DNA of 64,000 bases from Chthonomonadales bacterium (GCA_037443035.1 JBBIPC010000008.1:64001-128000), one strand, 5' to 3'; shown: positions 1-64,000, counted from the stretch's first letter. Notes: generated by a model not told the origin, from the sequence alone. A program made the numbers and translations.

Positions 1-1283
1 GCAAGGGGACGCACAGGCTCGCCAGCATTCGCTGCGAACAAGAACTCGACAGCGTCCCTGCCGTTCGGACCCTCCACGCAGTCTGCAACAGAGACTTCGA
101 AACGGGCCTGCTCGAGTGCTACGTCTGCCAGTTCTGCCTCGACGGCGTCCTGGAATCGGACGGCAACCTCGTGGCGTAGCCGACTGAGATGCGCTGCTGA
201 CTGGTCATAGGTCCGGCGAGCTTTTTCGATTTCGGCTCGCAGCCGTTCTGTGTTGGTGTCATACTGCTCCAGCTCCGCCAGTTCCGCTGCAGCCTGCTCT
301 CCGTACGCAAGCACCTCGTCTACGGTGGCACCATACTTGCGTTTCAGGTCAGCTATCGTCGAGAGGCGGTGCTGGATCGCATCGAGACGATCTGGGTCGG
401 CGTCGAGTTCTTCCAGATATCTGGTCAGAGTGCGGGTCGCTTCCTCCATGTCGTATCGTGCCGTGTGGACTGCTTGCGCGACGGGTGACAACGTGCTATC
501 CAGGCCAGTTGTGCCGTCCAGCTCTCTCGCAGCGCATGCCAGGGCGTCTACCGCCGATGCGGGACCTGCGCTGAGCCACTGCACAGCTTCCGCTATGCCT
601 TCGCGCAGTCGTTCGACGTTCCGCAGGCGTAGCAGCTCGGTCTGGAGCTCCTCCTCCTCTCCAGAATGCAAGGCGGCAGAGGCGATCTCCTGAACCTGGA
701 ACCTGTAGAGATCCATCTGGCGCAGGCGCTCTCGAGCGTTCGTCTCGTGGCGCTCCAGTCGGGCTTGCAGATCGCGCATACGGTTCCATGCGGCAGCTAC
801 GGCCATCGAAGCCTCCCGGATCGCGGATCCTCCCCACTCGTCGAGAAGCTCCCCGTGCCGCTTCACCGAAAGGAGGGATTGGTGTTCGTGTTGGCCGTGA
901 AGGTCAACGAGCCACTCGCCGACCTCGCGCAGAGCCGAGATTGCCGCCGGACGCCCTCCAATGCGGGCTAGCGACTTGCCGTTGTCCTGCACCTCGCGTG
1001 TCAAGAGCAGTTCACCGTCTGTGGCGTCGTAGCCAAGTTCTCCCAGCGCTGTAAGGAAAGGCTCTATCCCTCCGACGTCGAAGACTGCGTCCACGACGGC
1101 TCTCGAGGTGCCAGACCGGACGATGTCCGGGGTTGTGCGGCCTCCCAGAACGATGGATAACGCGCCGACAATGATGGATTTCCCAGCACCCGTCTCGCCC
1201 GTAAGGACGTTGAGCCCGGGCCCGAACTCCAGGTCCAGCTCGTCAATGATGGCCAGATTCCGGATGGCTAGCGTGCGGAGCAA
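1..1283 (-). CDS. recN: DNA repair protein RecN (5' part; runs off the left edge of the window)
   Basis: Not in the ORF track. Manual minus-strand translation from TTG at 1283 gives MLRTLAIRNLAIIDELDLEFGPGLNVLTGETGAGKS, the RecN Walker A. Later it reads LLDELGYDA, and DLHGQHEHQSL; GGAGG SD lies 7 nt upstream. Confidence 0.95.
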   Translation of the reverse strand, partial: MLRTLAIRNLAIIDELDLEFGPGLNVLTGETGAGKSIIVGALSIVLGGRTTPDIVRSGTSRAVVDAVFDVGGIEPFLTALGELGYDATDGELLLTREVQDNGKSLARIGGRPAAISALREVGEWLVDLHGQHEHQSLLSVKRHGELLDEWGGSAIREASMAVAAAWNRMRDLQARLERHETNARERLRQMDLYRFQVQEIASAALHSGEEEELQTELLRLRNVERLREGIAEAVQWLSAGPASAVDALACAARELDGTTGLDSTLSPVAQAVHTARYDMEEATRTLTRYLEELDADPDRLDAIQHRLSTIADLKRKYGATVDEVLAYGEQAAAELAELEQYDTNTERLRAEIEKARRTYDQSAAHLSRLRHEVAVRFQDAVEAELADVALEQARFEVSVADCVEGPNGRDAVEFLFAANAGEPVRPL

Positions 1284-1327
1284 GGCACGTCCTCCAAGCT
1301 ACACCATGGGGCGGCCGCCCCGAGGCG

Positions 1328-3313
1328 TCATGGCCAGAATGCGTAGGTGGGCATGTCCAGCACAATACCCACGATGGTCCACATACTGCCAATGATACAC
1401 TCACCGAGAATGACGCCGAGGAACAGGGGCAGCCAGTGTCGGTAGGCCTTTAGTCCTCCGTACCGGAGAATCACCAGTTTCAGTATCCAGGCAACCATGA
1501 GCGGTAGCCACAGGAGCGATAGGGACCATGAGCCGGATACCGCATACCCCACTGGGTGGAAGGGGAACCAGCTCAATCGGAGACGGAGCATGTTCAGCAC
1601 GAGGGTCAGGAGGAATCCAGCCGCGATGGCCAGGCGCGTGTTGAACTGCTGTTGCGGTGGTGCGGGAGACCGGACCCAGCCGCTCATGCGGTTCCAAGGC
1701 TCGCTACCAAAAATGAGGTTCACGTTGGGGGGCGCGATCTTCTCTGCGGCGCCGACCTGGTAGTTCTGGTGCAGCATGGCCCAGAACGCACTCAACGCGC
1801 CGAACGCGAGGGCGAGCAGCATGGCCCAAAACAAAGGCTGGTAGCGTCCGCCAAGTCGCTCCGCCATCTTGAATCCCTCCAGTTGGATGGGCATAGGATG
1901 AGAGCGATAGGCCCGATTGAACCCGTAGAACATGGAGAACATTGCCAGATCGGGCCGCGAGATCTGATTCGATTGGGTCACTGCCGGGATTATGCTGTCC
2001 GGACCGGCCATGTGGAGGTCATGCGCCGGCGGGCCTAGTTCCGCACGCATGCGAGTAATGGCGATGGCCAGCACGAAGTAGATGGCGAAGAAGGCGAAGA
2101 TCATCCCAGGCGTCATGCGGCACGCAACGCAGAACGCGTAGATGGCACCGGAACCGAGCACAAGACCAGCAAACGCCACGCGGTAAGGAAGCGGTTCTTG
2201 GGCATCCTGAAGGTCTACTCTCGGTCTCAACAGGTTCTGCCAGATACGCACGAAGTGCGCACGGCTTACGTATAGAGCGAAGACCGCCAGTCCCACGTAT
2301 GCACCGAACTGCTGGGCTTCCGGGTAGGGAAAGCCCGGAATGTTGCCATATCCAAAGGCTGCCGTCGCAATCCGCTCGGCACGCCAGAACCATGCGAAGA
2401 ACCACACAGAGAAGAGCAAATCAACCGGAAGCAACATGCCTAGGGCAACGCCGAAGGGATAGATGGCGATGGGCGTCCAACCCATGGCGTTCCAGGGAGG
2501 CGATGTAATGAACTGGTTCAGGTCCTGCATGGCGCCGAACCGTTTCAGGGGCAGTGCGGGGAGCGACGGATAGAGGTATGCAATGCCGTTCCAGACCTCC
2601 AGGACCGCTGCGATCGCGACACCGGACCAGAAGAGCCGGTTCCTGAACAGCTCGGTCCTCTCGTTCACCATCTCCAGCGGTAGTGCAACGAGCGGGTACG
2701 ACAGGCGCTCGCTCTCGGTCCATTGTCGCCGCAGTAGAGTGTTGATGCAGAGCATCATGAAACCGAGTAGCGTGAGAAACCCTGACCAGACCAGCACGGG
2801 ACCGAGCCACGCGCGGATGTTCCTTGCGACGTAGAATGTATTGGTTCCTTCGTAGAACTCCTTGAGAGCCTGCTGGTCGGAAACGGATAGCCACTTCGGA
2901 ATGTACGGGATGATATCCGTGAGCCAGTTGTTCTCCGGACGTGCGTAGAAATGGGCATGGGAGAGGATCGGGGTCAGGACCTCGATCATGTCGTGGCCGG
3001 CAATGGCCGAACCGAGAGCCAGCATGATATACAGCGTAATGAGTTCAGGTGGGGTGAGGGCAAGAGGACGCCAGATCTTGCGAGCAAGGGAGTTCACCGC
3101 CAGCAGCACGGCGAGCAAGAAGACGACATTGAAGAAGAGGGAGATCGTCGTCGGATGGCCGGCGTAGCGTACAACCTCCATGCGCGTTACCCAGAACGCG
3201 TTGATGGGCAGGAGGAGAAGTGCGATGAGTATGACGCGCGGAGTCACCATCCGAACACGTGTAGTGCGTCGTGCTGGCACGTTCGTGTCGGAGAAGCTGG
3301 GTTGTATCTGCAA
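1328..3313 (-). CDS. DUF6785/DUF6784-like polytopic membrane protein (putative OPT-like transporter)
   Basis: 661 aa with about 15-17 hydrophobic segments. Contains QWTESERLSYPL, WFPFHPVGYA and LFLGVILGE, which I recall as typical of this family. Start codon uncertain. Confidence 0.7.
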   Translation of the reverse strand: MQIQPSFSDTNVPARRTTRVRMVTPRVILIALLLLPINAFWVTRMEVVRYAGHPTTISLFFNVVFLLAVLLAVNSLARKIWRPLALTPPELITLYIMLALGSAIAGHDMIEVLTPILSHAHFYARPENNWLTDIIPYIPKWLSVSDQQALKEFYEGTNTFYVARNIRAWLGPVLVWSGFLTLLGFMMLCINTLLRRQWTESERLSYPLVALPLEMVNERTELFRNRLFWSGVAIAAVLEVWNGIAYLYPSLPALPLKRFGAMQDLNQFITSPPWNAMGWTPIAIYPFGVALGMLLPVDLLFSVWFFAWFWRAERIATAAFGYGNIPGFPYPEAQQFGAYVGLAVFALYVSRAHFVRIWQNLLRPRVDLQDAQEPLPYRVAFAGLVLGSGAIYAFCVACRMTPGMIFAFFAIYFVLAIAITRMRAELGPPAHDLHMAGPDSIIPAVTQSNQISRPDLAMFSMFYGFNRAYRSHPMPIQLEGFKMAERLGGRYQPLFWAMLLALAFGALSAFWAMLHQNYQVGAAEKIAPPNVNLIFGSEPWNRMSGWVRSPAPPQQQFNTRLAIAAGFLLTLVLNMLRLRLSWFPFHPVGYAVSGSWSLSLLWLPLMVAWILKLVILRYGGLKAYRHWLPLFLGVILGECIIGSMWTIVGIVLDMPTYAFWP

Positions 3314-3520
3314 TGCTGGTTGCCTCAGGACCGCGGGCGGGTTCTATGCGAGTACATAACAATACCCCGTAACGCGCCCTCGGATGCATCGCTGCAGGAC
3401 GCCGAGGGGAGCTCAGTACTGCCGACGGTGCGAGGGGGTGTGCTACACTCCAGCACGACCGCGGGATCCACCGTCACTGGCGGTCAGGCGTATCACGTGG
3501 CGGCCCGACACTTCTGAAAC

Positions 3521-4255
3521 ATGTTCGCCAGACTCCGCGAAGACATACAGACCGCTATGCGACGGGATCCGGCAGCGCGGAACGTCTGGATGGTGCTGTC
3601 GTACCCGGGTGTGCACGCGATTGTCCTGCATCGCGTTGCGCACTGGCTCTGGAACTTCCGTCTGCCACCGCGGGAATTCTGGAAAGTCATCGCTCGATGG
3701 ATCTCTCACTTCTCGCGGCTCGTCACAGGGATAGAGATCCACCCGGGCGCAAGGATCGGTCGTCGGTTCTTCATTGACCACGGTATGGGAGTAGTGATCG
3801 GCGAAACGGCCGAGATCGGTGACGATGTGCTCATGTTCCATCAAGTCACGCTTGGCGGAACACAGTTCGATCGAGCGAAGCGGCACCCCACCATAGGGAA
3901 CGGTGTGTTGATAGGCATGGGAGCCAAGATCATCGGGGCCGTGAAGATAGGAGACAATTCCAAGATCGGCGCCAATGCGGTGGTCAACCGAGATGTCCCT
4001 CCCAACTGCACAGTAGTAGGTGTGCCAGGCCGCATCGTCGTGCGTGATGGATTACGAGTTGACCCCGAGACCGAGGTCATGGACAACATTACGAATAGGG
4101 TGGATCCACAGGATGAGGTCATACGGGAGCTCAGGCAGAGACTAGAGCTGTTGGAACAGCACATCGAGAAGCTCGATGACCACCTGGCTCAGCACGAGAA
4201 GCTTTCGCGAGGGACGTCGGCGACGGACGAGATGGTCCGCACAGGAGACACGTAG
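3521..4255 (+). CDS. cysE: Serine O-acetyltransferase
   Basis: [37 protein letters not shown] and hexapeptide repeats; C-terminal coiled-coil tail. Confidence 0.95.
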
Positions 4256-4260
4256 GCACC

Positions 4261-5703
4261 ATGAAGGTTCGGCATACAGTGGCTGTTTCGGTCGGGCTGG
4301 TATTCGCGCTTGCCGGCGGTGTCACAGTGGCGGTGTCGGCACGGGCCGCTCACGAACGACACGAGCTGCCCGACTGGGTGACGATCTGCGGCAAAGCGTA
4401 TCCTGGCCGCACCGCTGACGAGATCCGTTCACTGCTCTCCGGCTGGCAAACAGCGGAACGGCGACGCTCCTTCACCGTCGTCGTGACCGAGCCAGCTCGT
4501 GGGCGGCGCATGTGGACCACCATGCGAGGCGTCCTGGGTGCCGAGCCGGACCTGGAGGCCATGATACAGAAAGCATTCACGGCGGCGGACTCGGAGGGGT
4601 TCGTGGAGCGGCTCGGGCGCTGGCTGGGTCGTAAGGACCCTGTGGACATCGGGCCTCTGTGGCGCGTGGACAGCAACACCCAGGAGAATTGGCTCCGTCA
4701 CCGGGTGGCTCCACTTGTGCAGCGCAAGCCGGTTGACGCCCGTCTGCGCCTGGAGAGCGGCCGTCCGGTCGTCACGCAGGATTCGCCGGGGCAGGAGCTA
4801 GAGCTGCCAGCGGCGGTCGGTATCGTCAGCCGCGCTCTGTGTGACCCGAATGCCGAAAAGGCGGAAGTGCCTGTACGGTCGGTACCGGCTGATGTGACGG
4901 TATCCGACGCCGCCGGTATCGAGGCCGAAATCGCCTCGTTCGAGACGCACTATGCGGAAAAGGGCAACCGGAGACGCAATCTGGAACTGGCTTGCTCTCT
5001 CGTCAATGGCACCATCATCAAGCCTGGCCGTGTCTTCTCCTTCAATGAGACGGTAGGCCCTCGGGAAGCCACGAACGGCTTTCGAGTCGCCCCAGTGATC
5101 GTGCAAGGAAGAATGGAGGCCGGCATGGGAGGCGGGGTGTGCCAGGTATCCAGCACGGTTTACAATGCCGCGCTCCTTGCCGGTCTCGATGTAGTCGCTC
5201 GACACCATCACGCCTTTCCCGTGCACTACGTACCACCTGGCCGGGACGCGACAGTCGTGTACGGCGCTATAGACCTCAAACTGAAAAACAACACAGGCTC
5301 AGCGATCGGGTTCATCGCCGACGGCACGAACGGCAGGGTTCGTGTACGGGTGTTCGGCCGACCGAGGCCCGGCGTGACGATCAGCTTGGAGCGCAGCGGC
5401 ATCTCGTCATGGGCGCCGCCGGTCAAGACGCTGCGAGTGAGCTCCCTGCCCCTCGGCAAGACCGTTGTCAAGGAGCCGGGACGGGCAGGTCACCGCGTCT
5501 CGGTCTGGAGGGTGTACCGCGAGCGCGGTCGAGTGGTGAAGCGCGAAATCATCTCACGCGATCTGTATCGTGCTTTTCCTCGGATCGTCTGGGTGGGAAT
5601 CGCTCCCAAGTCCCCAGCAACAAGTGTGCAGCCAGTCGGTGAGGCAACCGTCCCGCCGTCGCGGTCCCTACCCGTAGTCGGTAGCGGACAGTCAACACCC
5701 TAG
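4261..5703 (+). CDS. VanW family protein (N-terminal anchor, PG-binding-4-like region, VanW, G5-like domain)
   Basis: FSFNETVGPR, GGGVCQVSSTVYNAAL, YVPPGRDATV and a C-terminal G5-like segment (PLGKTVVKEPG). Confidence 0.9.
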   Translation: MKVRHTVAVSVGLVFALAGGVTVAVSARAAHERHELPDWVTICGKAYPGRTADEIRSLLSGWQTAERRRSFTVVVTEPARGRRMWTTMRGVLGAEPDLEAMIQKAFTAADSEGFVERLGRWLGRKDPVDIGPLWRVDSNTQENWLRHRVAPLVQRKPVDARLRLESGRPVVTQDSPGQELELPAAVGIVSRALCDPNAEKAEVPVRSVPADVTVSDAAGIEAEIASFETHYAEKGNRRRNLELACSLVNGTIIKPGRVFSFNETVGPREATNGFRVAPVIVQGRMEAGMGGGVCQVSSTVYNAALLAGLDVVARHHHAFPVHYVPPGRDATVVYGAIDLKLKNNTGSAIGFIADGTNGRVRVRVFGRPRPGVTISLERSGISSWAPPVKTLRVSSLPLGKTVVKEPGRAGHRVSVWRVYRERGRVVKREIISRDLYRAFPRIVWVGIAPKSPATSVQPVGEATVPPSRSLPVVGSGQSTP

Positions 5704-6061
5704 CTGCACTAGCCGCGGTTCTCTAAGCCATTTAGCAGTCACGGGCGCTTTGCGCGCCGCGACGGTCGCGCCCGGATTGCGATTCGCCCAACCCCTCTGC
5801 CCCCTGCCATCACCTTCCTGAGGCGTAGCTATCCTCTGTCTGCGCCACTCGATTGCGATCGTCCACACGCCCAGCGAGGAGTACTGAGTCGCGTCCGACG
5901 CAGTGTTCCCGAAGGCTTTCCATTCTCAGCGTCATAGGTCCCAGGCAGCAGTTCACATGTGGGACAAGATTCCACCGATTGTACTTGCCATGTACCGTAT
6001 AAAGCTGTCTGTTACAATACGTGATCTTCACTCAGGTGTGGTAAGAATTTCCCGCTTCCTA

Positions 6062-6091
6062 TTGACACATGGGCCAATAGAAGCGTAGAAT
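6062..6091 (+). promoter_or_regulatory. Sigma70-type promoter of the dcw operon
   Basis: TTGACA (6062-6067)-N18-TAGAAT (6086-6091), ending 9 nt before the mraZ ATG. A second extended -10, TGtTACAAT, is at 6010-6018. Confidence 0.65.
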
Positions 6092-6100
6092 GGGCCTATC

Positions 6101-6568
6101 ATGAGCAGTCCAGTCCCATCGGGCTTCGTCCTCTACGGGCTCTTCGACGCTACGCTCGACAATAAGGGCCGACTGCTCCTGCCGACCGACCTCCGCGGCC
6201 TGCCTACGAAGAAGCTGGTCCTCATGCACAGGCCCGACCATGCCATTGCAGCGTTTCCTGAACAGGTCTATCAGCAAATCCTGGCTCGCCACGGTGCATC
6301 TGTTGCCGAGTCCGACAGCTTCTTGCTCAAGCGACTGCTGGGTGGGGTGCACGAGGCGCTCCTCGATCAGGCGCATCGGTTTTTTATCCCGGAGATCTTC
6401 CGGCGGTGGGCGGGTTTGGACGACTCCAGGCACGCTGTCCTTCTTGGGACGGGCAATTGCATCGAGATCTGGGAGTACTCGCGCTACCAGGCCGCAACGG
6501 AACAACAACTGACCGAGGCTGCGGTTAGGGCGGAACTTGAGAGGATTGGCCTGAAGGGGCTGGTCTAG
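6101..6568 (+). CDS. mraZ: Division/cell wall cluster transcriptional repressor MraZ
   Basis: LDNKGRLLLP, a second repeat LDQAHRFFIP, and G.GNCIEIW; first gene of the dcw cluster. Confidence 0.85.
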   Translation: MSSPVPSGFVLYGLFDATLDNKGRLLLPTDLRGLPTKKLVLMHRPDHAIAAFPEQVYQQILARHGASVAESDSFLLKRLLGGVHEALLDQAHRFFIPEIFRRWAGLDDSRHAVLLGTGNCIEIWEYSRYQAATEQQLTEAAVRAELERIGLKGLV

Positions 6569-6572
6569 GACC

Positions 6573-7529
6573 GTGGGCAGCTATCACGTGCCAGTCATGG
6601 CAGGCGAGTGCGCGGGATGGCTCGAGGCTGACAGGAAAAGAGTTCTCGTTGACGCGACGGTAGGAGGGGGCGGCCATGCTGCCGAGCTCGCGCGGCGCAT
6701 GCGCAAAGACGGGCTGCTCGTGATCGTGGATGCCCTGGACGTGGCGGTCGAAACGGCGACGGAGCGGCTCCGAGCCTATGGCGTCCAGGTGATGCCGATT
6801 GTGGGGAACTTTCGCAACCTCGCCGAGATGCTTCGCGAACGGGGACTAGAGGAAGTGGACGGGGTGCTCTACGACCAAGGCTTGAGCTCAGCGGACTTCG
6901 AAGGCGATCGCGGCTATTCCTTCCGCGGCGATGCTCCTCTCGACATGCGTCGGGATGCCACCGCCACAAGGTCGGCTGCCGATCTGGTCAACACGCTCGA
7001 CCGGCGTCAGTTGGCGCACCTCCTACGCGAGTTTGGCGACGAACGCTGGGCCGACCGGATAGCCCGGGCCGTTGTCGAGAGGCGCGCTATAGAGCCCATT
7101 ACGCGCACCGCGCAGCTTGTGAGTCTGATCGAGCAGGCCGTTCCGCGCGCTGCGTGGCCCCGGGATATCCATGTAGCGACGAGAACGATGATGGCGCTCC
7201 GGTTCGCCGTCAACGACGACGTTGGTGCGATCCAGCAGTCCATCGAGGGCATTGCGCCCATGCTCTCCGAAGGCGGCCGCATCGTCTGTCTCAGCTACTG
7301 CAGCACAGAGGATCGGGCTGTGAAGCACGTCTTCCGACGGATGGAGAATCCTTGCACCTGTCCACGCGGACTAGCGGTATGTGCCTGCGGCCGCAAGCCA
7401 CTGCTGAGGGTACTGACCAAGCGTGGCGTGCGACCCGGCAGCGAAGAGCTGCAACGTAACCGCCGGGCCCGTAGCGCGATAGCCCGTGTCGCAGAGCGCG
7501 TACGCGCGCGGGCCAACAACTCCCAGTGA
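6573..7529 (+). CDS. rsmH: 16S rRNA m4C1402 methyltransferase RsmH (divergent)
   Basis: YHVPVM, DATVGGGGHA, PLDMR, EDRAVK and RARSA; position directly after mraZ. Confidence 0.92.
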   Translation: MGSYHVPVMAGECAGWLEADRKRVLVDATVGGGGHAAELARRMRKDGLLVIVDALDVAVETATERLRAYGVQVMPIVGNFRNLAEMLRERGLEEVDGVLYDQGLSSADFEGDRGYSFRGDAPLDMRRDATATRSAADLVNTLDRRQLAHLLREFGDERWADRIARAVVERRAIEPITRTAQLVSLIEQAVPRAAWPRDIHVATRTMMALRFAVNDDVGAIQQSIEGIAPMLSEGGRIVCLSYCSTEDRAVKHVFRRMENPCTCPRGLAVCACGRKPLLRVLTKRGVRPGSEELQRNRRARSAIARVAERVRARANNSQ

Positions 7530-7558
7530 ACGGAAACTGGACTTGCGGAGGGTCTGCC

Positions 7559-7939
7559 ATGGCGATTGATACACGAAGCAGGCTTGCTACTACCGGTGGA
7601 GTAGAGTTCCGGACCGCCCGCCTCGTGCGGTCGCGTAGCGAACTCGACCTGCACGCATGGCTGCTCTACCTTGCCTATGCGGTGTTGCTAGCAGCATTGC
7701 TCCTCTTGCCGCTGCTACCGTTCTTGTGCGAGTCGGCAGCGCAGGCCCGGCTTACCTCTGCCACCCGCGAGCGGGAATCCGTCGAAGCACACATTGCGGA
7801 AGCGAAGGCAGACTTCAGCCGCCTGCAGGAGGCCCTCGACGAAGCTCTCAGCTCCGCGCGGATAGCGGCCCTGGCCAAAGCTGCCGATATGGTTCCTCCC
7901 GGAGATCCCGTGCTGCTGGGTCCTGCGAAGTCACGATGA
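7559..7939 (+). CDS. ftsL: Cell division protein FtsL-like
   Basis: One TM segment followed by a coiled coil, ending RIAALAKAADMVPP. Lies between rsmH and the PBP; GGAGG precedes ATG 7559. Confidence 0.65.
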   Translation: MAIDTRSRLATTGGVEFRTARLVRSRSELDLHAWLLYLAYAVLLAALLLLPLLPFLCESAAQARLTSATRERESVEAHIAEAKADFSRLQEALDEALSSARIAALAKAADMVPPGDPVLLGPAKSR

Positions 7940-7951
7940 CCTAGGCTCACG

Positions 7952-9826
7952 ATGCCGCGCACTCCCGCCGATCCGGTAGCTAGGCGCCAGCGACAGCTTG
8001 CTGTCGCTGGGCTGCTCATGGGGCTCGCCCTTGTTGCGCGTGTGGTCTATTTCAAGACCGTCCTCGCTCCGCACTTCCGCGAGCTAAGCGACAAGATGCG
8101 GAAGCAAGCGTATATCAAGCCCACGGGACGCGGCGACGTACTGGATCGGAATGGTCGAACAGTGGCTAGGACCAAGGTCATTCGGGTGTGTGTATTCAAT
8201 CCGACGATCCCACGGTCGGCTCACAGCGACCGGATGCACGAGAACGGTGCGGCAGCGGCCGAGCTGCTAGAGGCGGTTCTGGCTGTGCCGCGAGAGACGA
8301 TTCTCCGGCGAATGTACGGCGAGTTGGGCGAAGGCGACTATGCGGCTCGTCGGCGTATAAAGATCGGTCTGACCACCGAGGAAGCGGACGCCGTGCAGTA
8401 CTTGAAGCGCCAACGTGCATTTCGCAACATCCTCGCTCGGTTCGATGTAGCCGAGGACGAGGAGCGGGAGTACCCAGGTGGCGATGCCTGTGCAACCATT
8501 CTGGGGAAGGTGATCCCGGCCCCGTTTGGCATGCTCCGCGGTATCGGCGGACTGGAGGACTGGGCTGATCCCATCCTGTCGGGAAGTCCTGGATGGTATA
8601 CGGGCCGCGTGGATGCTGCACAACGTGTGAACCCCCTCATGCCCCTGCGCGACGCTGCGCCCGTACAAGGGATGAACCTGCAGCTTACCATCGACACTAT
8701 CATCCAGCAGATCTGCGCCGAGGAGCTCGATCGCTGCATGCAAGAAAAGACACCCGTGGGAGCGACGGCGATCGTGCTCGATCCGTACACGGGTGAAGTC
8801 TTGGCCATGGTCAGCCGATCGGGTAAGCAGCCTGCAGCACCGAAGGGTGCCGCACAGGGTGATGGTCCTCCGGAGGCTTCGTACAATCGCGCTCTCATGC
8901 CCTACGAACCGGGCTCCGTAATGAAGCCGATCACGGTGGCGCTTGGACTCGAGTGGCGTGTCGTCCGCCCAGTCGAGTCGATCCCGTGCGAGTCCAACTG
9001 GATCCCCCACAAGAGGCGCGTTCGGTGCGAAGCGCACAGATCTAGCTTGCCAGCGCCAGGAACCAACACACCGCGCATGATCGTGGCGAAATCGTGCAAT
9101 GTCGCCACGGGGAAGATAGCCATACGGCTCGGGCCACGACGGCTACACGAGGGCCTCGGGCGGTTCGGGCTGCTATCGCGCACTGGCATCGAACTGCCCG
9201 GGGACGTGGGCGGCTACTCCCTGAGCGATCCGGCGCAGATTGCCAGTCGGGGCGCAGGGTGGAAGGACGATATCGCCCGGGTTGGCTTCGGGCAGGGGGT
9301 TGCCGTTACCCCTCTTGCCATGGCGGCTGCCTTCGGCGTTTTCGCCAATCAAGGCCTTCTTGTGCGACCTAGGATCCTTCGCTCCTATGGCTACCCCGGC
9401 TCACGCCCCGTGCATGTGTACGAGCGGCCCGAGCCCGAGCGCGTGATCTCTCCCGCAACAGCATCGGCCATGCGGGAGTACCTTCGGGCAGTGGTTCAGA
9501 TCGGCACGGGCAAGAATGCCGCCATCCCGGGTTATACAACCGGCGGCAAGACCGGCACAGCAATGAAGGTGAAACATGGCAGGTACGACGGGTATATTGC
9601 ATCATTCATAGGCCTCGTCCCCGTCACCAAACCCCGCGCAGTGATTGCAGTCGTCGTGGATGAGCCCCACGGTGGCTATCACGGGTCACAAGCCGCAGCG
9701 CCGACTTGGGGACGTATCGCAGCGCGGCTGATGGCGTACTGGCACGTTCCGCCTGAGCTAAGCGCCAAGGATGCTCCGCAGGGCGAGCGTCGAGGACAGA
9801 GCGGCCAAGCCCCCATAGGGGACTAG
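7952..9826 (+). CDS. ftsI: Class B penicillin-binding protein (FtsI/SpoVD-like)
   Basis: RGDVLDRNG dimerisation motif; SxxK (EPGSVMK), SxN (KSCN) and KTG (GKTGTA). Confidence 0.92.
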   Translation: MPRTPADPVARRQRQLAVAGLLMGLALVARVVYFKTVLAPHFRELSDKMRKQAYIKPTGRGDVLDRNGRTVARTKVIRVCVFNPTIPRSAHSDRMHENGAAAAELLEAVLAVPRETILRRMYGELGEGDYAARRRIKIGLTTEEADAVQYLKRQRAFRNILARFDVAEDEEREYPGGDACATILGKVIPAPFGMLRGIGGLEDWADPILSGSPGWYTGRVDAAQRVNPLMPLRDAAPVQGMNLQLTIDTIIQQICAEELDRCMQEKTPVGATAIVLDPYTGEVLAMVSRSGKQPAAPKGAAQGDGPPEASYNRALMPYEPGSVMKPITVALGLEWRVVRPVESIPCESNWIPHKRRVRCEAHRSSLPAPGTNTPRMIVAKSCNVATGKIAIRLGPRRLHEGLGRFGLLSRTGIELPGDVGGYSLSDPAQIASRGAGWKDDIARVGFGQGVAVTPLAMAAAFGVFANQGLLVRPRILRSYGYPGSRPVHVYERPEPERVISPATASAMREYLRAVVQIGTGKNAAIPGYTTGGKTGTAMKVKHGRYDGYIASFIGLVPVTKPRAVIAVVVDEPHGGYHGSQAAAPTWGRIAARLMAYWHVPPELSAKDAPQGERRGQSGQAPIGD

Positions 9827-9844
9827 AAGCAGGATAACCATCCC

Positions 9845-11338
9845 ATGTATTCCACGAAAGGCATCACTCTCGGAGAGCTGGCTGAGCGCATAGACGGCGC
9901 CGTGCTAAGAGGGAAGCCGACTGTCAGAGTCACAGGCGTCCAGCACGACTCGCGTGAGGTGCAGCCGGGCGATCTATTTGCCTGCATCGTCGGGCAGAGA
10001 CACGATGGTCATGAGTACGCGGGCGATGCCGTAGCGCGTGGCGCCGTGGGACTGCTCGTATCGCGCGATCGCCCGACAGTCCTGCTACCGGACGTGCCGT
10101 GTCTGCTGGTCGAGGACACGCGTCTAGCGCTGCCGGCGGCAGCATCGGCCGTCTTCGGGGAACCGAGTCGATCGCTGGAAGTCGTCGGCGTGACAGGTAC
10201 CAATGGCAAGACTACGACAACAGCCATGGTGGAGGCTATTGCGCGTGCGACCGGTCGGAAGACGGGAAGGATCGGCACGCTTGGCGCGACGGCCCTGGGC
10301 GAGGACTTGCCGTGCGCCCACACCACACCAGAGGCAGATGATCTCCAGCGGCTCTTCGCTCTGATGCTGGAACGGGGCGTCACGACCGTGGCCATGGAGG
10401 TGAGTAGCCACGGTCTCGCCCTCCATCGAACAGATTGCACAGCCTTCAGAGTCGGGGTCTTCCAGAACCTCACGCAAGACCACCTGGACTACCATGGCGA
10501 TCTGAGTGCTTATTTCGCCGCGAAACTGAGACTGTTCACGGAATACCCTCGCTGGTCACCTCACGGCTTCACAGCGGTCGTCAATCTGGACGATCCTCGA
10601 GGGTCCGAGGTTGCGCAGGCGACTGTTGGGCAAGTCATCACGTTCGGAACAAGCGCGAACGCCGATATACGGGCGAATGTCATCACTGCTCGTGCGGACG
10701 AGACCCGATTCTTGGTAGATGGTCTGTGCGGCCGAATGGAGATCTGCCTACCGATTGGAGGACTGTTTCAGGTCGCCAACGCCCTGGGTGCTATTGGCGC
10801 CGCCATGGCCCTCGGGTTCTCAGCTTCTTCGATCGTGACGGGGTTGCACTCCATGCGACCCGTGCCTGGTAGGTTCGAAGCCGTGCCGACTGGCAGGCCA
10901 TGGAGCGTCATCGTGGACTTCGCTCATACGCCGGATGGCCTGCAATCGCTGCTTACCTCTGCACGTGCCCTGAAGCCGTCGAGGCTGATACTAGTCTTCG
11001 GCTGCGGTGGTAATCGCGATCGCACCAAGCGGCCCATCATGGGTCGCATCGCCGGCGAAGGAGCCGACGTGGTCGTCGTCACCTCTGACAACCCGCGACA
11101 CGAGAAGCCAGAGGACATCATTCAGGAAATCCTGCCTGGCATTAGAGGCACAGATGCGGAAGTGCATGTCGAACCAGACCGTCGGAAGGCCACTCACCTG
11201 GCCCTCAGCCTTGCCCGTGGAGGCGACCTGGTACTCCTCGCGGGAAAGGGTGGCGAGCGGGAGATGATCGTCGGCGATGAGCGGATACCCTACGACGACA
11301 CGGTCGTCGTCCGTGAACTACTGGAGCAGCTCCCGTGA
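9845..11338 (+). CDS. murE: UDP-MurNAc-Ala-Glu--meso-DAP ligase
   Basis: GVTGTNGKTT, TTPE, MEVSSH, DHLDYH and SDNPR (the DNPR motif is associated with meso-DAP specificity). Confidence 0.95.
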   Translation: MYSTKGITLGELAERIDGAVLRGKPTVRVTGVQHDSREVQPGDLFACIVGQRHDGHEYAGDAVARGAVGLLVSRDRPTVLLPDVPCLLVEDTRLALPAAASAVFGEPSRSLEVVGVTGTNGKTTTTAMVEAIARATGRKTGRIGTLGATALGEDLPCAHTTPEADDLQRLFALMLERGVTTVAMEVSSHGLALHRTDCTAFRVGVFQNLTQDHLDYHGDLSAYFAAKLRLFTEYPRWSPHGFTAVVNLDDPRGSEVAQATVGQVITFGTSANADIRANVITARADETRFLVDGLCGRMEICLPIGGLFQVANALGAIGAAMALGFSASSIVTGLHSMRPVPGRFEAVPTGRPWSVIVDFAHTPDGLQSLLTSARALKPSRLILVFGCGGNRDRTKRPIMGRIAGEGADVVVVTSDNPRHEKPEDIIQEILPGIRGTDAEVHVEPDRRKATHLALSLARGGDLVLLAGKGGEREMIVGDERIPYDDTVVVRELLEQLP

Positions 11339-12330
11339 CGGTGATGGGCGGACTGAGCACGTCGCTCTTCTGCATGGTGCTCTCGATCGTCGCGACCATA
11401 GCCGCGGGCTACCCGCTGCTGCGCTCGCTGACCAAGGCTGGCATTCGGCAAAGCGTGTCTTCCGATGCACCCGGACGTCATGCCTCGAAAGAAGGTACGC
11501 CCACCATGGGGGGCCTGACCATGGCAGTTGGGCTCGTTGCGGGCGGAGCGGCGCTAGCGCTAATGGGTCGGTGGAACCGAGATGTGGCAGCCGCAGGGAT
11601 AGTCTCGTTGGCATTTGGCTGCATCGGCTTCCTCGATGATTACCTGATCGTTAGACGCGGACGCAATCTCGGTCTCACGGCGCGGCAGAAGCTTGCCCTG
11701 CAGTTCTGCGTAGCGGCCGTCTTCACCGCCTGGCTGCGTTCCGTGCGAGGTACGGAGAGCGGTACGACGGTGGCAGGGCTGGATCTTGGCGTGTGGTACT
11801 ACCTTATTGCCGTGCTTCTCGTGGTAGGCCTGAGCAACGCAACCAATCTGGCGGATGGTCTCGACGGGCTTTCGGCGGGAATGAGCGCCATCGTATTCAT
11901 CGGTCTTGGCATGCTAGGCGGAACTCCATCACCGGCAGCGTGGATACTCGCTGGTGCGTGTGCGGGCATGCTCTGGTTCAACTTGCATCCAGCTCTCGTT
12001 TTCATGGGGAACACCGGCGCGCTGGCTCTGGGGGCAGCCATGGCCACCATCGGTCTGCTAGGACGCCATGAGCTTCCACTTCAGCTAGCGGCCATCGTCT
12101 TCTGGGCGGAGACCCTTTCCGTCATGGCACAAGTCCTGGTCTTCAAATGGCGCAAGCGGGCGCATGGCGTGGAATACGCGCGGGCGCATCGGCTGTTTCG
12201 TCGGGCGCCGCTGCATCATCACCTGGAGGAGATCGGATGGCCGGAGACGAGGATCGTGGGTCGCCTGTGGCTCATCACCGGCCTGTCAACGGTGCTCGCT
12301 GTTCTGTGGGCGAGGACAGGCTGGGCATAG
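11335..12330 (+). CDS. mraY: Phospho-MurNAc-pentapeptide translocase
   Basis: KEGTPTMGG, GFLDD, NATNLADGLDGL and APLHHHLE; FMGN replaces the usual FMGD. Confidence 0.93.
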   Translation: MTVMGGLSTSLFCMVLSIVATIAAGYPLLRSLTKAGIRQSVSSDAPGRHASKEGTPTMGGLTMAVGLVAGGAALALMGRWNRDVAAAGIVSLAFGCIGFLDDYLIVRRGRNLGLTARQKLALQFCVAAVFTAWLRSVRGTESGTTVAGLDLGVWYYLIAVLLVVGLSNATNLADGLDGLSAGMSAIVFIGLGMLGGTPSPAAWILAGACAGMLWFNLHPALVFMGNTGALALGAAMATIGLLGRHELPLQLAAIVFWAETLSVMAQVLVFKWRKRAHGVEYARAHRLFRRAPLHHHLEEIGWPETRIVGRLWLITGLSTVLAVLWARTGWA

Positions 12331-12385
12331 CTCGGGAAGATGCGGCATAGGGACACCTGGACACGACCAATAAGGAAAGAAGTAA

Positions 12386-13813
12386 GTGACACTGGCACTT
12401 AGAACGAAGCAGTTCATGGGTCGGCGCGTTGCAGTCATCGGCGCTGCACGCACGGGCAGAGCGGTGTCTGCCGTCTTGACCAGGCTCGGCGCGACGGTGC
12501 GGCTGAGCGATGCAAAGTCCCCCGAGGAGCTGGCGGAGGATTATCGAGAGGCATCGGCACTAGCGGTGGAAGTCCTGGCGGGCGCTTCGCCGGAAGCGGC
12601 GCTGGAAGGCGTTGATCTCGTAGTCCCGTCGCCGGGCGTGCGCCGCAACTCGCCGACCCTTCGGCTCGCCATGGAGCGGAGCATTCCCATCCTTTCGGAA
12701 GTCGAGATTGCATATCGTATTGCGCGCTGCCCCATCCTCGCCGTGACCGGTACCAACGGGAAGAGCACTACCGTCGTCTGGCTGGCGCGGATGCTGCAGA
12801 CGTCGGGTTACCGCGCCCACATTGCTGGTAACATCGCCACGGACACGATCCAGCGTACGCTCATAGATGCCGCCGAAGAGGCCGAAGAGCAAGACGTCAT
12901 CGTGGCCGAAGTCAGCTCGTTCCAACTCGAGTGGGTGGAGAGATTCAGGCCGAAGATCGGAGTGCTCACGAACATCCGGCGCGACCATCTGGCAGCGCAC
13001 GGTGGTTTCGAAGCCTATGCGGCGTGCAAGGCGCGCATGTTCGCGGCACAGAGGCCGGATGACATCGCCATCCTGAACGCAGTCAACGCTCCTAGCAGGC
13101 GTGTTGCGGCCAATCTCCGGTCGCGCGTGGTCTGGTTCGACCGCGGTCACTGCGAGTCAGAGGAGTGGGCGTCTGTCCGAGATCAGTATCTGACGGTTCG
13201 TCTCAAGGGCTCCGAGTACAGACTCGTTCATGTAGACGAGCTGCAACTCCCGGGCCGACACAACGTGGAGAACGCGCTCGCTGCGTCGGCCGCAGCGTTG
13301 GCCTACGGAGCGGATCCTGAGGCAGTGGCTGTGGAGCTTCGGGCGTTCGACGGCTTGGATCATCGAATGGAGATCGTCGCCGAGCATGGGGGCGTCACAT
13401 TCATCAACAGCTCCATGACTACCAATGTGGATTCGGCTGTCCGTGTCCTGGAGACTGTGGGTCGGCACATTATCCTGATTGCTGGCGGCGCACCCAAGGG
13501 CGAGGACTTCGGTCCGCTCGGGCGTGCCATGGCGAGGTATGTGAATCACGCCATCCTCATTGGAGAAGCAGCGCCCGTCATCGAAACGGCGGCGTTCGAC
13601 GCGGATTTTCACAACGTCAGTCGGGCAGATAGCCTCGAAGACGCCGTACGTCAGGCAGCACTACGCGCACGACCCGGCGACACAGTGCTTCTCGCCCCTG
13701 CGTGTGCTAGTCACGATATGTTTCGCGATTTCCAGGAGAGGGGACGGGTCTTCCGATATGCCGTGGCCCAGTTGATGGCCGAAGAATCCGGCGGTATGGC
13801 TGACGAACCATGA
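12386..13813 (+). CDS. murD: UDP-MurNAc-L-Ala--D-glutamate ligase
   Basis: VVPSPG, GTNGKSTT, EVSSFQLE, HRME and PACAS.DMF..F.ERG. Confidence 0.92.
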   Translation: MTLALRTKQFMGRRVAVIGAARTGRAVSAVLTRLGATVRLSDAKSPEELAEDYREASALAVEVLAGASPEAALEGVDLVVPSPGVRRNSPTLRLAMERSIPILSEVEIAYRIARCPILAVTGTNGKSTTVVWLARMLQTSGYRAHIAGNIATDTIQRTLIDAAEEAEEQDVIVAEVSSFQLEWVERFRPKIGVLTNIRRDHLAAHGGFEAYAACKARMFAAQRPDDIAILNAVNAPSRRVAANLRSRVVWFDRGHCESEEWASVRDQYLTVRLKGSEYRLVHVDELQLPGRHNVENALAASAAALAYGADPEAVAVELRAFDGLDHRMEIVAEHGGVTFINSSMTTNVDSAVRVLETVGRHIILIAGGAPKGEDFGPLGRAMARYVNHAILIGEAAPVIETAAFDADFHNVSRADSLEDAVRQAALRARPGDTVLLAPACASHDMFRDFQERGRVFRYAVAQLMAEESGGMADEP

Positions 13814-14955
13814 ACACGGAACGATTGCTGCAGACTACCTCGATCCTTGCATGCGTAGCGGTCGTGGTGCTGACGGGTATGGGTATTCTCATGACACAAG
13901 CAGCGAGCAACCCCGCTCAGTTGGGGGTGACCCCATGGCACACCGCACCTGTCGTCAAGCAGATCCTGGCTGCAGTCATAGGACTGGCCGTCATGTTCGT
14001 CATGTCGCGCGTTACATACGACCAGTTGCGGCAGGCAGCGTTGCCGTTTCTACTTGTCTGCGGCGTCATGCTGGTGCTTGTCTTCGTGCCGGGTGTACGC
14101 GCGCCCATTGGTACGTTCTACAGACGCATTGGCTATGCGAGTTGGACCGTCCAGCCCAGCGAATTCGCCAAGCTGGCCCTGGTACTGTTTCTTGCGAGCC
14201 ACTTGTGCGTGCGGAGGCGTGACCCGACCGCTCGGAAGACGCTGGGGGGTGCCCTCTTTGCGATACTCGCCGTAGCGCTTCTCGTAGAGCGGGAGCCGGA
14301 TCTCGGAACGGCCATCGTCATCGTCCTGACGGGCTTCACAGTACTCTACGTTGCCGGTGCAAAGACCAGGCATCTTGCGGCCGTGCTCGCGACCTTGATG
14401 GTTATCGGCTTGGCCTCGGTGGTGCTTGGCGACAGAATAGGGGCGGGGCACCGGACCAGCAGGTTCGCGGGGTGGTGGGATCCCGAAGGCCACGCGAGGG
14501 ACGCAGGATATCAAGTGCTTCAGAGCCTAATCTCGATATCGGCATCGGGTCTCCGTGGCACCGGGCTGGGAGCGGGAGAGCTGCGCTTCTACATTCCGGC
14601 ATCGAATACAGACTACGTCATGGCTGCCGTCGCTGAGGAGATGGGGATCATGGGGATCCTCGTAGTAGCGATTTGCATCGCGGTCATCGTCCTGCATGCC
14701 CACCTGATCGTCGTGCACAACAGGGATCCTTTCGTGCGATATACCGCCGCCGGGATCGGAGCGATGATCATGTGGCAGGCCATCATCAACGTGGCTGTCG
14801 TGACGAACTGTATTCCCTGCACGGGAGTCACCATGCCGTTCATCAGCTTCGGCACCTCTTCCCTCGTTGCTATGTCCGCCGCTGTTGGGATTCTTCTGCG
14901 CCCCATACCGCTGGAAGCCCTTTTCGGGCGGACAGTGGCGAGGGCTTCGTCATGA
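13810..14955 (+). CDS. ftsW: SEDS peptidoglycan glycosyltransferase FtsW
   Basis: QPSEFAK, EPDLGT, GYQVLQS, TDYV and TGVTMPFIS; about 10 TM segments. Confidence 0.92.
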   Translation: MNTERLLQTTSILACVAVVVLTGMGILMTQAASNPAQLGVTPWHTAPVVKQILAAVIGLAVMFVMSRVTYDQLRQAALPFLLVCGVMLVLVFVPGVRAPIGTFYRRIGYASWTVQPSEFAKLALVLFLASHLCVRRRDPTARKTLGGALFAILAVALLVEREPDLGTAIVIVLTGFTVLYVAGAKTRHLAAVLATLMVIGLASVVLGDRIGAGHRTSRFAGWWDPEGHARDAGYQVLQSLISISASGLRGTGLGAGELRFYIPASNTDYVMAAVAEEMGIMGILVVAICIAVIVLHAHLIVVHNRDPFVRYTAAGIGAMIMWQAIINVAVVTNCIPCTGVTMPFISFGTSSLVAMSAAVGILLRPIPLEALFGRTVARASS

Positions 14956-16031
14956 AAGTCGCCATTACGGGCGGCGGCACGGGCGGGCATATCTACCCGG
15001 CACTCGCCGTCGGCGAGTTCCTGTCACGCACGTACCCCGACGTTCGTGTTTGCTTCATCGGCGCATCTGGAGGGATGGAGGAGCGGCTCGCGCAGTCGAG
15101 CGGTTTCCCTTTCTCGGGCGTGGTGGCACGGAAGATACGCAGGCTTATCTCGCCGGACACCGTGGTGACGCTGCTCGTCCTTGGCAGGGGATGGCTGCAG
15201 GCGCGTCGCCATCTGCGGACGATCTCGCCGAGTGTCGTGTTGGGTACGGGCGGTTACGTGGCCGCCGCCACGGTCATTGCAGCCAGCGGTCTCGGCTTGC
15301 CCGTCGTCATTCATGAGCAGAACGCCATCGGCGGTAGGACGAACCGATGGCTCGCACGCCTGGCAGCACGCGTCTGTCTAACCTACGAGGAAAGCCTGCC
15401 TAACTTCCCTCGGGAACGTGCCGTTGTCACTGGATTGCCTATTCGCGCCGATCTGGTGGGGACAGTGGAGCGAGGGGAGGCACACCGAGCGCTCGGAGTA
15501 CCGCCCGAGAGCTTCATGGTTCTTGTGCTTGGAGGGAGTCAGGGAGCACAGGCGCTGAACAAGGTAGTACGGGAGGCCATATCGCGCCTTCCGGACAACG
15601 TGTTTGTCTTGCATCAGACGGGACCGACGGACGCCGATCCTTGTGGAAGCCGAGAGCGGTACCGGCCGGTAGCCTTTCTCGACACGAAGATGCTGCGATT
15701 GGCCTACCACGCGGCGGACTTGGCCCTCAGCCGTTGCGGAGCGTCCACGCTGGCGGAACTCGCAGTAGCCGGGCTGCCAGCCATGCTCGTGCCGTATCCG
15801 GCAGCGTATGCGGACCATCAGACGGCCAATGCACGGGTTGTGGTGCGCCATGGCGCTGCCGTGCTGATACCGCAGGCAGAGCTGACCCCTGCTCGCTTCG
15901 TCGGAGAGGTCATCGCGCTCATGGAGGATCGCGAACGCCTCGAGAGCATGGCTCGCGCATCAGCAGCGCTCGCCAGACCCAACGCGGCGGAGCAGGTCGG
16001 GAGGTTGGTGATCGAGTGCGCGAAGAAGTGA
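14952..16031 (+). CDS. murG: Lipid II GlcNAc transferase MurG
   Basis: GGGTGGHIYP, HEQNA, GGSQGA and DHQTANA. True start is ATG 14952, an ATGA overlap with the ftsW stop. Confidence 0.95.
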   Translation: MKVAITGGGTGGHIYPALAVGEFLSRTYPDVRVCFIGASGGMEERLAQSSGFPFSGVVARKIRRLISPDTVVTLLVLGRGWLQARRHLRTISPSVVLGTGGYVAAATVIAASGLGLPVVIHEQNAIGGRTNRWLARLAARVCLTYEESLPNFPRERAVVTGLPIRADLVGTVERGEAHRALGVPPESFMVLVLGGSQGAQALNKVVREAISRLPDNVFVLHQTGPTDADPCGSRERYRPVAFLDTKMLRLAYHAADLALSRCGASTLAELAVAGLPAMLVPYPAAYADHQTANARVVVRHGAAVLIPQAELTPARFVGEVIALMEDRERLESMARASAALARPNAAEQVGRLVIECAKK

Positions 16032-17428
16032 CCCGCCGGCGAGTTCACTACATCGGTATCAGCGGCATCGGCATGAGCGCGCTCGCGCAGATTGATCTGT
16101 TGCGCGGTCGGATTGTTTCTGGTTCCGACCTCATGCCAGGTGCGATGGCCGAGAAGTTGAGGGCCATGGGCGCTACCGTCTTCGTGGGCCACGACGCGAA
16201 CAATGTGCGCGCGACCAAACCCGACGTTGTGGTGTTCACCGACGCGGTTCGTGAAGACAACCCGGAGGTTCAGGAAGCGCGCCGTCGCAACGTGCCCGTC
16301 GTCCGCCGCGCAGAATACCTCGGCACGGTGATGGAAGGCTTCGCCGGGCCGCGGATCGCCGTGGCTGGCACCCATGGAAAGACGACGACGACTGCTATGC
16401 TGGCCGAAGTCCTTGTCAGTGCTGGCTTGGATCCAACGGTGCTCGTGGGCGGTGAATATGGCCCCTTTCAGGGGAACCTGCGGCTTGGTTCCGGTGAGGT
16501 GTTTGTCACCGAGGCTTGCGAGGCGTTCCGGTCGTTTCACGCCTTGCATCCCGACGTCGCCATCATCACAAACGTAGAAGCTGACCATCTCGACTGCTAC
16601 GGCACCATGGAAGGGGTCGTAGAAGGTTTCGTGACGTTCGTTCGAGGTGTCAGGCCGGAGGGCGTTGTTATCATCGGGGTGCTGAGCAGTACCGAAGATG
16701 CTGTGGCCGAGGCGGCTCGGGGCTGTGGGTTTCGGGTCGTGCGTTTCTCACTTGGCGAGGATGCTCGAGCCGATGTCTGGGCGGACGACGTTGCGTTGGA
16801 ACGAGGTGGAGCATCGTTCACGCTGCGCGGCCGTCACGTGCCCACGCCAGGGCTTCGGGCTATGCTGCACGTTCCTGGAGAGCACAACATTCGCAACGCG
16901 CTGGCGGCCTACGGCGCTGCTCTGGTCATGGGGCTGGACCTGGCGGCGGTTACGGGAGGGCTGGCACGTTTCCGGGGCGTCGGCAGAAGGTTCGAGATGC
17001 TCGGTGTGCGTAGCGGCGTGCAGGTCATTGATGACTACGCACACCATCCCACCGAGATACGGAGCACTCTGCACGCTACTCGTGCCTCCTATCCTGGTCG
17101 GCGTCTCGTCGTGGTTTTCCAGCCGCACCTTTTCAGCCGGACGCGCGACTTCCTGCGAGAATTCGCCGTGGTGCTGAGCGAGGCGGACCTGGTCATTCTG
17201 ACGGACATCTACCGCGCCCGGGAAGACCCGATAGATGGGGTGGAAATCACTTCGCTGGCTCAACAATGTGCTAGCGTGGCACCTGAATTGCAGCTTCTCG
17301 TCGAGCGCGATAAGGACCGCATTCCTGACATACTGGAGCGAATCACTCGACCCGGCGACATTGTGCTGACGGTAGGAGCCGGCGACATCCGACAGGTCGG
17401 CGAGGTCTACTTGGCGCGAGGAGCATGA
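16028..17428 (+). CDS. murC: UDP-MurNAc--L-alanine ligase
   Basis: GISGIGMSALA, AGTHGKTTTT, DDYAHHPTE and FQPHLFSRT; GTG start overlaps the murG stop. Confidence 0.95.
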   Translation: MTRRRVHYIGISGIGMSALAQIDLLRGRIVSGSDLMPGAMAEKLRAMGATVFVGHDANNVRATKPDVVVFTDAVREDNPEVQEARRRNVPVVRRAEYLGTVMEGFAGPRIAVAGTHGKTTTTAMLAEVLVSAGLDPTVLVGGEYGPFQGNLRLGSGEVFVTEACEAFRSFHALHPDVAIITNVEADHLDCYGTMEGVVEGFVTFVRGVRPEGVVIIGVLSSTEDAVAEAARGCGFRVVRFSLGEDARADVWADDVALERGGASFTLRGRHVPTPGLRAMLHVPGEHNIRNALAAYGAALVMGLDLAAVTGGLARFRGVGRRFEMLGVRSGVQVIDDYAHHPTEIRSTLHATRASYPGRRLVVVFQPHLFSRTRDFLREFAVVLSEADLVILTDIYRAREDPIDGVEITSLAQQCASVAPELQLLVERDKDRIPDILERITRPGDIVLTVGAGDIRQVGEVYLARGA

Positions 17429-18267
17429 GCATGAGGCGATCGGCGCGCAAGAGCGCATCGGCGGACCGGTCACGGCGTCCACCTCGTCGCTGGTGGACGG
17501 CACCGTGGCTTCACGGACGCAACATCGCGCGGACACTTGGCATCGGGGCGGTCGGCACGTGGGTGGTCGCCTTTGTAGCATCACCGGCCATGACCGTGCG
17601 AAGCATGAGCGTCCAGGTCTACGGCGCGGCGGAGCCACATGAGATCAGGGCCATCGTCCGTTCATCTGCCATACCACGACATACACGGCTGCTGCAGGTG
17701 CGCGCTGGGGATCTGGAGCGCCGCCTGGCGCAGTGGCCATGGGTCGCGGGTGCCCGTGTGCACCGCGATGTGTGGACACGCTCGATACGCCTATCCGTTA
17801 CGGTACGCGAACCAACAGTGGCACTCGAATGCAGTGGCCGACGTTGGGAGCTGGATGACGAAGGGCATGTGATCCGTCCTCTTCGACGCGGACAGAGGTT
17901 GACTGTGGTTCTTGCGGAAGTACCTGTCAAGATCGTCCAGGGACAGCAGATAAGCTCGGAAGAGATCCTGGGAGGTCTAGCAGCCGCGAGGCTGAGCCGG
18001 GCGGTACCGTGCCTGCGCGGGGCCAGAATCAACGTTGACCAAAGTGCTGCCATATGCTTTAATAGCATTGATGGCGTCGAAATCAGGGCTGGCGACGCAG
18101 GCAATCTGCCGACAAAGCTCGCTGTAGTTCAGCGCGTCTACGACCTCGCAGAGAGGGAGCATTGCCGCGTCCGAGACCGACTAGTCGCCATTGATGTTTC
18201 CGTACCGCGGCATCCAGGCGGACTACCCGTACCGCGAGAGGACCGTTTCGCGGCGCGCCGGATGTAG
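17425..18267 (+). CDS. ftsQ: Cell division protein FtsQ/DivIB
   Basis: Basic N-terminal tail, one TM segment, POTRA-like region (LAQWPWVAGARV...V.VREP) and C-terminal IDVSVP; typical dcw position. Confidence 0.75.
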   Translation: MSMRRSARKSASADRSRRPPRRWWTAPWLHGRNIARTLGIGAVGTWVVAFVASPAMTVRSMSVQVYGAAEPHEIRAIVRSSAIPRHTRLLQVRAGDLERRLAQWPWVAGARVHRDVWTRSIRLSVTVREPTVALECSGRRWELDDEGHVIRPLRRGQRLTVVLAEVPVKIVQGQQISSEEILGGLAAARLSRAVPCLRGARINVDQSAAICFNSIDGVEIRAGDAGNLPTKLAVVQRVYDLAEREHCRVRDRLVAIDVSVPRHPGGLPVPREDRFAARRM

Positions 18268-18304
18268 TCGATCGACGTGACAGCCAGCGGTCCGAGGATG
18301 CGGT

Positions 18305-19108
18305 GTGTCGTGGCAATGGGTGCCCAGAAAGGGTGCAGGGTTGTTCACATCATCGCACCGTCATCAGCCATGGCTCTGGCAGGTGACGGCGTTGTGCTTC
18401 ATACTCGGCCTCCTCGTGGCGGGATCGCTCCAGACAGTGAGTACGATCCGCCGCTCTGGCACGGCGCCAGGCCGCGTGGGCTTCGGAGGCGGGATCAGTC
18501 CAAGCATGACGGCAACTCTGCGCCAACGCGAGAAGGAGATCGCCGACCTGCGAGAGAAACAGACGGCACTGGAGAACGTACTCGCAGAGGGCAGCGGCAA
18601 GCTGCAGGCACTCAACGAAGAGCTTCAGAAAGTGAAGCTTCTGAGTGGTCTGACCGAGGTGGAGGGGCCGGGCATCTTCATGATGCTGCAAGACTCCAAA
18701 CGCCGGTCCAACAGAGCCTTCGAGTCCGAGCGCCTCATTGTCCACGACTACGACCTCCAGATGCTAGTGAATGAGTTGACCGCCAGTGGGGCCGAAGCCA
18801 TTTCGATCAACGGTCAGCGGGTCATCTCGCGGACAGCCATCCGGTGCGTTGGTCCGGCGATCATGGTGAACAGCGTGCCCGTAGTGCCCCCCTTCGAAAT
18901 ACTGGCCATCGGCGATCCTGGTACCCTGGCAGGTGGACTGAACCTACCAGGAGGGTATCTGGACGATCTGCGAGCCACCGATCCTGCCATGTTTCGCCTG
19001 GAGAGGCGCGAGCGGGTGCGCGTGCCGGCATACACAGGCAGCACGGAGGTACGATGGGCGAAGCCAGTTGTTGACAGCTCGAGAGGAAAGGAAGCGAGCA
19101 AGAAGTGA
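18305..19108 (+). CDS. DUF881 family protein (YlxW/YlxX-like)
   Basis: TM segment plus coiled coil; GLTEVEGPGI, VHDYDL, VNEL.ASGAEAISINGQR and PFEILAIGDP. Confidence 0.9.
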   Translation: MSWQWVPRKGAGLFTSSHRHQPWLWQVTALCFILGLLVAGSLQTVSTIRRSGTAPGRVGFGGGISPSMTATLRQREKEIADLREKQTALENVLAEGSGKLQALNEELQKVKLLSGLTEVEGPGIFMMLQDSKRRSNRAFESERLIVHDYDLQMLVNELTASGAEAISINGQRVISRTAIRCVGPAIMVNSVPVVPPFEILAIGDPGTLAGGLNLPGGYLDDLRATDPAMFRLERRERVRVPAYTGSTEVRWAKPVVDSSRGKEASKK

Positions 19109-19491
19109 CCTGGCTCTTGCCTATCGGTGCCATGTTCCTGGGCATCCTGGTCGGGTGGATCGGTTTCAGCCGCGTGAGCATTCCCGGCGAACTCGCCGGC
19201 ATCTACGCCCCCTATCTGTCGCTAGCGACGCTTGCGGGACTCGACACCTTGCTGGGAGGCATTCGCGCTGGGATCGAGGGACGGTTCCAGGACGATATTT
19301 TCGTGAGCGGCTTTGTTCTGAACACGCTGCTGGCAGCCGGGCTGGCGTATCTTGGCGATCGGATTGGGGTAGACCTATTTCTTGCCGCGGTCGTCGCGCT
19401 GGGCAGTCGCGTATTCCTCAACCTCTCCCTCATTCGGCGGTACTACCTAACGAACCTCACGCTGGCGCGCCGGAAGGAGGGTTCATCGTGA
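19105..19491 (+). CDS. sbp: Small basic protein (DUF1290)
   Basis: YLSLATLAGLDTLLGGIRA, FVSGF..N.LLA, LGDRIGVDL and F.NLSLIRR. Confidence 0.9.
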   Translation: MTWLLPIGAMFLGILVGWIGFSRVSIPGELAGIYAPYLSLATLAGLDTLLGGIRAGIEGRFQDDIFVSGFVLNTLLAAGLAYLGDRIGVDLFLAAVVALGSRVFLNLSLIRRYYLTNLTLARRKEGSS

Positions 19492-19534
19492 CGCGGCTGT
19501 GTGGTGGAGCCAGGGAGCGTGATGGGAGGCAACG

Positions 19535-20788
19535 GTGCTGGACGGCTCTCTCATAGGCGGACTCGACGTCGGCAACACGAAGGTGTGTTGCGTGTTGGCC
19601 AAGTACGAGGGAACAGGTTCACCTGCGATCATCGGTGTCGGAACGAGCCGCTCCGACGGCATTCGTCGCGGAGTTGTGACCGATATCTCCAGTGCAGCGC
19701 AGGCGATCCGAACGGCCGTGGACGCCGCCTCTCGGCAGGCAGGTGAACCCATCAGCTCCGTGTACATTAGCCTGTCCGGAGATCACGTCCAGAGTGCCAT
19801 TACGCGAGGGGTTGCGGCGGTCCTCCACCCCAACCAGGAGATCACTCCCGAAGACCGCGACCGCGCCATCGAGCAGTCCCGGGGCATCATCGTCCCGCCA
19901 GAGAGGATGATCATCCATTCCATCCCGCGCATGTACTCCATCGATGGCCAAGATGGCATCCGTCAACCGGTCGGGATGTGCGGCTCGAGGCTGGAGGTCG
20001 AGACGTTCATCGCCATGGTGACTCGCTCGTCACTGCTGAACATGGAGCGCTGTATCACGCAGGCTGGGCTGGACCTCGACGGCAAGACTCTGGCATCCCT
20101 CGCGTCCGGGGCAGCGGTCCTGACCCCTGACGAGCGGCAGCAAGGAGTGGTGGTCATTGACATCGGCAGCGGTACGACCGATGTGGCGGTCTTCACTGAG
20201 GGGGAGATATGCCACGCCTACGTCAAAGCCGTCGGCAGTGAGCATGTAACCAATGATATCGCCCAGGTGCTGCGGGTAACCGTTGACGAGGCCGAACGGC
20301 TCAAGATCGAGCACGGACATGCAGTGGCTTCGGAGATAGGCGACACGGAGGCTGTGGACGTGCTCCAGATCGGACGGACCGTACCGCGACCGCTCCGCCG
20401 CCGGGCGCTCTGCGAGATTATCGAAGCCCGAATACAGGAGCTTTTCATGTTCGTGGCGAACGAACTGCAGAGGGCGAATCTTCTGGCGCGGTGTACCGCA
20501 GGGGTCGTACTGACGGGCGGTGGATCTCAGCTCTCCGGGATCGATCATTGCGCGTGTCGCGTTCTGGGTTTGCCTGCAAGGATCGCTGGCCCCGTGGGGA
20601 TTGGAAGGCTGGCACCAACGGGCTTACAGACAACTGCACTGGCGGATCGCGATAGCCCCGAGTACGCCACGGCAGTCGGTATCGTCCGATGGGCAGCAGC
20701 GAGCCTCTTGCAGGACGATGATCAGGATGCGACGGACCCGTGGTCGCGCATCGTAAGCTGGGTTCAACGGTTAGTGGGACGGCGATAG
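19535..20788 (+). CDS. ftsA: Cell division protein FtsA
   Basis: GLDVGNTKV, VIDIGSGTTD, AERLK and LTGGGSQL; amphipathic C-terminus WSRIVSWVQRL. Confidence 0.95.
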   Translation: MLDGSLIGGLDVGNTKVCCVLAKYEGTGSPAIIGVGTSRSDGIRRGVVTDISSAAQAIRTAVDAASRQAGEPISSVYISLSGDHVQSAITRGVAAVLHPNQEITPEDRDRAIEQSRGIIVPPERMIIHSIPRMYSIDGQDGIRQPVGMCGSRLEVETFIAMVTRSSLLNMERCITQAGLDLDGKTLASLASGAAVLTPDERQQGVVVIDIGSGTTDVAVFTEGEICHAYVKAVGSEHVTNDIAQVLRVTVDEAERLKIEHGHAVASEIGDTEAVDVLQIGRTVPRPLRRRALCEIIEARIQELFMFVANELQRANLLARCTAGVVLTGGGSQLSGIDHCACRVLGLPARIAGPVGIGRLAPTGLQTTALADRDSPEYATAVGIVRWAAASLLQDDDQDATDPWSRIVSWVQRLVGRR

Positions 20789-20843
20789 TTCGAAGGTCCA
20801 GTGGGCATGGCCGCTGGCAGCGCTCACGACTGGAGAAGCGTAC

Positions 20844-22103
20844 ATGGCAACAAGCGAACACATGGACATCAGGGATGCACACGATCGTAAGCAATGCGTC
20901 CGGCTAGTTGTCGTCGGCATTGGCGGCGCAGGAGTCAACGCCGTGAATCGCATGAGTCAGGCCGGCTTGAGTGGTGTGACGCTGGTTGCCATGAACACGG
21001 ATACTGGTTCGCTGCAGCAGTCGGCTGCGCATCACCGCCTTGTCCTGGGGACTGATATGACCCGGGGACGGGGTACAGGCGGCAATGCCCAACTGGGGGA
21101 AGACGCAACGCAGGCGTCGAGGACGGAGATCCGGCAGCTTCTCAAAGGTGCGGACATGGTCTTCATAGCCGCAGGCATGGGTGGGGGCACGGGTACCGGA
21201 GGCGCGCCCGTTGTGGCCGAGATTGCTGTGGAGCTCGGGATTCTGACAGTGGCTGTTGTCAGCCGGCCATTCAGCTTCGAGGGGCCGCGAAGGGCACACG
21301 TCGCCAGCAAAGGCATCGAGGCCCTCAAGAGCCAGGCGGACACTGTCATCGTGGTTCCTAACGACCGGCTGTTCGAGCTAGACGCGACGAAGCTCACGCT
21401 GGCGCATGCGTTCGAGAAAGCCGACGATGTTCTCCGCCACGGCGTCCAGGGCATTGCAGACATCATCACGCTGCCCGGTCAGATCAATGTAGACTTCGCG
21501 GACGTGCGCGCCACCCTGAAAAGCGCGGGTACCGCCATGATGGGTATCGGCGAAGCTGAGGGCGATGGCCGGGGTATCCATGCCGCGGAACAGGCCGTCT
21601 CGAGCCCGCTGCTGGAGACCTCGATTTCCGGTGCGATGCGGGCGCTCATTAACGTCACTTCTGGGCCTGATCTCACCCTGGTGGAGCTGAATGAGTCGGT
21701 GAGTCTTGTAACAGGCAAGTGCGATCCAAGAGAAGCGAAGATCACTTTCGGATGGGTGCTCGACCCAAGCATGGAGGGCAAGGTTCGCGTCACAGTGCTG
21801 GCTACTGGCTTCGATGATGCCGCATCTTCGCGGCCGCGTCTGCTACAGTTCGAAGCACAACGGTCCACGCCGAGGGGCGCCGCGCAGCAGCCGACACAGC
21901 TAGGCGGCCAACCGAGGATGCCTGCGCCGAGTCTCGGAGAACTGCCCATCCCCGAGGTGCAGCGAGAACCGGAGGCCGACTCTCGCCCGATCCCAGTAAG
22001 CGTGCAGACGTTGCTGGCAAGCCAGACAGAAGGACCGCTGGACGCCACCGACGAATCGGAAGATGAGGACCTGGATCGCCCAGCGTTCTGGCGTCGTAGG
22101 TAG
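20844..22103 (+). CDS. ftsZ: Cell division protein FtsZ, copy 1 (more divergent)
   Basis: [24 protein letters not shown] and T7 loop INVDFADV; C-terminal DLDRPAFWRRR. Confidence 0.93.
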   Translation: MATSEHMDIRDAHDRKQCVRLVVVGIGGAGVNAVNRMSQAGLSGVTLVAMNTDTGSLQQSAAHHRLVLGTDMTRGRGTGGNAQLGEDATQASRTEIRQLLKGADMVFIAAGMGGGTGTGGAPVVAEIAVELGILTVAVVSRPFSFEGPRRAHVASKGIEALKSQADTVIVVPNDRLFELDATKLTLAHAFEKADDVLRHGVQGIADIITLPGQINVDFADVRATLKSAGTAMMGIGEAEGDGRGIHAAEQAVSSPLLETSISGAMRALINVTSGPDLTLVELNESVSLVTGKCDPREAKITFGWVLDPSMEGKVRVTVLATGFDDAASSRPRLLQFEAQRSTPRGAAQQPTQLGGQPRMPAPSLGELPIPEVQREPEADSRPIPVSVQTLLASQTEGPLDATDESEDEDLDRPAFWRRR

Positions 22104-22143
22104 AAACCACAGACAGCAACTCAGATAGGAGTCGACGATAATC

Positions 22144-23307
22144 ATGACCATGTCTCCGCAATGGAGTCCGGAGCTTCGTAGCATTGGCGCGGACATTCGG
22201 GTGATAGGCGTCGGGGGCGGTGGCACGAACGCCGTCAACCGCATGATCGAGGCTGGGCTGGGCGGCGTTACGTTCATCGCGATGAACACAGATGTCCAGG
22301 TCCTGGACATATCGCTTGCTCCGAAGAAACTCCAGCTCGGCGGCGGTCTGACGCGCGGCCTGGGAGCAGGGGGAAGCCCTGAGATCGGCCGCAGCGCTGC
22401 GGAGGAGAGCAAGAGCGAGATCAAGGCTGCGCTCGAGAACGCGGACATGGTCTTCATCACAGCCGGCATGGGAGGTGGAACGGGTACCGGCGCTGCGCCC
22501 GTCATTGCCGAGATCGCGCAGATGCTGGGCGCCCTGACGGTCGCCGTGGTTACGAAGCCGTTCACGTTCGAGGGGCCGCGCCGCATGCGGACGGCGGAAG
22601 AAGGGATCGAGACTCTCAAAGGTAAGGTGGATACGGTCATCGTCGTGCCGAATGATAGGCTGCTGAGTGTCGGGCAGAGGGAGATAACGCTAGTAGATGC
22701 TTTCCGCCTCGCGGACGATGTTCTGCGCCAGGGAGTCCAGGGCATCAGCGACATCGTGACCATTCCTGGTCTCATCAACGTTGACTTTGCAGACGTCCGT
22801 GCCACGATGAGCGATGCCGGTCCTGCACTGATGGGTATCGGCGTTGGGTCGGGCGACAACCGCGCCCAGGCTGCAGCCAGCGAGGCGATCGCTAGCCCAC
22901 TCCTGGAGACGTCCATAGACGGTGCTACCCGGGTCCTGATCAACCTTACTTCTGGACCGGATCTCACGCTCGCCGAGGCTAACGAAGCCGCTCAACTCAT
23001 TACCAGCATGTGCGACCTGCGCGATGCGAACATCATCGTTGGCTGGGTGCTGGATGAGAACATGACAGGAAAGCTGCGTGTGACGGTGCTCGCTGCCGGC
23101 TTCACCGGCGCGCCGGTCCACCGAACAGATCGGGTGCAGCAGCCTCCGGCAATAGGGTTCGCGCGACCGACGGAGACACCGGCGATTCTCCGTGCTAGCG
23201 GAACCGAGCATCCTCGGCACGAACCTCAGCAGCGACCGGCGCAACCATCCCTGCCTGAGAGCGATGAGGATACCGATACGCCACCGTTCCTTCGCCCTCG
23301 TCGCTGA
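22144..23307 (+). CDS. ftsZ: Cell division protein FtsZ, copy 2 (near-canonical)
   Basis: [30 protein letters not shown] and [11 protein letters not shown]-terminal [12 protein letters not shown]. Confidence 0.96.
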
Positions 23308-23343
23308 GCAGAAGTTTGGGGTACCGAAGCGATAGACTAGGGG

Positions 23344-24483
23344 CTACGACGACCGCGACATGACCTGACGCGCCGCCACCTCACGGTACACCCGGCGGGT
23401 CTGCTGCCCGGTTGTAGCCCACGAGAAACCACGGGCCCGCTGGAGACCAGCCTCGGAAAGCGCTGCGCGCTTCTCCGGTGATCTGCCAACCTCCGTCATC
23501 GCCTCGGCCCACGCGACAGCGTCCATGACTGGCAGCACCATAGCGCCATCACCTGCCACCTCGGGCATGGCCGGCGCATCGCTGACGAGGGTCGGCGCTC
23601 CGCAAGCCATGGCTTCGAGTGGCGGCAGGCCGAAGCCTTCGTAGAGCGAAGGAAAGGCCATCATGTCCGCAGCTGAGTAGAGCGGCGGCAGGTCCTCGTC
23701 GTCTACGTAGTCGGTGATGAGGATGCGGTCTGCCAGTCGGAGCCGCGCGATCTGGACGGCAATGTCATCGTAGCCCCAACCGCGCTTGCCGACCAATACC
23801 AGACGGTGGGGTATGCGAGCGGAATACACCGCTCGGGCGAATGCCTCGATGAGCATGGGCAGGTTCTTCCTGGGTTGCAGCACGCCTACGGACAGAATGA
23901 ACTGCGTATTCACACCGAAACGGCTGGCCACGTGTCGCCGTGCGATGTCAGGCTCGATTGGCTCGAACTCCTCCGAAACTGCCTGCGGAATCGCCTCCAC
24001 ATGGCTCGGATCGAGACGGTAGACGCGCAGGATGTCCCGCCGAGACGACATGCTCACCGTAATGACCCTGGCGGCGCGGCGCATCGCCACCGGCACGGTG
24101 AGATTCAGCAATAGCCGATGCCGGCGTGGGAACCACTCCGGATACAGGCGGAAGGAGATGTCGTGGACCGTCGTGACGACCGGGCAGGGTGCTCGAAGTG
24201 GAATGGTGTACTGGGTGTGGGCTACATCTACGCCGTCCTGACGCAGTACCTGGGGAAACGTGAGCAGCGTCCAGACACGGTCGTTACTCGCCGGGACGGC
24301 CCGCAACCTCAGCCGTTTCGATTGGCCGAACACGTTGTCCGGTAAAGGCAGGCGGGTATAGACAATGTACTCATCGTCGTATTCGGAGGCGCTGCGTACG
24401 TGATCCCGAAGCAGGTTCAGCCAGTACGTACGGTCGCCTGTGTACCTGCCCGTCAGTGCCCGGCCGTCTATACCAATCCTCAT
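23344..24483 (-). CDS. Glycosyltransferase family 4 (MtfB-like)
   Basis: MRIGIDGR, QPRKN and FPSLYEGFGLPPLEAMACG. Confidence 0.93.
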   Translation of the reverse strand: MRIGIDGRALTGRYTGDRTYWLNLLRDHVRSASEYDDEYIVYTRLPLPDNVFGQSKRLRLRAVPASNDRVWTLLTFPQVLRQDGVDVAHTQYTIPLRAPCPVVTTVHDISFRLYPEWFPRRHRLLLNLTVPVAMRRAARVITVSMSSRRDILRVYRLDPSHVEAIPQAVSEEFEPIEPDIARRHVASRFGVNTQFILSVGVLQPRKNLPMLIEAFARAVYSARIPHRLVLVGKRGWGYDDIAVQIARLRLADRILITDYVDDEDLPPLYSAADMMAFPSLYEGFGLPPLEAMACGAPTLVSDAPAMPEVAGDGAMVLPVMDAVAWAEAMTEVGRSPEKRAALSEAGLQRARGFSWATTGQQTRRVYREVAARQVMSRSS

Positions 24484-25622
24484 CGTGCGTCTCTTTCCGC
24501 GACGTGCTCGTAGATACGTAGGGTGTCTTCTGCCATCCGCGCGAAGGTGAACTGACCGGCGTAGCGGAGGGCGCCCTCGGTCAAACGTGTGAGTGCCCTG
24601 GCATCGCGCTGGAGTTGGCCAACTGCGGCCGCGAGATCGGTTGCATCACCGGGTGGGACCAGCGAAACAGAGCCTGGACAGCGCCGTTGGATTTCGATGT
24701 TGGACGCGATCGCTGAGGCGACCACCGGCTTGCCGCAGGCGAATGCCATCGCCAGCGAGGCGGAGCCGCTCCCGCTTGTGAATGGCGCCAGTACCAGGTC
24801 TGTCGCTGCCATGACAGTTGCCACATCCTCCGGCTCAAGATACCCTGTAATGCGAACGCGGTCCGTCAAGTGTGCTTCCGCGAGCTTTGATTGCAGTTCC
24901 TCGGCGTATCCGGTCCGATCGTCCGGATGCCGCCCACCAGCGAGAAAAAGCCGGACATTGGACGGCAGATGCTGCATAGCTTCGATGGCGAGGAGGTGAC
25001 CCTTGCGTCGAGCGAGGAACCCAAAGATGGTGAGCACGAAGCAGTCCTCGACGCCGAGTCGCTTGCGGGCTTCCGAGCGACTGGGAAGCGGTGGACGCGG
25101 CGGTACCGGCATGGGCAGGATGTGGATGCGGTCACGGTGGACGCCAGACGAGATCAGGTTCTCCCGGTCATTCTCTGTGTGCACAATGAATGCTCGTATC
25201 GCTGGGTGACCGAACTGCGCACGATTCGTGGATGCAATGGCCATCCGGCGCGGCAATGGCCCTGCTGGAGGCACGAACTCGTGAACGGTCATGACTGCGG
25301 GCGCGGCTATCTGGTCGGCGAGACGGCTGAAATTGTTCTTCCATGGCGCCACGCCCCCGAACAGGAAGTATTGATGCTGTATGTGGATAACGTCGGCTTC
25401 GTTCATTATCGGAGCGAAGCCGTCCGGTGGGGCGACCCATGCCACCTCGACACGGTGTCTCAGGGCATCCACGAGAAGGCGGCTGTAGTCGGCCACGCCG
25501 CACTGAGGCCGCAAGGATGTGACCATGGCCAGGCGCAGCCGACGTGCACGCCTGGGCTCTTCGCCTACCACGATCTCGCCCGTCACTTCCTCCACTCTAG
25601 ACTCCCGCACGCTCTCTGTCAA
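24480..25622 (-). CDS. Glycosyltransferase family 4
   Basis: CGVADYS, HIQHQYFLFG, FGFLARRKG and SASLAMAFACGKPVV. Confidence 0.85.
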   Translation of the reverse strand: MTESVRESRVEEVTGEIVVGEEPRRARRLRLAMVTSLRPQCGVADYSRLLVDALRHRVEVAWVAPPDGFAPIMNEADVIHIQHQYFLFGGVAPWKNNFSRLADQIAAPAVMTVHEFVPPAGPLPRRMAIASTNRAQFGHPAIRAFIVHTENDRENLISSGVHRDRIHILPMPVPPRPPLPSRSEARKRLGVEDCFVLTIFGFLARRKGHLLAIEAMQHLPSNVRLFLAGGRHPDDRTGYAEELQSKLAEAHLTDRVRITGYLEPEDVATVMAATDLVLAPFTSGSGSASLAMAFACGKPVVASAIASNIEIQRRCPGSVSLVPPGDATDLAAAVGQLQRDARALTRLTEGALRYAGQFTFARMAEDTLRIYEHVAERDAR

Positions 25623-25653
25623 AGTGCTCCTGGTGCTCGATTGCTGGCCATGT

Positions 25654-26631
25654 CTAAGCCGCCTGCTGCAGCGTTTCCCGGTAGAATCGGCACAACCGCC
25701 GACCGAAGGCTGAGAAGCTGTGTCTCTCAGCGTAGTTTCTTCCCCGCTCAGCCATCTCGGTCATTCCGAGCGAGTTACCCAGCACTGCTCTGATGCACGA
25801 TGCGACGTGGCCCGGCGCCTGCGGCCGTACTAAGCGTATGCCAGCGCCGCGTAGCATGGCGTCGCGGTACAGCGGACGATCGAGGGCTAGAAGCGGTTTG
25901 CCGAAGGCCAAAGGGCGCAGGCCATGAAATGCGCCGGCGTACCGCTCTGCGCAGCTTACGACGATCGTCGCTCGGCAGATGTGCTCATCGAGCACTGCAG
26001 AATCGTCCGCTATGCGAACAAGAACGCGTTCGCCGGCACCAATGGCCTTAGCAGCCGAAGTGCACCAGGAAATTGCAGTTGCGCCGCTGGGCTCCACGAG
26101 TACGTCCATGCGAGTGTCCCAAGGGAGCTCGGGAAGAGCGTAGATCGCCTGCTCGGCGACTTTCTGGTCCGCGTCGGCTGTGAGTAGCAGAAGTATGCGC
26201 GGTGGTCCCGCCTCCGAGACAGAACCGGTCATCACATGAGCGGGAACCATGCAGGGGATGATGCATATCGAGGCGGCGGGTACATCGCAACGTTGGAGGA
26301 GATCGCTTGCTGGCTCGGTGAGTACCACGTACGCACGGACTGGGAGCTGTGCCACGGATGCGTCTTGCGCCGCGTCGTCGCAGTAGAGGAATGTTCCGAC
26401 TGTGGGTACCGAAGGCTGACCGCCGCGCCACAAGTCGGCACGCTCAGTGAGACTGGTGAAGCGGTCGCCGACCAGGTGCACCATGGCGATGTCCGGGGGC
26501 ACGGCAGCGGGGTGTTCGAGGAGTACGGCGTGGCACTCCGTGCTGCTGGCGCGGAGTACTTCGACGATCGCCTGGGCAAACAGCATCGCTTGAGATCCCG
26601 CATCGCCGCATGCCACGACGCCGATGATCAT
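25654..26631 (-). CDS. Divergent GT4-like protein
   Basis: Only the C-terminal GT-B-like part is recognisable (LAFGKPLLA, GRNYAERHSF); first gene of a GT4 run. Confidence 0.5.
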   Translation of the reverse strand: MIIGVVACGDAGSQAMLFAQAIVEVLRASSTECHAVLLEHPAAVPPDIAMVHLVGDRFTSLTERADLWRGGQPSVPTVGTFLYCDDAAQDASVAQLPVRAYVVLTEPASDLLQRCDVPAASICIIPCMVPAHVMTGSVSEAGPPRILLLLTADADQKVAEQAIYALPELPWDTRMDVLVEPSGATAISWCTSAAKAIGAGERVLVRIADDSAVLDEHICRATIVVSCAERYAGAFHGLRPLAFGKPLLALDRPLYRDAMLRGAGIRLVRPQAPGHVASCIRAVLGNSLGMTEMAERGRNYAERHSFSAFGRRLCRFYRETLQQAA

Positions 26632-26786
26632 GGCAGCATTATATCCGCTAGCATGGTGCGGGTGGCTGTGGCACGTTGTGAGATTCGTGGGCGCGGTGCC
26701 GTAATGGAAGGTGGGTGCTAAGGCGGGCTGAGTATCTGCGGTATACTAGTTCCCGCTGAATACACTGGGGAAGGGTTAAGTTCGAC

Positions 26787-26996
26787 ATGAAGGAAGGCAT
26801 CCATCCGAACTACGGGCCAGCCGTGGTCACGTGTGCGTGTGGTAACACTTTCGAAACGCGTTCGACGAAGAGCACGATCCGAGTGGAGATCTGCTCGAAT
26901 TGTCATCCATTCTTCACCGGCAAGCAAAAGATAGTGGACACGGAAGGACGCGTGGAGAAATTCGAGCAGAAGTACCGGAAGCACAGACGCTCCTGA
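26787..26996 (+). CDS. rpmE: 50S ribosomal protein L31 (Zn-binding type)
   Basis: [13 protein letters not shown] and [10 protein letters not shown]; all four Cys retained. Confidence 0.97.
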
Positions 26997-27026
26997 GGCG
27001 TTGGCGTTCGCTAGTCGAGGCGTAGC

Positions 27027-27977
27027 ATGGCGGATCCGGTCGCCTACGGCGGTCAGGCTGTCATCGAAGGAGTGATGATGCGAAGCTCGCATCATTACGC
27101 CGTCGCGTGCCGGCGGCCAGATGGGAAACTCGTCATCCACGACGAACCTGTGGGCGTCACTCTACTCGGGCGCCTGGCGTGGCTGAACAAGCCGTTCCTC
27201 CGTGGCACGCTGGCCATCGTGGACGCGGTCACTCTAGGACTCAAGGCCCTCGCATTCGCCGCCAGCGTCCAGGCAACGGCTGAATCCGAGGCAGCCGCCG
27301 CAGCCGCGCGTGCAGCAGGAAAAGAACCGCGTAAGAGCGACTTGGGGGACGCGGCCATTGGTGCCACGCTTGCGCTGTCACTGGCTGTGGGTATCGCCTT
27401 GTTCGTCGTTCTACCTACGGCGTTGACGCAGGTCATGCAGCAGCGTATCGGGGTGGACTCATCCTTCGCTCGCAATGTGCTCGATGGGGTTCTGCGCATC
27501 GCGGTTTTCCTCGCCTATGTGGTCGGTATTTCTTTCATGCACCATGTCCGGCGCGTCTTCCAGTACCACGGTGCGGAGCACAAGGCCATCAACGCCCTGG
27601 AGAACGGTAGGGAGCTTACGCTGGACAGTGCGTTGCAGGAGAGTAGAATCCATCCGCGTTGCGGCACGAGCTTCGTCGTAGTCGTCCTGCTAGCCACGAT
27701 CATAGTGCATACTGTCTTCCCGCGGCCAGACAACACCCTCGTGCGGATCGGCCTTCACCTGGCCCTGCTTCCTCTGGTGGCAGGCAGTGCCTACGAGCTG
27801 ATTCGTCTGGCCGGTCGGGCCCGGAACCAGACGCTCTTGCGCCTACTGCTTGCGCCCGGACTCTGGAGCCAAAGGCTAACCACCCGGGAGCCGACTGCGG
27901 ACCAGGTCGAAGTCGCCTTGGCAGCGCTGCAGAGCGTTGTGCACAGCGAGACTAGCGAGCACGCTGCTTCCTCTTGA
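27027..27977 (+). CDS. DUF1385 family membrane protein
   Basis: YGGQAVIEGVMM, FQYHGAEHK, HPRCGTSF and LTTREP; usual rpmE/prfA/prmC context. Confidence 0.92.
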   Translation: MADPVAYGGQAVIEGVMMRSSHHYAVACRRPDGKLVIHDEPVGVTLLGRLAWLNKPFLRGTLAIVDAVTLGLKALAFAASVQATAESEAAAAAARAAGKEPRKSDLGDAAIGATLALSLAVGIALFVVLPTALTQVMQQRIGVDSSFARNVLDGVLRIAVFLAYVVGISFMHHVRRVFQYHGAEHKAINALENGRELTLDSALQESRIHPRCGTSFVVVVLLATIIVHTVFPRPDNTLVRIGLHLALLPLVAGSAYELIRLAGRARNQTLLRLLLAPGLWSQRLTTREPTADQVEVALAALQSVVHSETSEHAASS

Positions 27978-28048
27978 CATCTGCATCCCACGCCACATCT
28001 CGTCGAACGAGTGACATGGTGCTCGCAGGATGAGTAGGAGGTAACTCT

Positions 28049-29152
28049 GTGTCATTGGACTTAGCCCGCCCTCGTCTGGATGAGCTGGAGCGAGAATACG
28101 TCGAGCTGGAACGTCGTATGGCTGATCCTACGGTCGTTACCGATCTGGACCAATACCGACAGGTCAGCAAAGCGTGGAGTGATCTCCAGGAACTAGTCGA
28201 GACCTACCGCAGGTACAAAGCCGTCGAGGAGGAGCTGAAGGGCGCTGAAGAGTTGTTGGCGGAGCCGGACATGCGCGAACTGGCTGAAGCCGAGCTCGAC
28301 GCGCTGCAAGGAACACTGAACGATCTCGAGGGTAAGCTACGTCTCCTCTTACTGCCAAAGGATCCGAACGACGACAAGAGCGTGATCCTGGAGATTCGGC
28401 CTGCAGCGGGCGGCGAGGAGGCGGCTCTTTTCGCAGGCGATCTCTTCCGGATGTACTCCCGCTATGCCGAGCGACGCAACTGGAAGGTCGAGGTACTCAA
28501 TGCCCAGGAGACAGGAATCGGCGGTTTCTCCGATGTCGTCATGGCCATCGAGGGGAAGGGAGCCTACAGCCAACTCAAATTCGAGAGTGGCGTGCACCGC
28601 GTCCAGCGCGTGCCAGCAACCGAATCTGGCGGCCGGATCCACACTTCCACGGCGACGGTCGCGGTGCTACCGGAGATGGAGGAGGTCGAGGTGGAGATCA
28701 ACCCAAGAGACCTCGAAGTAGATGTGTATCATTCCTCCAGTGCCGGCGGCCAGAACGTCCAGAAAGTTGCCACGGCCATCCGCATTCTGCACAAGCCAAG
28801 CGGGCTGGTGGTGACGTGTGAGGACGAACGTAGCCAGTTGCAGAATCGCGAGAAGGCCATGCGCATGTTGCGAGCACGCCTCTACGAGCGCGAGATGGAA
28901 GCACAGCGCAACGCCCGCACGGAAGCGAGAAGGTCGCAAGTCGGCACCGGCGACCGAAGCGAGAAGATCCGTACGTACAACTTCCCTGATGGGCGAGTGA
29001 CAGACCATCGCATAGGTCTGACGATCCACAACGTTCAGTCCGTCCTCGAGGGCAACATACAGCCTTTCATTGACGCACTCATCACCGCAGATCAAGCCGA
29101 GCGACTGAGGAACACCGTCAGCAGTCAGAGTGGGGATGGCACAGGAAAGTGA
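28049..29152 (+). CDS. prfA: Peptide chain release factor 1
   Basis: GVHRVQRVPAT (PxT specificity motif), GGQ and RSEKIRTYNFP. Confidence 0.97.
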   Translation: MSLDLARPRLDELEREYVELERRMADPTVVTDLDQYRQVSKAWSDLQELVETYRRYKAVEEELKGAEELLAEPDMRELAEAELDALQGTLNDLEGKLRLLLLPKDPNDDKSVILEIRPAAGGEEAALFAGDLFRMYSRYAERRNWKVEVLNAQETGIGGFSDVVMAIEGKGAYSQLKFESGVHRVQRVPATESGGRIHTSTATVAVLPEMEEVEVEINPRDLEVDVYHSSSAGGQNVQKVATAIRILHKPSGLVVTCEDERSQLQNREKAMRMLRARLYEREMEAQRNARTEARRSQVGTGDRSEKIRTYNFPDGRVTDHRIGLTIHNVQSVLEGNIQPFIDALITADQAERLRNTVSSQSGDGTGK

Positions 29153-30008
29153 GCAGGCTGGTCCCACGGTGAATTCGCTTCTCGCCTGGGCAAGCAATGC
29201 TCTCCGTAGCGCTGGCATCGAGCGACCTCTCTTCGAAGCACAAGTCCTCCTGGCCCACGTGCTGCAGACGGACCGCGGGAGGCTCCTGGCCGGGCTGCAT
29301 CGGGAGCCTTCGCCCTTGGATGCGGAGCGCTTCAGGCTTCTGATCCAGCAGCGGCAGGCACGCATGCCGCTCGCCTACCTCAGGGGGTTCCAGGAGTTCT
29401 ACGGACTGGAGATGCGCGTCACCCCTGCCACACTCATCCCCAGACCGGAAACCGAGCTGCTCGTGGAACGAGTGCTGAGCGTGCTTCAGCAGAGGCACAG
29501 TCCCGTGCTCGTGGACGTGTGCACGGGAAGCGGCTGCATAGCTGTCGCGTGTGCGGTACACGTGCCAGACCTGCGTGTGCTCGCGACGGACATCAGCGAG
29601 GATGCCCTTGCAGTTGCGGCAATGAACTGCCGTTTGCACGGGGTTGCGGATCGGGTGGACCTAGCCGCAGGCGACACCCTCGATGCGGTGCGTTCGTCGG
29701 TGGCGGACGTAGTTACGGCCAACCCGGCATATATCCCCAGCGATCAAATCGGCTCTCTTCAAGCGGAGGTACGGGTATACGAACCTCGTGTGGCGCTAGA
29801 CGGGGGGCATGACGGTCTGGTGCTCCATCGCCGTATCGTGGAAGATGCGCTTCGTGTGCTCCGCACGGGGGGTATGCTTGCGGTGGAAGTGGCGTATGGC
29901 CAGGCACGCCATGTGATGGAACTCATGCAAGTGGCTGGCTTCACAGACATCGAAGCATGGAGCGATCTTGCAGGCATAGAGCGAGCCATCACGGCGCGTC
30001 GTCCCTGA
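29136..30008 (+). CDS. prmC: Release factor glutamine methyltransferase
   Basis: LIPRPETE, DVCTGSGCIA, NPAY (variant of NPPY) and ALDGGHDGL. Confidence 0.93.
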   Translation: MAQESEQAGPTVNSLLAWASNALRSAGIERPLFEAQVLLAHVLQTDRGRLLAGLHREPSPLDAERFRLLIQQRQARMPLAYLRGFQEFYGLEMRVTPATLIPRPETELLVERVLSVLQQRHSPVLVDVCTGSGCIAVACAVHVPDLRVLATDISEDALAVAAMNCRLHGVADRVDLAAGDTLDAVRSSVADVVTANPAYIPSDQIGSLQAEVRVYEPRVALDGGHDGLVLHRRIVEDALRVLRTGGMLAVEVAYGQARHVMELMQVAGFTDIEAWSDLAGIERAITARRP

Positions 30009-30060
30009 TCGCAGGATGGAGTGCTTGGGTCGGTCCGAGAATGGAACGCTCCCACCGCGC

Positions 30061-30834
30061 ATGGGCATGAGCGAAGAACGACCGGCAATCGAGTGCATTG
30101 GGCTGACGAAGCGCTATGGAGCGCTGACGGCGCTCGATGGGCTGGACCTTGCAGTGTACGAGGGAGAGCTTTTCGGCTTCCTTGGACCGAATGGTGCCGG
30201 CAAGACGACAACAATCAAACTCCTGACGGGTCTGCTCCGTCCGACGGCCGGGTCTGCGAGAGTGCACGGCATTTCGGTTCAGGAACGACCTTTGGATGTC
30301 AAGCGAATCATCGGATACGTGCCCGACAATCCGTTTCTGTATGAGAAGTTGACAGGGTGGGAATTCCTCAGCTTCATGGCAGACCTCTATTCCATGCCGC
30401 TCGCGGGGCGTGCCGAGCGGATGGAGGAACTTCTCAGCACGTTCGACCTTGCCGACAAGCGGGATCAGCTCATCCAGGGATACTCGCGCGGTATGCGGCA
30501 GAAGATCGCCTTGGCAGGAGCGCTCATTCACGACCCCAAAGTGGTGTTCCTTGATGAGCCGACGGTTGGGCTGGATCCTAAGTCAGCTCGCCTCATGAAG
30601 GACGTCTTGCGAAGCCTTTGTCAGGCAGGTGGTACCGTATTCGTCTCCACGCACATCCTCGATGTGGCGGAGAGGATGTGCGACCGCTTTGGCATCATCA
30701 ACCGCGGGAAGCTCATCGCCACAGGCACCATGGAAGACCTCCGGTCCCAAGCTGCTGGAGGAGGTTCGAGCCTCGAGGACATCTTCCTGGAGCTGACGGC
30801 TACGGACGATGATATGCCTGGAGCGCTGGTGTAA
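30061..30834 (+). CDS. ABC transporter ATP-binding protein (ABC-2/multidrug type)
   Basis: GPNGAGKTT, YSRGMRQK and LDEPTVGLDP; start could be 30016, 30061 or 30067. Confidence 0.93.
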   Translation: MGMSEERPAIECIGLTKRYGALTALDGLDLAVYEGELFGFLGPNGAGKTTTIKLLTGLLRPTAGSARVHGISVQERPLDVKRIIGYVPDNPFLYEKLTGWEFLSFMADLYSMPLAGRAERMEELLSTFDLADKRDQLIQGYSRGMRQKIALAGALIHDPKVVFLDEPTVGLDPKSARLMKDVLRSLCQAGGTVFVSTHILDVAERMCDRFGIINRGKLIATGTMEDLRSQAAGGGSSLEDIFLELTATDDDMPGALV

Positions 30835-31730
30835 TGGAGAAACTGGGCGAGAAGGATCAACTAGTGCTCGCCATGATCCTGGTCGTGACGATGGCTGCAG
30901 TCCTGGTCATTGACGCTCTCCTCCTCGTAGTGTGGCTATGGGTAAGGGATGATGTGGTTGCGGGCAGGCGCAAGTCTCCGTTTGCCCCATCATGGAGCCT
31001 CGTGGATCCTTGGATCGGCGGTCAGATCGCGTTCGGTACGCTCACCGGCGTTGCTGCCTTCGTTGGTATGATCGCCACAGCCACCTCACGCGGTGCTGGA
31101 CACATCATGGACGCGGGATTCCTCGTAACTACGTTGATTGTCCAGAATGCACTGTTGGCGGCGGTGCCGCTCCATTACCTGACCTTTCGCTACCGCCTTC
31201 CGGTGAGTGCGATCGGTCTAGCATGGCCGCCTCGGCGGCGTCATCTCGCCATCGGCGTCGTATGGGGGCTCCTCATGCTCCTCGCTGGTGCCGCATTGGA
31301 GGCAGCAACCAGGTCTCTGGCAAGGTTCGTGGTGCCCACCCATGTGCTTCGCGTTCTGGAATCGCTGTCCGGGCTTACCGACGCATCGGCCATCATCGCA
31401 ACGCTGCACGGGTCCTGGATCATGCTGGGATTGGTATGCGTAGGAGTTGCAGTGGCCGTACCCCTGGGAGAGGAGCTGTTCTTCCGGGGGTTCGTGCACA
31501 ACTGCGCTCGAAGGCGACTAGGACCTCTATTCGGGAGTCTGGTCAGTGCAGGGGCATTCGCCCTGGTGCATGCAAACCCGATGACATTGCCAGCCGTGTT
31601 CGCCATGGGCATCATGATGGCAGTAGCCTACGACCGCAGCGGATCGCTCTGGGTACCCATCGTCATGCACGGTGTGAACAACGGGATGTTGACGCTCGTT
31701 CTTCTCGCGGGTTGGGGGAAGGCATCATGA
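30834..31730 (+). CDS. CPBP (CAAX/Abi) intramembrane metalloprotease
   Basis: EELFFRG, FALVH and HGVNN motifs; multiple TM segments. Confidence 0.9.
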   Translation: MEKLGEKDQLVLAMILVVTMAAVLVIDALLLVVWLWVRDDVVAGRRKSPFAPSWSLVDPWIGGQIAFGTLTGVAAFVGMIATATSRGAGHIMDAGFLVTTLIVQNALLAAVPLHYLTFRYRLPVSAIGLAWPPRRRHLAIGVVWGLLMLLAGAALEAATRSLARFVVPTHVLRVLESLSGLTDASAIIATLHGSWIMLGLVCVGVAVAVPLGEELFFRGFVHNCARRRLGPLFGSLVSAGAFALVHANPMTLPAVFAMGIMMAVAYDRSGSLWVPIVMHGVNNGMLTLVLLAGWGKAS

Positions 31731-32548
31731 CATGGTTGCGGCTCCACAGAGCCGCCACGATCGTCTGCATCTTGCTCTCGCTGGTCGGTTGTGGTCGCGT
31801 GGAGGAGATGATGCGCGGACGTCCGGATGAGTTCGTTGCCGCGCAGGAGCAGATGCGGCGTGGCGATGTACAAGCAGCGTCGAAGTCTCTCGAGGCAGGT
31901 ATCGCAATAAGACCAAAGGACCATGCGGTCTATGCCGCTGCGGCGCAACTGTGTTTGGCTGAAGGTAGACCCGAGATTGCCATCAAGTATGCGGAGCGCG
32001 GCCTCGGTCTATCGGGGAAGCCGTCTGCAGACATCCAAGCGCGCCTGCACAGCCTCAAGGGAATGGCGCTCCTGGAATTGGGTGATGCGAAAGGCTCGAT
32101 AGCATCCCATCGAGCGGCCCTCGAGTTGATGCCGGACGAGCCGCATTATATGAACAACCTCGCTTACGCGCTGGCCGAGGCGGCCGAGAGCGATGCCGCA
32201 TTGGCGGAGTCCGAGAGGCTGGTCAACGAAGCCATTGAACGTGCGGTGGTGGCGCAGGCAGGTGCTGAAACCCTCGGCGTCTTCCTGGACACACTCGGAT
32301 GGGCCCAGTTTCGGAGCGGCGACCTTCGGCGCGCCAGTGTGAACCTGACCCAAGCAGCGGACCTCGTTCCAGACGAACCGGAAGTTCTGTTTCACTTGGC
32401 GAGCGTCCGGCTGGCTGAAGGCCGGCGTGATGACGCCGTGATCTGGCTGAAGCGCGCTCTGAAGCTGCGGCCCGCCATGGCCAAGGCGCGACGCCTGCTC
32501 GAAGAGATCAGTCCTCGGCCAGTACCGCGGCTCCAGTCCCCTCGCTAG
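31727..32548 (+). CDS. TPR-repeat lipoprotein
   Basis: ATG 31727 overlaps the upstream stop; lipobox LVGC; TPR-like segments (NNLAY.LA, LDTLGW). Confidence 0.8.
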   Translation: MTWLRLHRAATIVCILLSLVGCGRVEEMMRGRPDEFVAAQEQMRRGDVQAASKSLEAGIAIRPKDHAVYAAAAQLCLAEGRPEIAIKYAERGLGLSGKPSADIQARLHSLKGMALLELGDAKGSIASHRAALELMPDEPHYMNNLAYALAEAAESDAALAESERLVNEAIERAVVAQAGAETLGVFLDTLGWAQFRSGDLRRASVNLTQAADLVPDEPEVLFHLASVRLAEGRRDDAVIWLKRALKLRPAMAKARRLLEEISPRPVPRLQSPR

Positions 32549-32647
32549 GTAGGCGATCCTGGCGGGTGTGGTGCGCTGTTCCTGCAACGGCTGTCGCCTG
32601 CGGGCTCATTCTCGGGACACCAGTACCCTTGCGTGATCGTCTCGGTG

Positions 32648-35098
32648 TCAGGACTCTGCGTGTACCTGCTCGGGATGTGTGACTGGTAGCATGATAGTGA
32701 AGGTAGCGCCCTCGCCCGGCTTGCCCTCGGCAGTGACAGTGCCGCCGTGACGTGTTGCGATCTTGCGGACAATGGCGAGGCCCATGCCCGTTCCCTCGAA
32801 CCGTTCGCGGCCGTGCAGCCTCTCGAACACTCCGAAGATCCGTTCCGCGTATTGGTTGTCGAAGCCGATGCCATTGTCGGCCACGACCAGCTTGCACCAC
32901 TTGCGGCCGTCTAGCTCCAACTCTTCCGCCGTGATTCGTACGACGGGTGGGACGCCCTCGCGACGAAACTTCAGGGCGTTGCCGATGAGGTTCTGGAAAA
33001 GCTGACGCATCTGCATGGGGTCTACTTCGATGGTCGGCAGACCGTCTGTCTCGACGCGGCCACCGGACACGGTCAGGCGGTTTTCGAGATCGCTGAGAAC
33101 CCCGTGGAGAACCTCATTGAGGTCCGTTGGCTCGAAAGGCCGCGCCCGCGTCGTAACCCGTGAGTAGGTCAGCAGGTCCTCTATGAGCGTCTGCATCCTG
33201 CCGACAGCACCCATGACCCGGTCGAGATAGTCTTTCCCCTCTGGCGGCAGTGCATCCGCGTACTTGCGCACGAGCCTGTCTGCGAAGGCGCTGATCTTAC
33301 GGAGGGGCTCCTGGAGGTCATGGGACGCAACGGACGCGAAGTCCTGGAGCTCTCGATTGCTGCGTTCCAGTTCTTGCCTGAATGCCTCGGCCTTTGCCTC
33401 GGCTGCCACGCGCTCCGTCACGTCATAGGCCACGACGAGGCGGCACCGTCGGCCCTCTACCACGACGGGGATGGAAGTGGTATCCACCGCCAGGTCACGG
33501 CCGGACTTGGTCCTGTAGTGCACGGCCTGCCGGTGGCGTACCCCCGTTTCGCGGGAGATGCTAGCCCGCAAGGTCTCCGCATCCTCTCCTGGACGGATGT
33601 CCGGAACCGTGAGGTTCAGAAACTCGCTGCGACTGAAGCCGTAGTGCTTCAATGCAGCTTCGTTCACATCCACGAAGCGCAGTGTCTCGACATCGTAGAC
33701 CCAGCACGGCACAGGGTTGAGCGAGAAGAACTCGTAGTACCGCTGTCGGCTTTCAGCTAGCTCCTCCTGAACCCGTTTCAGAGTTGTGATGTCCGTCACG
33801 CTCTCGATGAGGTAGGTACGGCCTCCGACTTGGAACGGCTTCACGCTCTTCAGAACTGGTACTTCCGTACCGTCGGGCCGCCGCACCGTACGTTCCGCGT
33901 TGTCCACGACGTTGCCCAGGTCGGTCACCGGGCAGCGGCCCCGTTCGGCTGGGCATACGCAGTCATGGCAGGGATGTCCGACGATCTGGTCTCGCTCGAC
34001 CCCTGCGATGGCGAGCATGGCGGGATTCGCATCTACAACCAGGTGTGTTTCGCCGTCGACAAGGAAGATACCGGACTGCACCGTGTTGAGGATGCCCTGC
34101 AAGCGCTGTTCGCTGGCTTCCAACGCCTCGCGCTGCTCCATTGCTGTCCTGAGGACTCCAGCGATCGGGCCGAACTCCCCTTTGTCGTGGAGCAACGTCC
34201 GTACCGGCTCGATGCTCTGCTCTCGCAACGCCTGAGTGATGCTGTGCAGCGGACGCGTGATCCATGCGTTGAGAGCAAGGAGCACGATGCCGTAGAGTGC
34301 CGCGGCGAAGATGCCAAGGGTCCAGCGAAGCCGCGTGTCGGCAGCCGCAATGGCCGCCGCCTCCCGAACGGTTCCGGTTAGCTCGAGATACGCGATGGTC
34401 TTACCTTCGTAATCCGTCAGAGGAAGAAACGTACGGAATGATGCTGGGGATAGTCGGTCGTTCTGGCTACCAGTGCCTGCCCGGGAGGCAACGAGGCGGA
34501 TTCTGCAGTCAGCTGTCTTACCCAGCTGCGCAGCGTCCTTTTCCGTCCAAAGGTGTACGGATACGAGGTAGCCGGTGTAGGGGCCGGTCCGATGCGGGTC
34601 ATTGGAGTAGTGGATGCGGCCACCGCGTATCTCCGCCAGCCCAAGTGGTGTCTGTAACCAGAAACTCGTGAATGGCTGCGTCGAGAGCCTCTCCTGCACG
34701 ACTGCTGAACTCACCGGAAGCGAGCCAGGCAAACGAGAGCCGGGCCGCACCCTAGCATACACGGTGCGCAGTTTCCGATTCAGTACCCAGATGGCTTCGC
34801 ACGGCACCGCATCGAAGGTGCTGTCCAAGTTGTCCACCGCCCATTGCTTGTCCGGCTTGATGACGTAGTTGGCCAGTTCATCCCACCACGTATAGTCAGC
34901 GATGAAGTTGGCGAACTTCGCGCGGTCGAGACCCGTCAGGCGGTCTATGTCGGCAGCAGCCAGGCTCCTGTTCGCGGCCCTCGACACAAGATCCTGAACG
35001 CGCCGACCCTGCAGACCTCCCACCACCGATAGCGTCACCACGAAGACGATGGCTAGCCCCACGAAGAGATACGCCAGACGAATCCGAACGGATACCAT
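32648..35098 (-). CDS. Sensor histidine kinase (CHASE4, two PAS, HisKA, HATPase)
   Basis: DYTWWDE (CHASE4), two PAS domains, SHDLQEPLRKI, NLIGNALKF, DNGIG and GTGMGL. Confidence 0.92.
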   Translation of the reverse strand: MVSVRIRLAYLFVGLAIVFVVTLSVVGGLQGRRVQDLVSRAANRSLAAADIDRLTGLDRAKFANFIADYTWWDELANYVIKPDKQWAVDNLDSTFDAVPCEAIWVLNRKLRTVYARVRPGSRLPGSLPVSSAVVQERLSTQPFTSFWLQTPLGLAEIRGGRIHYSNDPHRTGPYTGYLVSVHLWTEKDAAQLGKTADCRIRLVASRAGTGSQNDRLSPASFRTFLPLTDYEGKTIAYLELTGTVREAAAIAAADTRLRWTLGIFAAALYGIVLLALNAWITRPLHSITQALREQSIEPVRTLLHDKGEFGPIAGVLRTAMEQREALEASEQRLQGILNTVQSGIFLVDGETHLVVDANPAMLAIAGVERDQIVGHPCHDCVCPAERGRCPVTDLGNVVDNAERTVRRPDGTEVPVLKSVKPFQVGGRTYLIESVTDITTLKRVQEELAESRQRYYEFFSLNPVPCWVYDVETLRFVDVNEAALKHYGFSRSEFLNLTVPDIRPGEDAETLRASISRETGVRHRQAVHYRTKSGRDLAVDTTSIPVVVEGRRCRLVVAYDVTERVAAEAKAEAFRQELERSNRELQDFASVASHDLQEPLRKISAFADRLVRKYADALPPEGKDYLDRVMGAVGRMQTLIEDLLTYSRVTTRARPFEPTDLNEVLHGVLSDLENRLTVSGGRVETDGLPTIEVDPMQMRQLFQNLIGNALKFRREGVPPVVRITAEELELDGRKWCKLVVADNGIGFDNQYAERIFGVFERLHGRERFEGTGMGLAIVRKIATRHGGTVTAEGKPGEGATFTIMLPVTHPEQVHAES

Positions 35099-35217
35099 TC
35101 ACTTCGCCTCCCACATCGCGATGATGCGTGACCAGTAATGCCAGCAAGAATCGCCAGGACTAGCTCAGGCGCGCGAGCCTTGAGTAGTCCAAGACTTGAG
35201 ACAGGTTCTGCAATGTC

Positions 35218-36702
35218 CTAGATGGTGAGCAGTGCAAGGAAGTTGCGGTATGGCTCTTCCCATTGCTCCGTTGCCTGTGGCAGGTACTCGGTAAGCGGGA
35301 AGGACCTGCCGATCAAGGACCGCGCCTCCTGGAGGGAGCCTATGGTGCCAGTGGCGATCGCCTGAATGACTACGTTGCCCAGAGCTGTTGCTTCCACCGG
35401 ACCCGCAAGGACGCGCTTGCCTGTGGCGTCTGCGGTCGCCTGACAGAGCATGGCGTTACGGCTCCCTCCGCCGATGATATGGATTGTTCGTATGAGCGTG
35501 CCGGTGACCTCCTCGAGGCGCTCGACGACCCACCGGTACTTGAGGGCGAGGCCTTCGATGATTGTCCTCACCATCGAAGCCACACTGGCCGGCGGTTGCT
35601 GACCCGTTCTGACGCAGTAGGCTCGAATGGCTTCCGGCATGTCCGGCGGCTTGAGGAAGCTGGCATCGTCAGGATCCACCAGGGCCGCGAACGGAGGCGC
35701 TTCCGCTGCCATCTGCGCGAGTTGGCCGTATTCATAGGTCTGTCCCGAACGCGCCCAGGCCTGGCGGCTTTGCTGCAGTAACCACAAGCCCATCACATTG
35801 CGTAGAAGCCGGAACGTTTCGCGAACGCCGCCTTCGTTCGTCAGGTTGCATGCCAGCGTTCTCTCGTTGATGACCGGCTCGGGCCACTCCACACCGACAA
35901 GCGACCAGGTTCCACAGCTCACATATGCCCAGCCATTTTCTCCGGACGCTGGCACCGCTGCAACTGCAGATCCTGTGTCGTGCGTTGCAGGTGCGATCAC
36001 CCGCACGGACCCCGCTCCAGTCTGCTCGCGAACCGTGCTATGCAGCTCACCAAGCACCGTGCCAGGTGGGACGATGCTGCCAAGGAAGTGAGTGGGAATG
36101 CCCAACTGTTCGAGCATGTCGGACGCCCAGCTCCGTTTGCAGGGATCGTAGAACTGCGTCGTGGTAGCGTTGGTGAACTCGTTGACCTTCACTCCCGTGA
36201 GCCAGAAGTTGATCAGATCCGGGGTCATGAGGAAGCTTCTCGCAACATCCAAGAGGGGGGAGCCCGCGAGGCGCATTGCCATGAGTTGGTAGAGCGAGTT
36301 CAGCTGCATGAACTGAATACCGGTGCGCCTGTAGACCTCCTCGCGTGGAACGATAGCGAACACCTGCTCCATGACACCGTCTGTTCGGGCATCACGGTAG
36401 TGGTAGGGCAGGCCCAACACATCGTCGTTCCTGTCCAGCAACGCGAAGTCCACGCCCCAGGTGTCCACGCCGATCCCGTGCAGCTCTCCAGCGTGCTCTC
36501 GCAGGCACCGGGCTAGACCAGCCTGAATCTCTGCGAAGAGACGGACGGTATCCCAGTGGAAACGGTTCAGAATGCGCTGCGGCTCGTTGGGAAATCGGTG
36601 CACCTCCTCGAGTTGGATAGAGCCATCTCCCACCGTTCCGAGCAGGGCGCGCCCGCTCTCGGCACCCAGGTCGAAAGTAAGGTATCTCGCTCCGTTGGCC
36701 AT
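35218..36702 (-). CDS. rhaB: Rhamnulokinase / FGGY family sugar kinase
   Basis: DLGAESGR, DTWGVD, HDTGSAV, TNEGG, NVMGLWLLQ and GPVEATALGN. Confidence 0.85.
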   Translation of the reverse strand: MANGARYLTFDLGAESGRALLGTVGDGSIQLEEVHRFPNEPQRILNRFHWDTVRLFAEIQAGLARCLREHAGELHGIGVDTWGVDFALLDRNDDVLGLPYHYRDARTDGVMEQVFAIVPREEVYRRTGIQFMQLNSLYQLMAMRLAGSPLLDVARSFLMTPDLINFWLTGVKVNEFTNATTTQFYDPCKRSWASDMLEQLGIPTHFLGSIVPPGTVLGELHSTVREQTGAGSVRVIAPATHDTGSAVAAVPASGENGWAYVSCGTWSLVGVEWPEPVINERTLACNLTNEGGVRETFRLLRNVMGLWLLQQSRQAWARSGQTYEYGQLAQMAAEAPPFAALVDPDDASFLKPPDMPEAIRAYCVRTGQQPPASVASMVRTIIEGLALKYRWVVERLEEVTGTLIRTIHIIGGGSRNAMLCQATADATGKRVLAGPVEATALGNVVIQAIATGTIGSLQEARSLIGRSFPLTEYLPQATEQWEEPYRNFLALLTI

Positions 36703-36802
36703 GCGTATTACCTCCGCGCGTGCCGGCTACGCTCCGGCTGCCAACAGTATTCCGCGTGCACCTGCGGAAGTCCTGCACCACCGGGCTGTACACAGAACCG
36801 GA

Positions 36803-36838
36803 GAAGAAAGAAGCCGCCAGTCCTTGCGAACCGGCGGC
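36803..36838 (-). terminator. Intrinsic terminator
   Basis: Minus strand reads GCCGCCGGTTC-GCAA-GGACTGGCGGC followed by TTCTTTCTTC, about 30 nt after the stop at 36865. Confidence 0.75.
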
Positions 36839-36864
36839 ACTGCGAGCCGAAGATCACACTCGGG

Positions 36865-37755
36865 TCATGGCCGGCCTGGTGGAGTGCCCCCGGGGCCGCC
36901 GAACTGCTGTCCAAGCTGCTGACCCATCTGCATCATCTCCTGCATAAAGCGCTGACGCTGGTCTTGAGGCATATTCGCCCACATTTCCATGCTACTGCGA
37001 ACCAGTCCGCCCACCATTTCCATCCGCACGCCTGGGTCCATCTGCATGAACATCTGCATGCCGGCCTGCATCATATTCCCTATCAGCCGCGAGCGCGTCT
37101 GCGGATCCAACCCCATGAGCATCTGCATGCCCTGTGCCATGGCCGACGCCAGGGTGTCTGGGTCCATCTGCATCATGAGCTCCATCTGCTGGCGCTGCAG
37201 ATCCAGGAACTTGTCCTGGATGTTCGACCCAGAGCCGCCTCCCACGGTGTTATAGATCACGTAGACGGGCGTCGGCTCGAAGTTGAGCGATCGAAGCTCT
37301 TCGGCGAAGCCTGGCAGGACGGGCAGATTCTTCTGGAGTGACGTCGCGCGACGTGTACCGGGGTTCTCCAGGACGAGGCCGCCCGTCTCCAGAATATCCA
37401 CAGCACGCACCATGGCGGCCAGACGCGCGGCAGGTATGCCCGAGCCAGCCTCCGACTTCGTGAGGTAGACCTTGCGCCACGCGACGCCCTTCACGCCTTC
37501 CGTGAGTCGCACGATAGCTTCGTCCACCGCCCTGACCTGACCGATCTCGGCCGGTGGAGCGGGCAGGAAGATGGCCGGATCCACGACGATGCGGACCTGG
37601 TAGTCCTTGGCCAGCTTCTCCACTACTGCGGTGAGTTCGGGTGTGTAGCTGCGAGGCGGCTGCGGCCGTCCCTGCCGCTGCTGAGCGAACGATGCAGTGG
37701 CAGCGAACAGGCAGCAGAGCAAGGCCGCGGCAAGGAATGGAATGCGTTTGGTCAC
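36865..37755 (-). CDS. Exported hypothetical protein with C-terminal Met/Gln-rich repeats
   Basis: GTG 37755 follows a GGGGAG SD; Sec signal peptide (TKRIPFLAAALL...ASFA); C-terminal MQMxMxMDP repeats. Confidence 0.75.
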   Translation of the reverse strand: MTKRIPFLAAALLCCLFAATASFAQQRQGRPQPPRSYTPELTAVVEKLAKDYQVRIVVDPAIFLPAPPAEIGQVRAVDEAIVRLTEGVKGVAWRKVYLTKSEAGSGIPAARLAAMVRAVDILETGGLVLENPGTRRATSLQKNLPVLPGFAEELRSLNFEPTPVYVIYNTVGGGSGSNIQDKFLDLQRQQMELMMQMDPDTLASAMAQGMQMLMGLDPQTRSRLIGNMMQAGMQMFMQMDPGVRMEMVGGLVRSSMEMWANMPQDQRQRFMQEMMQMGQQLGQQFGGPGGTPPGRP

Positions 37756-38084
37756 AATATGCTCCCCTTCGCGAGGTTGTGTGGTCATCAGTATGACGCA
37801 AGAAGGTGTTCGAACGTTTCGGGGGATCCGGGGGAAGATCCGCGAGCGCCGAAGATAGGAACACCGGGAGAGCAAACTCTCGCTAAGCGCATTCTCTGCG
37901 CCTTGAGTACCGTCGGAGCCGTCATCGCTCCAGCGGAGCGCGCGGACTCGGCGACCATCTCAGAGAGTACCGCTCTCCCGGCTCGTGTCCGCCAGAGTGT
38001 CGGGCGGCGTCATGCCGTCGGCCCTCCTTTGCGGGTGACTCCTCCCGCGCGACCCCTTGTCCGCAGCGAGGATGTCACAACACT

Positions 38085-38113
38085 ATTTTCCTATACGAAT
38101 GGCGGATTGTCAA
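38085..38113 (-). promoter_or_regulatory. Putative sigma70 promoter upstream of a long structured leader
   Basis: Minus strand TTGACA-N17-GAAAAT. Confidence 0.4.
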
Positions 38114-38240
38114 GGTCTCATCGGCAGAGTCCACTTGCTCGTGGCAGTCAAGTCCAGCGAAACCGCGGGACCACAGCAGACGTAGTCGTTTCGATAGACA
38201 TGACGTCGTTCACGCATAGGCCCTACATAGGAGCGCTTCC

Positions 38241-38414
38241 ATGGGCAACGCAACACTAGGTCGGATCTTCCTCTTGGCAGTCGCCATTGTGATCGCATTC
38301 GCCGTCCTGCAATGGATCATCAAGAACCTGCTTGGGATGATCATTGCCGTGGCGATCGTCGCCGGCATTCTCTACCTGATCCTCAATGCAGCGGGAAGGC
38401 GGCGCAGCCTCTAG
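38241..38414 (+). CDS. Small two-TM membrane protein (57 aa)
   Basis: Below the ORF-track length cutoff. AGGAG SD; translates to MGNATLGRIFLLAVAIVIAFAVLQWIIKNLLGMIIAVAIVAGILYLILNAAGRRRSL. Confidence 0.7.
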   Translation: MGNATLGRIFLLAVAIVIAFAVLQWIIKNLLGMIIAVAIVAGILYLILNAAGRRRSL

Positions 38415-38448
38415 CGACCGGAACCGGCACAGCGATTGCCGGAGACGA

Positions 38449-39363
38449 TCAACTGCCGAGAAGGTCAGTCAGAGCGGATTCGACGCGCGGATAGCTCCAG
38501 GAGAACCCAGCGCGAGATGCAACGTCGGGAACGACGCGCTGGCTTGACAGCACGACGTCGGCCATTTCGCCGAGCAGCAGACGCAAAGCCAAGGCCGGTA
38601 CACGCAGTATGGCGGGCCGACGCAGTATCCGTCCCAGGGTCTGGACGAACTCGCGCATCCGCACTGGATGAGGAGCACAGAGGTTCACGGGGCCCGAGAT
38701 CTCTTGGTTTTCCATAGCCCACAGGATCATCCGGACTTCATCCGTCAAGTGAATCCACGGCATCCACTGCATTCCACTACCGAGCGAACCCCCGGCATAG
38801 TATCGGAACGGCGTAGCCATACGCTGAAGCACACCGCCGTGGCGGGCAAGGACGATCCCAGTTCGCAGCAGGACAACCCTGGCTCCCAGCTCAGCAGCTC
38901 TGGTGGCTTCAGCTTCCCAATCCGCACATAGCTCCGGCAGGAATCCATCACCGCGCCGACAGGTCTCGGTGACGGCCGCTTCGCCGCAGTCGCCATAATA
39001 ACCCACGGCCGACGCGTTCAACAGAACGCCACCCTGCCGCTGCGTGTCACGCCAGGCACGGACGAGCGCGTGCGTTGTCTCCAGCCTGCTGCTTCGAATG
39101 CGCTGCTTCGCGGCAGCATTCCATCGCTGAGCATCGAGGGGTTCGCCAGCCAGATTGACGACTGCATCTGCATCGGCAACGGCTTCCTCCCAATCGCCTG
39201 CTGCCGCGATGTCCCAGTGGAGGAAACGAATGGAGGAAGGCAAGACGCTCCGCGCTGCTCCGACAGACCGCACAAGCGCGGTGACCTCCTGGCCAGTCTC
39301 TACCAACGTGCGGCATAGCTCGCTGCCGATGAGGCCTGTAGCCCCTGCTACTACAACGCGCAT
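38449..39363 (-). CDS. TIGR01777 (YfcH-like) NAD-dependent epimerase family protein
   Basis: GATGLIG, VVNLAGE, SAVGYYG, LRTGIVL, GSG.QWMPWIH and SGPVN. Confidence 0.92.
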   Translation of the reverse strand: MRVVVAGATGLIGSELCRTLVETGQEVTALVRSVGAARSVLPSSIRFLHWDIAAAGDWEEAVADADAVVNLAGEPLDAQRWNAAAKQRIRSSRLETTHALVRAWRDTQRQGGVLLNASAVGYYGDCGEAAVTETCRRGDGFLPELCADWEAEATRAAELGARVVLLRTGIVLARHGGVLQRMATPFRYYAGGSLGSGMQWMPWIHLTDEVRMILWAMENQEISGPVNLCAPHPVRMREFVQTLGRILRRPAILRVPALALRLLLGEMADVVLSSQRVVPDVASRAGFSWSYPRVESALTDLLGS

Positions 39364-39437
39364 AGGACTCTCCCCTGGAACCGGTGGCGCTACGTCTCCC
39401 TCGGCAAGCTCGCCTTCAGACCGGGTGCCACGTTCCT

Positions 39438-41535
<2,098 letters not shown>

Positions 41536-41539
<4 letters not shown>

Positions 41540-42582
41540 GATGTCATACTCCGGATGGCCTTGGCTCCGCCGGGTAGGTGTTCCCTCGCATAGCGGACCA
41601 TGGCACGGACATTCTCGTGGGGTGTGTCGCGCGGCACTTCGCAACCAGCGCCTACGATGTAACGGGGACCGGCCTCGAGATGGCAGCTCTGGATGGCGGC
41701 GAAGACGTCCTCCGGCTTCCGGTCGCGTAGTACGCGAACGGGATCTATGTTACCTAGCAGCACTTGATATTCCCCCATAGCGGCGCGGCCCTCAGCCATG
41801 GAAGATGGGTAGTCCAGATCTATAATCTCCGCGCCCGTCATGCCCATACCCCGCAGGATCCGACGCGTGTTGCCACAAATGTGGAGACGGACGAGTGCCC
41901 CCATGGCGTGGACTGCTGCCACCATGCGCTTCTCGTAGGGAAGCACGAACTCCTCGTAGATGCGTGGGCCGACCAGCGAAGCAGCAGCGTCGCCGATCCC
42001 GATGATGTCCGCACCCGCCTGAACCTGCTTCTCGGCGAAGGCTATCTCGAGCTCCAGCACATACTCGAACAGCTCCCGAACGAACGTCGGGTCATCGGAG
42101 AAGTCTGTCATGAGATTGCCAATACCGCGCAGATCAGCGGCTTCTGCGCACGGCCCTTCGATCCAGCCCTCGAGGATCTTGTCCCGACCAACCATCGCCT
42201 TCAGCAGAGAGATGGCCTCCAAGCGGTCCGTCATGCGCGTTCCGCAGACAGTCCTTGGGTCCGGGAGCTGTAGGAGAAGGCTCTTGTCCGCGAGGAGGGG
42301 ATTGGCCCCATCCATCGCTGGGGGCGTGTCCTCTTCGATGACAACCGAAGCTCCAAGGTCTCCTGCCTCGCGAGCCGGATCGGAGATCGCGCTCACGTAA
42401 TCGAAGTCGAAGACTTCGGCCACCCGCGTTTGAGCCTCGGCAAGAACGCGATGGTCCAGCGCGTACCGGCGATAGGGGACATTGCTCAGACAGGATGCGA
42501 ACTGCATGGTGATCGGCATGGCGGGCAAGCAGTCCACAGCTTCGCCTCGCACATGTCTCAGGACTCGCTCTCGACCTGTCAT
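41536..42582 (-). CDS. UroD/MtaA-CmuA family corrinoid methyltransferase-like protein
   Basis: MTGRER, EA.DLGA, LHICG, GNIDP and GCEVP..TP.EN (H-x-C...C Zn ligands). Confidence 0.85.
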
Positions 42583-42713
42583 AGGCTTCCCCCAGTCGGC
42601 CAGAGTATATCCTACAAGCAGGAGAGGTAGGACATTCGTCAGAATACAGTGCGTGAAGTTAGGCAACGTGCCGTGGTAGAGATGTACTGGGGCACAGCCA
42701 ATGGGGGTTCGAC

Positions 42714-44162
42714 ATGGAGAGGCTTTCGAGGCGGCGACTGCTCGAGGATTCGGTGCTGGCGCTCGGAACGATGAGCATCGCCACCATGGCGGAGACATCC
42801 GCCAGGAGTCAGGCCGGCCGGAAGGCGGGTCCGAATGATCGCATTCGGGTGGCAATCGTTGGCGTACACGGTCAGGGAAGGAGCCACGTGCGTGCTTATG
42901 CTGCGATGAACGACGTGGATATCGTGGCGATCTGCGACGCTGATACCGCGACCTTCGCGCCGGCGTTGGAGATCGTGCGGCAGGCGGGGAAGCGCGAACC
43001 CGAGACCGTTCAGGACGTGCGGCGGGTTCTGGACAGGAAGGACATTGACTGTGTCACCTCGGCTACGCCGAACCACTGGCATGCTCTGCTGGCCATTTGG
43101 GCCATGCAGTCGGGCAAGGACGTGTACATGGAGAAACCCGCCTCCCACGAGGTCCTGGAGGGCCGACGCATGGTGGAGGCGGCGCGCAAGTACAATCGGA
43201 TCTGCCAGATCGGCACGCAGAGCCGCTCCAACAAAGGCATGCGGGACGCCATTGCCTTCATCCAGAAGGGAGGCATCGGCAAGGTGTATCTCGCGCGTGG
43301 GCTCTGCTACAAACCACGGGGCAGTATCGGCAAGGTCAGCGCTCCTACGCCGGTTCCGTCCACTGTGGATTACGATCTCTGGTCCGGCCCAGCGCCGATC
43401 AAGCCGGTCATGCGACGTCAATTCCATTACGACTGGCACTGGCAATGGGACTACGGCAACGGCGATATCGGCAACCAGGGCGTCCACGAGATGGACAAGG
43501 CGCGCTGGGGGTTGGGGAAGCGGACCTTCCCGAAGTCCGTACTAGGTCTGGGTGGTCGGTTCGGCTACGAGGACGATGGCGAAACGCCCAACACGGAGCT
43601 AGTTTTCCTGGAGTATGACGACGCATGGCTCATCTTCGAGGTACGAGGACTGGAGACCAACGACCTGCGTGGCGCTCGGATCGGCAACATCTGGTACGGA
43701 ACCAAGGGCATCGTGGTGTCCAACAGTTACAGCTCGGCCGTCGCATATGACCTCAGGGGCGAGAGGATCGCCAAGTTCGACGGCGGTGGCGATCATCATC
43801 GCAACTTCATCGAAGCAGTCCGGAGCCGCAAGCGCTCGGATCTCCACTGCGAAGTGGAGGAAGGGCACCTTTCTGCTGCTCTCTGCCATCTTGGCAACAT
43901 CTCCTATCGTCTTGGCAGCGAGGAACCCTTCAGCAACAAGACGAAGCGTTTCGGCGACGGAAACAACGAGATCTGGGAGACGTTCGGACGGTTCGAAGAC
44001 CATTTGGCGGCAAATGGCATCAAGCTGCGAGACGGCGTCTACCGATTGGGACGTAGGCTCCGCATCGATCCGGTAGCGGAGCGTTTCATCGGCGATGAAG
44101 AGGCGAACCGAATGCTAACCCGCCAGTATCGTCCGCCGTTCGTGGTCCCGGACCGAGTATAG
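42714..44162 (+). CDS. Tat-exported Gfo/Idh/MocA oxidoreductase
   Basis: SRRRLL Tat signal; ATPNHWH, KDVYMEKP and GDIGNQGVH. Confidence 0.9.
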   Translation: MERLSRRRLLEDSVLALGTMSIATMAETSARSQAGRKAGPNDRIRVAIVGVHGQGRSHVRAYAAMNDVDIVAICDADTATFAPALEIVRQAGKREPETVQDVRRVLDRKDIDCVTSATPNHWHALLAIWAMQSGKDVYMEKPASHEVLEGRRMVEAARKYNRICQIGTQSRSNKGMRDAIAFIQKGGIGKVYLARGLCYKPRGSIGKVSAPTPVPSTVDYDLWSGPAPIKPVMRRQFHYDWHWQWDYGNGDIGNQGVHEMDKARWGLGKRTFPKSVLGLGGRFGYEDDGETPNTELVFLEYDDAWLIFEVRGLETNDLRGARIGNIWYGTKGIVVSNSYSSAVAYDLRGERIAKFDGGGDHHRNFIEAVRSRKRSDLHCEVEEGHLSAALCHLGNISYRLGSEEPFSNKTKRFGDGNNEIWETFGRFEDHLAANGIKLRDGVYRLGRRLRIDPVAERFIGDEEANRMLTRQYRPPFVVPDRV

Positions 44163-44301
44163 CCGGCACACTGTAACGCGGCGACCATGGTCGTGCCTAG
44201 CTTGCGTCTCCAACGCATTCGGTAATAGAATATCGGCGTAATTGGAGGCACCTTTGCACCAGCGTTCGAACGAGGAGGCCGTTGAGAAGCGCGGTCACCT
44301 G

Positions 44302-44787
44302 ATGGGCATCGGGATTCGTTGGGCGGCAGTGGGCGTCCTGCTGGCACTCGTGGTCGCCGGACTGCACCTGCCGGATTGGAGTCCTGACGAGCCACCGGTG
44401 TTCGGCGACAGACCTCCGACTCGCGGTGACATCGCGTCCGTAGTCGGCATTGGTCCTGTGGATCCCGCTTCCGAGCGCGCCGTCAAGTTCGCAACGATGC
44501 TCACTCAGCGGTATCGTGACCAGAACTACGCGGTGCGAGTCATTCTTCGGCCGGCCGGGGATATCGAGCTTAGGTGTGGTGCGAACATGGCCCGCCGACA
44601 GATGGCGCTCGTCGCGTCGCAAGTTCAGGGCGATGCCAGGGCCATCTTCGGCAGGACCTTCGACATGGACCTCTACGAGACCTATGCTGCGGGGCCGAAG
44701 CGGAAGATCGCGATCATGCGGATGGGCCCAAGGGGATCGCCTGTTCTCCGGTTCATCGTTCCGGAGAACCCTCCGACGGAACCCTGA
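44302..44787 (+). CDS. Hypothetical membrane-anchored protein
   Basis: N-terminal hydrophobic segment; fills the gap between co-oriented genes; no recognisable motif. Confidence 0.55.
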   Translation: MGIGIRWAAVGVLLALVVAGLHLPDWSPDEPPVFGDRPPTRGDIASVVGIGPVDPASERAVKFATMLTQRYRDQNYAVRVILRPAGDIELRCGANMARRQMALVASQVQGDARAIFGRTFDMDLYETYAAGPKRKIAIMRMGPRGSPVLRFIVPENPPTEP

Positions 44788-44907
44788 CCATGACAGTATC
44801 CAGCTGGATGTCCACCGTACGCTGGTAGGGAATGGGTGAGAGTATGTCGAAAGCTACGGGGACGCTTTCGGGCCTGGGCGATCTCATGCATCTTGGAGCC
44901 ATGCTAG

Positions 44908-46077
44908 ATGACTCATCGTGAACGCTTTCGTCGCGTGATGCACTACCAGACGGTGGACCGGGGAATCCACTGGGACTTCGGGTACCTGACCGAGGCCATG
45001 GACCGTTGGGTTCAGGAAGGACTGCCGAAGGAGGTTGGGGGAGCGGATGTGCCGGGCGATCGCATGGGTAGGATCAGCGCCTATTTCGGCAAGGATCCGA
45101 CCATGCACGTCCCCGTGCTGATCGGTCTCCATCCTGGTTTCCCGTACGAGGTCATCGAGGTTCGCGAACGAACTATCGTGCACCGGGACGGCGAAGGCAA
45201 CATTGTCGAGGAGATCAAGGAGGGGGAGCACACGATCCCCCATGTGATCGAGAACGGACTGAAGAGCAGGAAGGACTGGGAGAAGTACAAGGCCATGCTG
45301 GATCCCAACGATCCGGCGCGCCATCAATGGGACTACAAGAGCCTGGCTCCACAGTTCAACAGTGCTGACGTTCCTGTTGTCGTCGGCATCGGCTCCTTCG
45401 TAGGCTGGATTCGGAACTGGGTGGGTGCCGCCAACCTGGCTTATCTCATCTACGACGAGCCGGACCTATTCTCTGAGATGGTGAATACGCTCTGTGACTT
45501 GTTCGTCGCAGTGCTGGAACCGGCACTGAAGGAGATAGAGGTGGATCTGGCATGGGGCTGGGAGGACATCTGCTTCAACAACGGCCCCCTCATCGGTCCC
45601 AACCTATGGCGCAACTACGTGTCCGAACCCATGACGCGTGTGTGCAAGCTCCTACGCCGGCACGGGGTGGACATCATCTTGACCGACTGTGACGGGAATG
45701 TGCAGGCTCTGGCGCCGGTCTGGCTGGAATGCGGTCTGAACGGCATGTTCCCGTGCGAGGTGGCCGGTGGCTCGGACCCAGTACTGCTCCGGAAGCAACT
45801 TGGCAAGGATGCGGTTCTGTTCGGTGGCGTCAATAAGCGCATGCTCACCAGCAAAGAGGATATCCTCGCCGAGCTGCGCCGCCTGACGCCCCTCGTCGAG
45901 GAGGGAGGGTACATACCGTTCGTGGATCATCGGATCCCCGGCTACGTCTCCTACGAGAATCATCGTTACTATGAGCGTGAGAAGTTAGCCATGCTGGGGT
46001 TCAGCAAGGAGGAAGTGGAAGCCATCGAACCCCTGCGTGGCATGCCAGAACCGACTCTGAAGTCGGTCTATGGTTAG
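44908..46077 (+). CDS. UroD-superfamily protein (second, divergent paralogue)
   Basis: MTHRERF, WEDI..NNGPLI.P, DCDG, GGVNK and GGYIP.VDH.IP. Confidence 0.85.
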   Translation: MTHRERFRRVMHYQTVDRGIHWDFGYLTEAMDRWVQEGLPKEVGGADVPGDRMGRISAYFGKDPTMHVPVLIGLHPGFPYEVIEVRERTIVHRDGEGNIVEEIKEGEHTIPHVIENGLKSRKDWEKYKAMLDPNDPARHQWDYKSLAPQFNSADVPVVVGIGSFVGWIRNWVGAANLAYLIYDEPDLFSEMVNTLCDLFVAVLEPALKEIEVDLAWGWEDICFNNGPLIGPNLWRNYVSEPMTRVCKLLRRHGVDIILTDCDGNVQALAPVWLECGLNGMFPCEVAGGSDPVLLRKQLGKDAVLFGGVNKRMLTSKEDILAELRRLTPLVEEGGYIPFVDHRIPGYVSYENHRYYEREKLAMLGFSKEEVEAIEPLRGMPEPTLKSVYG

Positions 46078-46116
46078 GATGTCATATTAGTGCTGTATCG
46101 AGGAGGTGCATCAGGC

Positions 46117-47565
46117 ATGGACGACAGTACACGGATGACGCGGCGAGAGGTGCTGGGGGTAGCCGCCGGCGCGGTAGGTGTGCTCGGTCTGCCAGCCTCT
46201 GCTTGGGGGCGCATCCTGGGCGCGAACGAGGACATTCGCGTGGCGGTTGTAGGTTTCCGCGGTCGTGGCGGCAGCCACATTGGCGCGTTCAGCAACATGC
46301 AGGGCGTCCGGGTTGTGGCTCTCTGCGACTGCGACGAGACTGTACTGAACCGTGGGGTGAAGGCGCTGCAAGATAAGGGCGTGTCTGTGGACGGCTACAC
46401 GGACGTTCGCAAGGTGCTGGAGCGCAAGGACGTAGACGTCATCGCCACAGCTACGCCAAACCATTGGCACTCGCTGATCACCGTCTGGGCGTGCCAGGCG
46501 GGCAAGGATGTGTACGTCGAGAAGCCTGTGTCTCACAACGTGTGGGAAGGGCGGCAAGCCGTGTTGGCGGCGCGCAAGTACCGGCGCATCGTGCAGGCTG
46601 GGACGCAAGGACGATCGAGCGGGGCATGGCGGGAGGCATGGGCCTGGCTGGCAGAAGGCCATATCGGCAAGATCCAGATCGCTCGGGGGCTCTGCTACAA
46701 GCGGCGCGACAGTATCGGCAAAGTGGATGGACCTCAGCCGATACCGGAAGGAGTGGATTATGACTTGTGGTGCGGTCCCGCGGAAAAGCTGCCTCTCATG
46801 CGGAAGAACCTGCACTACGATTGGCACTGGGTTTGGAACACGGGCAATGGAGACCTAGGCAACCAGGGCATCCACCAGATGGATATCGCTCGCTGGTCAC
46901 TGGGCAAGATGGAGCTCGCGCATCGGGTGATCAGTATCGGCGGTCGCCTCGGCTATGTGGATGACGGAGAGACTGCCAACACACAACTGGTGGTTCTGGA
47001 CTGGCCGGACGCGCGCATCATCTTCGAAGTACGCGGCCTGCCCGAGCGATCGGGCTCCAACGCCATGGATAGGTATCGCGGCGAGGGTGTCGGCAACGTC
47101 ATCGAGTGCGAAGGGGGACACATAGCCGGTAACCGAGCCTACGACAAAGACGGCAAACTCATGAAGGAGTTCACCGGTCAGGGGTTCCGAGGGGGAGATC
47201 ATTTCGCGAACTTCATCGAGGCGGTCCGCAGCCGCAAAGTGGAGGATCTGAACGCCGATATCCTCGAAGGACATCTTTCCAGCGCTCTCTGCCACCTGGG
47301 CAACATCTCCTACCGGCTGGGCCGGCAGGCCGATCCCGAGGAAGTACGTGCGGCCGTCGCAACTGACGCAGCCGCCGCGGAGACGCTGTCGCGCATGGAG
47401 GAGCACCTCGCGCGCAATGGTGTGGACCTCGGGAGAAGCCGCCTGACGGTCGGAATTCCCTTGCGTGTGGATCCAAAGCGAGAACGTTTCGTCGGCAACC
47501 GGCAGGCCGATGCGCTCTTGACCCGTCGGTACCGACCAGGCTTCGAGGTGCCCGCGCGGGTGTAG
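46117..47565 (+). CDS. Tat-exported Gfo/Idh/MocA oxidoreductase
   Basis: TRREVL Tat signal; ATPNHWH, KDVYVEKP and GDLGNQGIH; AGGAGG SD. Confidence 0.9.
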   Translation: MDDSTRMTRREVLGVAAGAVGVLGLPASAWGRILGANEDIRVAVVGFRGRGGSHIGAFSNMQGVRVVALCDCDETVLNRGVKALQDKGVSVDGYTDVRKVLERKDVDVIATATPNHWHSLITVWACQAGKDVYVEKPVSHNVWEGRQAVLAARKYRRIVQAGTQGRSSGAWREAWAWLAEGHIGKIQIARGLCYKRRDSIGKVDGPQPIPEGVDYDLWCGPAEKLPLMRKNLHYDWHWVWNTGNGDLGNQGIHQMDIARWSLGKMELAHRVISIGGRLGYVDDGETANTQLVVLDWPDARIIFEVRGLPERSGSNAMDRYRGEGVGNVIECEGGHIAGNRAYDKDGKLMKEFTGQGFRGGDHFANFIEAVRSRKVEDLNADILEGHLSSALCHLGNISYRLGRQADPEEVRAAVATDAAAAETLSRMEEHLARNGVDLGRSRLTVGIPLRVDPKRERFVGNRQADALLTRRYRPGFEVPARV

Positions 47566-48300
47566 ATGATGCTCCTGCCGATCATCGTGGCGCTGATCGC
47601 CAGTCAGACGCCTCGTCCTGCATCCTGGCAGAACCTGTTCGACGGCAGGTCATTCCACGGCTGGACCAATACTGAGGGAAGCCCAGTAGGCAAGGGATGG
47701 ATCATCGAGGATGGTTGCATCAGGCGCGTGTCGACAGGTGCCATGGACATCATCACGACGCGTGTCTTCCGTGATTTCGAGCTAGAGCTGGAATGGAAGC
47801 TCCGTCCTGGAAGCAACAGCGGCATCAAGTACCGATTGCACCGAATGCCGGACGGCAAGTGGCTCGGGCCGGAGTATCAGATCATGGACGATCGCGTCCC
47901 ACCGGAACCTGTCCACAAAGGGAGCTGCGGCGCACTTTACTCCATCAAGGAGCCGCGCGCCGACGTGCGGCAGAGACCTCCCGGAGAGTGGAACCGGACG
48001 CGGATCGTGGCTCGGGGCGGTCACATCGAGCATTGGCTCAACGGTCGGAAGCTCCTAGAGATGGACCAGGATACGCCGGAGTGGACTGAACGCCTCGACA
48101 AGAGTAAGTTCGCTGCTTACGATGGCTACCGCGTGTGGTTTGCCCGTACACCAGGCCCCATCCTCCTGCAGGACCACGGCGGGAGCGTCTGGTTTCGCCG
48201 CATACGCATTCGTGAACTGGCGCCGCCAGAAGCCGGTCCGGTGACGTCGGTGCCCTCGAGACCCGGACCACGTACCGAAACCCCAAGTGGAGGACGGTGA
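47566..48300 (+). CDS. DUF1080 (3-keto-disaccharide hydrolase-like) protein
   Basis: LFDG.S..GW, DFELELEWK, NSGIKY, EYQI.DD, GEWN and LQDHG..VWFR.I.IREL. Confidence 0.9.
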   Translation: MMLLPIIVALIASQTPRPASWQNLFDGRSFHGWTNTEGSPVGKGWIIEDGCIRRVSTGAMDIITTRVFRDFELELEWKLRPGSNSGIKYRLHRMPDGKWLGPEYQIMDDRVPPEPVHKGSCGALYSIKEPRADVRQRPPGEWNRTRIVARGGHIEHWLNGRKLLEMDQDTPEWTERLDKSKFAAYDGYRVWFARTPGPILLQDHGGSVWFRRIRIRELAPPEAGPVTSVPSRPGPRTETPSGGR

Positions 48301-48301
48301 A

Positions 48302-49297
48302 ATGTCTTGGGATGCTGCAGTAGAAGACCTCTTCCGAGCAGTTCTTGGGGCGCTCTGCCTGACGTTGGCAGGGATGGCCTCGAGCGCGCCTGTGATGAAG
48401 GCCCAAGTGGCCGCGGACGGGCAGGTGGACATCCAGGAGAATGGCAAGCCGGTCTTGCGCTACAACTACCGGACCGTCGAGCCAGGGGAACGCCTGAAGG
48501 AAATCGCGCAGGCGAATCTTATCTACGCACGTGCACGCAGTGACTACATTCATCCGCTCTACGGCTTCCATGGTGAGGAGCTGACGAAGGACCTACCGGT
48601 GGACCATCCCCATCACAGGGGTATCTACTGGGCGTGGCCGGAGACCAAGTACGGTGAGGAAATGGGCGATCTCCACGCTCTGCAGCGCGTCTTCGCTCGT
48701 CCGACGGGCCGAATCCGCGTTCGGAGCGGGGCCGACTACGCCGAGATCGTGGCCGAGAACCAGTGGATGTGGGATGACAAGGAACCCATTGTGCACGAGA
48801 CCGCAACGATCCGTGCATATCGTTCCGGTAGGGCAGGCCGCTTCGTTGACCTGGTCTTCCGGATCAAAGCACTGAAGCCTGGCGTCAGTCTTGCCCGACG
48901 CGGCACGAATGCGTATGGTGGGCTGAACATGCGGATGAACGCAGTCCAGAACCAGGAGATTGTCTTCCACACGGACCCACCGCAGTCAGCGTCGCGTCGA
49001 GCATGGGCCTACCTTGCCGGCACGTTCGCAGGCGGGAGTGAACCGACGGCGGTGGTCGTCATGCAGCATCCCGGAAACCCCGACTACCCGGGAGACTGGG
49101 TGAAGTTTCCTGAGCTGAACTGGTACCAGCCCACGTTCCCGGCCGCCAACACACGCTACTCGCTCGAGCCGGGCAAGCCGCTGGTACTCCGTTACCGTCT
49201 CTGGATCCGTCCAGGTGGTGCGCCCGCCGAGTCCGCATGCAACGCCGCATGGGAGGATTTCGCCAGCAACCGTGCGCCCAGGGCTGTCGTGCCCTGA
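48302..49297 (+). CDS. DUF6807 ('PmoA family') exported protein
   Basis: YIHPL, DHPHHRGI.WAW, YGGL..R and HP.NP; hydrophobic N-terminus. Confidence 0.8.
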   Translation: MSWDAAVEDLFRAVLGALCLTLAGMASSAPVMKAQVAADGQVDIQENGKPVLRYNYRTVEPGERLKEIAQANLIYARARSDYIHPLYGFHGEELTKDLPVDHPHHRGIYWAWPETKYGEEMGDLHALQRVFARPTGRIRVRSGADYAEIVAENQWMWDDKEPIVHETATIRAYRSGRAGRFVDLVFRIKALKPGVSLARRGTNAYGGLNMRMNAVQNQEIVFHTDPPQSASRRAWAYLAGTFAGGSEPTAVVVMQHPGNPDYPGDWVKFPELNWYQPTFPAANTRYSLEPGKPLVLRYRLWIRPGGAPAESACNAAWEDFASNRAPRAVVP

Positions 49298-49330
49298 GGC
49301 CGACTGGTGCCGGAAGAGGAGGTTCGCGCA

Positions 49331-50695
49331 ATGACCAACACAGCGTCTGAGACCGAGAAAGATCAACCGAGCCGCCGGCAGTTCCTCGCTACCGCAGCGG
49401 CAACCGCTGTCGCCCTGCCTACCGTTGTGCCCGCTTCGGCACTTGGAAAGGATGGCACGGTAGCACCATCCGAACGCATCAGCCTGGGCGCCATCGGCGT
49501 CAACGGCATGGGGCAGGCGAACTTGGCCAACTGCGCCGCGTACCCCGATGTCGTTGTCACCGCTGTATGTGACGTCGCGAAGAGCCGCAGAGACGCCGTC
49601 GTGGAGAGGTACAAGAGCACCGCCAAAGGCTACAACGACTATCGGGAGGTGCTGGCCAGGCCCGATGTGGATGCCGTGATCATCGCCACACCGCCGCACT
49701 GGCATGCGCTCATGGCCATCGAGGCATGTCGAGCAGGCAAGGACATCTACGTCCAGAAGCCCATGACGCTCTATCCCGACGAGACCCTCGCCGTCCGGAA
49801 CGCGGTCAACAAGCACAAGAGGGTGAGTCAGGTCGGGACACAGGTGCACGCGTCCGAGAATTACCGCCGCGTGGTGGAGTGGATAAGGTCAGGTAAGCTG
49901 GGTCGCATCAGCGTGGTACGGACGTTCAATGTCATGAATCAGGGGCCGGACGGAATCGGCTATGCCCCGAAGGAGGATCCACCGCCTGGAGTGGACTGGG
50001 AGATGTGGTGCGGACCTGCTCCACTCTGTCCCTTCAACCGGCTGCTGTTCGCCGACGCATACTACCATTGTTCCTTCTTCGCGTACAGTGGTGGCTGGAC
50101 CCCGGGGATGGCGCCTCATATCATCGACCTGCCTGTGTGGGCGCTGGATCTGGGCGTTCCCCTGGTGACCTCGTGCACAGGTGGACGCTATGTCATCAAG
50201 GGCGACGGGGATGCTCCGGACACGCAGGAGGTGACGTGGTGGTACCCCGGTCTGACCATGACCTGGAGCATGTCCTGCTGCAACAGCTTCGCTTTCGACT
50301 TCGGAAGAGGGACGCCGGCGCGTCGGTTGGGAATCTACTTCCATGGGCTGCGCGGCACGCTCATCGCTGATTACGGCCGGTGCGAAGTGGTGCCCGAAGG
50401 AGATCTGCTGACGGATAGCGCAGCGCCTCCGAAGAGCATTCCGCCGTCACCTGGGCACGAGAGGGAGTGGCTGGACTGCATCAAGACCCGCCAGGAACCG
50501 AGCTGCAGCGTGAACTACCACTGGAAAGTGGATCTGCCCCTGACCCTGGCGAACGTAGCATACCGCCTTGGCCGAAATGTGAGATTCGATCCGAAGACAG
50601 AACGCATCGTGGGGGATGCGGAAGCCGTGAAGCTGGCGCGTCCGGCCTACCGCTCGCCATGGAAGTTCCCCGTCGAATACCTTAGGAAGGCGTGA
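49331..50695 (+). CDS. Tat-exported Gfo/Idh/MocA oxidoreductase
   Basis: SRRQFL Tat signal; ATPPHWH, KDIYVQKP (Q in place of the usual E) and HIID. Confidence 0.9.
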   Translation: MTNTASETEKDQPSRRQFLATAAATAVALPTVVPASALGKDGTVAPSERISLGAIGVNGMGQANLANCAAYPDVVVTAVCDVAKSRRDAVVERYKSTAKGYNDYREVLARPDVDAVIIATPPHWHALMAIEACRAGKDIYVQKPMTLYPDETLAVRNAVNKHKRVSQVGTQVHASENYRRVVEWIRSGKLGRISVVRTFNVMNQGPDGIGYAPKEDPPPGVDWEMWCGPAPLCPFNRLLFADAYYHCSFFAYSGGWTPGMAPHIIDLPVWALDLGVPLVTSCTGGRYVIKGDGDAPDTQEVTWWYPGLTMTWSMSCCNSFAFDFGRGTPARRLGIYFHGLRGTLIADYGRCEVVPEGDLLTDSAAPPKSIPPSPGHEREWLDCIKTRQEPSCSVNYHWKVDLPLTLANVAYRLGRNVRFDPKTERIVGDAEAVKLARPAYRSPWKFPVEYLRKA

Positions 50696-50718
50696 TCGTC
50701 GAGGCCGGTCGCCGTACC

Positions 50719-51474
50719 TTAGTGGCCGGCCTCGCTCTCGCCCGCGACCTCCATCTCGCCGACCTTGATGGCAATGTCGGCACGTTCTTCGATCTTGGCG
50801 ATCTGACCGTCCCGTATCCAAACAATCCGATCTGAAACGTCGAGCATCTTGAGGTCGTGAGTGGCCGAGATAATAGTCACGCCCTGCTCACGGTTCAGGC
50901 GTTTCAGCAGTTCGATGATCTCTTTTCCGGTGTTCAGGTCGAGGTTGCCAGTGGGCTCGTCTGCGAGGATGATGGAGGGGTTATTGGCCAGCGCGCGAGC
51001 TATGGCGACACGCTGCTGCTGGCCACCAGATAGCTCGGATGGCTTGTGATGCAGGCGCTCCCCGAGTCCGACCAGGTTGAGCAGCTCGATGCCGCGCTCG
51101 ATCCCCTCGTCTGTGCTCATGCCTGCGAAAACGGTGGGAAGCGTCACGTTCTCGAGGGCCGTCATGACCGGGATGAGGTTGAACGTCTGGAAGATGTAAC
51201 CGATGGTGTGGCACCGGAGGTAGGCGAGCTCTTGCGCATCGAGCTGGGCCATGTCCACGTCGTTGATGAAGACGCTGCCTGACGTCGGCTTGTCGAGACC
51301 GCCGATGGCGTTGAAGAGGGTGGACTTGCCCGACCCGGAGGGACCCATGATGGAAATGTACTCGCCGCGGTACACGTCCAGGTTGATGCCGTTGAGCGCT
51401 TTGAGTACCTGGTCGCCCATGGTGTACTCTTTGACGAGGTCCTTCGTGCGTACGACGTATTCGTTAGCGGCCAT
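50719..51474 (-). CDS. LolD/MacB-type ABC transporter ATPase
   Basis: [24 protein letters not shown] and ADEPTGNLD. Confidence 0.95.
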
Positions 51475-51489
51475 TTCGTCGAGCCCTTT

Positions 51490-52215
51490 CTAGATCTCTA
51501 CACGGAGCGCTGCAGCAGGCGGCATCTCCGCCGCTTTGATAGCGGGAAGGATGGTGGCGACAAACGTCAATACGGTGCCAAGGGATACCGACAGGATAAG
51601 GAGCTGCAGACTGGCCAGCCAGAAAGCCCCCCCGAACACCTCGATACCGTCGGTAACTAGACGCACGAGGGAGATGACCGCCCATCCTACGACGAAGCCC
51701 ATGACAGACGCTATGAGCCCAAGGAAACATGCCTCGATGAAGAACAACTTCACGATGAGACTGTCGAGCGCACCTAGACACTTCATCGTGCCGATCTCCT
51801 TATAGCGCTCGGTGACTGACATGAGCATAGCGTTCGTGATGCCCACCGTGCAGACGATGAGTGCCATGATGGAGAGCCACTTCAGCCGCATTTCCGAGCT
51901 GCGCCGGTCTGCTTCATCGGCTTCGAGCGAGTTCACTTGGCGAACGTCCTCGGCCGACGGCTTCAGGGTACCTGCCGCGATGGCTTCCTTCTTCTGTAGA
52001 ATGATGCCTCGCTGAATGCGCGTGAACTCGCCCGACATACGGACCGACGTGAAAAAGGCAATGCCAAGGAGAATGCCGGCTGCCGTAATCAGGGAGCGCC
52101 AGAAGCGTATCTTGATGCTCTTGAACGCGATCTCCACAGCCTTGGCGAACGGCAACTGTATCTGCCGCTTCACCTCTGCCCCCGAGGCTCCTTGTCTCGA
52201 GTCACGGACGCTCAT
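51490..52215 (-). CDS. Short FtsX-like permease
   Basis: RSLITAAGI.LGIA, GITNAMLMSVTERYKEIGTMKCLGA and PA.KAA.MPP..ALR. Confidence 0.88.
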   Translation of the reverse strand: MSVRDSRQGASGAEVKRQIQLPFAKAVEIAFKSIKIRFWRSLITAAGILLGIAFFTSVRMSGEFTRIQRGIILQKKEAIAAGTLKPSAEDVRQVNSLEADEADRRSSEMRLKWLSIMALIVCTVGITNAMLMSVTERYKEIGTMKCLGALDSLIVKLFFIEACFLGLIASVMGFVVGWAVISLVRLVTDGIEVFGGAFWLASLQLLILSVSLGTVLTFVATILPAIKAAEMPPAAALRVEI

Positions 52216-52643
52216 TTCTGAACTCCCTTTCGCTCCACGAAGCCGATGAATCGACGCTCGGCCAGCGTCTGCAGGTACCGCGCTACAGAAGCTTCCACCT
52301 CGGCACGGTTCATCTTGTACTCCTTTATCATGGCACGAACAATGGCCTCGACGGTGTGATCACCATCGCATAGGCGCCACACGAACGTTCCGACTTCGTC
52401 CAGCCGAACCTTGCGAGCCTCCGGCAGGTGCACCAGAACGGCCACAATGCGTGCCACACGGTCTTTCCTGTACGGTATAGTCAGTTCGGCCTCGCCACCC
52501 TGGATTTCCTGCCACTCGATGGCGCTGTTTCGGATGGGTCGGAGACGCAGCAGAGCCTGACGGTCGCCATGCGGCGCACGCCGTACGAAGGGCAAATAGC
52601 GCGCCGCGAGCCACTCCAGGCGCTGACTCAGTGACATTCGCAT
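52212..52643 (-). CDS. PqqD/RRE-like protein
   Basis: LDEVGTFVWRLCDG.HTV..I, and YLQTLAERRFI, a PqqD-type winged helix. Probable start is 52643 or 52637. Confidence 0.78.
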   Translation of the reverse strand: MRMSLSQRLEWLAARYLPFVRRAPHGDRQALLRLRPIRNSAIEWQEIQGGEAELTIPYRKDRVARIVAVLVHLPEARKVRLDEVGTFVWRLCDGDHTVEAIVRAMIKEYKMNRAEVEASVARYLQTLAERRFIGFVERKGVQK

Positions 52644-53629
52644 CGTGTGACGAGATCTCCGAGAATGCTCTGCTTGCCGCGTGGCAGCCAGGTCTGCACG
52701 GCGTAGAGCTTGTTCGTCTCCGAACACTCCCACGCACATGCTTCATATACGGTTGCAGGTCGCAACGTCGGCAACGCGTCTCGAACAGCGACGATCCGTC
52801 CGAGTAAACTACGCACGGCGCCTCGTGCAACAACGCCGTCGTGCTCGTTCAAGACGGCATCGGAGTAGGCGGGACGGTAGCGATCAGCACTTGCCGTTGT
52901 CGCCAGCCATTCGCGCAACGTGAATCTCTTGCGCGCCAGGTTCGCAAGACCCCAACGCTCGATGAGTATCCGTCCTGCGCCGGGCTGGTGGAACCCCAGT
53001 TTCAGGTAGCCAGACATGAATTGATAGGTTTCGAGACGGAACACCTCCGGCACGGCTGCCACCAGATCGAATGCCGCCCACACGCACCACCCGTCTTCGG
53101 CATGGTCTCGTATGTCACTGAAAACGGCAGCGGCTGTGTCGGTGACAGGATCCCTGGGCTGACCTACTACCTGGGCGATCACGGTCCGTTGGCAGACCTT
53201 ACAGAACCAGATCTTCCCTTGGCCTTGGCCTCCGCCTGTCCAGGAGAAGTGATGCGCGATGCGGGTTCCATCGGCCTCCGTAGTCTCCGGCTTGATCTTG
53301 GAGGAAAAAGGCTGGCCTGACCTCCGCGCCCTCTTCGCGGTGTCTTTCAGGTAGGCGTCGAGCAACGTCCGCAGGTCGGGTGGAGTGGTAGGAGCGGGTG
53401 GTGTCTTTCGCACGATGCGTATGGCACGTGCCGCCCATCCTGCGACCGTACGAGGCCGTGATGACGCCAGCGGATCGGTCCACTTGACCTGCAGGAACAT
53501 GGTCCCGGGGGAGTCGACCTTGAGGTAGCCATCCGAGCGATCCGCCGATACTCCTGACACGTTCCAGTCACCAGGTACCAGGAGGCGAATACCATCCCAA
53601 CCGATGACAGCCCGCTCTGTTCGACCCAT
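52628..53629 (-). CDS. Hypothetical protein with two internal repeats
   Basis: Tightly packed within the operon; the two halves share GYLK, W-x-C and a terminal His. Confidence 0.75.
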   Translation of the reverse strand: MGRTERAVIGWDGIRLLVPGDWNVSGVSADRSDGYLKVDSPGTMFLQVKWTDPLASSRPRTVAGWAARAIRIVRKTPPAPTTPPDLRTLLDAYLKDTAKRARRSGQPFSSKIKPETTEADGTRIAHHFSWTGGGQGQGKIWFCKVCQRTVIAQVVGQPRDPVTDTAAAVFSDIRDHAEDGWCVWAAFDLVAAVPEVFRLETYQFMSGYLKLGFHQPGAGRILIERWGLANLARKRFTLREWLATTASADRYRPAYSDAVLNEHDGVVARGAVRSLLGRIVAVRDALPTLRPATVYEACAWECSETNKLYAVQTWLPRGKQSILGDLVTRCECH

Positions 53630-53637
53630 GTCTACTG

Positions 53638-54216
53638 CTACCCGCCGATGTCGCTGGATGAGGATCGTGGCGAGGGATTGTCCAACTTCACACGGGCGCT
53701 GCCGTCCGCATAGCCGATCCAGTTTCCTCGCGCATATCCGCTCTTGGCTCTACTTCGTGTGACATGCCTGCCCGGACGTGGCAGCTCCGAAGGACTACCC
53801 GCAGCATTGTGCTGGCTTGTGTCGCTGTCGAAGACGACCGGCGTCTGCTCGAGACGGTCTATATGGTCGCGGGACTTGGCGGAGACCTGGCGGTTCATGG
53901 CGTAGCCCCAGGTGTCCTTCTGCAGATCCTTCCAGGCTGGACATCGGCGATATCGCGGTTCGACGTAAGGGGCGATGGCCGTTTCCCACTGGCTTGCAGG
54001 CGCATACATGGACTCGTAGTCGTCGGCGTACAGGTTGAAGGCCCGCGCGAGCATGTGCATATTCCGGCGGCATTCCACCGACTCTCCGAGCTCACGGATG
54101 GGACCGAGATAACGACCCAACATCCACATCACGACATAGCCAAGCACAACAGCGACGCCGGCTGCGGCAAACGCCCTGAGCAACCACGGACGACTTGCGC
54201 GCTCATCGAGGCGCAT
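53638..54216 (-). CDS. H-X9-DG-like (DUF1559-like) membrane-anchored protein
   Basis: One TM segment, C..NM..L..A..LYADD, CP, GYAMN and GRH...GN.IGYADG; probable start 54216. Confidence 0.7.
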   Translation of the reverse strand: MRLDERASRPWLLRAFAAAGVAVVLGYVVMWMLGRYLGPIRELGESVECRRNMHMLARAFNLYADDYESMYAPASQWETAIAPYVEPRYRRCPAWKDLQKDTWGYAMNRQVSAKSRDHIDRLEQTPVVFDSDTSQHNAAGSPSELPRPGRHVTRSRAKSGYARGNWIGYADGSARVKLDNPSPRSSSSDIGG

Positions 54217-54274
54217 CGGCGCTCGCGTCTCCAGGCGGCAACAGGATTCGATCCATGGCTCCGCCCGGTATGGC

Positions 54275-55075
54275 CTACTTGGCCGCGATAGGCCCGGAAT
54301 GGCCGTCCGCGTAGACCGCGTAGTTGGTACCTTCGTGGCGACCCGGCACAGGCAGAGTATGTAGACCGCCGTGCGCATTGGGGCCTGGCAATGTGGAGTC
54401 GAAGAATAGGGGTGTACTGCTGGGACTCGGTACCTCCTGCACGCTCTTGCCGCCCAGTGTCTCGTTCATCGCATAACCGTGCCCATCATCGCCCGCGGCT
54501 GGACAATGCAGGTACTTGCGGTCGGATACAGTCTCTTGCAGTGCTTCTTCCCAACGGTCCGCAGGCGGCAGTTTCCCGTCCCAACTATCCGCGTAAAGCA
54601 TGGCGGCCGTGTAGAGTTTCTCTAGGTGTTCTGGACAGCTAGCGCTACTGGTCGTCTGTCGAGCTGGCGCAGGTCGCAACTGTCGGATCAGGCCCACCAC
54701 CGGTTGCAGATCGCGTCCCGACCAGACTGCCCCGGCCACCACCAGCACGGTTCCCAGCAGAATCGGCCATCGTCCGCCGTAGGCGAAGAGGCTGCCGGCA
54801 AGCAGGCTCGCGCAAATCGCCGGGAGCAGGAGGCTCAGAGGCCCGAGCCCGACCTGAGTCCCGCCGATACTCAGCTCCTTGCCCGATACCAGACTGATTC
54901 CCGCACCCCAGAGAACCGCTGCGACGATGCCTACAACGAGTGCACTTCGCCCGGCGCGACGGCTTCCCAACCACGCCGCCAGGACGTGGCCCACGATCGG
55001 CAGCGGTGCGAGGATCACGGATGCGACCAGCGTCAGCAGCAATGCTAGGGGTAGGTTGCCACGCTCTTTCTGCAT
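54275..55075 (-). CDS. H-X9-DG-CTERM domain protein with a multi-TM N-terminus
   Basis: Exact H-EGTNYAVYA-DG motif; LYADSWDG.LP, CPA and GYAMN. ATG 55075 abuts the upstream stop. Confidence 0.75.
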   Translation of the reverse strand: MQKERGNLPLALLLTLVASVILAPLPIVGHVLAAWLGSRRAGRSALVVGIVAAVLWGAGISLVSGKELSIGGTQVGLGPLSLLLPAICASLLAGSLFAYGGRWPILLGTVLVVAGAVWSGRDLQPVVGLIRQLRPAPARQTTSSASCPEHLEKLYTAAMLYADSWDGKLPPADRWEEALQETVSDRKYLHCPAAGDDGHGYAMNETLGGKSVQEVPSPSSTPLFFDSTLPGPNAHGGLHTLPVPGRHEGTNYAVYADGHSGPIAAK

Positions 55076-57111
55076 CAGAACGGCAGGTAGTTCACGGACT
55101 TGGCAATGAGCGACAGAGCAATGGCAGCCATGGCGATGAGACCTGTGCCGCAGGCGAACCCAGCCAGCAGGACCGGAGCGTACATGCGCCACTGATCCAT
55201 TCCGAATCGCTTGGCGAAGTACCGCCTGCCTAGCCATGCACCGAAGAAGGTAGGGATTATATCAGCCGGCCATGCACCAACGCCTCCAACCATGCCGTAG
55301 TAGAACAGCGCTGGTACTTTGGCGAGGGAAAGAATGCCATACAATCCAAGACCCGCGAGAATGCCCGCTCCTATGCGCGTCATATTGATACCTTCCAGTA
55401 CCCACTTGGGGCCGTCTGGCTTGTTGATCGTCTGGAACATGGCCTGGAATGTGGCGGCAAGGGGCCAGAAGCGCTGCGCGTAGGGATGTTGCGACGACGG
55501 AATGGCGCTCGTATGCCAGAAGAACGCCCAGAAGACGAAGGATGCGGTCAGGAAGATCGGCAGCACGAGGAACTCCACCTTGACGACGCTCGTGAACTTC
55601 GTGCCGGTCAGCTCTACTTCCCGGAACCGCTGCGCCAGCGGCCCGTAGTCCGCGAGCGGAATGGGGGCATACCAGATGTCCACATGAGGGTAGCCGCTCT
55701 TCATGATGGATGCTTCTCGGAGGAACGGGAAGGAGACTCCACTGCCAGTCAGCCCCATCATTCGGGCACTAATAAAGGAGTTGATGGGTGTCCAGATCAG
55801 GCCGAAGAAGATGAGAATAGACCAAGGAAACTGCCCACCGTGACCGTCCACATGGAGCAGGTACTGAGTCAGGCCGATGTAGAAACATGTGATGACGAAC
55901 CAGATGGACAGCGGGATGAGAATGTGGATATCTCCTCTGCCCTTGGGTACTTCGCTGAAGAGACCACGCCCTTTTGTTTCCCTGCGGTACTTGGCCAACG
56001 CTTTCACTACCTGAACAACACCAATCAAGGCAACGGCAAGTTGCAGCCCGATGCCAATAGACATCCAGAACTTGATGTCAGTGATCAGCCTAGTGTTGAT
56101 GGCATCCATGCCGCGCGTCCACCCGTTCGTCGCAGCGGTGCCAAAGGCGCCGAGGCCGTAAAGGATGTTAGGTCCTGGGAATACCTTGCAGAGCAGGCTG
56201 CTGATGAAGCTACCAAGGACGATGGGATACGGAAGGACGAAGCCAACCATCACCTTCCCCAGGTCACCCGATAGGCCAGTCAAAGCGCCAGGCAGTATCG
56301 TTTCCGTGCTGGAGGTCAGATCGAAGAACGGAATCGGGATGAGCTGCATGGCCTTGTTGAAGACCACACCCGTGAAGACCGGGATGCCCACATAGAAGAA
56401 CCCGAAGACAAGACCTACCACAGTGCCAATGGAGAATACGCGCCAGCGCCAGGACTCCTCCTTGCTCGCGGCTTCTGCGAGGGCCGTGGCGCCCGATGCG
56501 GCGACCGGCGCCATGGGGAAGGGCAGCCTCTCCACATCGGAAGTGACGCGGAAGAGGGTGTAGCCCATGCTCATCCAGTTCAAGCGCCCGAGCACCTCGC
56601 CGACGACGAGAAGGAGGATCGGCACGAACCAGTCAGGATGCAAGAATGTCCTTTGGGTCAGAGCTGCAGATCCCGCAGGTGGCACCACCCAGTTCGGGAT
56701 CTCGCTGGAGACCAGTCCTGCCTGTGGAGCCTGGCGGAAGTACTGATTCCAGATAAGATATCCGAACGGTCCCCCGGAGATGCCACGGTCGGCTAGCAGA
56801 AGGCTAGACAGCATGGCAGCGACGTAATAGAGGATGTAGATCTCCTGCCGCTTCATGGGGAGGAACGAGCGCCGCATGACCTCGGAGAAGAGGACGATCG
56901 TCACCCATTCGGCCGCTGCTCCCAGACCCTGCCCTGCGACCAATCCAAGATACAGGGCACCAGGCAACATCACGAAGCCGACGAACAGAGCGCCCACGAT
57001 GGTCTTGCCTGTGAAGCCCTCTTCATAGACGATGGCTTGACCTTCGGCACCTTCTTCGGCCGAAGCCTGTTCTACCGTCGCTCTGGCTCGCGCAATATCA
57101 TCAATGGCCAA
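55075..57111 (-). CDS. OPT-like polytopic membrane protein (putative peptide transporter)
   Basis: About 16 hydrophobic segments; YEEGFT, WVTIVLF.E, DVERLPFPMAPV.ASGA.AL. TTG 57111 has a GGGAGG SD. Confidence 0.7.
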   Translation of the reverse strand: MAIDDIARARATVEQASAEEGAEGQAIVYEEGFTGKTIVGALFVGFVMLPGALYLGLVAGQGLGAAAEWVTIVLFSEVMRRSFLPMKRQEIYILYYVAAMLSSLLLADRGISGGPFGYLIWNQYFRQAPQAGLVSSEIPNWVVPPAGSAALTQRTFLHPDWFVPILLLVVGEVLGRLNWMSMGYTLFRVTSDVERLPFPMAPVAASGATALAEAASKEESWRWRVFSIGTVVGLVFGFFYVGIPVFTGVVFNKAMQLIPIPFFDLTSSTETILPGALTGLSGDLGKVMVGFVLPYPIVLGSFISSLLCKVFPGPNILYGLGAFGTAATNGWTRGMDAINTRLITDIKFWMSIGIGLQLAVALIGVVQVVKALAKYRRETKGRGLFSEVPKGRGDIHILIPLSIWFVITCFYIGLTQYLLHVDGHGGQFPWSILIFFGLIWTPINSFISARMMGLTGSGVSFPFLREASIMKSGYPHVDIWYAPIPLADYGPLAQRFREVELTGTKFTSVVKVEFLVLPIFLTASFVFWAFFWHTSAIPSSQHPYAQRFWPLAATFQAMFQTINKPDGPKWVLEGINMTRIGAGILAGLGLYGILSLAKVPALFYYGMVGGVGAWPADIIPTFFGAWLGRRYFAKRFGMDQWRMYAPVLLAGFACGTGLIAMAAIALSLIAKSVNYLPF

Positions 57112-57186
57112 GCGCTGAGTCCTCCCTCTTGCCGATGTTGCTCCGGCGCTGCGACGCATCACGCCGTAGGTCGCGGTACACCAATG

Positions 57187-60100
57187 TCATTCCGCCGGTT
57201 GAGGTGCAGCTACCGGTACGGTACCGCCCTGGCTGGCCGCCTGCGCTTCCTTGAGATACCGCTCTCGCTCGCCCTGCTTCAATGTCCGCCAGATGAGGAA
57301 CTGCTTGCGCAGGGTGTTCAAGAAGCGGCGGTTGACTCGCTTCCAGTTGGAGATGTCCCCCGACTCCCGATGGATGTTCACGCTGATCTCGAAAACGTCT
57401 GCCATGGTCGTCGGCTTGGTGATGATGGTGAGACGCTGGCTCACACCGAGGTCGAAGGGCGCAAGCCAGGTCATGCATCGAATGCTGTACATGGTACCTT
57501 TGCCAGGCGATGGCTGTCCCAGAGGCGCTGGTAGGTCCACCTCCGTCTCCTCGGTCTCTACGTTCTGTGTGACGAAGTCGCCGATACTGTATTCCTCGTA
57601 GGCAGCGAACCACTCGGCAAGGAAGCCATTGAGCCCCTTGGCCTGATCGCCTGTCACCGAGAACGGCAGGGGGATACTCCACTCGTCGCCTTCAGGCTCC
57701 GGAACCCGCCACGATCTGTCTATTGCTGGCGTCGCTACCTCGGCGGCCTTGCGCGCGGGATAGATGGTGGAGAGGAGCACGACGCCCACCACGACCATGG
57801 TTGTCATCACCGCAGATACCGACGAGAAGTTCAGGTAGAGACCCTGGAATGCGCCTGTAGCGACGAGAATCTTGGTGGTAAGCTGGCCGAGCAGATAGCC
57901 GGCTACAGATCCCAGGATGGCGTACACCATGGCTTCCGCCATGAACAGCATGCCGATATGCGCGGGCGCAAGTCCGATGGAGGAGAAGATGTGGATCTCA
58001 CGCACCCTCTCGAAGACGGAACCAAGCATGGTGTTCAAGACGATCAGCGCTGCAATCAGCACAGGGAAGAACACGAGCTCCAAGCCCTTGCTGGAGGTGG
58101 CCGCGATGGACGAATACCGCTCGATAGTCGGGCGCTGATTGGGGTCCGACGGGATGCGGCCTGCGTACAGGTTCAGGCCGAGGCGATGCATGAGGGGACC
58201 GAGCGTCTCCGAGACCCTCTTGGCGTCGCCAAAGTCAATGGCGATGGAGCGCAGCTCGGCACCGAGGTTTGTCGCCGTCTTGTACGGAACGAAGAAGACC
58301 GCGTCTGGCTCCAGGTGAGTGTACTCGCGAAAACCGGTCTCGCCGCCGCCTCGTCCCTGTTGCGTGAGCTTCTGCATGAGAATGAAGTCCACCGGCGTGA
58401 GCGGTTCGCTGTCCAGGTCGAGAATGCGCTTCAGCTTCTGAATGTCGAAGATACCTATGACGGTGTAGTCCACGCCGGCGTAGGAGACGGTAGCCTTGCC
58501 TACATCCTCTGGCTCGACGCGCAGAGCCGCTGCGATGACGTCGGGCAGGATGACGGCGTACACGTCGCCATCCCGGAACCATCTTCCCGCGATCAGTGCT
58601 TCCTGAGGTCTCGTTACCCGGGCTTCCTCGGGCGTTAGGCCGACGAGCGCTTTGGCGTCGTACTGAGCATCGGCGCGTTTGATGGTAAGGAACGACTGCT
58701 CGCCTAACTGGGTGCCGAAGAACCATGAACGAGGCGCGACCGCGTGGTCCTTCCCGTATTCATCCGCCAATAGGCGATAGGCCGGTTCCTGGAGCTGGTC
58801 CCACATGGCGGTACGGATCATCAGGCCGTTGTAACGTGGTCTGCCGGGCGCCGGGACCTGATTGAACCGCATTACCTGAACAACGGATGTGAAGGACAGG
58901 ACGGTGAAGGTCAGGAGGACCAGCGTGATCGTGGTCAGCACCGTGCGAGCCTTGCGTCTACGCATGTTGGAGATGCCCAGATTGAAGGCCGCCAGAGCCA
59001 CGGATACCCGCCCGATGTCGGCTCGGTGGACGCCTGACGCCTGCTGATTCATCAGCTTGAGCTGTTCCTCGAACTTACCCACGATCATAGCAATCACGAT
59101 GCACGAGAGGGCGCCCATGACGAATGCCAACAGGACAATCACGGGGTTCATCGTGATGTCGAAGGCCGGATGGACCTGTGAGAAGATCCCGAAAATGGCC
59201 AGGAAGAAGATGGCGGCCCAACCGAGCTGTCGCTTCAGGTCGTAGGATCCGAAGAGCAGCCTCTCCAGGAAGTACGCGAAGGGTATGAGAAGCGCCAGAT
59301 AGAAGAGCACTCCCTGCACGACGTCCACGGCGGTCTTCTGAACGTCGGGATATGCCCTCGATGCGTAGCCCCAGGCCGCCCGGCTCTCGGCGTCGAAGCG
59401 TTCCCAATTCAGGTCCTTCTGAGCAGCCTCGGCCCGTCGTATGGACTTCTCCGCCAGACCATGAAGCCGGTTGATTCCTTCATTGATGATGCGGTACTTC
59501 GCAAGCCGCTTGATTCGGAAATCGTTGAGCATCCACATGTCGTGGGCCACATGCAACGCCGTATGGTAGATGGCACCCTCGCGCGCAATCTCCCTGGCAG
59601 GATCGAACTTGTCCAGAGTGATCTTGCCTCGCAGCTCCGCGTCCTGTGCCTGGCTCGGATCGCCGCCAACTAGGTAACCGCGCCCCTCCGGGCGTTCCTT
59701 GTCCGGGTTGATGAGGAGCAACCGCGTAGCACCTGGTCCGGCGCCCATGAGGATCTTCAAGCGAGTACCGGGTTGCGAGAAAATGACGGCCAGGTCCTCG
59801 ACGTAAGATCCCACCAGCCACGGGTCCTGCGGGTCAATGGCATACCCGAACATACGGGGCTCACCATTGGTATCGCCGTCCAGGACGTCAATGCTCACCA
59901 GTGCTCGGAGCGACTGCTGGTCCACGAGGTCGTAGATGGACGTGGGCACGCAGCGGAAGAGGATGATGGGCACCTCCTTGCGTGCCGTCGTCACCTGGAC
60001 ATCCAGCGGCATGAACTTGGCGCCGGTGACACCCAGGTCCGGTGCGTAGTTGATCTGGCCCTTGTCAGGGTTCGGCACGATCCGCCCCGTGGGTTTGCCT

Positions 60101-62172
60101 GTGGCCGGGTCTATCTCAGGGACTTCGTCGCGATAGTCTATGTGGTAGGCTGCTACGCGCGTGACGGCATTGCCGCCATAGGCAGTGAGCGGCGCTACGC
60201 CCCGGAACTCGAAAACGTTTTTCTCCTTGGTCCTGGGGTCATCGTAGACGGCCTGGATCATGTTCCCACGGACACCCATGTAGCTCTTGGTGCGGTTGCG
60301 TATGACCGCGATGGATCCCGCCAGGAGTGGGTCCGCGTAAGCGATGAAACTCCGGCGCGGGTTGTAGAGGTTCAAACGACCGCGCACCGTGGCGAATCCG
60401 CCCTGCAACGCCATGCGAGACCACTTGGAGGGATCCGTGATAGGCATCCGTTGAGCGTTCACGTCACCCGGCTCGTTGGTGTCGCGGGTGATATGGTAGA
60501 AGAGGCACGCCAGGAGTTTGGTCTGGAACGCTACATTGGCGACGTTGACATTATCAGCTGTGTCGAAGGGGGTGTCCACGAGTGCTCTGGCGTCATCCAC
60601 CGAGGCGAACGTAACTCCGTTCCCCTGGGCCATGGTGACGACCTCGGAGTCGAATGCAGGCTTGCCCGGAATGTGGTTGCGCCAGTTCTTTCCGTCCACC
60701 GGGTTCACGCCGTCGGCGAACACCTTCTTCGAGTCGAAGCCTAATGTGTTGCCGATCTTCTCCGCATTCTCACGGCAGACGCGTGCGATGTCCGAGAACC
60801 GCCCCTGAATGTCCTCGCGGAAATCGTAGAACCATCCCTTGTAGAAGATCCCGACGCCACGAGTCTGACTGCTGAGATCGAGGCCTGCCCAGAGATAGAT
60901 GGTGTCGCGCTTCCTCAGGGGCTTGTCGCGCGGCTGCATGTAGAAGAGCACGTTCAAGACCACCATGACGAGCACGAACACTCCGAGCACCCAAGACCCC
61001 GCATTCAACCGCCGTCCGGTAGCAGGATCCGGATGGAGCACACGCGACACGAGCCAGAGCGTCAGAAGGATCAACAGGCCGGTGAGCCACACTGCGTTCT
61101 TCGGCGCATTCTCCTTCGCAACCGCCTTCTCGGCCAGGCTAGGCGGTTCCCACTCGTCAATGTGGTTGTTCAGGAACTCCCGGATGCCCTGGAGGGCCTG
61201 AAAGTGGGCGCTGGTCGCGACGAAATACATCGTTCGCTTTGGCGGGTTGGCCCTGAAGATACGCGCCAGTTCGAGGAGGCCAGCAATGCCACAGGCCGAC
61301 TCGGCACCCGGCGCGAGCGACGGAACGACGGAGATGGAATCGAAATAGCCCTGCACCACAATGATCTGGTCGCGCTGCTTGGGGTCCGTACCCGTGATCT
61401 TGCCGAACACGCAACTGGAGTCGCGGGTCTCCCAGGGCATGTCGCACCGGAGAGTACACTGTGGAGCGTCCTCGCCGGCTGTCGTGGCCAGGATTTCTGG
61501 TGCGTCCTTGCGGTCGAGCCAGAAGCGGGGGATCGAGATGGGAATGGAGATGAACTTGGCCTCGGCCTCACCTCGCATCGTTGTATCGGCGCCTACGAAT
61601 ACGACTGCCTTCGCGCCCAGCCGCGGTGCATTGAGCCACTCCGCACGGCTGTTGAAGTCAACGAGGACGATGGATCCTTCTACCTGCTTACCGTTGAAGT
61701 TACCGAGCCGCCCATCGCCGACGTAGATGAGCTTGCCTGAAAGACCGTTCGGCGGCAGTTGCGATGTGCTGACAAGGTTGGGCCACAGCGGGTAGAGACG
61801 CTTCTTCGTGGCGCCCACTTGGATTTCGGCGCCCTTGTCAATGGGAACGGTGACCCTGAACTTCTCGACCCGGATACTCTCGAGGCCGATCTGACGGAAC
61901 TGCTGCTCGACGTAAGCCGCTGCCTTCGCATCACCCTCGTACCCAGCCACGCGAGAGCCGTAGCCTGCTAGGGTCTGCACAGTCCTCGCGATGTTGTCGG
62001 CGCTTACCATGCCGGCGAGCTTACGGTAGTTGTCCGGATCTTCCGCTGCCCCTTGCGATGCCGTCGCAACCATCAGGCACAAGCAGGAAAGCACCCACAC
62101 TGCGAGGGTGCGCAATGAGACCCGGGTATCAGACATCCGTGCGATCCTTTCCCGATACGGCCGACCAGACAT
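57187..62172 (-). CDS. Giant fusion protein: PA/M28-peptidase-like domain plus MacB/FtsX permease
   Basis: Signal peptide; GSRVAGYEG..AA.YV; YFDSIS...APGA; NMRRRKART.LT; LNTMLGSVFERVREI.IFSSIGL and YPARKAA. Start is 62172 or 62136. Confidence 0.85.
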   Translation of the reverse strand: MSGRPYRERIARMSDTRVSLRTLAVWVLSCLCLMVATASQGAAEDPDNYRKLAGMVSADNIARTVQTLAGYGSRVAGYEGDAKAAAYVEQQFRQIGLESIRVEKFRVTVPIDKGAEIQVGATKKRLYPLWPNLVSTSQLPPNGLSGKLIYVGDGRLGNFNGKQVEGSIVLVDFNSRAEWLNAPRLGAKAVVFVGADTTMRGEAEAKFISIPISIPRFWLDRKDAPEILATTAGEDAPQCTLRCDMPWETRDSSCVFGKITGTDPKQRDQIIVVQGYFDSISVVPSLAPGAESACGIAGLLELARIFRANPPKRTMYFVATSAHFQALQGIREFLNNHIDEWEPPSLAEKAVAKENAPKNAVWLTGLLILLTLWLVSRVLHPDPATGRRLNAGSWVLGVFVLVMVVLNVLFYMQPRDKPLRKRDTIYLWAGLDLSSQTRGVGIFYKGWFYDFREDIQGRFSDIARVCRENAEKIGNTLGFDSKKVFADGVNPVDGKNWRNHIPGKPAFDSEVVTMAQGNGVTFASVDDARALVDTPFDTADNVNVANVAFQTKLLACLFYHITRDTNEPGDVNAQRMPITDPSKWSRMALQGGFATVRGRLNLYNPRRSFIAYADPLLAGSIAVIRNRTKSYMGVRGNMIQAVYDDPRTKEKNVFEFRGVAPLTAYGGNAVTRVAAYHIDYRDEVPEIDPATGKPTGRIVPNPDKGQINYAPDLGVTGAKFMPLDVQVTTARKEVPIILFRCVPTSIYDLVDQQSLRALVSIDVLDGDTNGEPRMFGYAIDPQDPWLVGSYVEDLAVIFSQPGTRLKILMGAGPGATRLLLINPDKERPEGRGYLVGGDPSQAQDAELRGKITLDKFDPAREIAREGAIYHTALHVAHDMWMLNDFRIKRLAKYRIINEGINRLHGLAEKSIRRAEAAQKDLNWERFDAESRAAWGYASRAYPDVQKTAVDVVQGVLFYLALLIPFAYFLERLLFGSYDLKRQLGWAAIFFLAIFGIFSQVHPAFDITMNPVIVLLAFVMGALSCIVIAMIVGKFEEQLKLMNQQASGVHRADIGRVSVALAAFNLGISNMRRRKARTVLTTITLVLLTFTVLSFTSVVQVMRFNQVPAPGRPRYNGLMIRTAMWDQLQEPAYRLLADEYGKDHAVAPRSWFFGTQLGEQSFLTIKRADAQYDAKALVGLTPEEARVTRPQEALIAGRWFRDGDVYAVILPDVIAAALRVEPEDVGKATVSYAGVDYTVIGIFDIQKLKRILDLDSEPLTPVDFILMQKLTQQGRGGGETGFREYTHLEPDAVFFVPYKTATNLGAELRSIAIDFGDAKRVSETLGPLMHRLGLNLYAGRIPSDPNQRPTIERYSSIAATSSKGLELVFFPVLIAALIVLNTMLGSVFERVREIHIFSSIGLAPAHIGMLFMAEAMVYAILGSVAGYLLGQLTTKILVATGAFQGLYLNFSSVSAVMTTMVVVGVVLLSTIYPARKAAEVATPAIDRSWRVPEPEGDEWSIPLPFSVTGDQAKGLNGFLAEWFAAYEEYSIGDFVTQNVETEETEVDLPAPLGQPSPGKGTMYSIRCMTWLAPFDLGVSQRLTIITKPTTMADVFEISVNIHRESGDISNWKRVNRRFLNTLRKQFLIWRTLKQGERERYLKEAQAASQGGTVPVAAPQPAE

Positions 62173-62216
62173 GCCGCCAACCGCGCCTAGCTAGATTGCG
62201 GTAGACCCACGACCGT

Positions 62217-62246
62217 ATCATAACACACGCCTATCACAAAAGGCAA
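62217..62246 (-). promoter_or_regulatory. Sigma70-type promoter of the 8-gene operon
   Basis: Minus strand TTGCCT-N18-TATGAT with an extended -10 TG. Confidence 0.55.
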
Positions 62247-62438
62247 CACGAACACACCTTCGGGGCGGCGCTGGCGCGTTGCCTCGAGGGTCATATTCGC
62301 CAGCTCCACTCCGGCTCCTTCACGACGCCGCGAGGTTCGAAGCTGGATCCGGGCCAACCAGCGGCAGACTACGAAGACACTCTACAGTGTGACACGCAGC
62401 TGCTTCGGCAACTCCCCGAAGAATCTTGCCAGACTCTG

Positions 62439-62468
62439 TTGACAAACCATATCTAGTGGTGTTATTGT
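62439..62468 (+). promoter_or_regulatory. Sigma70 promoter of nrdR-nrdJ
   Basis: TTGACA (62439-62444)-N18-TATTGT (62463-62468) with an extended -10 TG. Confidence 0.7.
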
Positions 62469-62490
62469 TGAAGACCACTAGATATAGTGT
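62444..62490 (+). promoter_or_regulatory. Two tandem NrdR boxes
   Basis: AAACCATATCTAGTGG (62444-62459) and CCACTAGATATAGTGT (62475-62490) match acaCwAtATaTwGtgt, with starts 31 bp apart. Confidence 0.88.
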
Positions 62491-62512
62491 TCCAGCTCGA
62501 GGCGCTCACAGC

Positions 62513-63031
62513 ATGCGGTGTCCCTATTGCGGTTCAACTGAGGACAAGGTCCTGGACTCCCGCGAGTCCCAGTCGGGAGATGCTGTTCGTAGGCGCCGGG
62601 AGTGCAAGAGCTGCGGCCGGCGCTTCACGACCTTCGAGCAGATCGAAGTGCGCGAGCTATATGTCGTCAAGCGAAGCGGTCGCCGCGAACCGTTCATGCG
62701 GGACAAGGTCCTGCAGGGCATGCGGATTGCGTGCAAGGGCCGGCCGGTCAGCACCGAGACCCTGGAGGAAGCGGCGGCCGATATCGAGCGGATGCTGATG
62801 AATAGGCTGGAGCAAGAAGTTCCGTCTCGAGACATTGGTGACATGGTCATGGAGCGTCTGCGGGTCATCGATCAGGTGGCGTATGTCCGTTTCGCGTCGG
62901 TGTATCGCCAGTTCGAGGATGCCACGCAGTTCCGCGAGATCGTCAACAGGTTGAGGAGGTCCCGGGCGGACCAGAGAGGTTCTAGCAGCAGTCCCACAGC
63001 GTCTGCAGGGGAATCTGGGGAAGAGAGATAG
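62513..63031 (+). CDS. nrdR: Transcriptional repressor NrdR
   Basis: MRCPYC, KVLDSR, RRRRECKSC.RRFTTFE, ATP-cone and VAYVRFASVY. Confidence 0.97.
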   Translation: MRCPYCGSTEDKVLDSRESQSGDAVRRRRECKSCGRRFTTFEQIEVRELYVVKRSGRREPFMRDKVLQGMRIACKGRPVSTETLEEAAADIERMLMNRLEQEVPSRDIGDMVMERLRVIDQVAYVRFASVYRQFEDATQFREIVNRLRRSRADQRGSSSSPTASAGESGEER

Positions 63032-63036
63032 AGACA

Positions 63037-64000
<964 letters not shown>

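Follow-up and report, generated by a model that had tools for sequence, protein, structure and literature searches.

The question raised by this locus is whether eight adjacent genes of a Chthonomonadales bacterium encode one envelope machine and what such a machine would move. The genes (g1 to g8) lie at positions 50719-62136 of the window, by which we mean the whole 64,000-nucleotide stretch that was analysed (GCA_037443035.1 JBBIPC010000008.1:64001-128000); like all features described below, they are on the minus strand. A sequence-only reading had seen eight co-oriented, tightly packed genes behind one promoter. The ORF calls agreed with the packing of this putative operon: with the chosen starts, the gaps from g1 to g8 were 27, -1, 58, 8, -16, -4 and 15 bp, and a TTG start for g2 at 57111, which has a better ribosome site and gives 678 aa, the length of the database entry, makes the g1–g2 gap 75 bp. 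The promoter could not be upheld. Upstream of g1 there is a weak sigma-70-like match with a TG motif (62217..62246) that agrees with the consensus at 9 of 12 positions, not above chance; since six such sites were found where 4.3 were expected, the match alone is no evidence, and promoter and terminator scans of the window gave chance-level results only.

Comparison of loci showed that synteny was kept across phyla and in both bacteria and archaea, and an alignment-based locus search gave no usable conserved stretch. The conserved unit is six genes, not eight: g1 for a giant M28-pseudopeptidase/FtsX protein, g2 for an OPT-fold protein, g5 for a tandem PsbP-fold protein, g6 for a PqqD-like protein, g7 for a mini-FtsX and g8 for a LolD-type ATPase. 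This core was found in 209 of the 251 phylum genomes and also in Desulfobacterota, Poribacteria, Latescibacterota, PVC lineages and archaea. We found no paper on the system in the literature searched, which covered few subscription journals; one search led to papers on DUF1559 or other matters, none naming DUF6785. The earlier suggestion of a machine with no characterised counterpart has held in part, in the form of a conserved, apparently undescribed type VII ABC system with an altered M28 domain and an OPT-fold partner.

The two genes outside the core are g3 (54275..55075; 266 aa, three N-terminal TM helices and an H-X9-DG-type soluble domain) and g4 (53638..54216; 192 aa, one TM helix), paralogues with 36% identity. 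Both had been read as H-X9-DG proteins, and the literal motif is present in g3 only, g4 having a 10-residue insertion. The label 'pilin-like' overstates the case because neither has a prepilin N-methylation signal or a TIGR04294 match. They are mostly a Chthonomonadales insertion, lineage-specific passengers of the system: similar genes were found inside the cluster at 8 of 40 phylum loci and at 4 of 80 loci of a pattern scan, and g3 and g4 occurred together at only two own-family loci among the 40. In this genome TIGR04294 matched 12 times; the eight system-bearing genomes tested from other lineages had no match, and genome G009, which lacks the system, had two. These distributions do not bear out H-X9-DG proteins as cargo. 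We regard it as very improbable that the machine captures and moves H-X9-DG or prepilin-like proteins or a ribosomal peptide; the in-cluster copies, the DUF1559 prepilins within two genes of two DUF6785 loci and the PqqD-like g6 would fit such a role, but no RiPP precursor or maturase was present among the recurring neighbour clusters of at least 90 aa.

The largest protein, g1 (57187..62136; 1649 aa), contains the Pfam domains Peptidase_M28, PA, MacB_PCD and FtsX. Its order is a signal helix, the PA and M28-fold domains, one or more prealbumin-like beta domains (Z 8.0-8.3 in the fold search for that behind the M28 domain), a three-helix bundle, three extra TM helices, which are its most conserved membrane part, the FtsX TMD with a MacB-type extracytoplasmic domain between TM1 and TM2, and a C-terminal cytoplasmic helix-grip (SRPBCC-like) domain, whose profile had no significant match among PDB sequences. 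A model of residues 565-1635 (pLDDT 84.9) matched MacB, LolCDE, HrtBA and YtrF, and the extracytoplasmic/FtsX part resembled MacB with a Foldseek E of 2e-11 and a VIA Z of 13-16. As first read, the peptidase is a pseudo-peptidase: the M28 fold is present and the zinc ligand set is absent. Of H97, D117, E151, E152, D179 and H256, which we take to be the zinc ligands and general base in Vibrio aminopeptidase numbering, 71 aligned g1 proteins kept 6, 62, 1, 0, 53 and 0, respectively, and none retained more than three of the six. His stood in place of E151 in 57 of the 71, and at the former active site one Asp is still invariant and one His nearly so.

These surviving residues, the structural matches to MacB, LolCDE, HrtBA and YtrF and the LysM carried by Poribacteria g1 would be in keeping with a machine that works outward, as type VII ABCs such as LolCDE and YbbAP-type systems do in the parts of the literature consulted; it would extract or flip a lipid-linked glycan, a peptide or a membrane-anchored protein and pass it to the outer M28-like domain, possibly anchoring surface proteins. 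It seems unlikely to us, in that the system is common to diderm bacteria and archaea despite their different envelopes and many DUF6785 copies near catabolic genes would be left unexplained. A likeness of g1 to PIG-S of the GPI transamidase (Z 10.8), which would also suit outward work, was rejected because it is a helical-bundle match: it spans 78 residues, mostly the three-helix bundle, and designed proteins match equally well.

An M28 fold that has lost its zinc ligands is also found in nicalin and nicastrin, on the outer face of membrane complexes. Nicalin ranked second among PDB sequences for the M28 core profile (E 2e-9) and tenth when the PA domain was included, and active aminopeptidases scored as high. 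In a Pfam search with 22 g1 M28 domains, 20 matched M28 and five matched Nicastrin (PF05450) weakly, one above the cut-off. By these scores g1 shows no greater similarity to nicalin than to active aminopeptidases; it differs from nicalin and nicastrin in retaining a PA domain, in its fusion to an ABC TMD and in being prokaryotic. The nicalin match followed by a prealbumin-like domain recalls the nicalin–NOMO pair, which belongs to the ER multipass translocon, and fits a core whose dedicated task is ATP-driven assembly or quality control, by inserting, folding or extracting OPT-fold proteins that would then act alone as proton symporters. We consider an assembly machine rather unlikely: the equal scores of active aminopeptidases and the weak Nicastrin matches count against it and, to our knowledge, an ordinary OPT protein does without such a machine.

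The cytoplasmic protein g5 (52628..53629; 333 aa) is internally duplicated (hhalign 96%, E 2e-9) and its model (pLDDT 95.6) shows a tandem PsbP/Mog1/DcrB fold. Among its Foldseek and VIA matches was SciW (Z 8.8), a chaperone of transmembrane helices, which would suit an assembly machine, as would peptide binding, possible for the PqqD and helix-grip domains; PsbP, Mog1 and DcrB, however, were closer to g5 than SciW. An Atlas search with g5 returned unnamed clusters only. A zinc-bridged g5 was also considered and rejected, its Cys/His motifs being near-invariant within the phylum set and not kept across phyla. The neighbouring g6 (52212..52643; about 143 aa) is a PqqD/RRE-like cytoplasmic protein (PF05402, E 5e-16), and g7 (51490..52215; 241 aa, Pfam FtsX) is a mini-FtsX whose TMD has a short outer loop; it probably provides the ABC with its second TMD. 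The ATPase g8 (50719..51474; 251 aa) is of the LolD/MacB type (ABC_tran; best NCBIfam LolD), with intact Walker A, Q-loop, LSGGQ, Walker B/D-loop and H-switch; the NCBIfam scores of the operon proteins were all below cut-off. No adaptor, TolC or LolA gene was found among the recurring neighbours of the cluster.

The remaining core protein, g2 (55075..57111; about 678 aa), is constant and usually single copy. It had been called an OPT-like 16-TM protein. Membership of the OPT superfamily, to which an Atlas search also pointed, was confirmed through its relatives, since 18 of 44 g2-family members matched PF03169 (best E 1e-17); the number of TM segments was not, the family alignment containing 15 hydrophobic segments. 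The g2 of the window itself matched no Pfam family, PF03169 included, and a search of PDB sequences with the g2 profile gave no significant match and did not find YS1. DUF6785 and the g2 family are full-length homologues (hhalign 98.9%), and the DUF6785 profile PF20581 does not match g2. We propose that DUF6785, a second OPT-fold family encoded outside the eight-gene stretch, is the seventh part of the system; one of about 20 scattered DUF6785 genes lies in the window at 1328..3250 (PF20581, E 1.6e-161 at G000:C8:65751-67244). A complex prediction of g2 with two g1 membrane segments scored 0.30 against a mark of 0.32, without folded controls, and weighs neither way. We gave little weight to two apparent g1–g2 fusions because in locus L038 a stop codon separates the genes, and in locus L039 the single ORF, in which about 70 linker residues join the two, is from one genome and possibly arose by stop loss.

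Profiling against DUF6785 copy number was the most productive hint in the sequence-only reading. Among these 251 phylum genomes, 209 had g2, 201 had g5 and 211 had DUF6785. All 209 genomes with g2 carried DUF6785, 40 had neither, and two had DUF6785 alone (80% and 89% complete). In families of mixed content, g2 and DUF6785 were carried by the same genomes (7/24, 9/13, 10/12, 3/5, 13/14, 1/3 and 1/6). We give no test statistic because kin genomes are not independent. In nine g2-positive genomes g5 was unmatched, and a broader profile recovered it in three of the five retested. A second lineage, the class of genome G252 (61 genomes), has one DUF6785 in 21 genomes, all 21 with g5; four of its 25 g5-positive genomes had no DUF6785 match, which speaks against a shared motor. 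The copy numbers are very different: this genome has one g1, g2, g5 and g6 and 20 DUF6785 matches, of which 18 are full length with a mean identity of 31%, and first-look candidates in other genomes reached about 58. A DUF6785-type gene was also present in 43 of the clustered core loci.

Identical co-loss and a one-to-many ratio are predicted by an assembly machine as well, and co-occurrence does not separate it from a motor because assembly dedicated to DUF6785 gives the same pattern. The archaeal loci argue against it. Five archaeal MAGs contained 3-8 g1 copies each, mostly as DUF6785-g1-g2 triplets, with the small subunits single (g5 in 4/5, g6 in 5/5, mini-FtsX in 4/5); the ATPases numbered one or two and had 61-67% identity to g8. 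In archaea g1 and g2 are thus duplicated alongside each DUF6785, as would be expected of cognate subunits in a fixed stoichiometry more than of an assembly factor that acts catalytically. In 11 archaeal triplets the identities co-varied (g1–g2, rho 0.75; g2–DUF6785, 0.47; g1–DUF6785, 0.31), a pattern also given by shared descent of linked genes.

A peptide or protein substrate was not borne out; the surroundings of the DUF6785 genes point rather to sugars and other solutes of small size. Within two genes of 9 of the 18 DUF6785 loci there was a sugar-type or catabolic family (PfkB, GxGYxYP, BNR, FGGY, sugar-binding protein, ThuA, LacI, nucleoside hydrolase or GH106). The comparison with random genes was made for URO-D only, and URO-D-like genes made up 4 of 69 neighbours where 0.76 were expected; 24 of the 69 had no Pfam family. 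Against an importer, 8 of the 18 loci had no sugar-type or URO-D neighbour, and several lie amid housekeeping genes.

In Desulfobacterota DUF6785 was single copy and in the operon, at the g1–g2 gap, in all three genomes tested. The recurring neighbours of these loci, named by sequence inspection, were cyclic-nucleotide-binding-like, STAS-like and anti-sigma-kinase-like; a single DUF6785 beside signalling-type genes does not suggest sugars in the sulfate reducers. The neighbours would be expected of a sensor in which solutes bound by DUF6785 are reported by the ABC to cytoplasmic partners, by way of g5, g6 or the helix-grip domain. Signalling with no bulk transport is known from FtsEX, as with FtsX–EnvC, and from BceAB-type systems. 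Such a sensor appears quite improbable to us, no kinase or regulator being conserved with the core outside Desulfobacterota.

The analysis established which parts the system has, their folds, how they co-occur and in what copy numbers; physical coupling, direction and substrate we infer: we give an even chance to the core being a type VII ABC motor that serves exchangeable DUF6785 OPT-fold permeases for uptake. Together with the core, the permeases would bring sugars or other small organic solutes into the cell. The FtsX part of g1 and g7 would form the TMD pair, driven by two g8 ATPases, and g2 and one DUF6785 protein would dock on g1, perhaps at the well-conserved extra TM helices. Specificity would be set by DUF6785 because it is the multi-copy, divergent part. 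ATP-driven motion of the FtsX domains would be transmitted to the OPT-fold subunits at their elevator-type core, or would reset them; the dead M28 domain may act as an outer scaffold or gate, like nicastrin and nicalin in their own complexes, and g5, g6 and the helix-grip domain may serve as adaptors on the cytoplasmic side, for the coupling or exchange of subunits.

With MacB, LolCDE, FtsEX, YtrEF, HrtBA and YbbAP-TesA the system shares a LolD-type ATPase, a four-helix FtsX TMD and a MacB-type extracytoplasmic domain, and the proposed asymmetric TMD pair has its parallel in LolCE. It differs from these type VII ABCs in that g7 has no outer domain and the TMD of g1 is fused to an M28 fold, extra TM helices and a cytoplasmic helix-grip domain; adaptor, TolC and LolA genes are missing from the cluster, and constant OPT-fold, PsbP-fold and PqqD partners are present. 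The portions of the literature consulted describe type VII systems in export, extraction or signalling, and we know of no importing member. The gene logic resembles that of ECF transporters of the shared-module type (EcfAA'T with several S-components): a single ATP module goes with many scattered subunits for substrates in certain lineages and with one dedicated subunit in the operon in others, and two ATPase genes occur in some. No EcfT or S-component family was matched in Pfam or NCBIfam; the module here is FtsX-type, with OPT and DUF6785 proteins, and the variable subunit is an OPT-fold protein of 640-700 aa. The machine is best read as ECF-like in logic, not in fold. With the OPT/YSL family (TC 2.A.67), which is known for a 14-16 TM elevator fold and proton-coupled uptake of peptides or metal chelates and of which barley YS1 is an example, it shares the PF03169 match of the g2 family and 13-15 hydrophobic segments in g2 and DUF6785. 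In PMC9691689 YS1, the solved family member, is described as an elevator-like importer; it is a proton-coupled homodimer that needs no ATPase, unlike the ATP-driven system proposed here. The portions seen of that paper and of PMC3061005 mention no ABC partner of YS1.

We put forward only tentatively, at less than an even chance, that this is a new class of primary transporter in bacteria and archaea, in which an FtsX/MacB-type mechanotransducer drives elevator-type OPT-fold carriers, with up to dozens of DUF6785 proteins per motor. Such driving would unite two transporter superfamilies thought to be separate and give type VII ABCs a role in import. It could also be the principal route of uptake still unexplained in Armatimonadota, Latescibacterota, Poribacteria and sugar-using Thermoproteota, and the outer nicalin-like and prealbumin-like domains could retain, in their prokaryotic form, the pseudopeptidase gatekeepers of membrane complexes in eukaryotes. 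A seven-part machine is kept in two domains of life, the ATPase still as similar between them as given above, and DUF6785, which of the uncharacterised membrane families in these genomes is one of the most expanded, gains a testable role. The cluster is present in the cultured sulfate reducers Desulfacinum hydrothermale, Pseudodesulfovibrio karagichevae and Desulfovibrio caledoniensis, and the two of these that were tested each have a single DUF6785, so a direct test is possible.

The sequence-only reading had claimed eight close-packed genes in one orientation, and these are present, on the minus strand with tight spacing, at window positions 50719-62136. The nearest relatives of their products carry the labels Chthonomonadales/Armatimonadota, taken here to be the host's group. 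In order of transcription they are g1 (the M28/FtsX giant), g2 (OPT-fold), g3 and g4 (H-X9-DG-type), g5 (tandem PsbP-fold), g6 (PqqD-like), g7 (mini-FtsX) and g8 (LolD-type ATPase). In Pfam and NCBIfam profiles, g1 matched M28, MacB_PCD and FtsX, g6 PqqD, g7 FtsX and g8 a LolD-like ATPase, all four below the cut-offs of named systems. g1, g2, g5 and g6 are each single copy in the window's genome. g3 and g4 are paralogues of each other; they had been called pilin-like, a description that goes too far, as the prepilin signal is absent from both.

The conserved unit is six genes, g1-g2-g5-g6-g7-g8. We examined 40 loci of the Armatimonadota (the phylum), chosen for long contigs and family spread; this order was found in 26, five of the six genes, rearranged, in one, g1-g2 only in four, and g2 alone within 20 kb in nine. 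Genes like g3/g4 lay inside the cluster in 8 of the 40 loci, seven of these from the window's order. The system does not require the H-X9-DG proteins, which had been put forward as possible cargo. Among 251 phylum genomes, g2 was found in 209, g5 in 201 and both in 200; a broader g5 profile regained a match in three of five retested genomes with g2 but earlier without g5.

Synteny also extends across phyla, as had been proposed for checking. A pattern scan over species-representative genomes (about 1,700 matching stretches estimated, 120 loci returned) gave such loci in Desulfobacterota, Poribacteria, Latescibacterota, Lentisphaeria, Kiritimatiellia, Planctomycetota, Omnitrophota and WS1, and in archaea (Thermofilaceae, Bathyarchaeia, Brockarchaeota and others). 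Among the matches listed, 116 of 120 loci encoded g2. In 80 loci with flanks of 10 kb, a length that cuts off distal genes, g1 was found in 59, among them 35 of the 40 loci of full length; the counts for the other genes were g5 in 29, g6 in 27, g8 in 25, g7 in 14 and g3/g4 in four.

Several variants were seen. In a single case (L039:9022-16488, genome G249) one open frame spans g1 and g2 with a short linker. Clusters of Lentisphaeria, Kiritimatiellia and Planctomycetota (loci L078, L084, L117, L125, L136) carry two g8-like ATPase genes. A 200-aa secreted-looking protein without Pfam match recurs between g2 and g5 in 14 Desulfobacterota loci (L074, L090, L137, L140, L144, L149 and others); close by are ABC genes of 840 aa and genes that resemble those for cyclic-nucleotide-binding, STAS and anti-sigma-kinase proteins.

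Clustering of the remaining ORFs in the pattern-scan loci gave one dominant family (43 loci), identified in three Desulfobacterota genomes as DUF6785, there single copy between g1 and g2. It is homologous to the g2 family over its full length (hhalign 98.9%), and the g2 family is part of the OPT superfamily, with OPT matches in 18 of 44 members. In the window's genome DUF6785 was matched 20 times, always outside the operon and once at window 1328-3250. Profiling against DUF6785, which the sequence-only reading had suggested, revealed co-loss with g2 across the 251 phylum genomes: DUF6785 was found in 211, namely all 209 with g2 and two incomplete genomes, and neither in 40. Inside mixed families the losses match genome by genome when listings are compared by hand. 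In the class of G252 (61 genomes), DUF6785 was found in 21, every one with g5, g5 only in four and neither in 36; in 14 control genomes DUF6785 was not found. Some g2 homologues (P0122, P0126, P0128, P0130, P0139) have inserts of 130-380 residues, all in one loop near position 559, and g2-family members match beta-propeller and FGE-sulfatase-like families.

The ABC core belongs to type VII. In fold searches with a g1 model spanning residues 565-1635, the TMD and outer domain matched MacB, YtrF, LolC and FtsX. With Z about 8, middling by the tool's scale, the first beta domain resembles carboxypeptidase-regulatory/prealbumin-like domains, and the domain at the C-terminus resembles Aha1 and other helix-grip proteins. 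The M28 metal site is lost in 71 of 71 aligned g1 sequences, and the general-base position is His in 57 of them, the same substitution as in the aminopeptidase PDB 2anp, reportedly a nearly inactive mutant. Because conserved acids persist, changed chemistry of this domain is possible. The M28 domain also contains a two-helix membrane hairpin (window about 60890-61090, g1 residues 350-415), missing from most relatives; g1 of Poribacteria (L076:521-8101 and other loci) is 2,400-2,500 aa long, with LysM in the one scanned. The g5 model (pLDDT 95.6) has two PsbP/Mog1/DcrB-fold domains and matches CyanoP (Z 13.1, rmsd 3.0, 140 residues); no signal or TM segment was found in its sequence.

Copy numbers differ between lineages. 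Five archaeal MAGs have 3-8 g1 copies each, mostly in DUF6785-g1-g2 triplets surrounded, by inspection, by sugar-, sulfatase- and URO-D-like enzymes. g5 is single in four of the five, g6 in all five and mini-FtsX in four; there are one or two close ATPases per MAG, with two g8-like genes in four. g5 and g6 are neighbours in two MAGs, and g7 and g8 in three. The whole parts list therefore crosses the domain boundary, and in archaea a putative small-subunit motor, shared within the genome, goes with multiplied membrane modules. In bacteria of the phylum g1 and g2 also belong to the shared part and DUF6785 alone is multiplied; sulfate reducers have one copy of each part. This pattern resembles that of ECF transporters, in which one module is described as used by several S-components (PMC7755397, PMC4820897), yet the system is made of other folds and is not itself ECF. 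Neither is the whole an M28 peptidase or a RiPP cluster. We found no paper on it in a searched set that most subscription journals lie outside, and we suggest, with more doubt than confidence, that it could be an ATP-driven carrier of a new class.

In the window's genome, nine of the 18 DUF6785 genes of full length have sugar-type or catabolic neighbours, the others lying among unrelated genes, and URO-D-like genes are enriched near DUF6785 (4 of 69 neighbours vs 0.76 expected). The solved OPT member YS1 is described as importing its substrate by proton coupling and elevator-like movement (PMC9691689), and other members have been tied to peptidases and peptide uptake (PMC3061005). Because of these neighbours and uptake precedents, import of small solutes is our best reading of the predicted function. 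From genome data alone, ATP may drive the DUF6785 carriers or merely assemble them.

The URO-D family shows a large unexplained expansion in the window's genome (32 matches; window members at 41578-42576 and 44908-46077), and its genes adjoin DUF6785 repeatedly in bacteria and archaea. Beside another DUF6785 gene, at L213:8695-10899 (G000:C9:108694-110898 in the window's genome), ThiF (E1-like), YukD (ubiquitin-like) and a small ORF that is E2-like by eye are possibly a bacterial ubiquitin-like system. Three mutually similar Gfo/Idh/MocA-type oxidoreductases (Tat signal match in the single one scanned) and a DUF6807 gene (window 42714-50695, plus strand) converge on the operon's end. Divergent from the operon, at 62513-64000 on the plus strand, are nrdR (Pfam), which probably starts at 62513, and a gene resembling ribonucleotide reductase that leaves the window; the two tandem palindromes upstream of nrdR (62440-62492) look like NrdR boxes.
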